Source: a virus
Taxonomy: Duplodnaviria; Caudoviricetes
Strand: one strand, 5' to 3'
Virus record (IMG/VR): IMGVR_UViG_3300037585_001389
Span: 1 to 53,927 of that record
DNA length: 53,927 nucleotides
In this document: one piece after another, positions 1 to 53,927 of the stretch
Numbering within the stretch: position 1 is the first letter of the stretch
Layout of the letters: each line of letters begins with the position of its first letter
Translations under genes and position numbers: made by a program
The notes under the pieces: generated by a model
Told to the model about the DNA's origin: nothing
Seen by the model: only the letters and a program-made list of their open reading frames with translations
The model's database searches: none

Positions 1-2
1 AC

Positions 3-155
3 AAAGCTTTTGATTACAGACATCTCGGAGCGCGACAGACAGACGCATACACTTTCAGAGGTCAAGTTGATGGAATGTTGATATATGACGATGAGTTAAC
101 AGGACCGGAAGTACTAAGAAATTACAAAGCTACAAAAGGTAGTCACAGAAACTAA
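3..155 (+). CDS. 3' end of a LamG/concanavalin-A-like domain protein (truncated by window)
   Basis: Frame from nt 3 reads KAFDYRHLGARQTDAYTFRGQVDGMLIYDDELTGPEVLRNYKATKGSHRN*; FxGxxDxxxIYxxxLxxxEVxxNY is the typical LamG-like C-terminal motif. Confidence 0.65.
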   Translation, partial: KAFDYRHLGARQTDAYTFRGQVDGMLIYDDELTGPEVLRNYKATKGSHRN

Positions 156-160
156 ATAGA

Positions 161-529
161 ATGGCACATTACGAATTATATATATGCTTAAGGAAAGCGG
201 ATTACGAGTCTGCGGTACCTAGCGTGTTACAACCTAAACTTGGTTGGAATAACTACACGTACGAAGCAGATGGAGAGACTATAAAAACTACAACGGCTTA
301 TACGCCAACTTGGAAAGAAGCTGCGTTTAAAGGTAAACTAGGAGCTCCTAGAGAGAGTTTAGACGGAAACTTGATTATAGTTAAAGGAGAGTTTAGTTTA
401 CTTACAGGAGAATTATCAGCTATTATAGCTCTAGGTAACGGACTTACGTATCCGAATAACTCGGTGTTAACAAAGACAGAAGCACAAACATTAGTCTCAG
501 GTGAATTATTCTCTGAGGCAACAGAGTAA
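161..529 (+). CDS. hypothetical protein (possibly tail-associated)
   Basis: 122-aa ORF 5 nt after the previous stop. Confidence 0.65.
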   Translation: MAHYELYICLRKADYESAVPSVLQPKLGWNNYTYEADGETIKTTTAYTPTWKEAAFKGKLGAPRESLDGNLIIVKGEFSLLTGELSAIIALGNGLTYPNNSVLTKTEAQTLVSGELFSEATE

Positions 530-556
530 ATAAAAACAATTTAATTTAATTTAATT

Positions 557-835
557 ATGGGTAAAAAGAAAAAAGAAAAAGTAATAGACTTGAAGCCAGA
601 GAAGATCTCTGACGATCAGCTAAAAAGTGTACAGAATGTTGTAAGCGCTATAAACAACCTGCACGCAGACATAGGAAAATTAGAAGCTCAAAAACATAAC
701 GTATTACACACGCTTGCTCAAGGTAACGACCAGCTTAATGCTATACAAGAAGAGATGCGTAAAGAATACGGAGACATTGATATCAATATCCAAGACGGAT
801 CTATTAGATACAAAGATGAGCCATCTGATTCGTAA
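557..835 (+). CDS. small coiled-coil hypothetical protein
   Basis: 92 aa, heptad pattern, AT-rich leader (TTTAATTTAATT). Confidence 0.7.
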   Translation: MGKKKKEKVIDLKPEKISDDQLKSVQNVVSAINNLHADIGKLEAQKHNVLHTLAQGNDQLNAIQEEMRKEYGDIDINIQDGSIRYKDEPSDS

Positions 836-1037
836 GATCACGATAGGTAAAGACTACAAGAATGACTCCATGCACTATGCTGTAGGGCAAGAAGTGTATG
901 GAGGTCATACTATTTGCGATATATTAGAGGAGGATGATAAGTACTCTATATATATCCGAAAGAATAAAGCGGTTATACCTTGGAAAGATTTTAACAAGAA
1001 CATGGCTATATCAGTTGAGTATAATCTTGAGTACTGA
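816..1037 (+). CDS. hypothetical protein (MSHLIRKITIGKDYK...)
   Basis: ATG at 816 chosen inside the 714..1037 ORF to reduce overlap; stop overlaps next start (TGATG). Confidence 0.7.
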   Translation: MSHLIRKITIGKDYKNDSMHYAVGQEVYGGHTICDILEEDDKYSIYIRKNKAVIPWKDFNKNMAISVEYNLEY

Positions 1038-1633
1038 TGGATTCAGTCTACAACTATATTGTTGAGCCTCTAGGTGATAGGTATAACAATAGCACAAAAG
1101 TTGGAGACAAGGAGTTAATATTAAATACTGAGATATACAATCATCAGTATGTAAACAGAGAGGCGCGGATTTTATCTGTACCTCGAGCTGGAGCTCCTTT
1201 AAATCCTCGCGTGGGAGATATAGTTACTCTACACCATAACGTCTTCCGAAGATGGCATGACGTAAAAGGTAAAGAAAGAAATAGTAGATCCTTCCTTGAA
1301 GAAAGTAAGTATCTAGTAGCAAGAGATCAAATATACTTATATAAAAGAGAGGGTGGAGATTGGACTTGTCCTAAGGGATATTGTTTTGTTCAACCTCTTC
1401 AGTCTATAGATGAATTTGACACTGAAACAGAGAGACCTTTAATGGGTGTTGTCAGGTATACTGATGGCACAGTGGAAAAGGGTGATCTAATTGGATTTAG
1501 ACCTAGCAGTGAATTTGAATTTATCGTCGATAATCAGAAGCTATATAGAGTATTATCTAATTTTATTACAATCAAATATGAACATCAAGGAGACGAAGAA
1601 GAGTATAATCCAGGCTGGGCACAAAGCGGTTGA
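1037..1633 (+). CDS. GroES-like co-chaperonin (probably two tandem GroES-like domains)
   Basis: IVEPLGDR...KVGDKELIL...VGDIV and second half CFVQP...MGVVRY...VEKGDLIGF resemble the Cpn10 pattern; upstream of terminase. Confidence 0.55.
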   Translation: MDSVYNYIVEPLGDRYNNSTKVGDKELILNTEIYNHQYVNREARILSVPRAGAPLNPRVGDIVTLHHNVFRRWHDVKGKERNSRSFLEESKYLVARDQIYLYKREGGDWTCPKGYCFVQPLQSIDEFDTETERPLMGVVRYTDGTVEKGDLIGFRPSSEFEFIVDNQKLYRVLSNFITIKYEHQGDEEEYNPGWAQSG

Positions 1634-1850
1634 AGAGTTAATCAAAGTAGCTAAAGAAGCTATCGTTGATTCCGGTGATGATATCACCGCGGACAGACTT
1701 AAGAACGCTGCTGCTACAAAAAAGCTTGCTATCTTCGATGCTTTTGAGATACTAAACAGAATCCAAGAAGAGGAGAATCTACTTGAAGGTCGAGAGATTG
1801 AAAAGAAAGAAAGCTCTTTCAAGGGTTTTGCTGAGACACGATCTAGGTAA
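1578..1850 (+). CDS. small helical protein, candidate terminase small subunit
   Basis: ATG at 1578 (MNIKETKK...); TAATG-coupled to TerL; function from position only. Confidence 0.45.
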   Translation: MNIKETKKSIIQAGHKAVEELIKVAKEAIVDSGDDITADRLKNAAATKKLAIFDAFEILNRIQEEENLLEGREIEKKESSFKGFAETRSR

Positions 1851-4063
1851 TGTACGAACAGACATTATTAAAAATAATAGAACCTATAAAGAAAACCACT
1901 TTAACTAGGTTAAACCGAGGTAAGAAGTGGAAGTATGGTTACGATAAAGATCACGATATCGTGGTATTGTCTAAGACTGGTGTTATAGGTGAAATATATG
2001 ATATACAGGGTTTTAAGGTGGCTCTACCTAAACCTACTAAGGTCTTTAAACACGAAGATAACAAGTGGGGCAAGATAGAGCAACCTAAGGAGTTGAGCCG
2101 TTTAAAAACTATATTCGACTGGAGAAACTATCCAGACGAGCAAAAAGAGAAGTGGCACGACTATATAGACGAAGAGTTCAGGCGTAGAGACGAAGGGTTT
2201 TGGTTTACTAATGACGGTAAACCGACATACATAACCGGTAGTCACTATATGTATCTTCAATGGAGTAAAATTGACGTGGGTGCACCAGACTTTAGAGAGG
2301 CCAATCGGCTGTTCTTTATATTCTGGGAAGCCTGCAAGGCAGATAAGAGATGCTATGGAATGTGCTACCTTAAGAACCGTCGTTCAGGTTTTTCTTTTAT
2401 GTCCTCTGCAGAAACAGTTAACTTAGCCACTATATCGAGTGATAGTAGATATGGGATCTTATCTAAGTCTGGTGCCGATGCGAAGAAAATGTTTACAGAT
2501 AAAGTGGTACCTATATCAATTAATTACCCTTTCTTCTTTAAACCTATACAGGATGGTATGGATCGTCCAAAATCTGAGTTGGCATATCGAGTACCTTCTA
2601 CTAAGTTTACTCGTAAGAAAATTCAGAGTAATGAGAAGCTAGAGGAACTCGCTGGTCTTGACACAACGATTGACTGGAAGAATACTGGGGATAACAGCTA
2701 TGACGGTGAAAAGCTAAGCCTGTTGGTTCATGATGAGAGTGGTAAGTGGGAGAGACCTGATAATATATTAAATAACTGGCGAGTAACAAAGACTTGCTTA
2801 AGACTTGGAAGTAGAATTGTAGGGAAATGCCTTATGGGTTCCACTTCAAATGCATTAGACAAAGGAGGTAGTAACTTTAAAAAATTATTCAATGACTCAG
2901 ATGTTTCTAGGCGAAACCGTAATGGACAAACAAAGTCTGGGCTTTATTCTCTCTTTATCCCAATGGAATGGAACTATGAGGGATTTATTGATGGATTCGG
3001 ACTTCCAGTCTTTGATAATCCATGTGATGGAGAACGATTGGGACCAGACGGTGAATTAATAGATATAGGTGTTATAGATAGTTGGGAGAACGAAGCGGAT
3101 GGTTTAAAAGATGATCCAGATGCTTTAAATGAATTCTACCGACAGTTTCCTAGAACTACGGAACATGCTTTCAGGGATGAGAGCAAAAATAGTATCTTTA
3201 ATTTAATGAAGATATACGAACAGATAGATTACAACGAAGGTAGTAGACATGCCGCTCATACTACTACTGGTAGTTTTGGATGGGTGAATGGTATTAAAGA
3301 TTCTAAAGTAATTTTTCATCCAGATCCAGGTGGAAGATTTAAAGTTAGTTGGGTTCCTCCAGCTCATCTACAGAACAAACAAATAATAAAAAATGGTATT
3401 AAGTTTCCAGCTAATGAACATATCGGAGCATTTGGATGTGATAGTTACGACATTAGCGGTACTGTTGATGGTAAGGGTTCTAAAGGATCGCTTCACGGAT
3501 TAACGAAGTTTTCTATGGAAGATGCTCCTTCGAGTACATTTTTCCTAGAGTATATAGCAAGACCCCAAACCGCAGAGATGTTTTTTGAAGACGTGTTAAT
3601 GGCATTGGTGTTTTACGGTATGCCGCTACTCGCAGAGAATAATAAACCTAGATTGTTGTATTATTTACGCCGAAGAGGTTATAGAGGATATAGTATGAAC
3701 AGACCAGATAAAATTTGGAAGAAGTTATCAACCGCTGAAAAAGAAGTGGGTGGTATACCGAACTCAAGTGAAGATATTAAACAGGCTCATGCCTCAGCCA
3801 TAGAGATGTACATACAACAGCACGTAGGACATCTAGGTGAAGGTAATTACGGTACCGTTTATTTTAACGAACTACTGAATGACTGGGCTAGGTTTGATAT
3901 AAATAAAAGAACTAAGCATGACGCTTCTATAAGTTCCGGGTTAGCTATTATGGCTTGCAATAGACATTTATACGCACCAAATGCTAAAGTCGAAAAGCAA
4001 CCACTAGGATTGAATATAGTGAAATATGATAATAAAGGATTTAACTCCCAGATAATAAAATAA
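1850..4063 (+). CDS. terL: terminase large subunit
   Basis: Walker A-like KNRRSGFS, Walker B LLVHDESGK, coupling motif GSTSN, RNase-H-like FGCDSYD and HDASIS. Confidence 0.93.
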   Translation: MYEQTLLKIIEPIKKTTLTRLNRGKKWKYGYDKDHDIVVLSKTGVIGEIYDIQGFKVALPKPTKVFKHEDNKWGKIEQPKELSRLKTIFDWRNYPDEQKEKWHDYIDEEFRRRDEGFWFTNDGKPTYITGSHYMYLQWSKIDVGAPDFREANRLFFIFWEACKADKRCYGMCYLKNRRSGFSFMSSAETVNLATISSDSRYGILSKSGADAKKMFTDKVVPISINYPFFFKPIQDGMDRPKSELAYRVPSTKFTRKKIQSNEKLEELAGLDTTIDWKNTGDNSYDGEKLSLLVHDESGKWERPDNILNNWRVTKTCLRLGSRIVGKCLMGSTSNALDKGGSNFKKLFNDSDVSRRNRNGQTKSGLYSLFIPMEWNYEGFIDGFGLPVFDNPCDGERLGPDGELIDIGVIDSWENEADGLKDDPDALNEFYRQFPRTTEHAFRDESKNSIFNLMKIYEQIDYNEGSRHAAHTTTGSFGWVNGIKDSKVIFHPDPGGRFKVSWVPPAHLQNKQIIKNGIKFPANEHIGAFGCDSYDISGTVDGKGSKGSLHGLTKFSMEDAPSSTFFLEYIARPQTAEMFFEDVLMALVFYGMPLLAENNKPRLLYYLRRRGYRGYSMNRPDKIWKKLSTAEKEVGGIPNSSEDIKQAHASAIEMYIQQHVGHLGEGNYGTVYFNELLNDWARFDINKRTKHDASISSGLAIMACNRHLYAPNAKVEKQPLGLNIVKYDNKGFNSQIIK

Positions 4064-4064
4064 C

Positions 4065-6437
4065 ATGGCTGAGTCAGTATATGTAAATTTCCCTTCTCAA
4101 GCGGTTCCTGACCTAGAGAAAATGAGTCACGAGTACGGGCTCAAGGTGGCTAGGGCTATCGAGCAAGAGTGGTTTAAAGATTCTCACAGTAATAGATATA
4201 ACGTAACACAACAAAAGTTTCACAACTTAAGGCTGTATGCTAGAGGAGAGCAGTCTATACAGAAATACAAAGATGAATTATCTATTAACGGTGATTTGTC
4301 TTACCTTAACTTAGACTGGAAACCTGTACCTATTATACCTAAGTTTGTAGACATAGTGGTTAACGGTATGTCTGAAAGAATGTTCAACGTTAAAGCTTAT
4401 TCACAAGATCAATTCGGCGTGAGTAAGAGAACAGAGTATATGGAATCTCTTATGAGAGATATGGATGCTAAGGTTTACAATGACCAGGCAGCGGAGATGT
4501 TTAATGTTGACTTATATGAGAACAAAAAAGAAGAGTTACCAGATACGCAGGAAGAGTTGGATCTGCATATGCAGCTTAATTACAAGCAAGCCGTTGAGAT
4601 AGCCGAGGAGCAAGCTATAAACGTTTTACTTGAAGGAAATAAGTATGATCTAACTAGACGTAGGTTACTATATGATTTAACGGTGTTAGGTATTGGGTGT
4701 GTTAAAACTGGGTTTAACTGGAGTGATGGTGCTACCGTTGAGTATGTTGATCCCGCTAATATAGTTTACTCGCACACTGAATCTCCGTACTTTGACGACA
4801 TATACTATATAGGAGAAGTAAAAACTATACCTATAAATGAGTTGGCTAGAGAGTTTGATCACTTAACAGAATCAGATTTAGAGGACATACATAATAGCTC
4901 TAGCAGGATGTCATCTAGAGGTAGGCGTATACAGGGTATGGATAAAAACAAAGTGCAAGTGTTGTACTTTAATTACAGAACCCATACTAACGATGTCTAC
5001 AAGATAAAGGAGACTGGTAGTGGAGGAGACAAAGCTATAGAAAAGACTGACGCGTTTAACCCACCTGTAGATAAAGAAGGTGGTTACAGTAGGTTGCAGA
5101 GGTCTGTGGAGTGTGTTTTTGAAGGCGCCATGATTCTTGGTACAGATAAGCTTATAAAGTGGAACAAAGCTGAGAATATGATGCGCAGTAAATCTGACTT
5201 TAACAAAGTTAAGATGAACTACTCTTTAGTAGCGCCACGTATGTATGAGGGTCGTATAGAGTCTATCGTGAGTAGAATTACTGGGTTTGCTGATACTATT
5301 CAGTTAACGCATCTTAAGTTGCAGCAGGTTATGTCACGCATGGTACCCGATGGAGTGTACCTTGACGCTGATGGGCTTGCTGAAGTAGATTTAGGTAACG
5401 GCACAAACTATAACCCTCAAGAAGCGCTTAACATGTTCTTCCAAACTGGTAGTGTTATAGGTAGATCTTTCACTAGTGATGGCGACCAAAACCCTGGTAA
5501 AATCCCTATTCAACAGATATCTAATGGAGCTGGACAGAATAAAATTGGTAGTTTAATACAAACGTATAACTACTATTTACAGATGATTCGTGATGTAACC
5601 GGATTAAATGAAGCTAGAGACGGTAGTATGCCAGATCCTAAGTCTTTGGTTGGAGTACAGAAATTAGCTGCTGCTAACTCTAACGTAGCCACGAGGCACG
5701 TGTTACTTGGGTCTATGTTCTTAACAGCGGAGGTAGCTGAAGCTTTATCTTTAAGGATATCTGATATATTAGAGTACTCACCTACAGCTGATGCTTTTGT
5801 TCAGGCTATAGGAGCACACAACGTAGCAACTCTTAAAGAGATGTCTGAGTTACACTTATACGATTTCGGTATATTCATAGAGTTAGAACCAGACGAAGAG
5901 GAGAAGCAGCTATTAGAAAATAATATACAGACAGCTTTAGCTCAACAGTTAATAGATTTAGATGACGCTATAGATATTAGGGAGGTTAAGAATTTAAAAC
6001 TCGCTAATCAGCTGTTGAAGATTAAACGTAGAAAAAAACAGGAACGCGATCAAAAACTCCAGCAAGACAACATGCAAGCCCAAGCGCAGGCTAATGCGCA
6101 AGCTCAACAAGCCGCAGCTAATGCTGAGATACAAAAAAATCAGGCAAAAGCTCAAACGGACTCGCAATTAGAACAATTAAAGGGTCAGACTAAGCTTACG
6201 CACCTACAAGAGGAGGTGAGACTCAAGAAAGAGCTTATGCAATTTGAGTTCGAGCTTAACCAACAGTTGAGATCTCAAGAGCGTCAATCGACGGAAAAGG
6301 TAGAGGGTATGAAAGAGCAGGGTAAAGATAGGCGAGAAAATATGAAACAAACGAGTAAAAAGTTTGAGTCTTCAGGTAATGATATACTAGGAGGCGGAAT
6401 GGGTTTAAATAGATTTAACCCACAAGTTGGTAATTAA
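4065..6437 (+). CDS. portal protein (crAss-like)
   Basis: 790 aa directly after TerL; PIIPKFVDIVVNG, IRDVTGLNEARDG, Q-rich coiled-coil C-terminus. Confidence 0.88.
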   Translation: MAESVYVNFPSQAVPDLEKMSHEYGLKVARAIEQEWFKDSHSNRYNVTQQKFHNLRLYARGEQSIQKYKDELSINGDLSYLNLDWKPVPIIPKFVDIVVNGMSERMFNVKAYSQDQFGVSKRTEYMESLMRDMDAKVYNDQAAEMFNVDLYENKKEELPDTQEELDLHMQLNYKQAVEIAEEQAINVLLEGNKYDLTRRRLLYDLTVLGIGCVKTGFNWSDGATVEYVDPANIVYSHTESPYFDDIYYIGEVKTIPINELAREFDHLTESDLEDIHNSSSRMSSRGRRIQGMDKNKVQVLYFNYRTHTNDVYKIKETGSGGDKAIEKTDAFNPPVDKEGGYSRLQRSVECVFEGAMILGTDKLIKWNKAENMMRSKSDFNKVKMNYSLVAPRMYEGRIESIVSRITGFADTIQLTHLKLQQVMSRMVPDGVYLDADGLAEVDLGNGTNYNPQEALNMFFQTGSVIGRSFTSDGDQNPGKIPIQQISNGAGQNKIGSLIQTYNYYLQMIRDVTGLNEARDGSMPDPKSLVGVQKLAAANSNVATRHVLLGSMFLTAEVAEALSLRISDILEYSPTADAFVQAIGAHNVATLKEMSELHLYDFGIFIELEPDEEEKQLLENNIQTALAQQLIDLDDAIDIREVKNLKLANQLLKIKRRKKQERDQKLQQDNMQAQAQANAQAQQAAANAEIQKNQAKAQTDSQLEQLKGQTKLTHLQEEVRLKKELMQFEFELNQQLRSQERQSTEKVEGMKEQGKDRRENMKQTSKKFESSGNDILGGGMGLNRFNPQVGN

Positions 6438-6451
6438 TTATATAATATATT

Positions 6452-7600
6452 ATGGAAGAAGTAAAAAATGAAGAGGTAACCGAAGAGGTTACTCAAGAAG
6501 AGCCTCAGGTAGAGACCGTAGAAGAACAAGCCCCAGAGCTTGATCTAGAAAAATTTGAAAGCAAAGATGACCCAGATGTCATTAAAGTAGATTTAAGTAA
6601 ACCGCAAGAACCAGTAGATGAAGTTGAGACCAATGTCGAAGAAGCAGTTGAAGAAGTTACACAAGAAGAGGACGTCGATAACGAAGCGCCCGCACTTGAG
6701 GAAGTAACAGGCGAAGAGGTAGTAACGGAGGAAGAGGTTATAGAAGCCCTTGACGCTAATGAAGAGTCAGGTAAAGCTATACCTGAAAACGTTCAGAAGC
6801 TACTAGACTTTATGGATGAAACCGGTGGTGATCTTCAAGATTACGTAAACCTCAATCGCAATGTCGAGGATTTAGATAATCAAGAAGCTTTGCGAGAGTA
6901 CTACAAAAGAACTAAACCTCATCTAAACTCAGAGGAGATTGACTTCCTTATGGAAGATAGCTTCTCGTTCGACGAGGATGTGGATGATGAAAGAGATATT
7001 AAGAGAAAAAAATTGGCCCTCAAAGAGCAAGTTGCCGAGGCCAAGACCTACTTAGACGGGCAAAAGTCTAAATACTACGAAGACATTAAAGCTGGAAGCA
7101 AACTCACAAGTGAGCAGCAGAAAGCAATTGATTTCTTCAATCGATACAATAAAGAGTCAGAGCAGACGCAAAAAGTAGCTCAACAACAGAAGTCTAGATT
7201 TAACAAGAAGACCGAGCAGGTTTTCAATGACAAGTTCAAAGGTTTTGAATACAATGTCGGAGATAAAAAATTTAGGTATAATGTTAAGGATGCAGGCCAA
7301 GTAAAGGAAACTCAAAGCGACATAAATAACTTTATCAAAAAGTTTTTGAATGAAGATAATACAATGTCAGATGCTAAAGGTTACCATAAGAGTTTGTACA
7401 CAGCTATGAATGCGGACGCAGTTGCTAATCACTTTTACGAACAAGGCAAGGCAGACGCACTGAAAGACAGTGTAGCCAAAGCTAAGAATATCAATACGAC
7501 AGCTAGATCCACTCAAGGTGAAATGCAAGGTGGTATGAAGGTAAGGGTGCTAGGTGATGATTCTGCTTCTTTTAAGTTCAAATTAAAAAATAAAAAATAA
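6452..7600 (+). CDS. acidic scaffolding-like protein
   Basis: Very E/D-rich N-half and helical C-half, between portal and capsid genes. Confidence 0.6.
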   Translation: MEEVKNEEVTEEVTQEEPQVETVEEQAPELDLEKFESKDDPDVIKVDLSKPQEPVDEVETNVEEAVEEVTQEEDVDNEAPALEEVTGEEVVTEEEVIEALDANEESGKAIPENVQKLLDFMDETGGDLQDYVNLNRNVEDLDNQEALREYYKRTKPHLNSEEIDFLMEDSFSFDEDVDDERDIKRKKLALKEQVAEAKTYLDGQKSKYYEDIKAGSKLTSEQQKAIDFFNRYNKESEQTQKVAQQQKSRFNKKTEQVFNDKFKGFEYNVGDKKFRYNVKDAGQVKETQSDINNFIKKFLNEDNTMSDAKGYHKSLYTAMNADAVANHFYEQGKADALKDSVAKAKNINTTARSTQGEMQGGMKVRVLGDDSASFKFKLKNKK

Positions 7601-7620
7601 CAATTTAAAGAAAATTAAAA

Positions 7621-9126
7621 ATGGCAATTTCAAATCCAGGTCCCGGACACTCCGGAACCGCAGGTAGTTTAAATAGCGTGCCAGCTTCACAGAAAGCAAC
7701 GCTAGCATCAAACTACGTCGATTTCACGAGCTCCGATACTGAAGGTTGGGCTCAACAATACCTACCAGACCTTATGGAAAAGGAGGCTGAAGTGTTCGGT
7801 AACAGGACAATTTCAGGATTTCTTGCACAAGTAGGGGCTGAAGAAGCTATGGCTTCCGATGCAGTTATTTGGTCTGAACAAGGTAGGTTACACTTATCAT
7901 ATACTGGTCTTTATGATGAAAACGCTAACACTTTCGTTGTCCAAGATGATATTGATGGGAACGAGATGGATGGTTCTAATGATTTACATGGAATAAGAAT
8001 CAACGACATGGTCGTGATAGCTACTGCTCAAGGAACTATCAAATGTTTTGTTTCAGCCGTATCTAATCAAACTTGTACTGTGTTACCTTATGAGCGAGCT
8101 ACCGCAGATGCTGCTTCCGCATTCACTGATGGATCAGGTGCTACTGTTGGTACAATATTAGTTATTGGTTCTGAATACGGTAAAGGTAAGAATGGTCAAG
8201 GCGGTACCGCATCTTCGACTGATGGTTACGGTAATGTTAAACCAACTCACACTTCATTTAGCAATAAGCCAATTATCATAAAAGATTACTTTGAGGTTTC
8301 AGGATCTGATGCTTCAGCGGTTGGTTGGGTTGAGATCTCTGGTGAAGAGGGTCAAAACGGTTACCTATGGTATCTAAAAGCTGAAGGCGATACTCGCGCT
8401 CGTTTTTCTGATTACTTAGAAATGACTATGCTCGAGGCTGTTAAGGGCGTTGCGAGCGCTTCTACAGCAGACGGCTCTATTAACGGTGCTGCTAATGACT
8501 TTGGTACAGAAGGTTTATTCGCTGCTATTGAGACACGTGGTAATATTACTACTGGTGTAACTGGTGTTAACGCTGCTACTGACCTAGCTGAGTTTGATGC
8601 TATTCTAGCAGAGTTTGACTCTCAAGGCGCTATTGAAGAAAACATGATGTTCGTAAATCGCGCGACTAGTTTAGCTATCGACGATATGCTTGCGTCTATG
8701 AATTCTTATGGTGCTGGTGGTACTTCTTACGGAGTATTTGATAACTCTGAAGACATGGCTTTAAACCTAGGATTCTCAGGATTCCGTCGTGGATCTTACG
8801 ATTTCTACAAGTCAGACTTCCGTTACTTAAACGATAAGGCAACTCGTGGGTCTATTAATTCTCGTGACGCCGTGACGCCAATTAGAGGTGTTATTATCCC
8901 AGCGGGTACATCTACTGTATACGATCAGCAGTTAGGTAAGAACCTCAAGCGTCCTTTCCTACATGTTCGTTACAGGGCTTCACAAACAGAGTCACGCAAA
9001 CTTAAGACATGGGTTACTGGTTCGGTTGGAGCTACTACCTCTGATCTTGATGCAATGCAGGTACATTATCTGTCTGAGCGTTGTTTGATTACTCAAGGGG
9101 CTAACAACTTCATGTTAATGAAGTAA
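7621..9126 (+). CDS. major capsid protein
   Basis: 501 aa; position after portal/scaffold; WAQQYLPDL...WSEQGRLH...GTEGLFAAIETRG...NLGFSGFRRG; followed by a strong hairpin terminator. Confidence 0.85.
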   Translation: MAISNPGPGHSGTAGSLNSVPASQKATLASNYVDFTSSDTEGWAQQYLPDLMEKEAEVFGNRTISGFLAQVGAEEAMASDAVIWSEQGRLHLSYTGLYDENANTFVVQDDIDGNEMDGSNDLHGIRINDMVVIATAQGTIKCFVSAVSNQTCTVLPYERATADAASAFTDGSGATVGTILVIGSEYGKGKNGQGGTASSTDGYGNVKPTHTSFSNKPIIIKDYFEVSGSDASAVGWVEISGEEGQNGYLWYLKAEGDTRARFSDYLEMTMLEAVKGVASASTADGSINGAANDFGTEGLFAAIETRGNITTGVTGVNAATDLAEFDAILAEFDSQGAIEENMMFVNRATSLAIDDMLASMNSYGAGGTSYGVFDNSEDMALNLGFSGFRRGSYDFYKSDFRYLNDKATRGSINSRDAVTPIRGVIIPAGTSTVYDQQLGKNLKRPFLHVRYRASQTESRKLKTWVTGSVGATTSDLDAMQVHYLSERCLITQGANNFMLMK

Positions 9127-9140
9127 GATTATATTTGGTG

Positions 9141-9172
9141 AAACTACCCTGCCTTCGGGTGGGGTAGTTTTA
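9141..9172 (+). terminator. intrinsic terminator with cUUCGg loop
   Basis: AAACTACCCTGCC-TTCG-GGTGGGGTAGTTTT directly after the capsid gene. Confidence 0.85.
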
Positions 9173-9197
9173 TATTAATTTTTTATTATATTATATT

Positions 9198-10061
9198 ATG
9201 GCTAAAAAGCAAACAAAAAAAGTAGAGGTTCAAGAATCCTACGTAGAAGAGACAGTTGTAGTTGAAGCTCCAAAACCGGAGCCAAAACCAATTGTTAAAG
9301 AAATTAAAAGAAAAGAACCAGTTAGTAAGAAACTTGACGATGGTTGGGAAGTGAAAACTAGGCAATACTTCTTAAAGGGCCAAGGTAAACCTTTGTCTTA
9401 TATTTTAAAATCATCAAATATATATTGGTTCGATGAAGAAAAAGGTTATGAAAGAGAACTTAAGTATTGCTCTAACCAAAGAACACACTTCGTTGATGAG
9501 ATGAAAGGTGATGAACGACTTGAGCATATTATCTTTAGAGCAGGTATTTTAACTGTCCCTAAAGAAAAAGTTATCTTACAAAAACTGTTGTCACTATATC
9601 ACCCTCATAGAAACAAATTATACTATGAGTGGAAACCAGAGGTAAAAGCTGAGAGTGAAATGGGTTTCTTAGAAATGGAAATAAATGCCCTTAATGCCGC
9701 TCAAAGTCTAGACATTGATATGGCTGAGGCTGTTATGAGAGTTGAGATTGGTTCTAGCGTATCTAAGATGAGTTCTAAGGAGCTTAAGCGAGATTTATTA
9801 TTATATGCTAAGAAAAACCCTAGATTGTTCTTAGATTTAGTTAATGATGACAATGTGATGCTTAGAAACTTCGGTATCAAGGCTACAGAGATGGGGATTA
9901 TAAAACTATCCTCTGACCAAAGAACGTTTATGTGGGGGTCTAATGATAGAAAACTCATGACTGTTCCTTTTGACGAACACCCATATTCAGCCTTAGCCGC
10001 TTGGTTTAAGACTGATGAGGGAATGGAGATATACTCCAATATAGAAAAACGATTAAATTAA
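9198..10061 (+). CDS. conserved virion-module protein of unknown function
   Basis: 287 aa, P/K/E-rich N-terminus then globular region; downstream of capsid gene. Confidence 0.7.
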   Translation: MAKKQTKKVEVQESYVEETVVVEAPKPEPKPIVKEIKRKEPVSKKLDDGWEVKTRQYFLKGQGKPLSYILKSSNIYWFDEEKGYERELKYCSNQRTHFVDEMKGDERLEHIIFRAGILTVPKEKVILQKLLSLYHPHRNKLYYEWKPEVKAESEMGFLEMEINALNAAQSLDIDMAEAVMRVEIGSSVSKMSSKELKRDLLLYAKKNPRLFLDLVNDDNVMLRNFGIKATEMGIIKLSSDQRTFMWGSNDRKLMTVPFDEHPYSALAAWFKTDEGMEIYSNIEKRLN

Positions 10062-10074
10062 TAATCAATGGTGA

Positions 10075-10100
10075 TGCAACTGCCCTTCGGGGTGGTTGCA
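10075..10100 (+). promoter_or_regulatory. cUUCGg RNA hairpin without U-tract
   Basis: TGCAACTGCCC-TTCG-GGGTGGTTGCA followed by AAACTAC rather than poly-T. Confidence 0.6.
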
Positions 10101-10119
10101 AAACTACAAAAAAAGAATT

Positions 10120-10866
10120 ATGGCAATAAGTGTAGACACAGTATATCAAAGAGTATTAACCCTTGCTAACAAAGAGCAACGTGGTTATATCACTCCGCAG
10201 GAGTTTAACTTATTGGCAAACCAGGCTCAGATAGCTATATTTGAATCTTACTTTTACGCGAAGAATCAGAGAGATAGAGCAGAACCCGCTAGAACGAATG
10301 AGGTAGATGAATCAGATATAGGAGAGTTATTAGGCGCTAAATTAAATCCATTTAGATCTGTAGAAAACGTTGAAGTAAATGCTGGTACTCAAAATACTTT
10401 TCCAGCTACAGTTGGTGTAGATGGAGTTCAGATAGATGTGTTTCAAACAGGTAGAGTTTTTTATAATGATAGAGTGGCTAAGAAAGTTAGTATTAACGAG
10501 TTTAATAGCATAGCATCTTCTGCTAGACATAATGCTACTAGCAACGCAGAAGCCGTATATACAGATAGTTTAGTTACTAGTAGAGATATATTAATAAGAA
10601 GTGCTGGGTCTAATCTAGCGTCCGGTGTTACAGTGGAGTGCTTTAGGGTACCTAGAACGGTTAGGTGGCCATATGTTGTTATACAGAATAAAGCTTTATA
10701 TAATCCTACCGATGCTGTTAGACAAGATTTTGAATTACATAAATCAGAAACAGATACTGTAGTGAATAAAATTCTTGAATTAGCAGGTATAGTAATAAAT
10801 AAAGTAGGACTCGCTCAAACAGCCGCTCAAATGATCGGTGCTGAATCACAAATCCAAAATACGTAA
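10120..10866 (+). CDS. head-tail adaptor / ring protein
   Basis: Start MAISVDTVYQRVLTLANKEQRGYITPQEFN; C-terminal DFELH...VNKILELAG; position in tail module. Confidence 0.65.
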   Translation: MAISVDTVYQRVLTLANKEQRGYITPQEFNLLANQAQIAIFESYFYAKNQRDRAEPARTNEVDESDIGELLGAKLNPFRSVENVEVNAGTQNTFPATVGVDGVQIDVFQTGRVFYNDRVAKKVSINEFNSIASSARHNATSNAEAVYTDSLVTSRDILIRSAGSNLASGVTVECFRVPRTVRWPYVVIQNKALYNPTDAVRQDFELHKSETDTVVNKILELAGIVINKVGLAQTAAQMIGAESQIQNT

Positions 10867-10870
10867 TTAA

Positions 10871-11824
10871 ATGGGAATAACAAGGTCAAATCCTCAGGGA
10901 TATTACGATAATAACGGTATCTTAAATGATGGCGCGTACGGTGATTATAGGTATATACCACTGAATGAAATCATAGATTCATTTGCCGCTACATATGTTG
11001 GTAAAGGAAAACTGTGTGAAAACGTGCTATTAAGTGACGTTACATTTCATGCTACACGAGGATTACAGGAGCTTAGCTATGATACTCTAAGAAGTACTAA
11101 AGATTGGGAGGTTGAAGTACCGTCCTCTCTCGTACTGGTCATGCCTTTAGATTATGTTAATTATGTTAAAATAGGATGGAGTGATAGTAACGGTATAGAA
11201 AGATTATTGTATCCTGCAAGCAAAACCTCAAATCCATTTGACGTAGATGAGTCAGTTCAAAGCTGGGGTGGTTTCACAGCCGACGGTAGTGCGGATGATT
11301 TAGATAGAACAGTAGCGGATTCTGACGGAAATTTTAGCTCTGACACTTGGGCTAATTATAACGCACAATCAGCCACAGACATTGGCTCTACTGACGCTGA
11401 CAATATAGATGATGAATACGGAAATCTAGTAGGCGGTAGATACGGTATTGATCCTCAGCACGCTCAAGCAAACGGTACTTTCTTTGTAGATGAAGATCTT
11501 GGTAAATTTCACTTTAGCTCTAATATGAGCGGTAAAACCCTTGTGTTAAGATATATTAGTGACGGTTTAGCACCCACAAGCAACACTGACCAAACGCTCG
11601 ATCTCACTAACAGTTTAGTTCCAAAATTAGCAGAAGAAGCTATATACAAGCATATACTCTACGGTGTGTTACTAGCTCGTAAAGATTCTCCAGCGGGATT
11701 GCTAGCTCAGATTAAGAAAGAGAGATTTGCAGAAACTAGAAAAGCTAAGCTTAGACTTTCAAATATTAAATTAGAAGAATTAACTCAAATACTTAGAGGA
11801 AGCTCTAAACAAATCAAACACTAA
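10871..11824 (+). CDS. tail tubular / ring protein
   Basis: RGLQELSYD, MPLDYVNYVKI, VLRYISDGL, VPKLAEEAIYKHI; precedes tail stabilisation gene. Confidence 0.65.
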   Translation: MGITRSNPQGYYDNNGILNDGAYGDYRYIPLNEIIDSFAATYVGKGKLCENVLLSDVTFHATRGLQELSYDTLRSTKDWEVEVPSSLVLVMPLDYVNYVKIGWSDSNGIERLLYPASKTSNPFDVDESVQSWGGFTADGSADDLDRTVADSDGNFSSDTWANYNAQSATDIGSTDADNIDDEYGNLVGGRYGIDPQHAQANGTFFVDEDLGKFHFSSNMSGKTLVLRYISDGLAPTSNTDQTLDLTNSLVPKLAEEAIYKHILYGVLLARKDSPAGLLAQIKKERFAETRKAKLRLSNIKLEELTQILRGSSKQIKH

Positions 11825-11827
11825 AGT

Positions 11828-14800
11828 ATGGCAGAGTTAAAACGTAATTTTCTTAAAGCGAAGATGAATAAAGACTCTGATGAGAGAGTCATTCCACCTG
11901 GTGAATACAGGGACGCTTTAAATGTGCAGATACAAACTTCTAGTACGGGAGATGTAGGTTCATTACAGAATATAAAAGGTAACACAAAAATAACTAACGT
12001 TGTTGGAGCAGGTACTTACCCTACTCCACATGCAGATGATATTTGTGTTGGTATCGTGAGCCATCCTTCCACTGATAAGATTTACTATTTTATAAATTCA
12101 GGTGGAGGAGATGTAAAGAAAGATTATATTCTACAGTATGATCCTATTGCAAATCTCATTACATACGTTTTTGTAGATATATACTCAGTTAAAAAAACAG
12201 GGTTAAGCGGAACTGCCGCTACCTTCCCCGTGGATGCCGCTGAAGCCAAGACGATAAGACCTGGTATGATATTTGAAGCTGGTAACACCACGTATAAAGT
12301 TACAAAGGTAGACCCATCAGGAACACCAACGGTGACATTAGACGCTGCCGCGCTTTTACCAGATCCACTAGTACTTACACACCGTAGAACTTTAAACTTT
12401 CCAGAAAAACTTATTACAGGTATAAATATTCTGGATGACAATCTTTTTTGGACAGATAACGCTACTGAACCTAAAAGGATTAATATAACTAGATCTATCC
12501 GCGGAACAGGTGGAGCGTCAGCTGTTCCAGCTACTTTACCGCTAGGGGATAATGCTAACTACCATACTAGGTTTATTAGGGTAACACCTGGTACTTCTAG
12601 TGATTTAGAGATGATTACGTACGAGAACGGCGGGACATTTCCTAGGTTTATGGCTCTTAAAGACATAACCGTTATACGTAAACCACCTTTACAAGCTTTA
12701 AAAGTTAGTGCGTTTAACACCGTTGAAGAGCGAGCTGATCCAGTATCTGGAATTGTTAACGCAACCATTATATGGGCTGGCTTGTACCCTGTTGGTAGTG
12801 TTATAACAGGTTTAACTTTTACTTTCCCAGTAGACTTCCGTGATGGTGACATAGTTAGTTTCACAGCTCTAAGCGGTACGACAACCGCTAGCGGGTCTTA
12901 TGATATAAAACTAGAGGTTTTACCTACAGTTAGTACTTTTGAAGGCGCTTTTGACAGCGGGTATGAATTTAAAGTTCTTACTATATCCGCAGATTTAATA
13001 CCTACGATAAACGACTGGACGATAAAGCTGGTTACTAGAGAAGCGTTTTTAGATGATAAATTCGTTAGATTTTCTCATAGGTATAAGTATCAAGACGGGG
13101 AATATTCTACCTTCGCGCCTTGGTCTGAGGTAGCTTTTATACCGGGTATGTATAACTACTCGGCTCAAGAGGGTTATAACGAAGGTATGGCTAATCGCGT
13201 ACGTAGTTTAACGTTAGAAAATTACGTACCTGTGAACTTACCTTACGGAGTAACAGATATAGACTTACTATATAAAGAGACAAACAATCCAACCGTGTAC
13301 ACAGTTGAAACCGTTAAACCAACGGTGACATCATACGAAATGTTGACTGATATGGTTCACGCGGTGGTTCCATCTAGTCAACTTCTACGCCCATGGGACA
13401 ATGTACCTCGAGTAGCTCTCGCTCAAGAGGTATCCGCTAATAGAGTTATATATGGAAACTACTTACAGAACTACAACGTTAACGAAGAACCAAGCGCGAC
13501 CGTAACAACTAGGTCTAAAGCTATAAACCCCTCTAGTGGTATTGGTGGAATGCCTAGCGTAAAGTCGCTAAGGCAGTACCAAGTTGGAGTTGTTTTCAGT
13601 GATGAATATGGTCGAGAGACGCCTGTGTTAACAAGTACAAATCAATCCACCCACGTGGGAGTTGATCTAGCTCCTATGTACAATAGGTTAAAGGTTGCTT
13701 TAGACATAAAGGGACCTCCTCCACCAACTTGGGCTAAATACTATTCCTTTTATGTAAAAGAACCTACCGTAGAATATTACACCTTAGCTATGGACAGGTG
13801 GTATAATGCTGCGGATGGTAACATCTGGATATCTTTTCCTTCATCAGAAAGAAACAAGCTTGATGAAGAAACATTTTTGTATTTAAAAAAAGCGCATGGT
13901 AACAACATACAGGTCTCTAGTGGTATAGAGTATAAAATACTCGCTATAGAAAACGAAGCTCCGGATTTTATAAAAACGTTATATAGACATGTAGGTGATA
14001 TTGACAATAGTAGCGGTAGTAATGATAATATAGGTACAGATGAAGGTGGTTATCCTCTAATGGGTACTAGAGTCATATCTATATTTGACCCCGGAACAGG
14101 TTCTCTTGGTGATGAACTTTCTGGGGATGCTTTGCTTACTAGTTATTGGAGACTTAGGTTCTCTGATACAGATGATGTAGCTGGTACTTTATCTAAATTT
14201 TATGATGTTGATAAAGTAACAAAAAGTAATAGTAAGATATTTTTTCACCTGCACGGATCTATAAGTAACGATTTATCCTTTGCTACAACGGCGGGTGATG
14301 CAAACACGTATGAGAATCGAATAGACACACTTAGGGTGCAGATTTTTAAAGGAGCTATTAAATCTAGACCTGAATTTGACGGTAGATTTTTTGTTAAGAT
14401 TGCTAAAGATATTGATATAACTAACTATGTGACATCTTTTGAAGGAGATGATTGGCTGGTTTATGATAGTCGAGATTTAGCTTACATAAACAATAATTGT
14501 TATGTTGATACTAGTCCTTTCTCTCAACCGACATCTTTTGAATCTAGTGACACTTGGTTCGATACCCCTGATGAAGACCATCCCACTGAGCACGCTAACG
14601 CGCAAGGTGGTGGATCAACTTACACATGGAGTGACGCGTCAGGCGTTCTCGGAACAAGTTTAACTAATAATGATAATACTGGCGGTGCAGCGTTAAATAA
14701 TGGTGGACCTGAAAGTACAGATTTTTGGAAAATCGCTGCAGGAAGGTTTTTCATAGACCGAGCTTCTGCTTATTCTTGGAGTGGTAGAGATCAACATTTA

Positions 14801-17287
14801 CCTGGTAACATTTATGATGGTGTTTACGCTAATGGTCGTTGGCATGACGAGTATGTAATTGACTCGACAATAACTGCTGAACATAGTCTTGACGAATTCA
14901 CGGGAAACCCCGGAATACCGCAACAGTGGTATTGGAATGAAATATCTACGAGTGTAACAGAGAGAACTGCTTGGATGACTAATGTTAAAGATGACGGTAC
15001 CAAAGGCATGGCGAAACCAGGTAGAGGTTTGTTTAATTCTGGAGATTACGGATACATGGATATATCATGGAGCGGTTTTTCAAATGCAGATAATTACATA
15101 CACGCTGACGGGGTAGGTTGGTGGGTTGAAACTGAAGATGCTGAAGCAAACCAAGTAACACGCTTAGCATATGATCCTGATTTCAATGGAACAGGTGACT
15201 CGCCAGCAGACTTCATAGAAAAGCTTTACAGACCTGGTGCTAAATTTAGATTTAAACTCGATCCAGATAACACCCCATATACAGTATACTCTAATTGGGA
15301 TATTGCTATTGGTGATTCATATAATTACACGAATATAAACGAGATAAATAACGATGGAACTGGCATCTATGGTGCCGGTTATCTTAACTCAATGTATCGT
15401 CACGGTCACTACGGGATACGGAACTATAAAACCTCTACCTCAGATGGTCAGTGGGATGGTTTTAATTTACGTCAAAAGTGGTCTATTAAAGTTACCCCAC
15501 CGTTCGGTAGTGGCCCAAGTGGGTATACACCTACCACTGGTACTCAAAACTCTGGAGGTGGTATAACAGCAATAAGAGCCGTGCATCACGATGGAACCGG
15601 ACCTTATGACGCTATAGAGATACTAGCGCCTACCACTATAGATGATGATGGAAACGATATAAGTGGAGGTTTCGTGAGTAATCCAGCTGTCTGGGAAACT
15701 AAACCTAAAGAGAGTGTGGATATAGATATATACTATCAAGCTAGCGATATAATTCCTTTAGGTGTAACGTCTGAAACAGATGAAGATCTTATTCCAACAA
15801 ACTCAACTTTTACGCTTGGTGCTACAACTCACACGGTAACCAGCTGGGACAAATTAAAGATAAACACAGACTCTAATATTACTGCAGCTAGTTTTGACGC
15901 TGCTAGTATTACTTATGTTATTATAACCACTCCAAGTGGTAGAGAAACTACACTACAACTAAGTGGCGTTCAAGGTCAAAGTTACGTTACTTTGGAAGGC
16001 GTCCCTGGTTTACCCTATGTATCTCATATGTTACCTTGGAGTAACTGCTGGAGTTTTGGTAACGGTGTTGAATCAGATAGAGTACGAGATGATTATAACG
16101 CTCCGCAGATGGACAATGGAGTTAAAGCGTCCACAGTACTAGCTGAGCAGGTTAAAGAAGAGAGGAGAAAGCATGGTTTAATCTGGTCTGGTATATACAA
16201 CTCTACTTCGGGTATAAATGAAACAAATCAATTTGCCACAGGAGAAAAGATTACTAAAGACTTGAATCCAGTTTATGGAAGTTTACAGGCTCTACTTAAT
16301 AGAGACACTAGACTCGTTATGTTCTGCGAAGATAGGGTTTTAAAAGGTGTTACAAATAAAGATGCTTTATATAACGCTGACGGTAATCCTCAGCTTGTAT
16401 CTAGCAACGCCACTGTTGGTGATGTAACTCCATACGTAGGTAATTGGGGTATATCTAAAAACCCTGAGTCTTTAGCTGTATCACCTTCAACAGCTTACTT
16501 TACAGATGTTAATAGAGGTAGAGTTTTAGCCCTTTCTGGAGAAGGTATAAGACCTATATCAGATATAGGTATGGAGGGGTATTTCTCCACCTTGAAACAA
16601 GTTAGTGGAACTGTGTTGGGTACTTTTGATACTATGGCTAAAGAGTACAATCTAACATACAAACTTTTTAACACCGCGTCTTTTAGCGAAAGAAGTAACT
16701 CTTGGGTGAGCTTCAAGAGCTTTGATCCACAGGCTGGTGTTAGTTTAAACAACGACTATTATACGTTTGCTAATGGAGATTTATGGGCGCATCACACTAA
16801 TTCTCTTTATAATAATTTTTATGGTAGTCAATATAAATCTAGCGTGACAACTATATTTGGAGACACTAGTGGTAAAGTAAAAAGCTTTAACACCGTGAAC
16901 TATGAAGGGTCTCAAGCTAGAGTAACCGCATTCACTGATATTGACGACGTTAATTTGCTAAACGGTGTTTGGGCTACTAATGATGGTGTTACTGAAACTG
17001 ACAATGTAACAGATGGAGAGTATTTTAACTTAGTTACGAAAAAAGGATGGTATCTAAGTAGTATGAAAACAGATCTACAAACAGCTTCGGAAACTGAGTT
17101 TAAAGATAAAGAGGGAAAATGGTTTGGAGTACCTAGTGGAGATAATACGGTATCTAGTACCGCTAATTTTTCTACTCAAGGATTAGGTACAGCTACAGCA
17201 GTTCATAGTGGATCAGCTAGTGGTACTGTTACTATATCGCTTGCTAATAGCTCTACTGGTAGTGATGGAAGTGATTGGGATCAATAA
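11828..17287 (+). CDS. tail stabilisation/nozzle protein (P22 gp10-like, crAss 'muzzle') with large insertions
   Basis: 1819 aa; N-terminal KMNKDSDERVIPPGEYRDALN, LFWTDNATEPKRINI, GISKNPES, YFTDVNRGRVL, FKDKEGKWF. Confidence 0.75.
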   Translation: MAELKRNFLKAKMNKDSDERVIPPGEYRDALNVQIQTSSTGDVGSLQNIKGNTKITNVVGAGTYPTPHADDICVGIVSHPSTDKIYYFINSGGGDVKKDYILQYDPIANLITYVFVDIYSVKKTGLSGTAATFPVDAAEAKTIRPGMIFEAGNTTYKVTKVDPSGTPTVTLDAAALLPDPLVLTHRRTLNFPEKLITGINILDDNLFWTDNATEPKRINITRSIRGTGGASAVPATLPLGDNANYHTRFIRVTPGTSSDLEMITYENGGTFPRFMALKDITVIRKPPLQALKVSAFNTVEERADPVSGIVNATIIWAGLYPVGSVITGLTFTFPVDFRDGDIVSFTALSGTTTASGSYDIKLEVLPTVSTFEGAFDSGYEFKVLTISADLIPTINDWTIKLVTREAFLDDKFVRFSHRYKYQDGEYSTFAPWSEVAFIPGMYNYSAQEGYNEGMANRVRSLTLENYVPVNLPYGVTDIDLLYKETNNPTVYTVETVKPTVTSYEMLTDMVHAVVPSSQLLRPWDNVPRVALAQEVSANRVIYGNYLQNYNVNEEPSATVTTRSKAINPSSGIGGMPSVKSLRQYQVGVVFSDEYGRETPVLTSTNQSTHVGVDLAPMYNRLKVALDIKGPPPPTWAKYYSFYVKEPTVEYYTLAMDRWYNAADGNIWISFPSSERNKLDEETFLYLKKAHGNNIQVSSGIEYKILAIENEAPDFIKTLYRHVGDIDNSSGSNDNIGTDEGGYPLMGTRVISIFDPGTGSLGDELSGDALLTSYWRLRFSDTDDVAGTLSKFYDVDKVTKSNSKIFFHLHGSISNDLSFATTAGDANTYENRIDTLRVQIFKGAIKSRPEFDGRFFVKIAKDIDITNYVTSFEGDDWLVYDSRDLAYINNNCYVDTSPFSQPTSFESSDTWFDTPDEDHPTEHANAQGGGSTYTWSDASGVLGTSLTNNDNTGGAALNNGGPESTDFWKIAAGRFFIDRASAYSWSGRDQHLPGNIYDGVYANGRWHDEYVIDSTITAEHSLDEFTGNPGIPQQWYWNEISTSVTERTAWMTNVKDDGTKGMAKPGRGLFNSGDYGYMDISWSGFSNADNYIHADGVGWWVETEDAEANQVTRLAYDPDFNGTGDSPADFIEKLYRPGAKFRFKLDPDNTPYTVYSNWDIAIGDSYNYTNINEINNDGTGIYGAGYLNSMYRHGHYGIRNYKTSTSDGQWDGFNLRQKWSIKVTPPFGSGPSGYTPTTGTQNSGGGITAIRAVHHDGTGPYDAIEILAPTTIDDDGNDISGGFVSNPAVWETKPKESVDIDIYYQASDIIPLGVTSETDEDLIPTNSTFTLGATTHTVTSWDKLKINTDSNITAASFDAASITYVIITTPSGRETTLQLSGVQGQSYVTLEGVPGLPYVSHMLPWSNCWSFGNGVESDRVRDDYNAPQMDNGVKASTVLAEQVKEERRKHGLIWSGIYNSTSGINETNQFATGEKITKDLNPVYGSLQALLNRDTRLVMFCEDRVLKGVTNKDALYNADGNPQLVSSNATVGDVTPYVGNWGISKNPESLAVSPSTAYFTDVNRGRVLALSGEGIRPISDIGMEGYFSTLKQVSGTVLGTFDTMAKEYNLTYKLFNTASFSERSNSWVSFKSFDPQAGVSLNNDYYTFANGDLWAHHTNSLYNNFYGSQYKSSVTTIFGDTSGKVKSFNTVNYEGSQARVTAFTDIDDVNLLNGVWATNDGVTETDNVTDGEYFNLVTKKGWYLSSMKTDLQTASETEFKDKEGKWFGVPSGDNTVSSTANFSTQGLGTATAVHSGSASGTVTISLANSSTGSDGSDWDQ

Positions 17288-17305
17288 ATATATATACAAA
17301 TAAGC

Positions 17306-19186
17306 ATGGCAGGCTGGACAACAAATACTCCTACTACAACTGTAAACGTAGGAACAGAAGTAACCGTATCGGGTTTATATATAACAATAACCCCAGTGGC
17401 TGGCTACTCTATTATTCCAGAAAATTTTATGATTGGTGGGGCGTACCCAGCAAATTTCACAAGCAATAAGTGGGTATTGGGTAACGTCGATTCTCAAATA
17501 AAATCTGTCACCTTCACTCAAGACTCAGCTAATGTTCGTGCAACAGCTGAATTCTATTCTAGCACATTCGACGCTAATACAACGGTAAACATAGACATAG
17601 ACGAAAACCCGGATAATCCAGTAACGCAAAACGTATCTGGAGTTTGTGCTAGAGTTCAATATCCACACTCTCCAAACTCAACGCTTACGGTAACTACATC
17701 TGCTGAAACTGCGGTAGACCAACAAGATGGTGATGCCACTCAACCTTGGATTAAAAGCTACAAACATCAAGAGAATGATTTGGAAAACTTTGAAGTGTTT
17801 AAGTTGGTTGTAATCCCGGGTACAGGTTACACTATACTTAATTCAACTATATTGGAAAGCGCGGAGATAGAGGGTGTTTTAGGGTATTTCGACAAAGACG
17901 TCAATAGCACCTACACTGGTGATGGTAAGGTATTCACTATTCGCTACACATCTCCAGATGGCGCGGATTTTTATACGCCATGTGATTTCGGTAATTACTT
18001 TACGATAGATTATACAGAACAATTAATAGACACAGTTGATACTAACACCATACACGGTGTTAATGTGTCATCTCCTATAGGATATCAAGGTGGAGAAACA
18101 ACAGTTACAGTTGTAGGAGCTGTTAATACTCAGTATACGATGACTATACAAAACGCTAGTACAAATCATTGGTATAATTTTGCTACTAACGCTTTTCAAT
18201 CTGGCGCTGCAAACCTAGCTGGTAACACGGGTAGCAAAGGGGTTCAAGAGACACAGATTAAAATACTAGGCGGAGATAGTTCCGTTAATTACAATATAGT
18301 ATTGGCCTCGCTAGGTAGTTCCACGCTACAAAGTGGAGTACCCACCTCAAATGGAGATCTTCAAATTAAACAATACGGTACAAGCACTTTAACTTTAGCG
18401 CCGCTGTCGGAAGAGAGCGGCGATTTTGGAACGTATAGCCCAACTACCTTAGCTATTAAAAGACCCATTAGATTTGCTGGAGACTCTTATATAGATAATA
18501 GAGTAAATGTGATAGTTGTAGACGGTATAACTAACGGTTCTTCTACAAAAGTGGATATAGTAAGCAATAATGCTAGGCTACTGAAATCTGGCATGCGTAT
18601 TACTGGTAGTGGTATACCTTATAACACTACTATTAAAGATGTAGGGACGGTAGCTAAAAGCTATATAACACTAAGTACTGCCGTTAACTTAACTTCTGTT
18701 ACTAAATTAAAGTGCGCTGAGAATATAACAGATGTAGTGCCGTTCTCATTTACAATACAGCCTGGTGGTGGAAAAACATTAGCTGTAAACACGTCTAACA
18801 ATCCCGACGATTCCATATGGGGTTTTAACGATGTTGCTACAAGTGTTAATGTTAACCAAATTGGTGCTACATCACTGGTAGTCAACAACTCTCATGGAAT
18901 TCTTGAAGGTATGACTGTAACTGGTACAGGTATACCATCTAATACAGTCGTTAGTAGTATTGTTTATAAAACACATACAATAACTTTAAATCAAGCTCAC
19001 TCAGGAGTGACGGATGGCCATAGGATGACATTCAAAGGAGCTAACAACCCTAGCGCAAAACCTATTAGTATTGACATTGCTCTTGATGCTCCAAATATAG
19101 TTATAACAGGATATCTCAATGTACCTAAGCTAGCTAATTCTGCTAGGGTTTGGATACACTTAGACGACATGATAACAGTAACATAA
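17306..19186 (+). CDS. beta-rich tail-associated protein
   Basis: T/S/G/V-rich; two repeats GMRITGSGIPYNTTI and GMTVTGTGIPSNTVV. Confidence 0.6.
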   Translation: MAGWTTNTPTTTVNVGTEVTVSGLYITITPVAGYSIIPENFMIGGAYPANFTSNKWVLGNVDSQIKSVTFTQDSANVRATAEFYSSTFDANTTVNIDIDENPDNPVTQNVSGVCARVQYPHSPNSTLTVTTSAETAVDQQDGDATQPWIKSYKHQENDLENFEVFKLVVIPGTGYTILNSTILESAEIEGVLGYFDKDVNSTYTGDGKVFTIRYTSPDGADFYTPCDFGNYFTIDYTEQLIDTVDTNTIHGVNVSSPIGYQGGETTVTVVGAVNTQYTMTIQNASTNHWYNFATNAFQSGAANLAGNTGSKGVQETQIKILGGDSSVNYNIVLASLGSSTLQSGVPTSNGDLQIKQYGTSTLTLAPLSEESGDFGTYSPTTLAIKRPIRFAGDSYIDNRVNVIVVDGITNGSSTKVDIVSNNARLLKSGMRITGSGIPYNTTIKDVGTVAKSYITLSTAVNLTSVTKLKCAENITDVVPFSFTIQPGGGKTLAVNTSNNPDDSIWGFNDVATSVNVNQIGATSLVVNNSHGILEGMTVTGTGIPSNTVVSSIVYKTHTITLNQAHSGVTDGHRMTFKGANNPSAKPISIDIALDAPNIVITGYLNVPKLANSARVWIHLDDMITVT

Positions 19187-19545
19187 TGGCAAGTATAACA
19201 TTAACATTCGCAGCACCTTTAAATGAATCATGCCAAGTTGGGGACACAGCTTACGCTGTTGCTACAACCCCTAGCGGAGGGTTTAGCAAAGGAGAAAACC
19301 TTCAGTTAATCGGGCAAATAAGGCAGATCACAAATCCAACTAGTAATGCGCCAACTATAATATGTGAAACATCTCTAGCTAACGCGAGCGCTGTTCATAA
19401 TAACTTTATATTATTTCGCAAAGACGAAAGAGTTAATATGAGTTCTATACTTGGTTATTACGCAGAGACTAAATTCGTGTGTGACGACTTGGATAAAGCT
19501 GAGCTATTCGCTGTAGGCGTTGATACGTTTGATAGCAGTAAATAA
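19186..19545 (+). CDS. small tail-associated protein
   Basis: ATG at 19186 (TAATG coupling); PLNESCQVGD...ILGYYAETKF...ELFAVG. Confidence 0.65.
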   Translation: MASITLTFAAPLNESCQVGDTAYAVATTPSGGFSKGENLQLIGQIRQITNPTSNAPTIICETSLANASAVHNNFILFRKDERVNMSSILGYYAETKFVCDDLDKAELFAVGVDTFDSSK

Positions 19546-19565
19546 CTGCTATACGATGTAACTAT
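19538..19565 (+). promoter_or_regulatory. putative phage-sigma promoter (GTAAATA-N11-ATGTAACTAT)
   Basis: Same boxes and spacing as the element at 49669-49696 (-); lies upstream of the ejection-protein genes. Confidence 0.55.
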
Positions 19566-19591
19566 TATACTAGTGTATATAATTAAATATA

Positions 19592-20062
19592 ATGGATGGT
19601 AGTATATCAAGAAATTTTAAGTCTGCAGTTACTAGATTAGAGCAAGATCTAAAAGTTATAGCTAACGGAGACACTATAGTAGTTGGAACAGACGATAAAC
19701 CTATAGTAACAGACAGTAAACTAGTACCTATTAGGCACTTCTTTATGGATGGAGTTTATGTAAGAGAGATGACCATGTACAAGGATACCGTGGTTGTTGG
19801 TGCTATACATAAACATCTACACATGTGCTTTTTACTTACTGGTAAGATCACAGTTATAAACGAAGAAGAGACAATAGATCATATCGCACCTTGTTTTATT
19901 GTCTCCACACCTGGAATTAAAAGAGTATTATATGCGCACGAAGATTCTATATGGTATAACACCCATAAGAACCCTAGCAACACTGAAGATGTTGAAAAAC
20001 TAGAGAGAGATATCGTAGCAATAAGTTATAAAGAGTATGAAGAATACATTAAAAATAAATAG
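19592..20062 (+). CDS. cupin-fold protein preceding ejection proteins
   Basis: HFFMDGVYVREM...VGAIHKHLH...LLTGKITV...STPGIKRVLYAHEDSIW: cupin metal-binding pattern. Confidence 0.65.
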   Translation: MDGSISRNFKSAVTRLEQDLKVIANGDTIVVGTDDKPIVTDSKLVPIRHFFMDGVYVREMTMYKDTVVVGAIHKHLHMCFLLTGKITVINEEETIDHIAPCFIVSTPGIKRVLYAHEDSIWYNTHKNPSNTEDVEKLERDIVAISYKEYEEYIKNK

Positions 20063-20065
20063 ACT

Positions 20066-20788
20066 ATGAGTTTTGTAATGGCCGCTACCGCCGTGATATC
20101 TGCCGGTGTAGGTGTATATAAAGCCGTGCAGGGTAAAAAAGCTGCTGACGCTGCCGCTGAGGAGGCTGAAAAAGCTAGAGCAGAGATGGAGAAGCATAAG
20201 AAAGCTTTTGAAGCTTTAGATACTAGTAATCCATACCTCAATATGGAAAATACTATGGAGGATTTAACTATCAACCAACAGCAAGCGGAGTTTGAGAAAC
20301 AAAACAATATGCAGAACCAAGCTAATATAATGGGGCAGATGCGCGGTGCAGCTGGTTCATCTGGTATAGCGGCTTTAGCTCAGAGTTTAGCTAATCAAGG
20401 TTCTTTACAGGCTCAACGAGCGTCTGCGTCTATTGGAACTCAAGAAGCTCAGAATCAGAAGTTAGAACGAGGGGAAGCTAGTAGAATACAAGGTTTAGAA
20501 AGAGAGGGTGATCTTATGAGCAGACAAATGCAGATGGGTAAGATCGATACCTTAATGGGTATGTCCGCGGGTGATGTGACGAATGCTCAAGCGATGCAAG
20601 CTGCGGGTAATGCTCAGATGATGGCTGGTATAGGTGATGCAGCTAGTGGGTTAACCACCTTCGCGGGGCAAGCTGCTGGATGGGGTGGAGGAGGTAGTGA
20701 TAATATTGACCCTGGAGTATTAGAAGATGAGTGGGCAAGCTCGGACACTAATCTTGGATACCAAGACTGGTTGGATTCAAGAGATTAA
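20066..20788 (+). CDS. internal virion / DNA ejection protein
   Basis: Hydrophobic A/G N-terminus with Q/A/M-rich helical body. Confidence 0.6.
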   Translation: MSFVMAATAVISAGVGVYKAVQGKKAADAAAEEAEKARAEMEKHKKAFEALDTSNPYLNMENTMEDLTINQQQAEFEKQNNMQNQANIMGQMRGAAGSSGIAALAQSLANQGSLQAQRASASIGTQEAQNQKLERGEASRIQGLEREGDLMSRQMQMGKIDTLMGMSAGDVTNAQAMQAAGNAQMMAGIGDAASGLTTFAGQAAGWGGGGSDNIDPGVLEDEWASSDTNLGYQDWLDSRD

Positions 20789-20808
20789 ACTTTGAATAAC
20801 TAAATATC

Positions 20809-22017
20809 ATGGCAAACGGAACATCGGCACCTAATTATAGGTTGTCACAAGGAACACAGCGACGAGTATATGAAGCTGGGGTTGACCCAGTGAATACCAA
20901 ATCTGGTAAGACCGCGCGTCAACACTTGACTAGAGCTGCTATAGCGGGTGAAGTGGGTAAGATAGCTACAGGTATAAAAGATCAGATCGTAGCAAAGCAG
21001 GAGGATACAGCGGCACGTGAGAACGCGTGGGAGACGGGTTTTGATGCTATGGGTGATAGAGGTTCATGGGCCTCAGGAGAATTGTATGACCAATTCCAAA
21101 CTATGGAAAACGAATACAAAGATAATTACTTAGAAGCAGTTAGAAAGGGAGATAAGAAAGAGCAAGCTCGTATGTTGAAAGATCAAGCCACAAGGGCTTC
21201 AGGTCTTAAGGGTTGGAAAGAGACTATGGAGACAGCGAAGAAAATTAACGATGGAGTAGGGTGGAGTAATACTTTCAAAGGTGATCCAGAATCTCTGCAT
21301 ATAATGAATGCTTTAACAACGTTAGATGGTAAAACAGCTGTAACTAGATTTGGAGAAAACGGTGAGATGGTATTTGATATTAAAATGCCAGACGGAAGTA
21401 CAAAATCTATAACACGTCGCGAAGCGGATGACATGATAGCCAAAGGTGTTAAACCAGTTAAGCAAGAGTTAGACTTTATGAATGGATTACTATCTTATGA
21501 AGAAGCTGGTGCTAATGGAAAGCCTTTTAATGCTGATATTGTTAAACGTAAAAACGAACTTAATATAAAGGACGAAGAGGTGTCTTCATTAATGAGAGAA
21601 GATTTTGGTGGAGGCGGAAGTTTTTCTAATCATATAAAATCACACCCAGACATGATAGCGCAGTTCGCGGATGTGATGGGTGATGGAGATGGTACAATAA
21701 CAACAGAGGAAAAAGCGGCCTTTGATTTGCTAATAAATAGCGACATGGATGCTATAATAGACGCGATGGAGGCAAATCCTAAAGTTGCTAAAGGTTATAT
21801 AGCAGAATGGAAAACACTACAAGAAGAAGAAGCATGGAAGAGAGGTCGTGGGGGATACGATGCCGCTCAATATCAAGATGGTTTATCAAAGTTTAAGAAA
21901 GGCTCTTTGGAACAGAGGCAGTATATATGGGACCATGAGACTGCTAAAGCAACTCAGGGAATGACACCTACAGAACTTATCGAGTTCATTAACTCTAACC
22001 CAGCTCCAACAGAATGA
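20809..22017 (+). CDS. internal virion / ejection protein
   Basis: 402-aa helical protein between the small and giant cargo genes; ATGA overlap with the next gene. Confidence 0.55.
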   Translation: MANGTSAPNYRLSQGTQRRVYEAGVDPVNTKSGKTARQHLTRAAIAGEVGKIATGIKDQIVAKQEDTAARENAWETGFDAMGDRGSWASGELYDQFQTMENEYKDNYLEAVRKGDKKEQARMLKDQATRASGLKGWKETMETAKKINDGVGWSNTFKGDPESLHIMNALTTLDGKTAVTRFGENGEMVFDIKMPDGSTKSITRREADDMIAKGVKPVKQELDFMNGLLSYEEAGANGKPFNADIVKRKNELNIKDEEVSSLMREDFGGGGSFSNHIKSHPDMIAQFADVMGDGDGTITTEEKAAFDLLINSDMDAIIDAMEANPKVAKGYIAEWKTLQEEEAWKRGRGGYDAAQYQDGLSKFKKGSLEQRQYIWDHETAKATQGMTPTELIEFINSNPAPTE

Positions 22018-25000
22018 ATGAAGAATTAGAAAGACTTGTTGGTGTTCTTCAGGCTCAAGGTGCTAGCATGTCTGAAATACAGAACGCTATAGCTCAATAT
22101 AAGCAAACAAACCAGGGTGGAGAAGACTCTAATGAAGAAGAGGTTCCAACTGGTCCTACAGTTGATGCTGATGGTGTTAACGTAGACACGTATATTGATG
22201 AAACTTTTTGGGAGGTAAATAAGGTTGATGCGGATGGAAATAAGAAACTTGATAGAGATTCCTACTTCGATGAGCAAGGAAATTTTATCCAGTTTCAGGA
22301 CCAAATGCGATCGGATGCAGATTACTGGTTAGGGTATGAAAAAGTACTCAAAGAAATGGAGACGAAAAATGCTGTAACTAAAGATGCGGTTATGGTTGAA
22401 GACACCTCTTCTGAGGGTTTTATTCAAAAAGCACTTGAAGGAGAGGACGAAAATATATCAAACGCTGCTCAAACTAAGTACAACACCCACGTTCAACAAG
22501 AGATTGATTATAATAATATTACTGATGAGGAAAGGCAAAACGAAGCAAAACTTCGTAAAGAATATCTTACTCAATATGTAAAAAATGGCGGGAACCTTGA
22601 TTACTATAATGAAGAGAGGTTAATGGAAAAAGATGGTATAGATACATCAAAATTACCATCTAAAATAGAATCTGAATACGAAGCTAATAAGAACAATTAT
22701 TTTAATCAAAAATTGACTATAGCAAAACGCAGGTGGTTAAAAGAAACTGGATACAAGTTAGATAGCCCTGAGGGTGAGAAGCTTTTGGAAAAGCTAGAAG
22801 AAGTAACTCTAGCAGATATTGAAGGGGATGAAATAAAAGCAGTCGGTAAAGGCGAGCAATCACTAGCAACTATTTTTAACTCTATATCTAACGATGATGC
22901 AGAATTTAAAGAGGCAGTTCTAGATACTGAAAGAACCCTCGAGCGTAACACTATTCTTAGAAGCAAAACCTCAGAGATGGCTGATGCTTTTGATAAGTCC
23001 GGAACATTTTCTGGTCAACTCCCTGGTAATCAAACAATAAACGCTTTGTTTGGAAAATCGGTACAACAAGTTACTATAGAGGATTTTGCTTTAAAAGATT
23101 TAGAGACTATAGAAAGTGAAGCAAAAGACAAGAGTATTGAGGCTAGTCTAATTCACGAGCAGTACAACCGCGTTTATGATAAGCTAACAGAAACAGCTGC
23201 TGACTTAAAGGAGATAGGAGATCCAAAAGTTAAGATAGAAGCTATTAAAGCTAAACACGATTTAACTACGGATAAAGGTATTAAAGCCGCAAATGAGGAG
23301 ATTACAGGATTTATAGATAGGTATTCCGATTTAGTTAATGATCACAACAACGGCTCAGATGCTCTGAAAGATATATCTTTAGCTGTAACTCAGATTAAAC
23401 AGGAGATGGGTGATCTAGCTGTTCGTGAGCAAGATTTAGGTGTGTTCACGGATCAAATAGGTAAGAATCACAGGGTAGCAACTCAAATGGCTACAGCGTT
23501 TGCTAACGCTACCGTAGACTTAGCTGAAGGAGCAGCTGATGTTGTTTACATGGTAAACCCGCTTGGAGCTTTAGCTGATGAACTTATAGATTACGCAGGT
23601 GAAGATTCTTACTTAGGAACTGTAGTAGAAACAGCTAGAATATTAGCAGCGCCATTTACAGGTGGTGCGTCAATGTATTCTGGAAAAAGGAGAGATGATA
23701 TTAAAGATGCTATCAACGGTTACCAAGAGCATGTTAGTTCTCTGGTTGCTGAACCTCCAAGATACGATGACATTCAAGGTGTGGGAGATGCTGTTGAATG
23801 GGCACTAGTAGCTGGTGCAACTCAAGCTCCCCAACTTGCTATATTAGCGGCTACAGGTGGTACAGCCGGTTTAGTTATGATGGGTGCTATGTCTGCTGGT
23901 CAGAAGTTTAGCGCTATGGAGGATCAACGAGAGTTGTTTGAAAAGACTGGTGGGCTATATGGTCAAGACCATAACTTTGCTACTATGTATGCGGCTAGTG
24001 TAGCTAGCGGCGCTATAGAATCTTTATCTGAAAAGGTTACACTTGGCCTTATGAAGGGAACCGGTGGATTGACAACTAAATATCTATTCGGTGAAGTTGG
24101 TAAGAAAACAGCTGGTAGCTTTTTCAGAAGGAATATACTTAGTGGTGACGCTTTAAAATACTCTGCTAAAAAACTTATAGACATAGGTGAAGAGGGTGGG
24201 TCTGAGGCTTTAGCTACTATAGGTGGTAATTACATCGACAGGTTAGCTGGTGATAAAACCGTTAATATACTTAGTGGGGTAAACGAATCGTTTGTTACTG
24301 GAGCTCTTATAGGTTCTACACTCGTTATGCCCACAGTGTTTAGGGATGCTCACTCTTCTTTCAAAAGCGTAGAAGCTTCTGATGTGATGGAAATTAACTA
24401 TGCTAGGATCCAGGAGCAGAACGCTATAATAAATGACCCTAATTCTACACCGGCTGCTAGAGACGCGGCGGTTGAACTCAATAAAGAGTTAGTAGCTGAA
24501 AATGCTAGTGTAATAGCTTTAGATTTAAAAAGAGTTGATTCTCTGACTAAACCAGAGAAAAAGAGGTTAGTAGAGATAGAGGTTGAAAACAGAAAGATAG
24601 AGCAACAAGCTCTAGAGATCGCTCAATCAGACGCTACGCAGGCTGATAAAGATAAGCAGATAGAAACCCTTAATGAAGTTTATAATAAAAACTTAAACGA
24701 GAAAAACGGTGTTATAGCTAAGTACCCAGCTGATGAGGTTTTACGTGCTCACAAGCAAGAGCTACAGAGACTACAAGATCAATCTGACGCTATCGAAGCT
24801 GAGGGTGGGGCTAAGATCAATGTTACTAGAGGTCAGTCTAAGACTGATGAAGGTTTAGTGGTTGAATTTGACGCATGGAAAAAAGAAGCCCAAAAGAAAG
24901 GTAACGTAAGGATAGCAGCGTCAGAAGATGGCACTCAAGTTTATGGAGCTATGGTTCCAGTATTAAATAACGCTGGTGAGGTGACTAGCTATGAAATGTT

Positions 25001-28000
25001 CTTTAACGAAAAGAATATTTTTGAAGATGGTAAAACAACAACAGCTTCGCATGAGCTTTTACATGCTGCTGTATTCAACACTATACGCGCTAACCCTGTA
25101 TTACGCAGAAGGTTCGGTGAGGCTATAGAAAATATATTAGATGGACCAGGTGTTAAGATAAACGAAGAGGCTAGAAAAGATTTAGAAAGAGTCAAGCAGT
25201 ACGGTAAGACCGCTAGAGGCGAGGAGATATTTGCTATTGTGTCAGAGAACATGGTCAAGGGTAATATCACTATAGACGGCGGGGCTATTGGTAAGATGAA
25301 AGATCTGATGCGTAGGACTAGCATGGCTACTACAGATACCGATATTGAGTTTAATGATGAACAAGATATTAGAAACTTTCTAAAAGACTACAGCAGATCT
25401 AGAACAAAGGGTGTAAACGATAAACGTATTACAAGCTTGTTTGTTAAAGGAGCTAAAGGTAAATTAGTTGAAACACCGGCAACTAGAGAGGAAGCTAAAA
25501 AGATCATAGAGGAAAAGCACGAAGAGCAAGCTAAAGAGGATTTCCAAGAGACTCTTATGGCTAGCATGAGGTCTCAACCTGATATGAGGCAAGAGATAGA
25601 TGACATAGTAAAAAACCCTGATGGTACACGTAAGTATCAAACCAAAGAAGATTTCAACCGCCGAGGTGGAGTAGAATCCGCGTGGATGAAAATAAGTCAA
25701 AGCCCTTTACTTGACGGTCTTATTCAACAAGGTATGGTAGAGAGGGGTGTACCACCTCAAGCTATGCGGGATTTTACAAGGAACGTTAAAGACGGTTTGA
25801 TGGAGAGATTGTACAAGCAGTATGATCCAGCAAAAAATGATAGCTTATTCGGTTGGTTAACTGGTGTTTCTGGTGGAGCTGGTATGTCTCAGATATACAG
25901 GGCTAAGGGTGATGTTATGAACGCTTACAAGAAGGACAACATGCTGAACGTTGTCTCTCTTGATGCACCTATGGGCGAAGGTACTTCATTTGAAGCTACT
26001 ATAGAAGCTGAGACAGACACTTTTATGCAACAGCTTGAGGAGATGGACATGACTAAGACACGTGAAGCACGTGAAGCTAGAAAACCTAAAAAGGTTGTTA
26101 ACGAGTTAAACATAGATAGTAAAGGTAAATCAAATATTAAACAGGCTATTGTTGACGCGAACCTTAGCCTTGAGGGAGTACAGTATAAAGATGTTAAGAA
26201 ACTTACCACTGGTAAAGGTGCTCCATTATCAAGCGTGTTAGACATCATCGCGGAAAAGTTTGGTGTTGATCCTAAACGTATCATTAAACCATCAGATCTA
26301 AATGGTAAGCAAAGAAAAGCTGCGCAGAGTTTCATTAATAAGAACGCTGCGTTTTTATTAGAGATGTTACCCGAAGGCGAAACCGTAAGCGGTGAAGCCA
26401 CTGGTGTTGCTAACACTAAGCTTGGAGAACTCTATGAAAAAGGAGAGAGGTTGAAGTTTAAAGATGGAGCTACAGCCGCGGGTAAGTTCTCTCAACAAAA
26501 AAAATCTGACTTAACTGTTGAGCAGTTTAAAGAACTATTTGGTATTAAACCAGACGGAACTTTTGATAATAACAGGAAGCACGATGGTGCTATAAAAGCT
26601 TTAGTTAATCAAGCCACGGTACTCGCTGCTAATCAAGCGTTAAGAGAAAACGCTATGGAAAATGGTACATCTTCAGAAGCTGTTATCGCTAAGCTTGGAG
26701 AAGGGAGAGCTGAGGTAATGTTTAGCGTAAAAGTAAGGGAGAAAGTTAAAAATACTTTTGATCAACTATACCCTGATTTAATAAAAGCTGTAGCTAACTC
26801 TAACACTGGCGATATAGATTCTATACGCGTAGGAGTTGAAGCTGTTTACGGTGAAATACTTAATAAATCTGAGATTAATAGATTAGTAAACGAGGTTTAT
26901 GATCAAGCAGACGAGTACAATACTATAAGCCAAGATCTTAAAAGCGCTGGTACTGTCGCGCCTTTAAGCTTAGAACAGTTTTTACAAGACAAGTACGATA
27001 GTGCTAACACTGAAAAAGGCGTATTAAAAGCATTACAAGATAAGCTACCAAAAGATAAAGAAACTAAGAAGACTATAAGTGTAGGCGCTCATTTTTTAAC
27101 TGATACAAAAATAAATCAACAACGAGCTATACCAGGTTTAATATCAGCTGAAATGAAAAAGCAGCTAGATGAAAACGGAAACAGAGTTTATTCTGACAAG
27201 CAGATAGCTGAAATGCTTATAGCACATGTTGCCCCTATGTACGCTGGCGCAGGTAAAATAGCTGATGGAAGATTTATAGTTGTAGACGGTGTTATGATTA
27301 AGGATCCTGAGTGGGATGTTAGAAAAGATGGTTCTCCTGGAAACAAATGGAGGAGGTGGAATAAGAGTGACGTAAAAAAAGCTAGCGATAAATTATTTGC
27401 TAATAGAAGAAACCTTCTAACTAAAGCACAAATAGCTGCGTTGGGTCCAGTGCCAGTAAGATCTTACGAAGATGGTGGTAAATTTAAGTATGAAAAAGAA
27501 TATCGGTCTTACCAAGCAAAACTTAGCACAGCAAGACTTAAAGCCCGTTTGGCTCTAGAGCCTAAAGTTGGAGATCTTAAGCTTGATAGCAAAGGTAACA
27601 AAATACCTAAGAAAAACAGAAAACAATGTTGTCAAGGTATGCCTGATTTTATCAATATACTTAACACAATTGGCTTAGGTAATATACAAAAAGCTGGAAG
27701 AGGTTACACGTTAGACGGGGTTACTTTAGACACTACGTTAATACCTGAAACGTCAGAAGCTAGATTAAGATTAGCTAAAGATCCTAATTCAAAAGTTTTT
27801 GAAAACGGTAAGAAGCAAGCTGAGGACGCGCGAGTTGTTGTTAAATTAATGCTAGACACTTTATACGCTAAACTTAATTCTAAAGACGATTACGCTAATT
27901 TTGCTATGACTTTAACTAGCCTTGGCTCTAGTATGCAAGCGCCTATGAGGAGAGCTGCTATGTTTGAGTATTTTATGGAAGGTGTTGAAGATATAGTCGC

Positions 28001-31000
28001 AAACAAAGGTAAAGCTAGTATCGGATCTATTACTGAATTTGAGCATTTAAAACCTCAAGAAGAAACTATTGGAGAAATTATACACTCTTACCTAACCAAT
28101 GGTGAGCTTGACATGCGTATATTTGAGGGCGGTGGACCTTACAGACCTTATAAGACTGGGGTTCTTAGTAAAGATATGGATAACGCTCAAACAGACGCTG
28201 GGCATAAATTCACCTCGCCAAGTATGACGAGAGGTGATAGTAGGCAATACTCTTTAGAAGCTATCCGTGATACTCGTATTAGGCCTCTTAGAAGTATTGA
28301 CCCCGCTAAAATAGATACTAATAAAGAGTTCGTGGGTAGAGAGTGGGTTGCTATGAATGACGCGCTTGCTGAGGGTAAGAACTTGCAGAATGATAAAATC
28401 CTTCAAGGTGTATGGGGTAACATTAGTTTTTCTAAACGCGCTATCCCGTCTACCACCGGAATTAAGGTGACGGGGAAACTAGGAAAATTTAAAACTAAAA
28501 TAGACGTTGAAGGTGGGTTCTTAGGTAGTTTAAATAAAGCCACATTATCTGGATCTACTGTAACGATACAAGCTACCGTTGGCTCGGATCGAAGTGAGTT
28601 TAACATGGTAAAAAATCAACCTGTTAGTTTCGATATTAAAGTAGGTTCAGACGGAAACATAAGCCTTATTAAAAGTGAAAGTATTGCAGACTCGGCTTTG
28701 TTCAATGCTTTAAATGGTTGGATTCAACATAGAAATAAAGACTTTAGAGGTAGAGATAATGTAGGGGTTTTAGATTCACTAGGTATTACTGGTAGATTAA
28801 ATACTAGACGACGAGGTGGTGTTGGACCGATAAACATGGAGGTTACTGAGATCAACTCACCTGGTCCACAACAATACGATATACCACTTCAAACTGAAGG
28901 TATGTTTTCTAAGAAGTCTGCTAAACCTAAAGGTATATCTGTATTGGATTTTGATGATACATTAGCTACAACAAAATCTAACGTTTGGTTTACAACACCC
29001 AGCGCTAAGGGTTTAAACTTCGAGTTGAATCCAGAGGATTTCTACGCTACGCTAACTGGTCCGGAAGGCACTAGAGTAATGTGGCTCAATAGAGACGAGA
29101 GTACGCGCGGTAGAGGTTACGGGTTGATCAAAGTGTTAGATGTAGATGGTAAACCTATGGGTAGCGGGAGTGTTGTGGACCCTAAGATGGATTTCAAGGA
29201 ATTCTTAAAGAAAACCAGACACCAAGCTAGAAGCGGTGGTCTTGTATCAAATCCACGTGAGGTTAAAGTAATTCAAGGTGTACTGAACGCTGAGCAGTTC
29301 GCTAAAGCTGGTAAAGATTTACTAGCTGAAGGAGTTGAGTTTGACTTCTCTGAATTTAATAAAGTTGTTGACGGTAAAATAGCGCCATTGTTTAATAAGG
29401 CTATGAAGCTTGCTGATAAGTTTGGAACAGATAACATGTTTATCCTTACAGCTAGGTCACCTGAATCAGCTGAAGCTATCAAGCAGTTCTTAGACGCCCA
29501 AGGTTTAAACATACCTATTGAAAACATAACTGGTTTAGGCAAATCAGAGGCGTCAGCTAAAGCTAATTGGATAGCAGAAAAAATAGGTGAAGGCTATAAC
29601 GACTTCTATTTTGCAGATGATGCTATACAAAATGTAGAGGCGGTTAAGAACATGCTAGACGCATTTGACGTTAAAGGTAAAGTTCAACAAGCAAAGGTAG
29701 AGTTTAGTAGACGAGCTCCTCAAGAGATGGATAATATTATCGACGAGGGAGCTGCTGATTTAGATTCTGATCTTAACATTATACTAGAAGAAAGCAAGGG
29801 CGTTAGCCGTGTAAAAAGATTTTCACCAGCTAAAGCTAGGAAGAGGGGTAAGAACAAAGGCAAGTTTAAATTCTTTATTCCACCTTCAGCAGATGACTTT
29901 GCGGGTTTGATGTATGCATTTATGGGTAAAGGTAAAACCGGTGATAGGCATCATAAGTGGTTTAAAGAGAATTTATTTGATCCCTTCTCTAAAGGTATAA
30001 GAAACCTCAACATGGTTAAACAAGCTGTGGCAAATGACTTAAAGAGGATTAGAAAAGCTATGCCTGAAGTTACCAAAAAACTAACTAATAAAATTGGTAA
30101 CACGGAGTATACGCATGGTGATGCTATAAGGGTTTACAACTGGAATAGAGCTGGGTTTGACATACCGGGTTTAACGGAGACAGATAAAGCTGATTTGATA
30201 AGAGAAATTGAAGCAGATCCTCAGTTAAAAGCGTTTGCTGATGGTGTGAGCTCTATAGGCAATATGCCAGGAGGTTTAACTCAACCAGGTGAACACTGGT
30301 TAGGTGGTACCATAGCTTCTGATATGACAGATGCATTTAAAGATGCTAGATCCGTGTTCCTGCAACAGTGGAAAGATAACGTTGACGTTATTTTCAACGA
30401 AGCTAACATGAATAAGATTGAAGCTGTATACGGTTCTAACTTTAGGGAAGCCTTAGAAGACATCTTATATAGGATGGAACATGGAGGTAATAAATCTCGT
30501 GGAGCTGGAAGGTTATTAAACAACTTCACTAGCTGGATACATGGGTCTATAGGTACAACTATGTTCTTTAATGCTAGATCCGCTGTGCTACAAATGATAT
30601 CAAATGTAAACTTCATTAATTGGAGTGATAACAACATGATGCAAGCTGCAGCGGCATTTGCCAATCAACCACAGTACTGGAAGGACGTGGCTATGATATT
30701 CAACTCTCCTTTCCTAAAACAAAGGAGAGCTGGTTTAAAGACAGATGTCAACGCGGCTGAGCTACTAGCTGATATAAAGGACTCGAAAAACAAAATGAAA
30801 GCTGCTACAGCTTATCTATTACGACTTGGTTTTACACCAACTCAGATAGCGGATAGTTTAGCTATTGCAACTGGTGGCGCTACGATGTACCGTAACAGGG
30901 TTAAAACATACACTAAAGAGGGTTTATCTCAGTCTGAAGCTGAAACAAAGGCTTTTGAGGATATGATGGAGATCGCTGAGGAAACGCAGCAATCAGCTAG

Positions 31001-32093
31001 AGAAGATAGGATATCTCAACAACAAGCTTCACCTCTTGGTAAGTTTATATTAGCTTTCCAGAACACACCTATGCAATACAACAGGCTTATAAAGAAAGCC
31101 GCTATGGATTTAGTTAACGGTAGGGGTGACGCGAAAGCTAACGTGTCTAGAATAGTTTACTATGGCGCTATTCAAAACATGATCTTCTACGGTTTACAAC
31201 AAGCATTGTTTGCAGCATTATTTGGTGACGACGAAGAGGATGAGTTAACAGACAAGAAAAAAGAAAGGGTTATAAATGGAATGATGGATACGTTATTACG
31301 TGGTTCAGGTATAGCTGGAGCCGCTATATCCACGATTAAAAACGTTATCATGAAGTTCGCTCAAGAGAATGAGAAGATGGAGGATGGCGTATTCTTTACA
31401 GATCCAGATTGGGGCAATGTAGTTATTGAGGCTTTAAATATATCCCCACCAATAGGTATTAAAGCTAGGAAGATTTACAGTGGCTTAAAAACATGGGAGT
31501 ATAACAATGATGTTATCAAGCACATGAGCAAAACAGATTTAGATAATCCTATCTATGACGCTGTATCTAGTGGTGTTGAAGCTGTAACAAACTTACCTTT
31601 AAATAGGTTGTACAACAAGTATCAGAATATTAGCGAGGCTATGAACTCAGATCATGAGACTTGGAAACGTGTTGCTATGTTGCTTGGATGGAGTAAGTGG
31701 AGTTTTGGTATCAAGAACCAAGACGTGATGACGGCTAAAAATGAGGTCAAAGAAATAAGAACTGAGGAGCGAGAGGAGAGAAAGGAAGTAAAGAAGCAAG
31801 AAAGAGCAGCTAAGAAAGCTGAAGAAGAAGCTGCTATAGAGCAAGGGTTTATTGAAGATCAAAAGCAAGAAAGAGAAGACGGGAAAGAAGATATAACTTG
31901 TGCCGCTGTAAATAAATCAGGTAAACGTTGTGGTAAGAAAGTCGAAGGAGGTGGTACATACTGTACTATCCACGAGGAGGTAGAACAACGGGCTGATAAT
32001 AAAAAAGTTCAATGCTCCCATATTAAAACAAGTGGGGATAGGTGTAAAATGAAAACAACAAATAAATCTGGAAAATGTTACTACCACGACTGA
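22014..32093 (+). CDS. giant polyvalent ejection protein (hydrophobic helices, zincin, sigma-like segment, HNH-like, HAD, helical C-domain, 2 CCCH fingers)
   Basis: 3359 aa; HELLH at ~25050, YDPAKNDSLFGW...SLDAPMGE at 25820-25980, EHLKP at 28041, DFDDTL at 28947 with ILTAR and FADDAIQN, terminal CCCH repeats. Confidence 0.75.
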   Translation: MNEELERLVGVLQAQGASMSEIQNAIAQYKQTNQGGEDSNEEEVPTGPTVDADGVNVDTYIDETFWEVNKVDADGNKKLDRDSYFDEQGNFIQFQDQMRSDADYWLGYEKVLKEMETKNAVTKDAVMVEDTSSEGFIQKALEGEDENISNAAQTKYNTHVQQEIDYNNITDEERQNEAKLRKEYLTQYVKNGGNLDYYNEERLMEKDGIDTSKLPSKIESEYEANKNNYFNQKLTIAKRRWLKETGYKLDSPEGEKLLEKLEEVTLADIEGDEIKAVGKGEQSLATIFNSISNDDAEFKEAVLDTERTLERNTILRSKTSEMADAFDKSGTFSGQLPGNQTINALFGKSVQQVTIEDFALKDLETIESEAKDKSIEASLIHEQYNRVYDKLTETAADLKEIGDPKVKIEAIKAKHDLTTDKGIKAANEEITGFIDRYSDLVNDHNNGSDALKDISLAVTQIKQEMGDLAVREQDLGVFTDQIGKNHRVATQMATAFANATVDLAEGAADVVYMVNPLGALADELIDYAGEDSYLGTVVETARILAAPFTGGASMYSGKRRDDIKDAINGYQEHVSSLVAEPPRYDDIQGVGDAVEWALVAGATQAPQLAILAATGGTAGLVMMGAMSAGQKFSAMEDQRELFEKTGGLYGQDHNFATMYAASVASGAIESLSEKVTLGLMKGTGGLTTKYLFGEVGKKTAGSFFRRNILSGDALKYSAKKLIDIGEEGGSEALATIGGNYIDRLAGDKTVNILSGVNESFVTGALIGSTLVMPTVFRDAHSSFKSVEASDVMEINYARIQEQNAIINDPNSTPAARDAAVELNKELVAENASVIALDLKRVDSLTKPEKKRLVEIEVENRKIEQQALEIAQSDATQADKDKQIETLNEVYNKNLNEKNGVIAKYPADEVLRAHKQELQRLQDQSDAIEAEGGAKINVTRGQSKTDEGLVVEFDAWKKEAQKKGNVRIAASEDGTQVYGAMVPVLNNAGEVTSYEMFFNEKNIFEDGKTTTASHELLHAAVFNTIRANPVLRRRFGEAIENILDGPGVKINEEARKDLERVKQYGKTARGEEIFAIVSENMVKGNITIDGGAIGKMKDLMRRTSMATTDTDIEFNDEQDIRNFLKDYSRSRTKGVNDKRITSLFVKGAKGKLVETPATREEAKKIIEEKHEEQAKEDFQETLMASMRSQPDMRQEIDDIVKNPDGTRKYQTKEDFNRRGGVESAWMKISQSPLLDGLIQQGMVERGVPPQAMRDFTRNVKDGLMERLYKQYDPAKNDSLFGWLTGVSGGAGMSQIYRAKGDVMNAYKKDNMLNVVSLDAPMGEGTSFEATIEAETDTFMQQLEEMDMTKTREAREARKPKKVVNELNIDSKGKSNIKQAIVDANLSLEGVQYKDVKKLTTGKGAPLSSVLDIIAEKFGVDPKRIIKPSDLNGKQRKAAQSFINKNAAFLLEMLPEGETVSGEATGVANTKLGELYEKGERLKFKDGATAAGKFSQQKKSDLTVEQFKELFGIKPDGTFDNNRKHDGAIKALVNQATVLAANQALRENAMENGTSSEAVIAKLGEGRAEVMFSVKVREKVKNTFDQLYPDLIKAVANSNTGDIDSIRVGVEAVYGEILNKSEINRLVNEVYDQADEYNTISQDLKSAGTVAPLSLEQFLQDKYDSANTEKGVLKALQDKLPKDKETKKTISVGAHFLTDTKINQQRAIPGLISAEMKKQLDENGNRVYSDKQIAEMLIAHVAPMYAGAGKIADGRFIVVDGVMIKDPEWDVRKDGSPGNKWRRWNKSDVKKASDKLFANRRNLLTKAQIAALGPVPVRSYEDGGKFKYEKEYRSYQAKLSTARLKARLALEPKVGDLKLDSKGNKIPKKNRKQCCQGMPDFINILNTIGLGNIQKAGRGYTLDGVTLDTTLIPETSEARLRLAKDPNSKVFENGKKQAEDARVVVKLMLDTLYAKLNSKDDYANFAMTLTSLGSSMQAPMRRAAMFEYFMEGVEDIVANKGKASIGSITEFEHLKPQEETIGEIIHSYLTNGELDMRIFEGGGPYRPYKTGVLSKDMDNAQTDAGHKFTSPSMTRGDSRQYSLEAIRDTRIRPLRSIDPAKIDTNKEFVGREWVAMNDALAEGKNLQNDKILQGVWGNISFSKRAIPSTTGIKVTGKLGKFKTKIDVEGGFLGSLNKATLSGSTVTIQATVGSDRSEFNMVKNQPVSFDIKVGSDGNISLIKSESIADSALFNALNGWIQHRNKDFRGRDNVGVLDSLGITGRLNTRRRGGVGPINMEVTEINSPGPQQYDIPLQTEGMFSKKSAKPKGISVLDFDDTLATTKSNVWFTTPSAKGLNFELNPEDFYATLTGPEGTRVMWLNRDESTRGRGYGLIKVLDVDGKPMGSGSVVDPKMDFKEFLKKTRHQARSGGLVSNPREVKVIQGVLNAEQFAKAGKDLLAEGVEFDFSEFNKVVDGKIAPLFNKAMKLADKFGTDNMFILTARSPESAEAIKQFLDAQGLNIPIENITGLGKSEASAKANWIAEKIGEGYNDFYFADDAIQNVEAVKNMLDAFDVKGKVQQAKVEFSRRAPQEMDNIIDEGAADLDSDLNIILEESKGVSRVKRFSPAKARKRGKNKGKFKFFIPPSADDFAGLMYAFMGKGKTGDRHHKWFKENLFDPFSKGIRNLNMVKQAVANDLKRIRKAMPEVTKKLTNKIGNTEYTHGDAIRVYNWNRAGFDIPGLTETDKADLIREIEADPQLKAFADGVSSIGNMPGGLTQPGEHWLGGTIASDMTDAFKDARSVFLQQWKDNVDVIFNEANMNKIEAVYGSNFREALEDILYRMEHGGNKSRGAGRLLNNFTSWIHGSIGTTMFFNARSAVLQMISNVNFINWSDNNMMQAAAAFANQPQYWKDVAMIFNSPFLKQRRAGLKTDVNAAELLADIKDSKNKMKAATAYLLRLGFTPTQIADSLAIATGGATMYRNRVKTYTKEGLSQSEAETKAFEDMMEIAEETQQSAREDRISQQQASPLGKFILAFQNTPMQYNRLIKKAAMDLVNGRGDAKANVSRIVYYGAIQNMIFYGLQQALFAALFGDDEEDELTDKKKERVINGMMDTLLRGSGIAGAAISTIKNVIMKFAQENEKMEDGVFFTDPDWGNVVIEALNISPPIGIKARKIYSGLKTWEYNNDVIKHMSKTDLDNPIYDAVSSGVEAVTNLPLNRLYNKYQNISEAMNSDHETWKRVAMLLGWSKWSFGIKNQDVMTAKNEVKEIRTEEREERKEVKKQERAAKKAEEEAAIEQGFIEDQKQEREDGKEDITCAAVNKSGKRCGKKVEGGGTYCTIHEEVEQRADNKKVQCSHIKTSGDRCKMKTTNKSGKCYYHD

Positions 32094-33130
32094 CTTTATT
32101 AACAACTATGATACTGTCCTGCTCTTTATGCTTTGGACAGAGTTTAGCTAAAGCTTTTAAGTTTGCTACGTTTTACACAGCTGTAAATGGAGGGAACTCC
32201 ATAGCTGATCAAGATGTATGGTCTGTTACTCATGGCGGTTTGCAGAACGAAACTGTAGAGACACCATTTGATTATGCGTTTACATTTGGCGTAAGGAAGA
32301 TCGCTAGGTTTGGATATGAAAACAGGGCTAAAGTTTTCTACGATGGAACTGAAGAGTCTTGGTCTGACGGAGCGAACATAGGTAAACGTAACGGCTTAGA
32401 GTTTCTAGCAGAAGCTAAATACAAAAGGCAGATGGGTCAAGAGTTCCTTGATCAAAACCACTTCCTTAGATATGTAGGAGATGAGGTTATAGTTAAAGGT
32501 GAATACCTGCAGGATGGGTTTGCAGATATATCTTACTTTGAAACATCGGAAAGATATAGATTAAAATTAGGTAAAAAGTTTTCATTAAACCTAGGCGTAG
32601 CCCAGAGACTGTCTGAACCATATGGATACGACCCTTTAGCTGATTGGTTATTAGATAATGGAAATTTACATTATACTTATCTAGCTTTACAGGAAGGTTA
32701 TACTATGGAGTTTGACGACCAAGGAGGGATTGAGTATTGCGAGCCGTCAGGGAGGTGTGTTGCTGTTAGTTCAGAGGTTTGGGAGGCTGTAGTTATACCT
32801 GTAGTTATATCTGATTATGTAGATAGGAAGCGAGATGAGTTAAGTAACCTACTTCAATTGTCTGTAGTAGCTGGATTTGATTTCTATCACTACACAGACG
32901 AGTTCTGGTTACACGCATGGGGAAACGCTATGCCGTACCATTATAATAACGGAAACGAATTTATGTATCACAACTCAGTTGGTGGTCAATGGCTTGATTA
33001 TTCTGGTGGTCTTATATTAGGTTACAGAATAAATAAACACCTAGGGTTATTCACTGAAGGCAAGTATAATAAGTACTGGAATAGGGAGTGGTACAATTTT
33101 AAGTGTGGAGTAAACTATGTAATCTTTTAA
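32075..33130 (+). CDS. predicted outer-membrane beta-barrel protein
   Basis: Signal peptide (…SLCFG/QS), aromatic amphipathic strands, C-terminal beta-signal FKCGVNYVIF. Confidence 0.7.
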   Translation: MLLPRLTLLTTMILSCSLCFGQSLAKAFKFATFYTAVNGGNSIADQDVWSVTHGGLQNETVETPFDYAFTFGVRKIARFGYENRAKVFYDGTEESWSDGANIGKRNGLEFLAEAKYKRQMGQEFLDQNHFLRYVGDEVIVKGEYLQDGFADISYFETSERYRLKLGKKFSLNLGVAQRLSEPYGYDPLADWLLDNGNLHYTYLALQEGYTMEFDDQGGIEYCEPSGRCVAVSSEVWEAVVIPVVISDYVDRKRDELSNLLQLSVVAGFDFYHYTDEFWLHAWGNAMPYHYNNGNEFMYHNSVGGQWLDYSGGLILGYRINKHLGLFTEGKYNKYWNREWYNFKCGVNYVIF

Positions 33131-33148
33131 GTATAATAATCAATAGAC

Positions 33149-33433
33149 ATGTCAAAAGAATTAAACGAGGACACTGGGTTTCGAGTAAGTGTAAAAACGC
33201 TCATTGGGATAGGTTTTGGAATGGCCACTATTATTAGTATGTGGTTCGTACTTCAAGCAGATATAGCTGAAGCGAAAGAATTACCAGAGCCACTGCCTCC
33301 TGAAATATCAAGAATGGAGTTTGATATGAAAGATCAACTAGTACGTCAGACTATTATGAGTACTCAAGAAGATGTTAAGGAGATCAAAGATGATCTAGAT
33401 AATATAGAAAGAAAAATAGATGATTTAAAATAA
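33149..33433 (+). CDS. single-pass membrane protein with C-terminal coiled coil
   Basis: TM segment TLIGIGFGMATIISMWFVL; heptads DVKEIKDDLDNIERKID. Confidence 0.7.
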   Translation: MSKELNEDTGFRVSVKTLIGIGFGMATIISMWFVLQADIAEAKELPEPLPPEISRMEFDMKDQLVRQTIMSTQEDVKEIKDDLDNIERKIDDLK

Positions 33434-33444
33434 AATACAATATA

Positions 33445-33813
33445 ATGGAAGAGACAATCAACTTACGTGTAGTATTAACATACGCACTTCTAATGCTAAC
33501 CATGCTTACAGGTGGTGTTGCTTACGGACAAAATTTATGCGGTAGCGATATTTGCGTTGTTCAATTTAACGCTAGTTGGAATCAAAGTAATAGTATAGAT
33601 TACCTCGGCGATCTAACAGATTGTGAGGTTATGAACGTAAGTATAGACGAGGGTACGTACCAATCTGATTACGGAATAGTGGTTGTACCCACCATCATAG
33701 TTTTTAACGGAAAAGAAGTGGAGAGGTTTCAAGCTAATATCATGATGCAGCTAGAGGCTACTAGGGAAGAAGTACAAGCGGTTATCGACGAAGTAATTTA
33801 CAGCGATTTTTAA
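33445..33813 (+). CDS. exported thioredoxin-fold protein lacking CxxC
   Basis: Signal peptide ending AYG/Q; VVQFNASWNQSN in place of FxAxWCxxC; YGIVVVPTIIVF-NGKEVERF. Confidence 0.7.
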   Translation: MEETINLRVVLTYALLMLTMLTGGVAYGQNLCGSDICVVQFNASWNQSNSIDYLGDLTDCEVMNVSIDEGTYQSDYGIVVVPTIIVFNGKEVERFQANIMMQLEATREEVQAVIDEVIYSDF

Positions 33814-33814
33814 C

Positions 33815-35956
33815 ATGAGAAATTTTTTATTAGCATTATTTTTACTACCATTAACAATTTTTAGCCAAGGTAGTTGGGTTAAGATATCTGTGCAGACCGA
33901 TGATTACGGTGGCGAAACATCTTGGGAGATATATCAAGCGGGACAAGTTGTTGCCGCAAGCCCTGCTTATGCTAGCAACGCTTTACAAGAGGTTGTAGTG
34001 CCTCTTAATTCCGGTGAATATAACTTTACTATATATGATTCTTTTGGAGATGGTATATGTTGCGATTATGGACCTGGATGGTATTCCTTAACTAACTCTT
34101 GTGGTTTAGAAGTATTTGATTATGATTTTAGCGGTCCTTCAGCTACCACGTTTTTCGAGTTAGTGGACTGTGAACCACCTGTAGCTGGGTGTATGAATCC
34201 AGGAGCTTTAAACTTTAACCCTTGGGCTAATGATCAAGCGCCATGTGTATTCCCACCTGCTCCTTGTGAGTCTGGTCAAACAAATATCATAGCTTTAATC
34301 ACACCTGATAGCTATCCATCTGAAACAAGCTGGGATATAACCGCTAATGGCGAGATTATAGCATCAGGTGGAGGATACAATACAGCGGGTGTAACAACAC
34401 CAACATATGTGTGTGCGAATGAAGGAGATACCTTAATCGCTAGTATATATGATTCTTACGGAGATGGATTATGTGGAACTTGTTGGGGAGGGATAGATGG
34501 ATATTTTGATGTCACGACTTTATGTGGTGATAATATTTTTGCTATAGGTGGAGTCGAACAATTCGACACCGCATCTTCAGGACCTTATGTAGTTCCACCT
34601 TGTATACCAATAATACCTCAAGGTTGTACAGATTCAAATTACCTAGAGTATGATTCAGAAGCTATAATAGATGACAATAGCTGCTTAACCGAGGTTGTTT
34701 TAGGTTGCACACAAGAAGAAGCGTTGAACTATGATCCTGTTGCTAATACTATAGAGACTGAACCATCGTGTGATTACTCACTAGTGATTACCGACGGTGG
34801 AGCGGATGGCTGGTTTGGTAGTTGGTTGGGATTGAAACAAGGTGATAATTTATATGGACCATATCAAATGGGTCCTAATGATGGTTATGAAGAAGAGTTT
34901 GGTTTAACTTTAAACTCTAATGAAGAGATAAGCGTTTATTTTTTCACGGGTGGTAACGCGGAGACGACAGCCGCTCAGTGTGGGTTTAGAGTTGAGGGAC
35001 CTAATGGAGTGGTATTAGAAAGTGGAACTAACCCTTGGACAGATCCTTTAAAGAAGTTCCCTTATATATATACCGGTACACCCACTTGCTCTGATTACTG
35101 TATACTACCTGTTGCGGGTTGTACAGATGATGAAGCTTGTAATTACAATGACGAAGCTAATGTAGATGAAGGTTGTTTTTATTCTGTGCAGTATTACGAT
35201 TGTGATAACGAGTGTAATAATGATGGTGATGGGGATGATGTATGTGATGAACTCGAGATAGTTGGATGTATGGATCCAACTGCATTTAATTATAATGTTC
35301 TAGCGACTGATGCAGGTGATTGTGAACCGTTTATATTTGGTTGTACGGACCCAACCCAATATAACTATGATCCAGAAGCTAACACAGAAAATGGTGGCTG
35401 TATTCCTTACGTTTACGGTTGTACTAATAGTGATGCCTTTAATTATGATCCGCTGGCTAACTCTGACAACGGCTCTTGTATTGAAGTCTTGGAGGGTTGC
35501 GCGGACCCCGAAGCTTACAACTATGACACGGCGGTTAATATACCTGATCCGGAAGCCTGCCTCTATGAAGCGGTAGGGTGTGTCACAGGTCTAGGTGAGC
35601 CATATGGAGATGGTTATTGGCTCAACGATTTATGTTTCGCTTGGGTTATTGAAGTTGATTCATATTGCTGTGAAGAAGAATGGGATGCTGTATGTCAAGA
35701 GACATTTGATTATTGTCAAGTTACAGGTATAGAATCTATATTGGCTGGAGATGACCTAGTACTGTACCCTAATCCAGTTGGAGATATATTAAACATAAAC
35801 AAAAACATTGATCTAGACGTATTCGATTCTACGGGACGTCTTATCATATCAGAAATAAATACAAACGTCTTAGACGCGTCTCTATGGACCCCAGGGATAT
35901 ATACGATACGTATAATATACAACAACCGAATAATCACAAAGAAGATTATCAAATAA
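33815..35956 (+). CDS. secreted Cys/Asp-rich protein with T9SS type A C-terminal sorting domain
   Basis: Signal peptide MRNFLLALFLLPLTIFS/Q; DxYxxETSW...YDSxGDG domains; many GCTDPxAxNY repeats; LYPNPVGDILNI...STGRLI...PGIYTIRI...TKKIIK. Confidence 0.85.
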   Translation: MRNFLLALFLLPLTIFSQGSWVKISVQTDDYGGETSWEIYQAGQVVAASPAYASNALQEVVVPLNSGEYNFTIYDSFGDGICCDYGPGWYSLTNSCGLEVFDYDFSGPSATTFFELVDCEPPVAGCMNPGALNFNPWANDQAPCVFPPAPCESGQTNIIALITPDSYPSETSWDITANGEIIASGGGYNTAGVTTPTYVCANEGDTLIASIYDSYGDGLCGTCWGGIDGYFDVTTLCGDNIFAIGGVEQFDTASSGPYVVPPCIPIIPQGCTDSNYLEYDSEAIIDDNSCLTEVVLGCTQEEALNYDPVANTIETEPSCDYSLVITDGGADGWFGSWLGLKQGDNLYGPYQMGPNDGYEEEFGLTLNSNEEISVYFFTGGNAETTAAQCGFRVEGPNGVVLESGTNPWTDPLKKFPYIYTGTPTCSDYCILPVAGCTDDEACNYNDEANVDEGCFYSVQYYDCDNECNNDGDGDDVCDELEIVGCMDPTAFNYNVLATDAGDCEPFIFGCTDPTQYNYDPEANTENGGCIPYVYGCTNSDAFNYDPLANSDNGSCIEVLEGCADPEAYNYDTAVNIPDPEACLYEAVGCVTGLGEPYGDGYWLNDLCFAWVIEVDSYCCEEEWDAVCQETFDYCQVTGIESILAGDDLVLYPNPVGDILNINKNIDLDVFDSTGRLIISEINTNVLDASLWTPGIYTIRIIYNNRIITKKIIK

Positions 35957-36321
35957 TGAAGTGGATAGGCCAACATATATTTGATTACATAAGTCGCTTT
36001 AGAAACGATATATATGTTAGCGCTAAGGTTGTAGACTCAACTGGATCTTCTGGGTCTTCTGGAGATATACTAACTTCAACAGGGACCGCCACACAATGGT
36101 CCGATGCGGCTGTTACATACAACACGGTGGCTACATATACACACAATGAGACTCCCGCTGCTTCCACTTGGTCTATAACTCATAGTCTAGGGAAGTTTCC
36201 CTCAGTGACAGTTATTGACTCTAGCAACAACGTTGTATTGGGTAAAGTAACTTATACAAGTAACAACGCGTTGACGATAAATTTTACAGCGGCGTTTAGC
36301 GGCACGGCGTACCTGAATTAA
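35956..36321 (+). CDS. small tail-fibre-associated protein
   Basis: ATG at 35956 (TAATG coupling); WSITHSLGKFPSVTVID...FSGTAYLN domain. Confidence 0.65.
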   Translation: MKWIGQHIFDYISRFRNDIYVSAKVVDSTGSSGSSGDILTSTGTATQWSDAAVTYNTVATYTHNETPAASTWSITHSLGKFPSVTVIDSSNNVVLGKVTYTSNNALTINFTAAFSGTAYLN

Positions 36322-36331
36322 AAAAGAAAAT

Positions 36332-38680
36332 ATGGCAATAGATTTTTTAAATAATATAAACCTAAATAAAAACGAGCTTCAGAACGTTGTAATACATCCT
36401 CAAGGCTCTCCTCCAGGCACTCCTACAGAGGGTCAAATATACTACGACTCTACAGGGGGTGATAAAAGGCCATATTTTTACAATGGAAGCTCTTGGATAT
36501 CGTTATTAAACTCATCTACTATTTCGTTTACGGTGAACGTGAATGAACAAGAAAACAACTTAATACCATTTGTAGCAGATGGAGAAACTACCGCGGGTAA
36601 CTACGGGCTTGAGATGAACACTCTGTTTCATTATCGCCCTGAAACGGGTTTATTAACCACAACTGGTTTAACTGCTACAGGTGCTATAAACGCGGCTACG
36701 GTTACTACGTCTGGTAAGATTATTGTAAATGATGCCACAGACGCTACGACTACTGCAAATGGATCGTTACAAACTGTCGGTGGTTTATCAGTTGCGAAAG
36801 ATGTAGTTACAGGTGCTCACGTAGGTATCGGGAAAAATTTATCGTTATACTCTGACAGTTCGGTCTTCAAGATGGGAGTGAATGACGACTTTACTATATC
36901 TCATGATGGAACTACAGGGGCCACGATAGCTGGTACCCCAGTTAACATAACAGGTGGTGGAGCTTCAACTTGGAAAACGGAAGCAGGAGCTATTACTATA
37001 GACGCAGAAGCAGCAGGGATTATACTTGATGGTCACACAGGAGTCTCTATACAATCTAGTAATTCAGGTGAAGTTGATATTACTTCTGCTGCAAACATAG
37101 ACATCAACGCGGGAACAGGTGTAACTATAGACGGAACTACAATCTCTATTGATGGTACTGATGATGTGAATCTCTCAGTTACATCATCAACTGATGGAGA
37201 AGATTTAACTATTGCACAAATAGGTGCACATGATTCGTCTATTATAATCACAGCGGCTGGTACAGGTGCAGATGCTGTGAAGATCGACGCAACAGCAGGT
37301 AGTATGCTAATTGCACCAAATTTAATAGATGGAAAAACGTTAAAGATAGGACCTGCTGGTGCTACACAAATAGTTCTCACACCACACGGTACACCTGGTA
37401 GTGAGAGGATAGATATAACAAACGCCGAAGGTACCGCGGATAACGCTATCAAAATAGATGCGGTAGCTGGCGGTCTTACGTTAGCTGCGGGTAATGATTC
37501 TTTAATCATTGACGCGGACGGAACAGATGCCGACGCCCTACAAATTACTTCAGCAGGTGGTATAGACATGACATCAGCAGGTTCAGGTCTAGATATAGAT
37601 ATTACAGCAACAGGAGGTAAAGTAAACGTAGCGGCTACAGAAGATGGCGCTAATGCTATATATCTTCATGCTAATGGAGGTACTACTGAAACGATTAAAG
37701 TTCACGCAGACCAAGGTACCGGGGCTGGGTCAATAGAGTTAACTTCAGATGTTGGTAGTATTGATATAAACGCTGGTGATAATATTACCATGGACGCGTC
37801 TGATGATATTACGCTAACAACTGCTACTGCAGATGGTCTAATCACTTTACACTCCGCTTATGAAGCTGGGCAAGCAATACTGATTGATGCAAACGCACAC
37901 GCAGGTTCAATACTAGATATCGACGCTGGTATATTAGATATAGACACACAAGGAGTGGCTAGTATTGATTCGGGTGGTACGCTCAGTCTTGCTACCGCGA
38001 ATCCCGGCGTTGCTGTTACTATCGGTAATAGCACCTCAGAGGTTACAATTGGTGACAACTTAACCGTGACAGGTGATTTAACGGTATCTGGTACTACTAC
38101 AACGGTTAACTCTACTACAGTAACCATAGACGACCCTATATTTACATTAGGTGGAGATTCAGCGCCTGCATCTGATGATAACAAAGACAGAGGTATTGAG
38201 TTCAGATATCATGATGGCTCTTCAGCTTTACGAGGTTTCTTTGGTTGGGACGATAGTGCGACTGAGTTCACCGGATATACCGCTGCAACCAACACCGCAG
38301 AAGTATTTAGTGGTACAAGAATGAACGCTAACTTTGGTGTTGGCACGTTCACGTCATTAGACGTATCAGGAAACATTGATATAGACGGAACGATAACAGG
38401 TAATGGTTTTAACGCTGCTTTAGCTAAAACTTTTACTTTAAACGACGCTGAAAGTGCTGGGAATAATGTATCTTCAGAAAACAACGGTGCAGCTAGTAGT
38501 TACTTTACTATAACACACGGTATGGGTGCTAGCAGAAATTATAAAGTAGAAGTAGTACAAGTATCTGACTACGCAACAGTTTTTGCAGATGTTACAAGAC
38601 CATCTAACGAAACTATTCGGGTAACTTTCGCAACAGATGTTGATTTAGGCGATTACCTTGCTTTAGTAACTAAATGCTAG
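36332..38680 (+). CDS. tail fibre/spike protein
   Basis: G/T/A/D-rich beta-repeats (IDIxA), NLTVTGDLTVSGTTTTVNSTTVTIDDP, DRGIEFRY. Confidence 0.75.
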   Translation: MAIDFLNNINLNKNELQNVVIHPQGSPPGTPTEGQIYYDSTGGDKRPYFYNGSSWISLLNSSTISFTVNVNEQENNLIPFVADGETTAGNYGLEMNTLFHYRPETGLLTTTGLTATGAINAATVTTSGKIIVNDATDATTTANGSLQTVGGLSVAKDVVTGAHVGIGKNLSLYSDSSVFKMGVNDDFTISHDGTTGATIAGTPVNITGGGASTWKTEAGAITIDAEAAGIILDGHTGVSIQSSNSGEVDITSAANIDINAGTGVTIDGTTISIDGTDDVNLSVTSSTDGEDLTIAQIGAHDSSIIITAAGTGADAVKIDATAGSMLIAPNLIDGKTLKIGPAGATQIVLTPHGTPGSERIDITNAEGTADNAIKIDAVAGGLTLAAGNDSLIIDADGTDADALQITSAGGIDMTSAGSGLDIDITATGGKVNVAATEDGANAIYLHANGGTTETIKVHADQGTGAGSIELTSDVGSIDINAGDNITMDASDDITLTTATADGLITLHSAYEAGQAILIDANAHAGSILDIDAGILDIDTQGVASIDSGGTLSLATANPGVAVTIGNSTSEVTIGDNLTVTGDLTVSGTTTTVNSTTVTIDDPIFTLGGDSAPASDDNKDRGIEFRYHDGSSALRGFFGWDDSATEFTGYTAATNTAEVFSGTRMNANFGVGTFTSLDVSGNIDIDGTITGNGFNAALAKTFTLNDAESAGNNVSSENNGAASSYFTITHGMGASRNYKVEVVQVSDYATVFADVTRPSNETIRVTFATDVDLGDYLALVTKC

Positions 38681-38705
38681 TAAGACAATAATTTAATATA
38701 ATACA

Positions 38706-39488
38706 ATGCCAAAATTTCTTAACGCTTTAGATTTAAGTCCTGACCTTGGGGTAGCTCACGGTGGTACAGGTTTATCAACCGTAGGTACTAATGAAATATT
38801 AACAGGTAATGGAACTGGGGCTTTAACATCTGAAGCGAATCTTACTTTTGATAGCGATAGGTTGATTATTGGAGCTGATGATGAAATAACCCCTCAATTA
38901 CGTCTTAGAAATGACGCGAATACCGTTACTGTCGCTATAGCAGATTCAACTGATAACGTTGTATCTGGAAGCGTAGACGGTGACTTTATTCTTGATTGTA
39001 GTGGAGATAACAATGTTCTTTTTACTCAGAATAACACGGTGGCTGCTAAAATAGATACAAATGGTGATTTTAATTTTAACAGAACATTTACTAAACCAAG
39101 TGCTAGCGTTGGGGAATACGAAGGTGATGTAGTTTACTTTGGTAGTGCAACTGGGCTTACCACCGGAAGAATATACCATTACACTGATGGTGCTACGTGG
39201 GAAATAGCAGACCCAGCCACAGCTGATAGCTCTGACGGGTTATTAGCGGTAGCTCTAGGTGGTGCATCAAACGTTAATGGAATGCTACTAAAAGGAATGG
39301 TTACCTTAAATCACGATCCAGGAGCTATTGGAGATGTTCTTTATCTTTCTACGGTAACTGGTCAAGCAACAGCAACCGCACCGACAGGAAACAACAACGT
39401 AGTTAGGGTTATCGGGTACTGTTTAGATGCGTCTAATGGACAAATTTGGTTTAACCCGGACAACACGTTCGTAGAAGTAACCGCATAA
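38706..39488 (+). CDS. tail fibre-like protein
   Basis: LGVAHGGTG, ILTGNGTGALTSEANLTFD, C-terminal GDVLYLS...APTG...VRVIGY. Confidence 0.7.
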   Translation: MPKFLNALDLSPDLGVAHGGTGLSTVGTNEILTGNGTGALTSEANLTFDSDRLIIGADDEITPQLRLRNDANTVTVAIADSTDNVVSGSVDGDFILDCSGDNNVLFTQNNTVAAKIDTNGDFNFNRTFTKPSASVGEYEGDVVYFGSATGLTTGRIYHYTDGATWEIADPATADSSDGLLAVALGGASNVNGMLLKGMVTLNHDPGAIGDVLYLSTVTGQATATAPTGNNNVVRVIGYCLDASNGQIWFNPDNTFVEVTA

Positions 39489-40048
39489 TGAAGTATGTAG
39501 ATCAAACATTGACATTTGAATCTGATAAGGTTTATTATGTAGAGCAAGACACCGAGTTTCAAGTTATGATGTCTTGGGAGGATTCTATAATGAAAGCCTC
39601 AGCAGATTACATATGTGAAGGAGGTGGAGATATATTAGAGATAGGTTTTGGTATGGGAATATCCGCGGGGTACATTCAAGCTAATTCTATATCGTCTCAT
39701 ACTATAGTAGAGAATCATCCTCAGATGATAGAGAAAGCTAAAGCTTGGGCTGAAGATAAACCCAATGTAACTATAGTGGAAGGAGATTGGTACGACGTGA
39801 GGGATTCACTATCTACATACGATGGAATATTTTACGACACCTGGGCTGACGATAATTTAGACGACTTTACGAGTGTATTACCAAACTTAACTAAGTCTGG
39901 TACAAGGGTCACTTGGTGGAATAGTCTCACAGATGTAGATGACATATTTCACACAGATGGAACTGTTTATCAGGCTATTAGAGTTGAACCCGTTGATAAT
40001 ATATATTTTAAAGCGAATACATATTATCTACCTAAAAAGCAATTCTAA
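39488..40048 (+). CDS. class I SAM methyltransferase, RMT2/guanidinoacetate-methyltransferase family
   Basis: VMMSWEDSIM, ILEIGFGMGI, HTIVENHP, VEGDW, YDGIFYDTW. Confidence 0.85.
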   Translation: MKYVDQTLTFESDKVYYVEQDTEFQVMMSWEDSIMKASADYICEGGGDILEIGFGMGISAGYIQANSISSHTIVENHPQMIEKAKAWAEDKPNVTIVEGDWYDVRDSLSTYDGIFYDTWADDNLDDFTSVLPNLTKSGTRVTWWNSLTDVDDIFHTDGTVYQAIRVEPVDNIYFKANTYYLPKKQF

Positions 40049-40812
40049 TGGCTATCCTATACGCGAGTGCATATGATGGGAGGATAATTGGTCCTACCGC
40101 TTCAACCTGGGCTGCGGCAAGAGACGCTGACGGCACTTATGATGCCAGTTATGCTGTTCAAGCCTCTGTAGAGACTAGTGAAAGTAGCAACTTATACTTC
40201 GCCGCTGTCGCTAGGTTCGGGGGTAGAGGCGGTACTACATACCGAGTGTATAGATCTTTTTTACGGTTTGATACCTCTAGTATAACGGGTACAGTTAGTG
40301 GTTTAAAAGTGATGGTACACGGGAAAACTAAGGAGGATGGTGGTGTTAGAGCCGTAAAAGCATCTGGAGCGTTCACTGGTACTAGTCCACTTGGTAGTTT
40401 AGTGGTAACTGATTTCGACGCTATAAACGGGTACTCAGCGGGTAGTAGTATGAGCGGCACCACGGCTTACGCTACTGGACTTGAAACCCAAGGGCATTGG
40501 GATAAAGATGACTGGAATGAACTCACCGGTACAACCGCTTTAGAGGATGATATGCGGGACGACAACTACGTTGTACTCTGCTTTGTAAATTATGGGTATG
40601 ACTGGCGTAATATAGCCCCTAGCGCTAACGGTGACATAAGCTCTGGCGCATATTACACCGATAACACAGGTACGACTTTTGATCCATATATAGAGTACAC
40701 AGTGGCGAGCGCTGGATACGGACACGAGGTAAATACTGTAGCCGCATCTAGCATAGGTAAAGTTAATACTGTAACTACAGCAAATATAGGTAAAATAAAT
40801 ACAGTAGATTAA
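40048..40812 (+). CDS. tail-associated beta-sandwich protein
   Basis: RSFLRFDTSSI...DPYIEYT pattern; three C-terminal (K/E)(V/I)NTV repeats. Confidence 0.55.
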   Translation: MAILYASAYDGRIIGPTASTWAAARDADGTYDASYAVQASVETSESSNLYFAAVARFGGRGGTTYRVYRSFLRFDTSSITGTVSGLKVMVHGKTKEDGGVRAVKASGAFTGTSPLGSLVVTDFDAINGYSAGSSMSGTTAYATGLETQGHWDKDDWNELTGTTALEDDMRDDNYVVLCFVNYGYDWRNIAPSANGDISSGAYYTDNTGTTFDPYIEYTVASAGYGHEVNTVAASSIGKVNTVTTANIGKINTVD

Positions 40813-40813
40813 G

Positions 40814-41134
40814 ATGCAAAGAAGATTATATAATATAGCTGAGAACAAGACAACGACATTGATACCGGTTGGTGGATCAAACGGGTCTATAGCTTCTATA
40901 AGGCTTACAAATTCTAGCGCTGCAGCTGTAGATGTGAACTTACACCTTTATGAGGAAAGACCAGCCTCGGCAAATGATAACGCTTATATAGCGGTTACAA
41001 ATATACCTAGCAAAACTACACTCCTGCTAAATGAAGGTATTAGTTTTGATAACTCTGTTTTGGGGTTAAAAATAATAACTACTAACGGTGGTAGTCTAAG
41101 CGTTAGTACTCCGCTTTCAATAATTATAAAATAA
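40814..41134 (+). CDS. small virion-associated protein
   Basis: 106-aa beta-rich ORF, TAATG-coupled to the endolysin. Confidence 0.55.
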   Translation: MQRRLYNIAENKTTTLIPVGGSNGSIASIRLTNSSAAAVDVNLHLYEERPASANDNAYIAVTNIPSKTTLLLNEGISFDNSVLGLKIITTNGGSLSVSTPLSIIIK

Positions 41135-41604
41135 TGGATAATATAAGTGAACACATTAGTTACAGAGAGGCTACTCGAAGTAACACGGCGTTACGTAGAG
41201 GTATAGAAAATATACCTGACATAGATCAATTAGAGAACATGAAGGTTCTCGCGGAAAAGGTTTTTGAACCACTAAGGAAATGGGTTGGAGGACCGATAAA
41301 AATAAATAGCTTCTACAGATCACCTGAACTTAATATAGCTATTGGAGGTAGTAAGAAGTCTCAGCATTGTCACGGGCTCGCTATAGATATAGATGACACT
41401 TTTGGAGGTAAATTCACAAACTTAAACGCAGAAATGTTTAAGTATATAAGATATCACCTTAATTACGATCAGATAATATGGGAGTTTGGAGATGATGATA
41501 ATCCAGCTTGGGTTCATGTGAGCTATGTGAATGAAGAGGAGAATAGGCAAAGGTGTTTGAAGGCTTATAAAGATAAGGGGAAAACTAAATACAAAGTTAT
41601 ATAA
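41134..41604 (+). CDS. endolysin, peptidase M15 family
   Basis: INSFYRSPELNIAIGGSKKSQHCHGLAIDI and WVHVSY zinc-peptidase motifs. Confidence 0.88.
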   Translation: MDNISEHISYREATRSNTALRRGIENIPDIDQLENMKVLAEKVFEPLRKWVGGPIKINSFYRSPELNIAIGGSKKSQHCHGLAIDIDDTFGGKFTNLNAEMFKYIRYHLNYDQIIWEFGDDDNPAWVHVSYVNEEENRQRCLKAYKDKGKTKYKVI

Positions 41605-41645
41605 AAAAAGGGGATAACCGTAATGGCTATCCCCTTCTTTGTTTT
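41603..41645. terminator. bidirectional intrinsic terminator at the convergence of the two arms
   Basis: A-tract, GGGGATAACC-GTAAT-GGCTATCCCC, then TTCTTTGTTTT. Confidence 0.8.
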
Positions 41646-41657
41646 AAGTGGTTAAGT

Positions 41658-43523
41658 TTATATTACTTCACACGCCCCACCTACGCAAGCTAGTTCTCCG
41701 GATAAGTCCGTGTTATCATCTAGCTCTATAACTTTAGTCAGATCTATCTCGTTTAAAGATTTTACTAACTCTTCGTATTTAGCTTTTGTAATATCCTCAA
41801 ACGGAGCTTGTTTATAAGTACCTCCATTATGAGGTAAAACAGATAAACCATTGTAATGGTCTTTGTTTTTCCACATCCACTCACCTACCTCATCCCACAT
41901 ATCATCTTTGATAGATATTGTAGCTGAAACATTATGAGAGTTAGAACCTTTCCTATGTCCATTGCCAACCCATTCTGTAGCAACCTTCTTAACTCTCTCC
42001 AACAAGTCCATAGGAGATTCAGTTCTTAATATAGAACCCTTTGGAGCTTGTTGCGGAATACTTATTACAGCTGTATCATGAGATCTAAAGTAATCGTCTT
42101 CGACTATTTCAGGGTGATTAACTTTTAGATAATCATATATAGCCTCATTCTTCCCTACGCGTAATCTACGGATGTATTGTTTGTGATGCCACGCATGAAT
42201 ACCCGAAGATGTTCCGAGTACCAGAGACGTCGTCCCTGCGGGTTTAACGCATGTCGTACGCGCAGCTTTTTTAACACCTATGATCTTAGCCACTCTAGCG
42301 TTTTCATCTTTAACAATCTCGGCTCCAACAGACATGTCATAGTTTAAGATTGTTCCACTACCTATACCTGTCATAGATACACCAATGAGAGCATCTTTCT
42401 CAGTCGTTTCCCTCCAAACCTCTCTCAAGTAATGAAAATCAGTGTATCCAGCTTGTAACGTACCTATAAAGGATGCTACTCTAACTCTATCTTCATAATC
42501 ACTTTGTGATTCTATATCCGACACATTAACCTCACACAGGTTACAGAACTGATATGGCCTTAGAGCTATCTCACAACATGGATTAGTTCCCCAATCTTTA
42601 TCGTTGTTAAAGTATATACCAGGTTCACCAGCACCCGAGGCTTCAACACGTTTCCACAAGTCCATAAAAAACTTTTTAGTTATCTTATGTCTCATAAGAA
42701 CAGCTGAGTTGTTAGCTCTACCACGCTGAGGATTTAGCTCCCACCAGTTACCGGCTTTACAAGAAATCATTTCCTCATCATATGCACTAAATAGTGATAT
42801 AAGGGCAGCGCGCCGGATACCCCCAGCAAGGACAGCGTCAGCAATATGACAAACGATATCATGTACGTTAAGAGACGTGAGATTATCTCCATCATTTTTA
42901 TCATCTAATATACCTTGAACTTTTATTAAACACTCTTTAAGGGGTTGAGGACCAGGTGCTTTACCTCCCGACGTTACAAGCCTAGCACCTTTAGGTCGTA
43001 TGTCTGAGTAATCAAACTTTACAGCAGACTTTTTCCTACCACCAAGATAAGACTCCATGAGAACTTTAACCGCATCAGCCCAACCTTCTATAGAGTCACC
43101 TATTACAAACCTCCTGTATCTTTTTTCAAAGGGTTTAGTGACGTGAGGTAGTCTTCGAACGTGGTGCTGTTGGACAGAATAACCCACCCCGCAGCCTGAA
43201 AGCAGTAAGAACATAGTCTCACTAAAGCTGTCAATATGATCAATGGGTAGATAACTACAATTGTACAAACGGTTCGGAGAGATCTCAATAGGTTTACCGC
43301 TAAACTGGAGAGATCGCATTGATGGTAAAACCTTTTTACTATATACAAGTTCATATGCTTTATTTATTTCTTCTTTTAATTGAGGATACTTTTTTATATG
43401 CATCTCCTCATTCCGCATGACTAACTCTTTCCACGTCTCTCGTCTATTTAATTCAGGTATGTACTTAGCGTACTTCATGTGTACCGTAATATCCGAGAGT
43501 ATATCTTTATCAATCTGACTCAT
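41658..43523 (-). CDS. nrdJ: class II (B12-dependent) ribonucleoside-triphosphate reductase
   Basis: LYNCSY, GCGVGYS, RRAALI, TNPCCEI, CVKPAGTTS, C-terminal LACVGGACE; no NrdB gene adjacent. Confidence 0.88.
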   Translation of the reverse strand: MSQIDKDILSDITVHMKYAKYIPELNRRETWKELVMRNEEMHIKKYPQLKEEINKAYELVYSKKVLPSMRSLQFSGKPIEISPNRLYNCSYLPIDHIDSFSETMFLLLSGCGVGYSVQQHHVRRLPHVTKPFEKRYRRFVIGDSIEGWADAVKVLMESYLGGRKKSAVKFDYSDIRPKGARLVTSGGKAPGPQPLKECLIKVQGILDDKNDGDNLTSLNVHDIVCHIADAVLAGGIRRAALISLFSAYDEEMISCKAGNWWELNPQRGRANNSAVLMRHKITKKFFMDLWKRVEASGAGEPGIYFNNDKDWGTNPCCEIALRPYQFCNLCEVNVSDIESQSDYEDRVRVASFIGTLQAGYTDFHYLREVWRETTEKDALIGVSMTGIGSGTILNYDMSVGAEIVKDENARVAKIIGVKKAARTTCVKPAGTTSLVLGTSSGIHAWHHKQYIRRLRVGKNEAIYDYLKVNHPEIVEDDYFRSHDTAVISIPQQAPKGSILRTESPMDLLERVKKVATEWVGNGHRKGSNSHNVSATISIKDDMWDEVGEWMWKNKDHYNGLSVLPHNGGTYKQAPFEDITKAKYEELVKSLNEIDLTKVIELDDNTDLSGELACVGGACEVI

Positions 43524-43662
43524 TTGTATCTTTTAAAACTGTTAAACACATATCCATAAAAGGTAGATAAAACACATGGTTATTCCTATCCTCTTGTTCA
43601 TAGGTCCTGAAACCTATTAATATACCTGGGTAAAACCCAAAACTTAATTCCCATTTTTGCAT
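43510..43662 (-). CDS. small hypothetical protein (not in ORF track)
   Basis: MQKWELSFGFYPGILIGFRTYEQEDRNNHVFYLPFMDMCLTVLKDTNESD*, fills the gap between neighbours. Confidence 0.6.
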   Translation of the reverse strand: MQKWELSFGFYPGILIGFRTYEQEDRNNHVFYLPFMDMCLTVLKDTNESD

Positions 43663-44123
43663 TGTTTTCTTTTATTTAATATTAATTCAACCACCTTATC
43701 ACATTCCTTTTGATTTTGGGGTTTATATAAAGTCACATGCGGTCTTTCAGAGTTAATGAGTTTTTTAAACATTTTCCATCTCATAGGAAAACTCTCATTG
43801 GCTCTACCTTTTGTTTCTATTATAAAACCATCACCGAAAAAATCAGGTGTATATTTTATAGGTAGTATTTTCTTTTGACCTCGATTTACCATGTCTCCTT
43901 TACCGTTACTTTGACGCTCATAACATAACAAGTTACACGTAAAACCTTCTTGTAGCGTAAAGCTCTCGCTTTCGTATGTGGTTTTAATCTTAGATTTTTT
44001 AAGAGCTTGCCACATGTACCTTTCAAGACCAGAGGCGAAGGTGATGCCGTCATACACCACCTTCTTAGACCTCACTGGACCTCGTTTTCTACGTTTAGTT
44101 TTCTGAGTTGTTTTACGACCCAT
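43644..44123 (-). CDS. T7 endonuclease I-like Holliday junction resolvase
   Basis: FASGLE...YE...YTPDF...IIETKG PD-(D/E)xK pattern. Confidence 0.8.
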   Translation of the reverse strand: MGRKTTQKTKRRKRGPVRSKKVVYDGITFASGLERYMWQALKKSKIKTTYESESFTLQEGFTCNLLCYERQSNGKGDMVNRGQKKILPIKYTPDFFGDGFIIETKGRANESFPMRWKMFKKLINSERPHVTLYKPQNQKECDKVVELILNKRKQCKNGN

Positions 44124-44382
44124 TATCTTCTAATTCTTCGCGTGCAGCTTGGATATACAATATTGCATCCATAAGCTCTTCTTGTACATCGTTGAGATAG
44201 CCAGCTAAATCTTTATGCTTACCTGTACGTTCTGTATGCAACGTTCTACCATACTTTTTAAAACCTATATCAGATCGTTGTATAAACTTATCACATACGT
44301 TCTCAACTACTGGATCTCGAAATGTTACTAGCTTCCTAGTCCAATCGGCTGTTTTAGCATTCATTATTTCTCTATCGCTCAT
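44113..44382 (-). CDS. small all-alpha NTP-pyrophosphatase-like protein
   Basis: GFKKYGRTL...VQEELMDAILYI (EExxD). Confidence 0.5.
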   Translation of the reverse strand: MSDREIMNAKTADWTRKLVTFRDPVVENVCDKFIQRSDIGFKKYGRTLHTERTGKHKDLAGYLNDVQEELMDAILYIQAAREELEDNGS

Positions 44383-45202
44383 AGTGTAACTGAGTTGCGG
44401 TGTCTTTTACAAATGTTCCGTTGACCATTCTACCCGTGCGTCTACTAATAACTTCGTAAGCCACATCAGTGCAATGCTCAATCGAAGTACCACCTAATTC
44501 AGCTAAGTTTGTGAGTACTACGACCATGTCACCTATTGCGTCAATAAACTCATCGTTATCTTCCTTTAATATAGCTCTACCAAGCTCTCCGGCTTCTTCC
44601 ATGAGTTTTAGATATTGAGTTTTAGTGTCACCTTTGCTATATAAACCACGTTCTTTAGCCCAAGCTCTTATTAACTCGAACCTTTCAGATGTAAACTTCC
44701 TGGAGTCTGTGGCTAAACTACCTACTGTTATAGGGTTTGTCTCCCTAACAAGGGCTTTATTATACACAAAGCATCTTTCTTTGGTGTACTGAGATGGTTG
44801 AACGTGTTTCATTATATATTTTATAGTTTTGGTATTTATAACGCAATCTCCATCATTAGTCGTCCACGTCATACCTATCTCATCCATAAGCCTACCCTTA
44901 AGTTTATTAACCGGACACGGGAAGGTGGTTGTCTGGTCTGTTACATTTATATCCATTTTCTTTAATTGTATTATATTGTTATTTTTATTAGCTTGTTGGT
45001 CTTTGTATAGTACTGATTCCATTCTATATCCGAATTTCTCTTGAAGTTCAACTTCTCTAGTAGAGATGTAATTAAAGCTTTCAGACATCTCCAAAATCTC
45101 AAATTCGTCTTCGGAATAACCCTGCTCGTTTATAAGCCTATTTGTTACATCATTCGTTACACCGATTTTTTTACCTGGTATGTGGTATATGCAATATGTC
45201 AT
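44372..45202 (-). CDS. GIY-YIG-like N-domain fused to a MazG-family NTP pyrophosphohydrolase
   Basis: N-term YCIYH...KIGVT...R...E; C-term WAKERGL...KLMEEAGEL...DAIGDMVVVL. Confidence 0.75.
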   Translation of the reverse strand: MTYCIYHIPGKKIGVTNDVTNRLINEQGYSEDEFEILEMSESFNYISTREVELQEKFGYRMESVLYKDQQANKNNNIIQLKKMDINVTDQTTTFPCPVNKLKGRLMDEIGMTWTTNDGDCVINTKTIKYIMKHVQPSQYTKERCFVYNKALVRETNPITVGSLATDSRKFTSERFELIRAWAKERGLYSKGDTKTQYLKLMEEAGELGRAILKEDNDEFIDAIGDMVVVLTNLAELGGTSIEHCTDVAYEVISRRTGRMVNGTFVKDTATQLHYER

Positions 45203-45849
45203 ATCTTGTTATTATATAAGTGTAAATTGTGTGCGTAATGGTAATACTCACCACATTCAATACCGAGTTCACGTGCTACTAACACCTGTAAGCTAGCGAA
45301 ACAGTACTGATCGTTACAGAAACCAAACCATAAATCGTTTGACCTCATAACTACAGCCATGTTAAGCTTGTTATTAAGTATTGTAAACTGCACGGCGTAT
45401 GTACACGGTGTATCATGGTTATACAACCACATTTCCTTAGCATCATATATAGATATAGCTGCTTGTCTAGTATTTGGATCAGACAGCTTGTCTATAACTT
45501 TCTCAAGTTGATTACCTCTATTCCACTGATATCCGTAATTAGAGTTAACCTCTCGGTTGGCGTCTGCCATACGCTCCCATATTGGTGGTATTTTACCGTA
45601 TATATCACCTAATTTATCTATGCTAGGGTCACCTGATAGATACCATCGCCATTCAGCATCAGCATATTCTCTACTCCATTGTCGTTCACCGTTTAGTATT
45701 ATCATATCAGTGGGGTGTTCCATAGTAAAGCCTACGTTAAACAAAGCTTTAGTATCACCAAACTCTATACCATTACATCTGATTTCGTTTAAGAAATAAC
45801 TAAAAGCTGAGTCCGCATTGTAAAATCTAGTCTTCATTGTATTTGTCAT
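45199..45849 (-). CDS. thymidylate-synthase-family enzyme, dCMP hydroxymethylase/methylase type
   Basis: NSNYG, TRQA, catalytic DTPC, MRSNDLWFGFCND, NLHLY. Confidence 0.8.
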   Translation of the reverse strand: MTNTMKTRFYNADSAFSYFLNEIRCNGIEFGDTKALFNVGFTMEHPTDMIILNGERQWSREYADAEWRWYLSGDPSIDKLGDIYGKIPPIWERMADANREVNSNYGYQWNRGNQLEKVIDKLSDPNTRQAAISIYDAKEMWLYNHDTPCTYAVQFTILNNKLNMAVVMRSNDLWFGFCNDQYCFASLQVLVARELGIECGEYYHYAHNLHLYNNKI

Positions 45850-46123
45850 AATAGTATTTATAATATTCGTACATCTTAATTAAAGCTTGTTCATCAGTGT
45901 AGTCAACGGGGTCAGTTCTAATAGCTCCTTTTACAGTTATTTGAACCATCCACATTTTAGCAGTCTTCCAATTAGGTATAACGCAGACGCGTATGTTGTT
46001 ATCTAAACACCAACCAACGCGTTTCATATCATCAAATGTGTACGGTATACTACCGGCATTTCTACCACCTTTAGATGTTTTACCTGGCTGATGAAAAGCT
46101 AAAAGCTTATTTAACTTTCCCAT
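45827..46123 (-). CDS. hypothetical protein
   Basis: 98-aa ORF overlapping both neighbours in the operon. Confidence 0.6.
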   Translation of the reverse strand: MGKLNKLLAFHQPGKTSKGGRNAGSIPYTFDDMKRVGWCLDNNIRVCVIPNWKTAKMWMVQITVKGAIRTDPVDYTDEQALIKMYEYYKYYYDKYNED

Positions 46124-47847
46124 GGCATAGCTTCATCTTCAACTCCCTCGGTTATCTCAGGCATAAAACTACCTGATCGAGGTTCCCACTTAAAATACGC
46201 TTCAGCTCCGTTTTCACCTAAGTTTTGAAACTTAACTTTAAGAACTTTACACTTAACTGTTTTAGCCTCGTAGTCGCGATGTACAAGTAAACCGTGGTAG
46301 CTAGCATCGTACCATTCACCACCACCTTTAATGTTGTACATTGTAGGTTCTTCAATCTTTCCATCTTGACCTTTGTACATTTTAGTAGGGTGAGCTACGA
46401 TAAACACTAACACGTCATACTTCTTAGCAAAGATTTCTATCTTTGTTAAATACTCCATCGTATATCGGTTAACATCTTCTGTCTTACAGTCGACATCTCT
46501 AACCTTATTAAACGGATCAATAACTAAACATTTAATACCTTTACGTTTTACAAGCTCAGCTCCTTTGCGTAATACAGACTCAAGAGTATACCTGTCCATA
46601 TCAATAAAGAAGTAGTTATCATTAACATGATCAGCCACACTGTTCCATTTATTTCCACCGATATCGCTAGGCAATGGCATATCCTGCCATGTCTTACGCA
46701 TCAGCTTATGAGCGTGGAGATACGTTGGGTGGTTCTCTGGAGACGCGAATGCAGTTTTCCATCCATAGTTATTATTGTAGCCAACCACCATCTGGTCCAC
46801 AAAATCCGATTTTCCAGAAGACGGAATACCAGTAACAGTAATAAACTGACCGGTATATGTACTAAATATTTTATCAAAATTAGGTAAACCAACTTGAAAC
46901 CCTGGTTTAAAACCGTTTTGCACGAAATCCTTAAGTTCATCTTCTATATCGTATAATGTTGAAACTCCTTCTAATGGCACTTGCTTTGATGCGTGTATAG
47001 CATCTTTCAACGCGTCACTACCATGTTTTAGTAAATACTCGTTTGCGTCTTTGCAATCCTCAAAATCAACTAAGTAGCAGCTCTCGGCTCCGAGGCGTCG
47101 GATAAACTCTTGCTTAAGAGCTTGTCCAGCTTCATCAGTGTCTACTGCTAAAATAATCTTAGTCTTATCTTCTAGGTAGTCTATACAGTTATCTAAATAA
47201 TCTAGGTTGTTTGAATTTAATGTAGCTCCGTTAGGCACGGAAATAACATTTTTAATACCCGCTTCATGTAGAGCAAGCACGTCCATTTCACCTTCAGTTA
47301 TAATACAAGAGTCATAACCAATGATAGAGTTTATGTTATAAAAAACCTTTTCAGCTCCTTTAAAGAGCTTAAAATTCTTTCTACCATCTCTATACTTAAT
47401 ATTGATTAACTGATCTCCTATGAAGTAATTAAACTGTATAGTATTCTCGTTCTTACCTGTCTGAGGCATCCACTCAGAACCTTCTGTGACATTTAAGTCT
47501 AGTAAGGTTTGTGGTGATATGCCTCTTGTTTTAAACCATTGAACAACTTTCTTGTTCATCTTAACCACGTCCATAGGATTATCCTTTGGTCGTTCGATAG
47601 CTGAAGGTCTTACATAAACCTTTTCACTAGCGCCTTTACGCTGGTAAGTATGCATTTGAAAGCTGGTGTCACAGTTGTGACAAGTACCAAGACCACGTTC
47701 CCAATCATAAGACGCGCATTTGGCCTTTTGATTTTTAGGTTGCCTAGAAGACGAACACAGGGGACAAATCCCCTGCGTCGCGCCTTCCTCTAGGCTATGT
47801 TGATTGAACTTGTCAATCAAGAATCCATTGATCTCTTCCGTACTCAT
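46111..47847 (-). CDS. T7 gp4/Twinkle-like primase-helicase
   Basis: Zn finger CPLC...CHNC, TOPRIM TEGEMD/DTDEAG/KDANE, Walker A GIPSSGKS, LVIDP, VAHP. Confidence 0.92.
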   Translation of the reverse strand: MSTEEINGFLIDKFNQHSLEEGATQGICPLCSSSRQPKNQKAKCASYDWERGLGTCHNCDTSFQMHTYQRKGASEKVYVRPSAIERPKDNPMDVVKMNKKVVQWFKTRGISPQTLLDLNVTEGSEWMPQTGKNENTIQFNYFIGDQLINIKYRDGRKNFKLFKGAEKVFYNINSIIGYDSCIITEGEMDVLALHEAGIKNVISVPNGATLNSNNLDYLDNCIDYLEDKTKIILAVDTDEAGQALKQEFIRRLGAESCYLVDFEDCKDANEYLLKHGSDALKDAIHASKQVPLEGVSTLYDIEDELKDFVQNGFKPGFQVGLPNFDKIFSTYTGQFITVTGIPSSGKSDFVDQMVVGYNNNYGWKTAFASPENHPTYLHAHKLMRKTWQDMPLPSDIGGNKWNSVADHVNDNYFFIDMDRYTLESVLRKGAELVKRKGIKCLVIDPFNKVRDVDCKTEDVNRYTMEYLTKIEIFAKKYDVLVFIVAHPTKMYKGQDGKIEEPTMYNIKGGGEWYDASYHGLLVHRDYEAKTVKCKVLKVKFQNLGENGAEAYFKWEPRSGSFMPEITEGVEDEAMPWES

Positions 47848-48162
47848 TTAGAATGGCAGGTCTACCTCTTCGGTTTTAGTTTGCGCTTGTGGAGGTGGTG
47901 TCGTAGCTGCATCTCGAGGAGCAGCATCAACGTTCTCACCGTTGGTCCATACAACCTTGACGTTACCTAAGTAAGTCTTAGCTTCTTTAGACTCTCGTTC
48001 CTCCTTACTTTGATCAACACAAATAGGCCCTTGGTTACCAAACTGATCTAGATCATCGTTTACGGTGATCGTGATAGGTAGGTATTTACCTTTCTTACCA
48101 GTTATAATTTTGTCCTTGGGCACGTTGCTTAGGTTGATACTTGCTTTTATAATACTAGCCAT
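47848..48162 (-). CDS. probable ssDNA-binding protein
   Basis: Small beta-rich core, flexible linker, acidic C-terminus EEVDLPF. Confidence 0.65.
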   Translation of the reverse strand: MASIIKASINLSNVPKDKIITGKKGKYLPITITVNDDLDQFGNQGPICVDQSKEERESKEAKTYLGNVKVVWTNGENVDAAPRDAATTPPPQAQTKTEEVDLPF

Positions 48163-48332
48163 TATTTTACTGTACTTAGTTGGTTAAACATATGTCTCAT
48201 TTGCTCTTTAGTAGCTCCGGTGCTACGCCTTAAGTTATCGACTGGCTTAAGGTGAGACTGCTTTGAATAAAAGTTTCTAGAACTTGTTGTAATGCCTGTT
48301 ACATCACAGGTCTTTTTTGTTGTTCTTCCCAT
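48162..48332 (-). CDS. small basic hypothetical protein (not in ORF track)
   Basis: MGRTTKKTCDVTGITTSSRNFYSKQSHLKPVDNLRRSTGATKEQMRHMFNQLSTVK*, TAATG-coupled. Confidence 0.6.
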   Translation of the reverse strand: MGRTTKKTCDVTGITTSSRNFYSKQSHLKPVDNLRRSTGATKEQMRHMFNQLSTVK

Positions 48333-48342
48333 GGTTTTTGGT

Positions 48343-49080
48343 TTATAGGGTTGTTGTAGTTAAATGTTGCCTGTGATCAAAATTCTCATCCTTATAGAAT
48401 AAGTCGTACAGCTCACTGGCTTTCTGTACTTTTTCCTTACCTGACTTATAGAAGTTAGGCGAACAGTCAAACAGACCGATCTGATGGGTATTTTTATCGA
48501 TAGCTATAAATAACATATCGTACTCAAACAGGTGTCTGTAAATATAAGCTTGGCTATCATAGTTAAACTTTGACGCAGACCAGCGAAATTTATCTATATC
48601 GCTTGTAGTCTTTAGATCAATAACGAGTTTTTCATCGTGATTAATTATATCAGCCTTACCTTTCCACATATTGTCATATAATCTAACAATACCTGGTTCT
48701 TCATATTGGACATCACCCAACGCTGGTTGGATAAGGTCCCTGCATATATCATTAGCCATCATTTTCTCTACCATCTTTTCGATCATATCAACTTCGTGTT
48801 GTAACAAGCAAACCTCTCCACCAGATATTTCTTTATACTTTTTAGTGTTGCGAGTTGTTGCCTCTATGATCTTAAATGATTTAAGTTTTTCAGGTTCTAA
48901 TATAGCTGTGTGAAAATATCCACCGACTTTAAAGTTTGGATTATCTGGCGTCTTATCGAACAACGCCATAGGGTTTTTTAGCAGTTTACCTATATGTGAA
49001 TTGCTTAGGTATTGGTTACCAAAATCACCGTAGTAATCCTCATCAACTCTTAGTCGATCGATTATCTCTTGTTTATTCAT
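48343..49080 (-). CDS. PD-(D/E)xK exonuclease (RecE/exonuclease VIII-like)
   Basis: YLSNS, GGYFHTAILEP, KGKADI, IDLKTT, YDSQAYIY. Confidence 0.82.
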   Translation of the reverse strand: MNKQEIIDRLRVDEDYYGDFGNQYLSNSHIGKLLKNPMALFDKTPDNPNFKVGGYFHTAILEPEKLKSFKIIEATTRNTKKYKEISGGEVCLLQHEVDMIEKMVEKMMANDICRDLIQPALGDVQYEEPGIVRLYDNMWKGKADIINHDEKLVIDLKTTSDIDKFRWSASKFNYDSQAYIYRHLFEYDMLFIAIDKNTHQIGLFDCSPNFYKSGKEKVQKASELYDLFYKDENFDHRQHLTTTTL

Positions 49081-49642
49081 GACCTTCTAATGCTTCTTCC
49101 TGCTTTTTAGTGAGAGCATACTTTGTTTTAATCGCTGTGAGTTTTCCTCCATTTTGTAAATATTCTTTTGCCTTTTCAAATTGATCAGCAGTAATCTTTG
49201 GCTTCTTAGGCATTGAAGCTTTTAGTTTGTCTAGCACTGTTGAGTCTTTCCCGTGTTTATTAGATGCGTCTGCGTCTTCAGTGTCGTCTATTAGAAATAG
49301 ATTACCTAACGCGTACTTCTTTCCGTAAGTACTTGCGGCACCAAACTGTTGAGAGGTTTGCATACCTTTTTGATTCAGGTCTACACCTACAATAGCTGTT
49401 GCGGAGATTAAATCTTCTCCATCCGTGAAAATTGCTGTAGTTTCGAGCATTGGTACTGGCTGTAACTCTACCATCTTCTCTTGGATAGTTACCGTTACGC
49501 CAAGCTCGATAAGAAACGGTTTTATCGCTTCTAATATATCTTCCGATTTTCGGAAGTAGTATTTACCAAACGAATTGTAGCTAGATTTTTTAGCTTTTAG
49601 CTCTGTTTGGACAAGAGCTAGTTTTAAGTTTAATTCCTTCAT
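49073..49642 (-). CDS. erf: ERF-family ssDNA annealing protein
   Basis: NSFGKYYFRKSEDILEAIKP; QQFGAASTYGKKYALGNLFLIDDTEDADA. Confidence 0.85.
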   Translation of the reverse strand: MKELNLKLALVQTELKAKKSSYNSFGKYYFRKSEDILEAIKPFLIELGVTVTIQEKMVELQPVPMLETTAIFTDGEDLISATAIVGVDLNQKGMQTSQQFGAASTYGKKYALGNLFLIDDTEDADASNKHGKDSTVLDKLKASMPKKPKITADQFEKAKEYLQNGGKLTAIKTKYALTKKQEEALEGHE

Positions 49643-49668
49643 AGGGTTTATGGTTTATGTGTATTTAT

Positions 49669-49696
49669 ATAATTACATGTTTTTTATCATATTTAC
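49669..49696 (-). promoter_or_regulatory. putative phage-sigma promoter (GTAAATA-N11-ATGTAATTAT)
   Basis: Intergenic between the sigma and ERF genes; matches the 19538 element. Confidence 0.55.
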
Positions 49697-49705
49697 ACGA
49701 GTAAG

Positions 49706-50461
49706 CTACAGGAAGTCAATCACTTGCGAGTAATCTACGCTCTCTGTAAGTTTGTCTATTGCTTGCTTTTTTAACTGTGAAACACGCACGTAAGCGCTGT
49801 CACCTTTGATGTTTAATTTATCGGCTATTTGTTTAGCGGATAGCTTATCACAGTGTAGACCATAACTGAACCTTACCACATCAACCTCACGATCCGTAAG
49901 ATGTACATGAAGTAAGCTCAACAAATAAGAGGTTAGCATATCCGGGTTGTAATTACTTATTTTCTCGGGTATCTCAAACGATATATTAGCATCGTCTAAC
50001 ATAGCGTCTAAACTAGCAAACACGGAATTAAAGAACAATTCTATCTGATCTCTATTTTGATCGTCTTTACGTATCTCATTTATCTTATGCTCTGGTATAC
50101 GCATGGTACCTCGCTTGATATCTATAGCTCTACGTATACCACCTTTGATTCGCTTTGAAAGAAAAGACTTCAACCTTTTCTCTGGATCTTCGGCTTCATA
50201 TATAGTTTTCCACGCAATCTTATCAACGGCTACAATAAGATTTAAATTACCTTCTTGTATAAGATCGTTGATAGTCATAACCCCACTAGCTTGTTGTGTA
50301 GTAGAGAATTTACGAGCTAAGTTTTCAGCAAGTGGTAAAAATAATACCACGAGTTCATCACGAGTCATTTCATCCCATGGTCTACAATAATCAACTCGTT
50401 TCACCCACTGTTTTATATCCTTTTTATATCGGATATAATTCTGTACGTTATAACACTTCAT
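49706..50461 (-). CDS. phage-encoded sigma70-family factor
   Basis: Region 2 LPLAENLARKF...DLIQEGNLNLIVAVDK...IRRAI...MRIP; region 4 LTDREVDVVRFSYGL...KQIADKL...RVSQLKKQAIDKL. Confidence 0.88.
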   Translation of the reverse strand: MKCYNVQNYIRYKKDIKQWVKRVDYCRPWDEMTRDELVVLFLPLAENLARKFSTTQQASGVMTINDLIQEGNLNLIVAVDKIAWKTIYEAEDPEKRLKSFLSKRIKGGIRRAIDIKRGTMRIPEHKINEIRKDDQNRDQIELFFNSVFASLDAMLDDANISFEIPEKISNYNPDMLTSYLLSLLHVHLTDREVDVVRFSYGLHCDKLSAKQIADKLNIKGDSAYVRVSQLKKQAIDKLTESVDYSQVIDFL

Positions 50462-50619
50462 TATGTGGTTTTTAATTTGTCTCTAAGTATATTTCTTCGA
50501 GACATTAGTTTACTTAATACTTCTTTATCTTTTTTTCGCTTTAGTTTTCTATCTATAGCGTTAATCTCATCGAGTTTTGCAACCCAATCCTTTTTAACTC
50601 CATTTTTTCGTCTACTCAT
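50461..50619 (-). CDS. small basic hypothetical protein
   Basis: Probable start MSRRKNG at 50619 (ATGA overlap) within the 50461..50664 ORF. Confidence 0.55.
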   Translation of the reverse strand: MSRRKNGVKKDWVAKLDEINAIDRKLKRKKDKEVLSKLMSRRNILRDKLKTT

Positions 50620-50888
50620 TTTCTTTTTTGTTTTAAATATATTACTACCGGGTGTATTATACATATCATTATGCTAAATGATATTAAATACCATTTTGCA
50701 TTAACATCTTCTAGTAATACTATAATACCAATAGAGGTAGATACCCCTAGTATTAATCTTATCAGTATACCGGAATAAATTATAGCTAAAGAAGCTGCTC
50801 CAGGCAATTTACTGGACCATTCTTCAAATATAATACCTATGAAACATATAATACCACCAACTAGTGATCCTAGTGTTGCACCTATCAT
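50616..50888 (-). CDS. small integral membrane protein (about 3 TM)
   Basis: Three hydrophobic stretches; ATGA overlaps on both sides. Confidence 0.6.
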   Translation of the reverse strand: MIGATLGSLVGGIICFIGIIFEEWSSKLPGAASLAIIYSGILIRLILGVSTSIGIIVLLEDVNAKWYLISFSIMICIIHPVVIYLKQKRK

Positions 50889-51508
50889 AATTCTTTATTT
50901 AATAATTCTTTTTCACGCTTAAGATCTTCACACATGTATCTATATATTGTCCTAGACGATACATTTAAGGCATCAGAGATGCGTTTAATTGTAATCTTTT
51001 GGCCTAAGTCATGTATATCTATCATAACCTGATAAATATCATCAGGATGTGTCTTATTTGATCTACCTATTAGTTGTCCTACAATACGTAGTTTCTCTTC
51101 TTTGGTAAGCCCAGAAAAAGTCTTGAAAATAACCTTTCTGAGTTTATTCTTTGGTGGCTCTTTGAGCTCTTGCATGCTGACATCATATACTATTTTTCTT
51201 AATAAATCTGGTGGCATGTTAAAACTAACAAAACCACTTGTTTTAGATGAGATCTCTAAAGCGGTATCCATGAATTCATCTTGACTCATTTTAGGGTTTA
51301 GATACCACAATACTAACAAATGCCACTTAAGGCTCTTGTAAGTTGTTATCTTAGCTGTGCTCTTAAATAGATCATAGCATTGATACGTACCGTTTTCAAA
51401 GAACATATACATATAGTTTTCTATATCAGGTATGTCTGTTATAGGTTCACGTTTATATATAATTCTTCTACGATTTAATATGTCTAAATTTCGTTCGTAC
51501 GTGGACAT
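50885..51508 (-). CDS. DNA-binding protein with C-terminal HTH
   Basis: KITIKRISDALNVSSRTIYRYM. Confidence 0.75.
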   Translation of the reverse strand: MSTYERNLDILNRRRIIYKREPITDIPDIENYMYMFFENGTYQCYDLFKSTAKITTYKSLKWHLLVLWYLNPKMSQDEFMDTALEISSKTSGFVSFNMPPDLLRKIVYDVSMQELKEPPKNKLRKVIFKTFSGLTKEEKLRIVGQLIGRSNKTHPDDIYQVMIDIHDLGQKITIKRISDALNVSSRTIYRYMCEDLKREKELLNKEL

Positions 51509-51534
51509 GAGTGTGTTATATGTTCATTTTAAAC

Positions 51535-51580
51535 TGTGACATTAGCCTGTTACTTATCCTTATTAGGGGCTATTGTCATA
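51535..51580. repeat. imperfect inverted repeat upstream of the HTH gene
   Basis: TGTGACATTAGCC-N20-GGCTATTGTCATA. Confidence 0.65.
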
Positions 51581-51681
51581 CCCTCTGGTTTTAACGTACA
51601 AATAATAATTCTCTTAGAATTATCTTCCTTAATTAGGTTTGAGTTAAATTCGTGAATTAGTTCTATTAGTTCTTTATTCAA
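51550..51681 (-). CDS. small hypothetical protein (TTG start)
   Basis: MNKELIELIHEFNSNLIKEDNSKRIIICTLKPEGMTIAPNKDK*. Confidence 0.35.
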   Translation of the reverse strand: MNKELIELIHEFNSNLIKEDNSKRIIICTLKPEGMTIAPNKDK

Positions 51682-51866
51682 TCTTCTACTTGTTTATTGG
51701 AATTTAATTTGCTAGCTCTAACTAATGCGTCTAAGTTACCATTTTTTAATCGCTCGTTTCTTAGTTGAGCTGTGAGGAGTTCTATAGTTTCTTCCTGAGA
51801 TTCTAAACGCTGGTGTAATTTATCATACAACTCCGCCGCCATTGTTACCATTTTATTTTTAATCAT
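51678..51866 (-). CDS. small coiled-coil protein
   Basis: 62-aa ORF in a tightly packed run. Confidence 0.55.
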   Translation of the reverse strand: MIKNKMVTMAAELYDKLHQRLESQEETIELLTAQLRNERLKNGNLDALVRASKLNSNKQVED

Positions 51867-51867
51867 A

Positions 51868-51975
51868 CTAGTATTTTCTTTTATCTCGTGATTGCTCTAG
51901 TTTATCTAATAGCTTTATAGCTATATCTACACTGATCTCGTCAGCATAATACAAATCATATATTAGTCTTCTCAT
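51868..51975 (-). CDS. small hypothetical protein (not in ORF track)
   Basis: MRRLIYDLYYADEISVDIAIKLLDKLEQSRDKRKY*. Confidence 0.5.
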   Translation of the reverse strand: MRRLIYDLYYADEISVDIAIKLLDKLEQSRDKRKY

Positions 51976-52150
51976 GTAAATAGTTATTGTACAATCTCAT
52001 TGTTTCAGCAAACAGTCTTTTCAAATCTCTGAGCTCATAATCAAATGATGAGTCTCTCATCCAGTGTGCTATAGCCTCAAGCCCTTCCACACATTCCCAT
52101 AAGTCACCACTGCCTTTTATTTTGTAATCTTCTTCGTTAAGTTCTGACAT
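51956..52150 (-). CDS. small hypothetical protein
   Basis: 64-aa ORF in a tightly packed run. Confidence 0.55.
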   Translation of the reverse strand: MSELNEEDYKIKGSGDLWECVEGLEAIAHWMRDSSFDYELRDLKRLFAETMRLYNNYLHEKTNI

Positions 52151-52235
52151 TTTTTTCTATTAATTTAACTAGTTTTTCTATAGCTTTAGCTAGATCTGCG
52201 ATGCTTTTGTACATCATTTCTTCTTTTTTACTCAT
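52137..52235 (-). CDS. small hypothetical protein (not in ORF track)
   Basis: MSKKEEMMYKSIADLAKAIEKLVKLIEKNVRT*. Confidence 0.45.
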   Translation of the reverse strand: MSKKEEMMYKSIADLAKAIEKLVKLIEKNVRT

Positions 52236-53067
52236 AATTTCTTAAACATTTGAACAATGGGTGACGGTAGCTGTTAGCTTTAGTACGCTCGAAGTATGTA
52301 AACGTAGCCATTTGGCCAACCCAGCATTGCATTTTTGTAAAGTTATCTTGTAGGTATTTAAAGTTATCCATAACTGGCATACCAAACTTAACACCTTCAG
52401 AATCTATAGCCATAAACTTACCAATAGTGCCTTTACGTTTGCCTTTACCCTCAACCCAGTCGACTATCATAGCCTCGGAATCGTGGAAATCTTTGAATTT
52501 ACGAAGACTATGTGAACGCTTACACTGGTATTCAGTGTTAAGACGCAATATAGAGCCTTCATAACCTTTATTTAAGAATATCTTATGCAAGCCTAATGCA
52601 TACTTTTCCGCATGAACCTCGTGAGTCTCAACGTGTTTGATGCAAAAATTACGAGGTACATTGAGCTTGATCCACTCATTACGCACGTCAAATCTACTTG
52701 GATTACTAGGTACATCATAGCAGTGAAACTGAACAAGACCAGATGACTCTAGTCTATGGATAGTCGTAGGTTTAGTCTTACGCACGCAAGATACAATCTG
52801 CTCAAAGTTATCACGCAGATCATGGTTGTAAAGCTCGCCATCAAGCACTACATCTGGCTCTAAAGTAAAGAAATGTTGAAGATTAAACAAGATATGTTCA
52901 ATGTTTTTCCACTCTTTACCTGTGCGGGAGTAAGCTGTTACGACACCTTTATCATATTGTATAAGGCAACGAACACCGTCAAGCTTAGGCTGTATATAAA
53001 CTTTCTCATTATAGTCTACTGGTTTTGTGCTAACAGGGTATGCTAGCATTGGTTTGTATTTCATCAT
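52228..53067 (-). CDS. lig: ATP-dependent DNA ligase
   Basis: KPMLA, motif I QPKLDGVRC, LDGELY, FHCYD, YEGSILR, LRKFK, OB-fold ending RHP. Confidence 0.92.
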   Translation of the reverse strand: MMKYKPMLAYPVSTKPVDYNEKVYIQPKLDGVRCLIQYDKGVVTAYSRTGKEWKNIEHILFNLQHFFTLEPDVVLDGELYNHDLRDNFEQIVSCVRKTKPTTIHRLESSGLVQFHCYDVPSNPSRFDVRNEWIKLNVPRNFCIKHVETHEVHAEKYALGLHKIFLNKGYEGSILRLNTEYQCKRSHSLRKFKDFHDSEAMIVDWVEGKGKRKGTIGKFMAIDSEGVKFGMPVMDNFKYLQDNFTKMQCWVGQMATFTYFERTKANSYRHPLFKCLRNYE

Positions 53068-53070
53068 GTC

Positions 53071-53098
53071 ATTATTATCCTTCTTTATTCGTATTTAG
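53071..53098 (-). promoter_or_regulatory. putative promoter variant (CTAAATA-N11-GGATAATAAT)
   Basis: Same TAAATA-N14-TAAYWAT geometry as the 19538 and 49669 elements; upstream of the ligase-to-sigma gene run. Confidence 0.45.
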
Positions 53099-53520
53099 TT
53101 TGTGTTTTGAATACAAGCTGAACCACATAGATTGGGATCCATATCACCGCATTCACATCTATTGCATCTTGGTATCTCATGTCTTTCATCAAATCTATCC
53201 AACAGCATATCTGGTGTACCTACGAAGATACATTTAGAGAAGCTCTCATCTTTAAATATACTAATCCACGGTTCTGTTTTACCATGACACTGCCATATAT
53301 AATACATATACTCTATATCACCATGTACTAAATCAAGAGGTTCAACCTCCCAATCTAAAAGTTTACGATAATTAGTAAACGATTCTGCAATTTCTACACC
53401 TAACCCTTCAGGATAACCATCGTGGTGTCTGTAAAACTGCGCATTCCATTGATGTGGGTGTTCGTTAAACGATACACCTTCTTCGCGTTTAGCAAATCTT
53501 ATTGTTGCTCTAGTTGACAT
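53095..53520 (-). CDS. hypothetical protein (MSTR...YRHHDGYP type)
   Basis: MSTRATI, YRHHDGYPEGLG, HGDIEYMY; Cys-rich tail. Confidence 0.7.
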   Translation of the reverse strand: MSTRATIRFAKREEGVSFNEHPHQWNAQFYRHHDGYPEGLGVEIAESFTNYRKLLDWEVEPLDLVHGDIEYMYYIWQCHGKTEPWISIFKDESFSKCIFVGTPDMLLDRFDERHEIPRCNRCECGDMDPNLCGSACIQNTN

Positions 53521-53692
53521 CAGTATTTATATGCCCTGCTTCTATTAAGTCTGCCATTGTACGACCAAACCACCCTTGCAGGTTAAGGTGTAGTCTTTTG
53601 TCGTAAATATGTTGCCAAGCTTCTATAACTTGGTCTTCGTTCTCGGCTTCTTCAAAGCCCTCGGCTATTCCAACCGCCATGTAATCTGTCAT
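53510..53692 (-). CDS. small hypothetical protein
   Basis: AWQHIYD...LQGWFGRTMADLIEAG. Confidence 0.6.
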   Translation of the reverse strand: MTDYMAVGIAEGFEEAENEDQVIEAWQHIYDKRLHLNLQGWFGRTMADLIEAGHINTDVN

Positions 53693-53775
53693 TATTCTTT
53701 AAATTTTCTTTTTGATTCTACTATTTGCTCGCCTAGTATATAAGCTACTAGTATTCCGTATGCTATGTATACCAT
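53692..53775 (-). CDS. tiny membrane peptide
   Basis: MVYIAYGILVAYILGEQIVESKRKFKE*, coupled by TGATG/TAATG overlaps. Confidence 0.4.
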   Translation of the reverse strand: MVYIAYGILVAYILGEQIVESKRKFKE

Positions 53776-53927
53776 CAATCTATCAGTGTCATATAAGCGC
53801 TAGGGTTATTAGCTAAAATCCAATCACCACCTTTCTGCATAATATCATAGCAGCGGTCGATATCCATAGCGACACCCATTTGGATTACCATTTCAGCACC
53901 CCTAACTAAGTCATACATGCTTAATTC
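53775..53927 (-). CDS. 3' part of a hypothetical protein (truncated by window)
   Basis: ELSMYDLVRGAEMVIQMGVAMDIDRCYDIMQKGGDWILANNPSAYMTLID*. Confidence 0.55.
   Translation of the reverse strand, partial: ELSMYDLVRGAEMVIQMGVAMDIDRCYDIMQKGGDWILANNPSAYMTLID

Follow-up and report, generated by a model that had tools for sequence, protein, structure and literature searches.

A phage-only trio of envelope genes beside a type IX secretion cargo gene in a marine phage, with a possible role in lysis

Four consecutive genes for exported or membrane proteins in an uncultured marine phage comprise two things placed side by side: an envelope trio (g1, g2 and g3) and a lineage-specific cargo gene (g4). 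They lie on a 53,927-nucleotide stretch of DNA (IMG/VR record IMGVR_UViG_3300037585_001389), the whole of which is referred to here as the window. The conserved unit is g1-g2-g3, and the four genes are not one unit. By sequence searches, the trio is a phage-only set, shared by at least four phage lineages whose capsid genes differ. The explanation we favour, with a confidence that stops a little short of even, gives the trio a part in lysis, where it would act on the envelope in the manner of a spanin built around a barrel, and makes g4 a surface cargo of the window's lineage. Folds, export signals, conservation and gene contexts were established in this analysis.

The block consists of four tightly packed ORFs at 32075-35956, exactly the interval singled out in an earlier note on this DNA, with gaps of 18, 11 and 1 nt between successive genes (Table 1). 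The first 19 nt of g1 are also the last 19 of the upstream 3359-aa gene, and in the sequence TAATG at 35954-35958 the stop codon of g4 runs into an in-frame ATG belonging to the gene that follows. The 3359-aa gene matched 0 PHROG families; its C-terminal 1000 residues are kept upstream of g1 in most related loci. The label 'tail fibre' for the downstream genes comes only from matches to phrog_697 (structural protein), phrog_8309 and phrog_30556. The endolysin gene, whose product is without a signal peptide, marks the end of the same-strand gene array. The terminase resembles those of Flavobacterium and Cellulophaga phages, which together with the Q-rule signal peptides and the sorting domain described below points to a Bacteroidota host, and the hosts appear to be flavobacteria-like.

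Table 1. Positions of the four-gene block and its neighbours in the window.
Feature	Position	Strand	Description
g1	32075..33130	+	ORF, 351 aa; predicted exported outer-membrane β-barrel protein
g2	33149..33433	+	ORF, 94 aa; predicted bitopic membrane protein
g3	33445..33813	+	ORF, 122 aa; predicted exported thioredoxin-fold protein without CxxC
g4	33815..35956	+	ORF, 713 aa; predicted T9SS type A cargo
g4 sorting domain	residues ~650-713, nt ~35762-35953	+	TIGR04183/PF18962
Upstream 3359-aa gene	22014..32093	+	ORF; ejection/internal virion protein role assumed
Downstream structural/tail-fibre-like genes	35956/35884-36321 and 36332-38680	+	PHROG matches
Endolysin (Peptidase_M15_3)	41134..41604	+	phrog_894; PF08291 E 1.3e-13

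The g1 product begins with a signal peptide of ~22 residues followed by Q and ends in a ...VIF β-signal. Its AlphaFold (AF2) model, of moderate confidence (mean pLDDT 70.2), contains ~14 long strands in a closed antiparallel barrel. All of its best solved-structure matches are outer-membrane barrels: NanC in Foldseek (E 2.8e-5) and, by VIA, Tsx (Z 11.2, rmsd 4.8, 180 aligned), the EstA barrel (Z 10.9), NanC (Z 10.7) and KdgM (Z 10.5). The modelled barrel, the signal peptide and the C-terminal aromatic residue together indicate that g1 is probably an outer-membrane β-barrel. It bears a conserved, helix-containing insert of 78 residues (181-258) and a low-confidence but conserved loop (residues 77-105). 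In an alignment of 50 sequences (66% mean column identity) the signal peptides vary, and the mature part and C-terminus are conserved; a few homologues carry a lipobox-like signal instead. The family comprises 3596 homologues without a name or Pfam domain, in 409 clusters at 50% identity, and no PDB sequence matched g1 at E<=10. The earlier note had raised uptake, for instance of B12, as one possible role; B12 uptake found no support, g1 having no transporter or TonB-type feature and matching small barrels of 12-14 strands.

The g2 product has one hydrophobic helix (residues ~13-31 in a hydropathy scan) and then ~60 charged residues. Its parts run from a short, strongly conserved N-terminal tail through the transmembrane (TM) helix, a conserved juxtamembrane motif and a Pro-rich linker to a charged C-terminal part that is presumably helical. 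Mean column identity reached 72% across 54 aligned sequences, and the motifs persist across lineages. K+R charge was higher before than after the TM helix in 33 of the 54 rows and lower in 6, and from this weak bias the topology is most likely N-in/C-out. Members matched phrog_1009, a family of unknown function (34/54, best E 2.5e-6); just two of the 54 matched the Rz-like spanin family phrog_7686 (E 0.011).

In the g3 product, Q comes after the signal peptide and the C-terminal F is invariant. Searched against PDB sequences, a profile built from 61 homologues matched thioredoxins (E 1.9e-9 for the best; 203 matches at E<=1), with thioredoxin-type matches throughout the best 60 of the 203, which argues for a thioredoxin fold. 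The CGPC position is a gap in this alignment, and the homologous stretch in the g3 family holds N residues, so that the earlier description of g3 as a thioredoxin without CxxC holds. Going by this alignment, g3 cannot work as a conventional redox enzyme.

The g4 product opens with a signal peptide (residues 1-18), continues through three β-sandwich modules (~19-116, 155-254 and 318-421) linked by cysteine-rich repeats, and has a further Cys-rich region before its C-terminal domain (CTD). Both sorting-domain models recognised it, PF18962 with 38 bits (cut-off 27) and the type A model TIGR04183 with 42.9 bits (cut-off 23). In Foldseek comparisons of the AF2 model (mean pLDDT 65.8) the CTD (residues ~650-712) superposed on the T9SS substrate domain 8glk_D with a TM score of 0.72 (rmsd 2.8, 72 columns) and on the RgpB CTD 7pq4 with 0.60; the passenger matched C2/ferlin-type sandwiches. 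A sorting domain, a modelled Ig-like β-sandwich CTD and a predicted Sec signal peptide make g4 a probable T9SS type A cargo. Homologues are numerous in marine data (1445 at E<=1e-5, nearly all with PF18962), and g4-like passengers vary in length (628-1325 aa) and in domain content. Within the window's lineage a short C-terminal tail replaces the classical one in 21/51 g4-like proteins; T9SS sorting models recognised 0/20 scanned proteins with the short tail vs 15/15 with the classical one.

The claim that four consecutive genes carry export or membrane signals was thus confirmed by ORFs, folds, sorting-domain matches and hydropathy. Judged by a crude hydropathy test of our own, not SignalP, the export signal is kept in 74/78 g1, 67/67 g3 and 50/51 g4 homologues, with Q after the hydrophobic core in 75/78, 66/67 and 51/51, respectively. 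The dN/dS values for all four genes (0.05-0.15, vs five relatives) bear out the purifying selection on which the earlier reading had in part been staked. Recent pickup from a host was considered and rejected: a search of 185,579 species genomes with g1 gave 7 matches, all in metagenome-assembled genomes (MAGs) of discordant taxa, to set beside the thousands of unnamed g1 homologues.

What travels together is the trio. All three genes were present in 66/80 window-like loci, 66/80 loci of a second lineage, 29/31 of a third and 3/4 of a fourth, in the order g1-g2-g3 or g2-g3-g1, and with all groups summed the g2-g3 gap was at most 60 nt in 163 of 167 full-trio loci. The neighbours of the trio differ between lineages. 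A g4-like gene lies within 3.5 kb of it in 40/41 testable loci of the window's lineage, plus 2/2, so the co-conservation that the earlier note looked for was found there. In the three other lineages no T9SS cargo was found within 3.5 kb (0/19, 0/15 and 0/1; 0/35 testable loci), and a PF11351/phrog_3427-type holin gene lay within 2 kb of the trio in 24/28, 14/18 and 2/2 testable loci (40/48 in all); PHROG scans placed a holin 0.1-0.9 kb after g1 in 6/6 second-lineage loci. Because portal and capsid families differ among these lineages, this holin linkage is not simple whole-genome shared ancestry. The g1 tree is split by one branch (support 100/100) into 33 and 27 rows, with cargo linkage on one side only: the 33 comprise 20 cargo-linked, 3 with both, 10 with neither and 0 with holin only, and the 27 comprise 15 holin-linked, 12 with neither and 0 cargo-linked. 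These contexts contradict the single four-gene apparatus of the earlier note. In relatives, genes for an Omp28-like protein, a PAP2 phosphatase and a lipoprotein, all exported accessory products, sit at the g1|g2 and g3|g4 junctions.

The window's lineage has its holin, trio and endolysin genes scattered over a single late gene array. In three relatives (98-100% complete) the holin gene precedes the terminase gene by 1.7-2.9 kb and is separated from the trio by ~30 kb. The endolysin gene is likewise far from the holin gene, and gene distance therefore says little in this lineage. Within the window no canonical spanin candidate was found, nor any lipobox ORF on a coding strand apart from g1, and a hydropathy scan found no TM helix in the two genes upstream of the endolysin gene. 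By these scans the window appears to hold no candidate for outer-membrane disruption besides the trio. The nearest deposited relative, MW202828.1, is without the trio (no HMM matches) and has a classical cassette, with a 3-TM ORF and a 207-aa ORF (N-terminal TM) directly upstream of its M15 endolysin gene. In the survey by Kongari et al. (2018; PMC6139136), 91 of 677 phages, about one in eight, lacked a recognisable spanin; the list of these includes Croceibacter (Flavobacteriia) and Bacteroides phages, and the survey raised the possibility of an outer-membrane protein acting as an o-spanin. An o-spanin of the small lipobox-lipoprotein type was tried for g1 and rejected, the product being a 351-aa barrel.

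From these data we infer where the products lie, contact among the three, the topology of g2 and a role in lysis. The phage-only trio would be made late in infection. g1 would leave the cytoplasm through Sec and form a barrel in the host outer membrane, g2 would be anchored in the inner membrane and extend its helical C-terminal part into the periplasm, and g3 would add a redox-dead thioredoxin fold in the periplasm, the three forming a link between the membranes that acts at lysis. Most probably the trio would break or fuse the outer membrane once the wall had been cut by the endolysin, a barrel replacing the lipoprotein of ordinary spanins; a role in timing lysis is less probable. Host Sec and type IX secretion would put g4 on or outside the cell surface, where adhesion, a decoy function or exclusion are candidate roles. 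A more specific version, in which the trio is a three-part, barrel-based spanin equivalent common in marine Bacteroidota phages and the window's lineage also loads T9SS with a surface fibre, is tentative and rather doubtful as a whole.

Several observations count against a role in lysis. The trio adjoins a holin gene in only 2/50 testable loci of the window's own lineage, it was not found in cultured phages, and no gene fusions linking g1, g2 and g3 were found; three longer g3-containing proteins resemble chimeras on contigs of 1.0-1.9 kb. The predicted periplasmic part of g2 (~60 residues) is too short to bridge the periplasm alone, and neither thioredoxin folds nor barrels are known from spanins. 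The Rz-like spanin match in just two of 54 g2 members and the weak charge bias behind the g2 topology also count here. Proximity to holin genes could instead reflect a shared accessory-gene region at the operon end.

Of the other explanations, a single four-protein surface apparatus without any role in lysis, serving superinfection exclusion, receptor masking or removal, or cell sticking, carries the most weight and is nonetheless unlikely. It accords with the export signals on all four products, with their co-occurrence in the window's lineage, with the gathering of exported accessory genes at the two junctions in relatives and with the variable g4 passenger. It also fits the adjoining tail-fibre-like genes, a position held by exclusion genes in some known phages; the exclusion gene llp of T5 adjoins the T5 receptor-binding gene. 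Against it, the three other lineages keep the trio beside a holin and without cargo, conservation of the trio exceeds what is usual in exclusion systems (in the column identities of g2 and g1, and in the g2 motifs that persist across lineages), and the 20 short-tailed g4-like proteins scanned escape the T9SS sorting models. Lysis is favoured over exclusion, adhesion and uptake for the trio because in three lineages it stands beside a holin and without cargo; of the roles proposed in the earlier note, superinfection exclusion or adhesion may be that of g4. The same absence of cargo in three lineages weighs against a helper function, by which g3 would be a chaperone for g4, g1 a PorV- or PorP/SprF-like shuttle or anchor, and g2 a tether. 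That reading, which we regard as improbable, draws on the trio adjoining g4 in the window's lineage and on the need of a cysteine-rich g4 to fold in the periplasm before T9SS export: T9SS moves folded cargo, redox-inactive thioredoxin folds bind substrates elsewhere (e.g., PDI b domains), and type B cargo has cargo-specific barrels, as in SprB/SprF. But the g4 domain is type A, not type B, and cargo of type A relies on the PorV of the host. Neither Pfam (E<=0.1) nor NCBIfam (E<=1) gave a PorV, PorP/SprF or other family match for g1, which is also without a PDB sequence match; a FadL homologue reached Z 7.9, below Tsx and NanC, and PorV was absent among the best 50 rows.

The holin adjacency in three lineages would equally suit a trio that times lysis, with g2 as an antiholin or holin partner and with periplasmic g3 and outer-membrane g1 sensing superinfection, for instance, on the model of T4 lysis inhibition. 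The small, bitopic g2 with its strongly conserved N-terminal tail and the second g2-like gene in some loci (L155 and L076) are in keeping with this. Similarity to known antiholins was not found, an integral outer-membrane barrel is not obviously needed by a sensor, and the trio lies far from the holin in the window's lineage, all of which leave the timing role quite improbable. It is very unlikely that the four products are ordinary components of the virion or its assembly, with hydrophobic N-termini that do not direct export, because all four carry Bacteroidota-type export or membrane signals; on this point the earlier note was right. The position of the genes within a structural gene array would suit virion components, as would the cysteine-rich repeats of the g4 kind, seen also in cyanophage S-CAM3 virion proteins and, among relatives, in large proteins whose N-termini do not resemble signal peptides. 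Yet the signal peptides retain their properties despite differing sequences, and after them comes Q, which marks Bacteroidota signal-peptidase-I substrates as these are described in PMC5837995 and PMC10653852. The lipobox in some g1 homologues, the barrel fold and C-terminal aromatic residue of g1 and the sorting domain of g4 likewise speak against virion components.

The trio bears on the question of how spanin-less phages open the outer membrane. If the more specific version is true, this would be the first integral outer-membrane barrel, bridged through a dead thioredoxin to a short inner-membrane coiled-coil protein, to break the outer membrane, and it would supply a last lysis step, none being known so far for marine Bacteroidota phages. 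As the missing lysis step, the trio would bring a new protein architecture into a textbook pathway and would mark Bacteroidota phages in ocean metagenomes; the size of the g1 family indicates that it is abundant. The g4 family, with at least 1445 members, would make phage use of host type IX secretion widespread, not a single published case.

Among known systems, Tsx, NanC/KdgM and the translocator domains of autotransporters have the barrel fold, signal peptide and C-terminal aromatic residue in common with g1, which differs from such small outer-membrane barrels in its own conserved insert and loop and in travelling with g2 and g3. Lambda Lom, a phage outer-membrane barrel encoded among tail genes, resembles g1 in both respects. 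Members of the thioredoxin family (PF00085; e.g., 2vim) align with g3 over the fold and the cis-Pro loop region, and g3 departs from them in lacking CxxC, in its predicted export to the periplasm and in its invariant C-terminal F. Phage T9SS cargo has been published for 'Cryophage', a cryoconite phage that carries enzymes and a PA14 protein as cargos in flexible islands (Bellas et al., 2020, Nat Commun, PMC7468147). As that report describes them, the Cryophage cargos resemble g4 in having a type A sorting domain, in varying between related phages and in presumably using the host secretion system; g4 differs in being a chain of β-sandwiches and cysteine-rich segments without an enzyme domain, at a fixed site beside the trio. 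Compared with two-component spanins such as lambda Rz/Rz1, the trio has an integral barrel of 351 aa instead of a small lipoprotein as the outer-membrane partner, an obligatory third component with a thioredoxin fold, an inner-membrane protein with an inferred periplasmic part of only ~60 residues and no meaningful spanin-family match (2/54 at E 0.011), and, in the window's lineage, a location apart from other lysis genes. The likeness, as far as the published accounts of such spanins go, lies in an inner-membrane protein anchored by an N-terminal TM helix, its periplasmic part being helical (presumed in g2), an outer-membrane partner, phage-encoded components made late and, in the three other lineages, a place beside the holin gene.

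Four consecutive genes of the window encode proteins with export or membrane signals, exactly as the earlier note had described: an outer-membrane β-barrel (g1), a bitopic transmembrane (TM) protein (g2), an exported thioredoxin fold without a CxxC motif (g3) and a T9SS cargo (g4). We refer to g1–g3 as the trio and to g1–g4 as the block. The window, a 53,927-base viral contig from IMG/VR, has an estimated completeness of 82% and encodes terminase, portal and capsid proteins that match tailed-phage families in PHROG. The terminase shares 45% identity with that of Flavobacterium 'elemo' podophages and 63% with that of MW202828.1, an uncultured freshwater record; further matches came from Cellulophaga, Tenacibaculum and Maribacter phages. 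A single same-strand array extends from the terminase gene to an M15 endolysin gene and is followed by replication genes on the other strand. The block is tightly packed within this array, with a 19-nt overlap with the upstream gene for a 3359-aa protein, internal gaps of 18, 11 and 1 nt, and a TAATG overlap joining g4 to the next gene. Terminators numbered 5 against 4.7 expected, and sigma-70 promoters were also near chance in a scan ill-suited to Bacteroidota promoters. The 3359-aa protein gave no PHROG match; its translated C-terminus contains two similar Cys/His-rich stretches resembling small zinc-binding motifs. Among the replication genes, a 90-aa ORF for which three TM helices are predicted, and which has only a sub-threshold match to DUF4257, could encode an early-region membrane protein or a second holin-like protein.

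Coordinates of the block and of other features in the window and in related records
Feature	Record	Position	Strand
Probable break in or near a holin gene	window	1-160 (left edge)	
Terminase gene	window	1850	
Cys/His-rich C-terminus of the 3359-aa protein	window	~31900-32093	
g1, outer-membrane β-barrel	window	32075-33130	+
g2, bitopic TM protein	window	33149-33433	+
g3, exported thioredoxin fold	window	33445-33813	+
g4, T9SS cargo	window	33815-35956	+
M15 endolysin gene	window	41134-41604	
90-aa ORF with three predicted TM helices	window	50616-50888	-
Junction insertion, example	L002	9042-9675	
Junction insertion, example	L038	9704-12143	
Second g2-like gene, between g3 and g1	L155	7681-7956	
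Second g2-like gene, upstream of the block	L076	1755-2057	
Omp28-like accessory protein	L015	10141-11103	
Compact array, 3-TM ORF to 207-aa ORF to M15 endolysin	L212 (MW202828.1)	3914-5459 (34913-36458)	

In an alignment of 50 homologues, g1 (351 aa) begins with a signal peptide of variable sequence and constant character followed by Q, a hallmark of Bacteroidota signal-peptidase-I substrates (PMC5837995, PMC10653852); in a few homologues a lipobox-like signal takes the place of the usual signal peptide. The mature protein shows 66% mean column identity as far as the C-terminal aromatic residue. The AlphaFold model (pLDDT 70.2) contains some 14 long strands; residues 181–258 form a conserved insert, and residues 77–105 a conserved loop of low confidence. 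All good matches among solved structures were outer-membrane barrels, including NanC in Foldseek (E 2.8e-5), and VIA gave Z scores of 11.2 for Tsx, 10.9 for EstA, 10.7 for NanC and 10.5 for KdgM. The best structural match in BFVD, far above any other there, was the 342-aa viral UniProt protein A0A516LKJ4 (E 2.9e-23, TM 0.63, 23% identity). Distant g1 representatives collected by profile search share 25–45% mutual identity; nearly all have a signal-peptide-like N-terminus and most a near-terminal aromatic residue. Two of them (P0173 and P0256) had no relatives in IMG/VR and a third (P0136) had one locus. Against the deposited phages of INPHARED, neither tblastn with g1 and three other representatives nor a search with the block DNA returned a match.

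The 94-aa g2 protein has one TM helix and shows the highest conservation among the four (72% mean column identity, n=54 sequences); tblastn of g2 and a g2-like paralogue against INPHARED gave no match. Second g2-like genes occur in some loci, L155 and L076 among them, and that of L076 matches phrog_1009. For g2, and likewise for the N-terminal region of g4, the nearest ESM Atlas clusters were all viral and without a Pfam domain; MAM (0.81) and DUF2730 (0.83) fell below the level of a lead. g3 (122 aa) begins with a signal peptide and a following Q, and its profile, in which the CGPC site is deleted, matches thioredoxins (E 1.9e-9). Against INPHARED it found marginal thioredoxin matches only (E 0.5). 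A fusion search returned three longer g3-containing proteins with unrelated cytoplasmic domains, which were rejected as likely chimeras; each was represented by one member only, from a contig of 1.0–1.9 kb.

The g4 protein (713 aa) starts with a signal peptide. Its model (pLDDT 65.8) shows three β-sandwich modules joined by cysteine-rich repeats, and the C-terminal end is a type A T9SS sorting domain by both sequence and fold (8glk_D, TM 0.72). At least 1445 proteins belong to the family, and nearly all of them carry PF18962; INPHARED matches arose only through the Cys repeats of about 50 residues. Among 51 signal-peptide-bearing g4-like proteins from phages like the window (hereafter the window's lineage), 29 tails were classical, 21 were shorter (about 40 residues; L007, L008, L014, L017, L021 and 16 more loci) and one was cut off. 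TIGR04183 recognised 15/15 scanned classical tails versus 0/20 short ones, so T9SS targeting is secure for the g4 of the window and not for the whole family. The short tail may serve as a sorting signal of a minimal or novel kind; a similar one ends an Omp28-like accessory protein. Phage-encoded T9SS cargo has already been published, as the relevant part of Bellas et al. 2020 (PMC7468147) sets out, and g4 is a new member of that kind.

We examined the gene neighbourhood in the best 80 loci among 419 IMG/VR relatives of g1, scoring the trio, the g4-like (CTD) protein and the holin with HMMs built from our own alignments (a 10-sequence HMM for the holin counts). In the window's lineage the full trio was present in 66 of the 80 loci, ordered g1-g2-g3 in 62 and g2-g3-g1 in four, with g2 and g3 at most 60 nt apart in 64 of the 66. 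Of the 41 loci whose flanks were long enough, 40 had a g4-like protein no more than 3.5 kb away. The g1/g2 and g3/g4 junctions are insertion hot spots in relatives; the inserts encode families of small, highly basic proteins that resemble one another at the N-terminus and, in 13 loci, a staphylococcal-type nuclease; a PAP2 phosphatase, a lipoprotein and an Omp28-like protein also occur there.

The trio has other neighbours in other lineages. Lineage 2 (80 loci) yielded 66 full trios, every one ordered g2-g3-g1, with a CTD protein within 3.5 kb in 0/19 testable loci and a holin within 2 kb in 24/28. The corresponding figures were 29 trios, 0/15 and 14/18 for a third lineage (31 loci), and three trios, 0/1 and 2/2 for a fourth (4 loci). 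The single locus L173 had the trio and no holin within 2 kb (0/1), and L178 and L179 were of the window-like type (CTD protein 2/2, holin 0/2). PHROG scans placed a phrog_3427 holin, a member of the Pfam PF11351 family, 0.1–0.9 kb after g1 in 6/6 lineage-2 loci, and the phages in question have different portal and capsid families. A maximum-likelihood tree was built for 60 g1 sequences, namely that of the window and the 59 left from 145 once rows sharing more than 85% identity with a retained one had been removed. One branch with 100/100 support divided it into sides of 33 and 27 rows. The larger comprised 20 cargo-linked rows, three linked to both, 10 to neither and none to a holin only; the smaller comprised 15 holin-linked rows, 12 linked to neither and none to cargo, where 'neither' takes in truncated loci. 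The earlier note had read g1–g4 as one surface apparatus on the infected cell. That reading is partly right, in that the products are exported, conserved and phage-owned; a single four-gene module holds only in the window's lineage, and the unit is better described as the trio plus a lineage-specific cargo.

Phage ownership was examined with a pattern scan of 185,579 prokaryote species, each represented by one genome. It returned seven g1 relatives, all in MAGs of discordant taxa (L082–L088, labelled Nitrosopelagicus, Parvibaculum, Maricaulis, Rickettsiales, Sphingobacteriales and Flavobacteriales), which probably represent mis-binned phage contigs. At E≤0.001, g1 has 3596 homologues, none with a Pfam domain or an informative name; the family forms 409 clusters at 50% identity, and dN/dS for all four genes was 0.05–0.15 against five relatives where dS was unsaturated. 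A recent host pickup of the block was rejected on these grounds. One of the seven MAG contigs measures 120 kb, and two block-bearing IMG/VR contigs of 114 and 120 kb may be concatemers or larger phages.

Lysis genes are arranged differently in the window's lineage, where just 2/50 testable loci had a holin no further than 2 kb from the trio. Of 10 divergent loci scanned with PHROG, four (L019, L021, L073 and L076) had a holin near the block and two (L045 and L057) an endolysin at most 2.5 kb away; a holin protein query found it in 4/5 records. Three close relatives that are 98–100% complete carry the holin 1.7–2.9 kb upstream of the terminase gene, and two of the three have an endolysin 35–44 kb further along the same array; the lysis genes of this lineage are thus scattered, and the trio lies between them. 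No holin was found in the window, because by collinearity with the three complete relatives its left end should cut the gene: the end of a PF11351-type holin gene would fall on that edge or outside it, and the break in the contig is probably in this gene or close by. The window has no TM protein adjoining its endolysin, and no lipobox ORF on a coding strand except g1. In MW202828.1, which has no trio, a 3-TM ORF and a 207-aa ORF whose single TM is N-terminal come, in that order, immediately before the M15 endolysin; this is a single comparison. The record annotates the 207-aa ORF and the endolysin only as a hypothetical protein and peptidase M15 and has no feature for the 3-TM ORF.

Gene context favours a lysis role for the trio. 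Three proteins carry host-type Sec signals and g4 a T9SS sorting domain; g1 combines the barrel fold with a β-signal, g2 is bitopic and g3 is a redox-dead thioredoxin fold; all four genes sit inside the late array, and the trio is conserved and, in other lineages, holin-linked. From these features we tentatively propose, at slightly less than an even chance, that the trio is a spanin-like opener of the outer membrane at lysis. The host BAM machinery would put g1 into the outer membrane, the C-terminal part of g2 would be periplasmic, as a weak charge bias suggests, and g3 would link the two; their assembly would then open the outer membrane after wall degradation.

Less probable explanations bear on the same observations. 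The four proteins could form an exclusion or adhesion apparatus, for which their export signals speak, and against which stands the holin linkage of the trio in three lineages. The trio could be a helper of the cargo, its neighbour in the window's lineage; against this, the cargo is missing from the testable loci of lineages 2–4. A lysis timer would agree with the holin linkage, and against it stands the distance between trio and holin in the window's lineage. That the products are virion parts, encoded as they are within the late array, is very unlikely in view of their Sec and T9SS signals.

The proposed opener differs from spanins in a defining feature, since the o-spanin is a lipoprotein, and the trio cannot be connected by sequence with any spanin family; for both reasons we do not file it as a spanin, although it may work like one. 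Full-text searches of main texts found no description of the trio. The pertinent passages of a P. gingivalis phage study note Q-rule-obeying phage proteins and no such trio (PMC10367356), and those of a North Sea flavophage study report spanin candidates in few of its phages only (PMC8776804). According to the sections of a spanin survey that deal with such cases, 91 of 677 surveyed phages have no spanin, Croceibacter and Bacteroides phages among them, and an outer-membrane protein in place of the o-spanin has been suggested there in print (PMC6139136).
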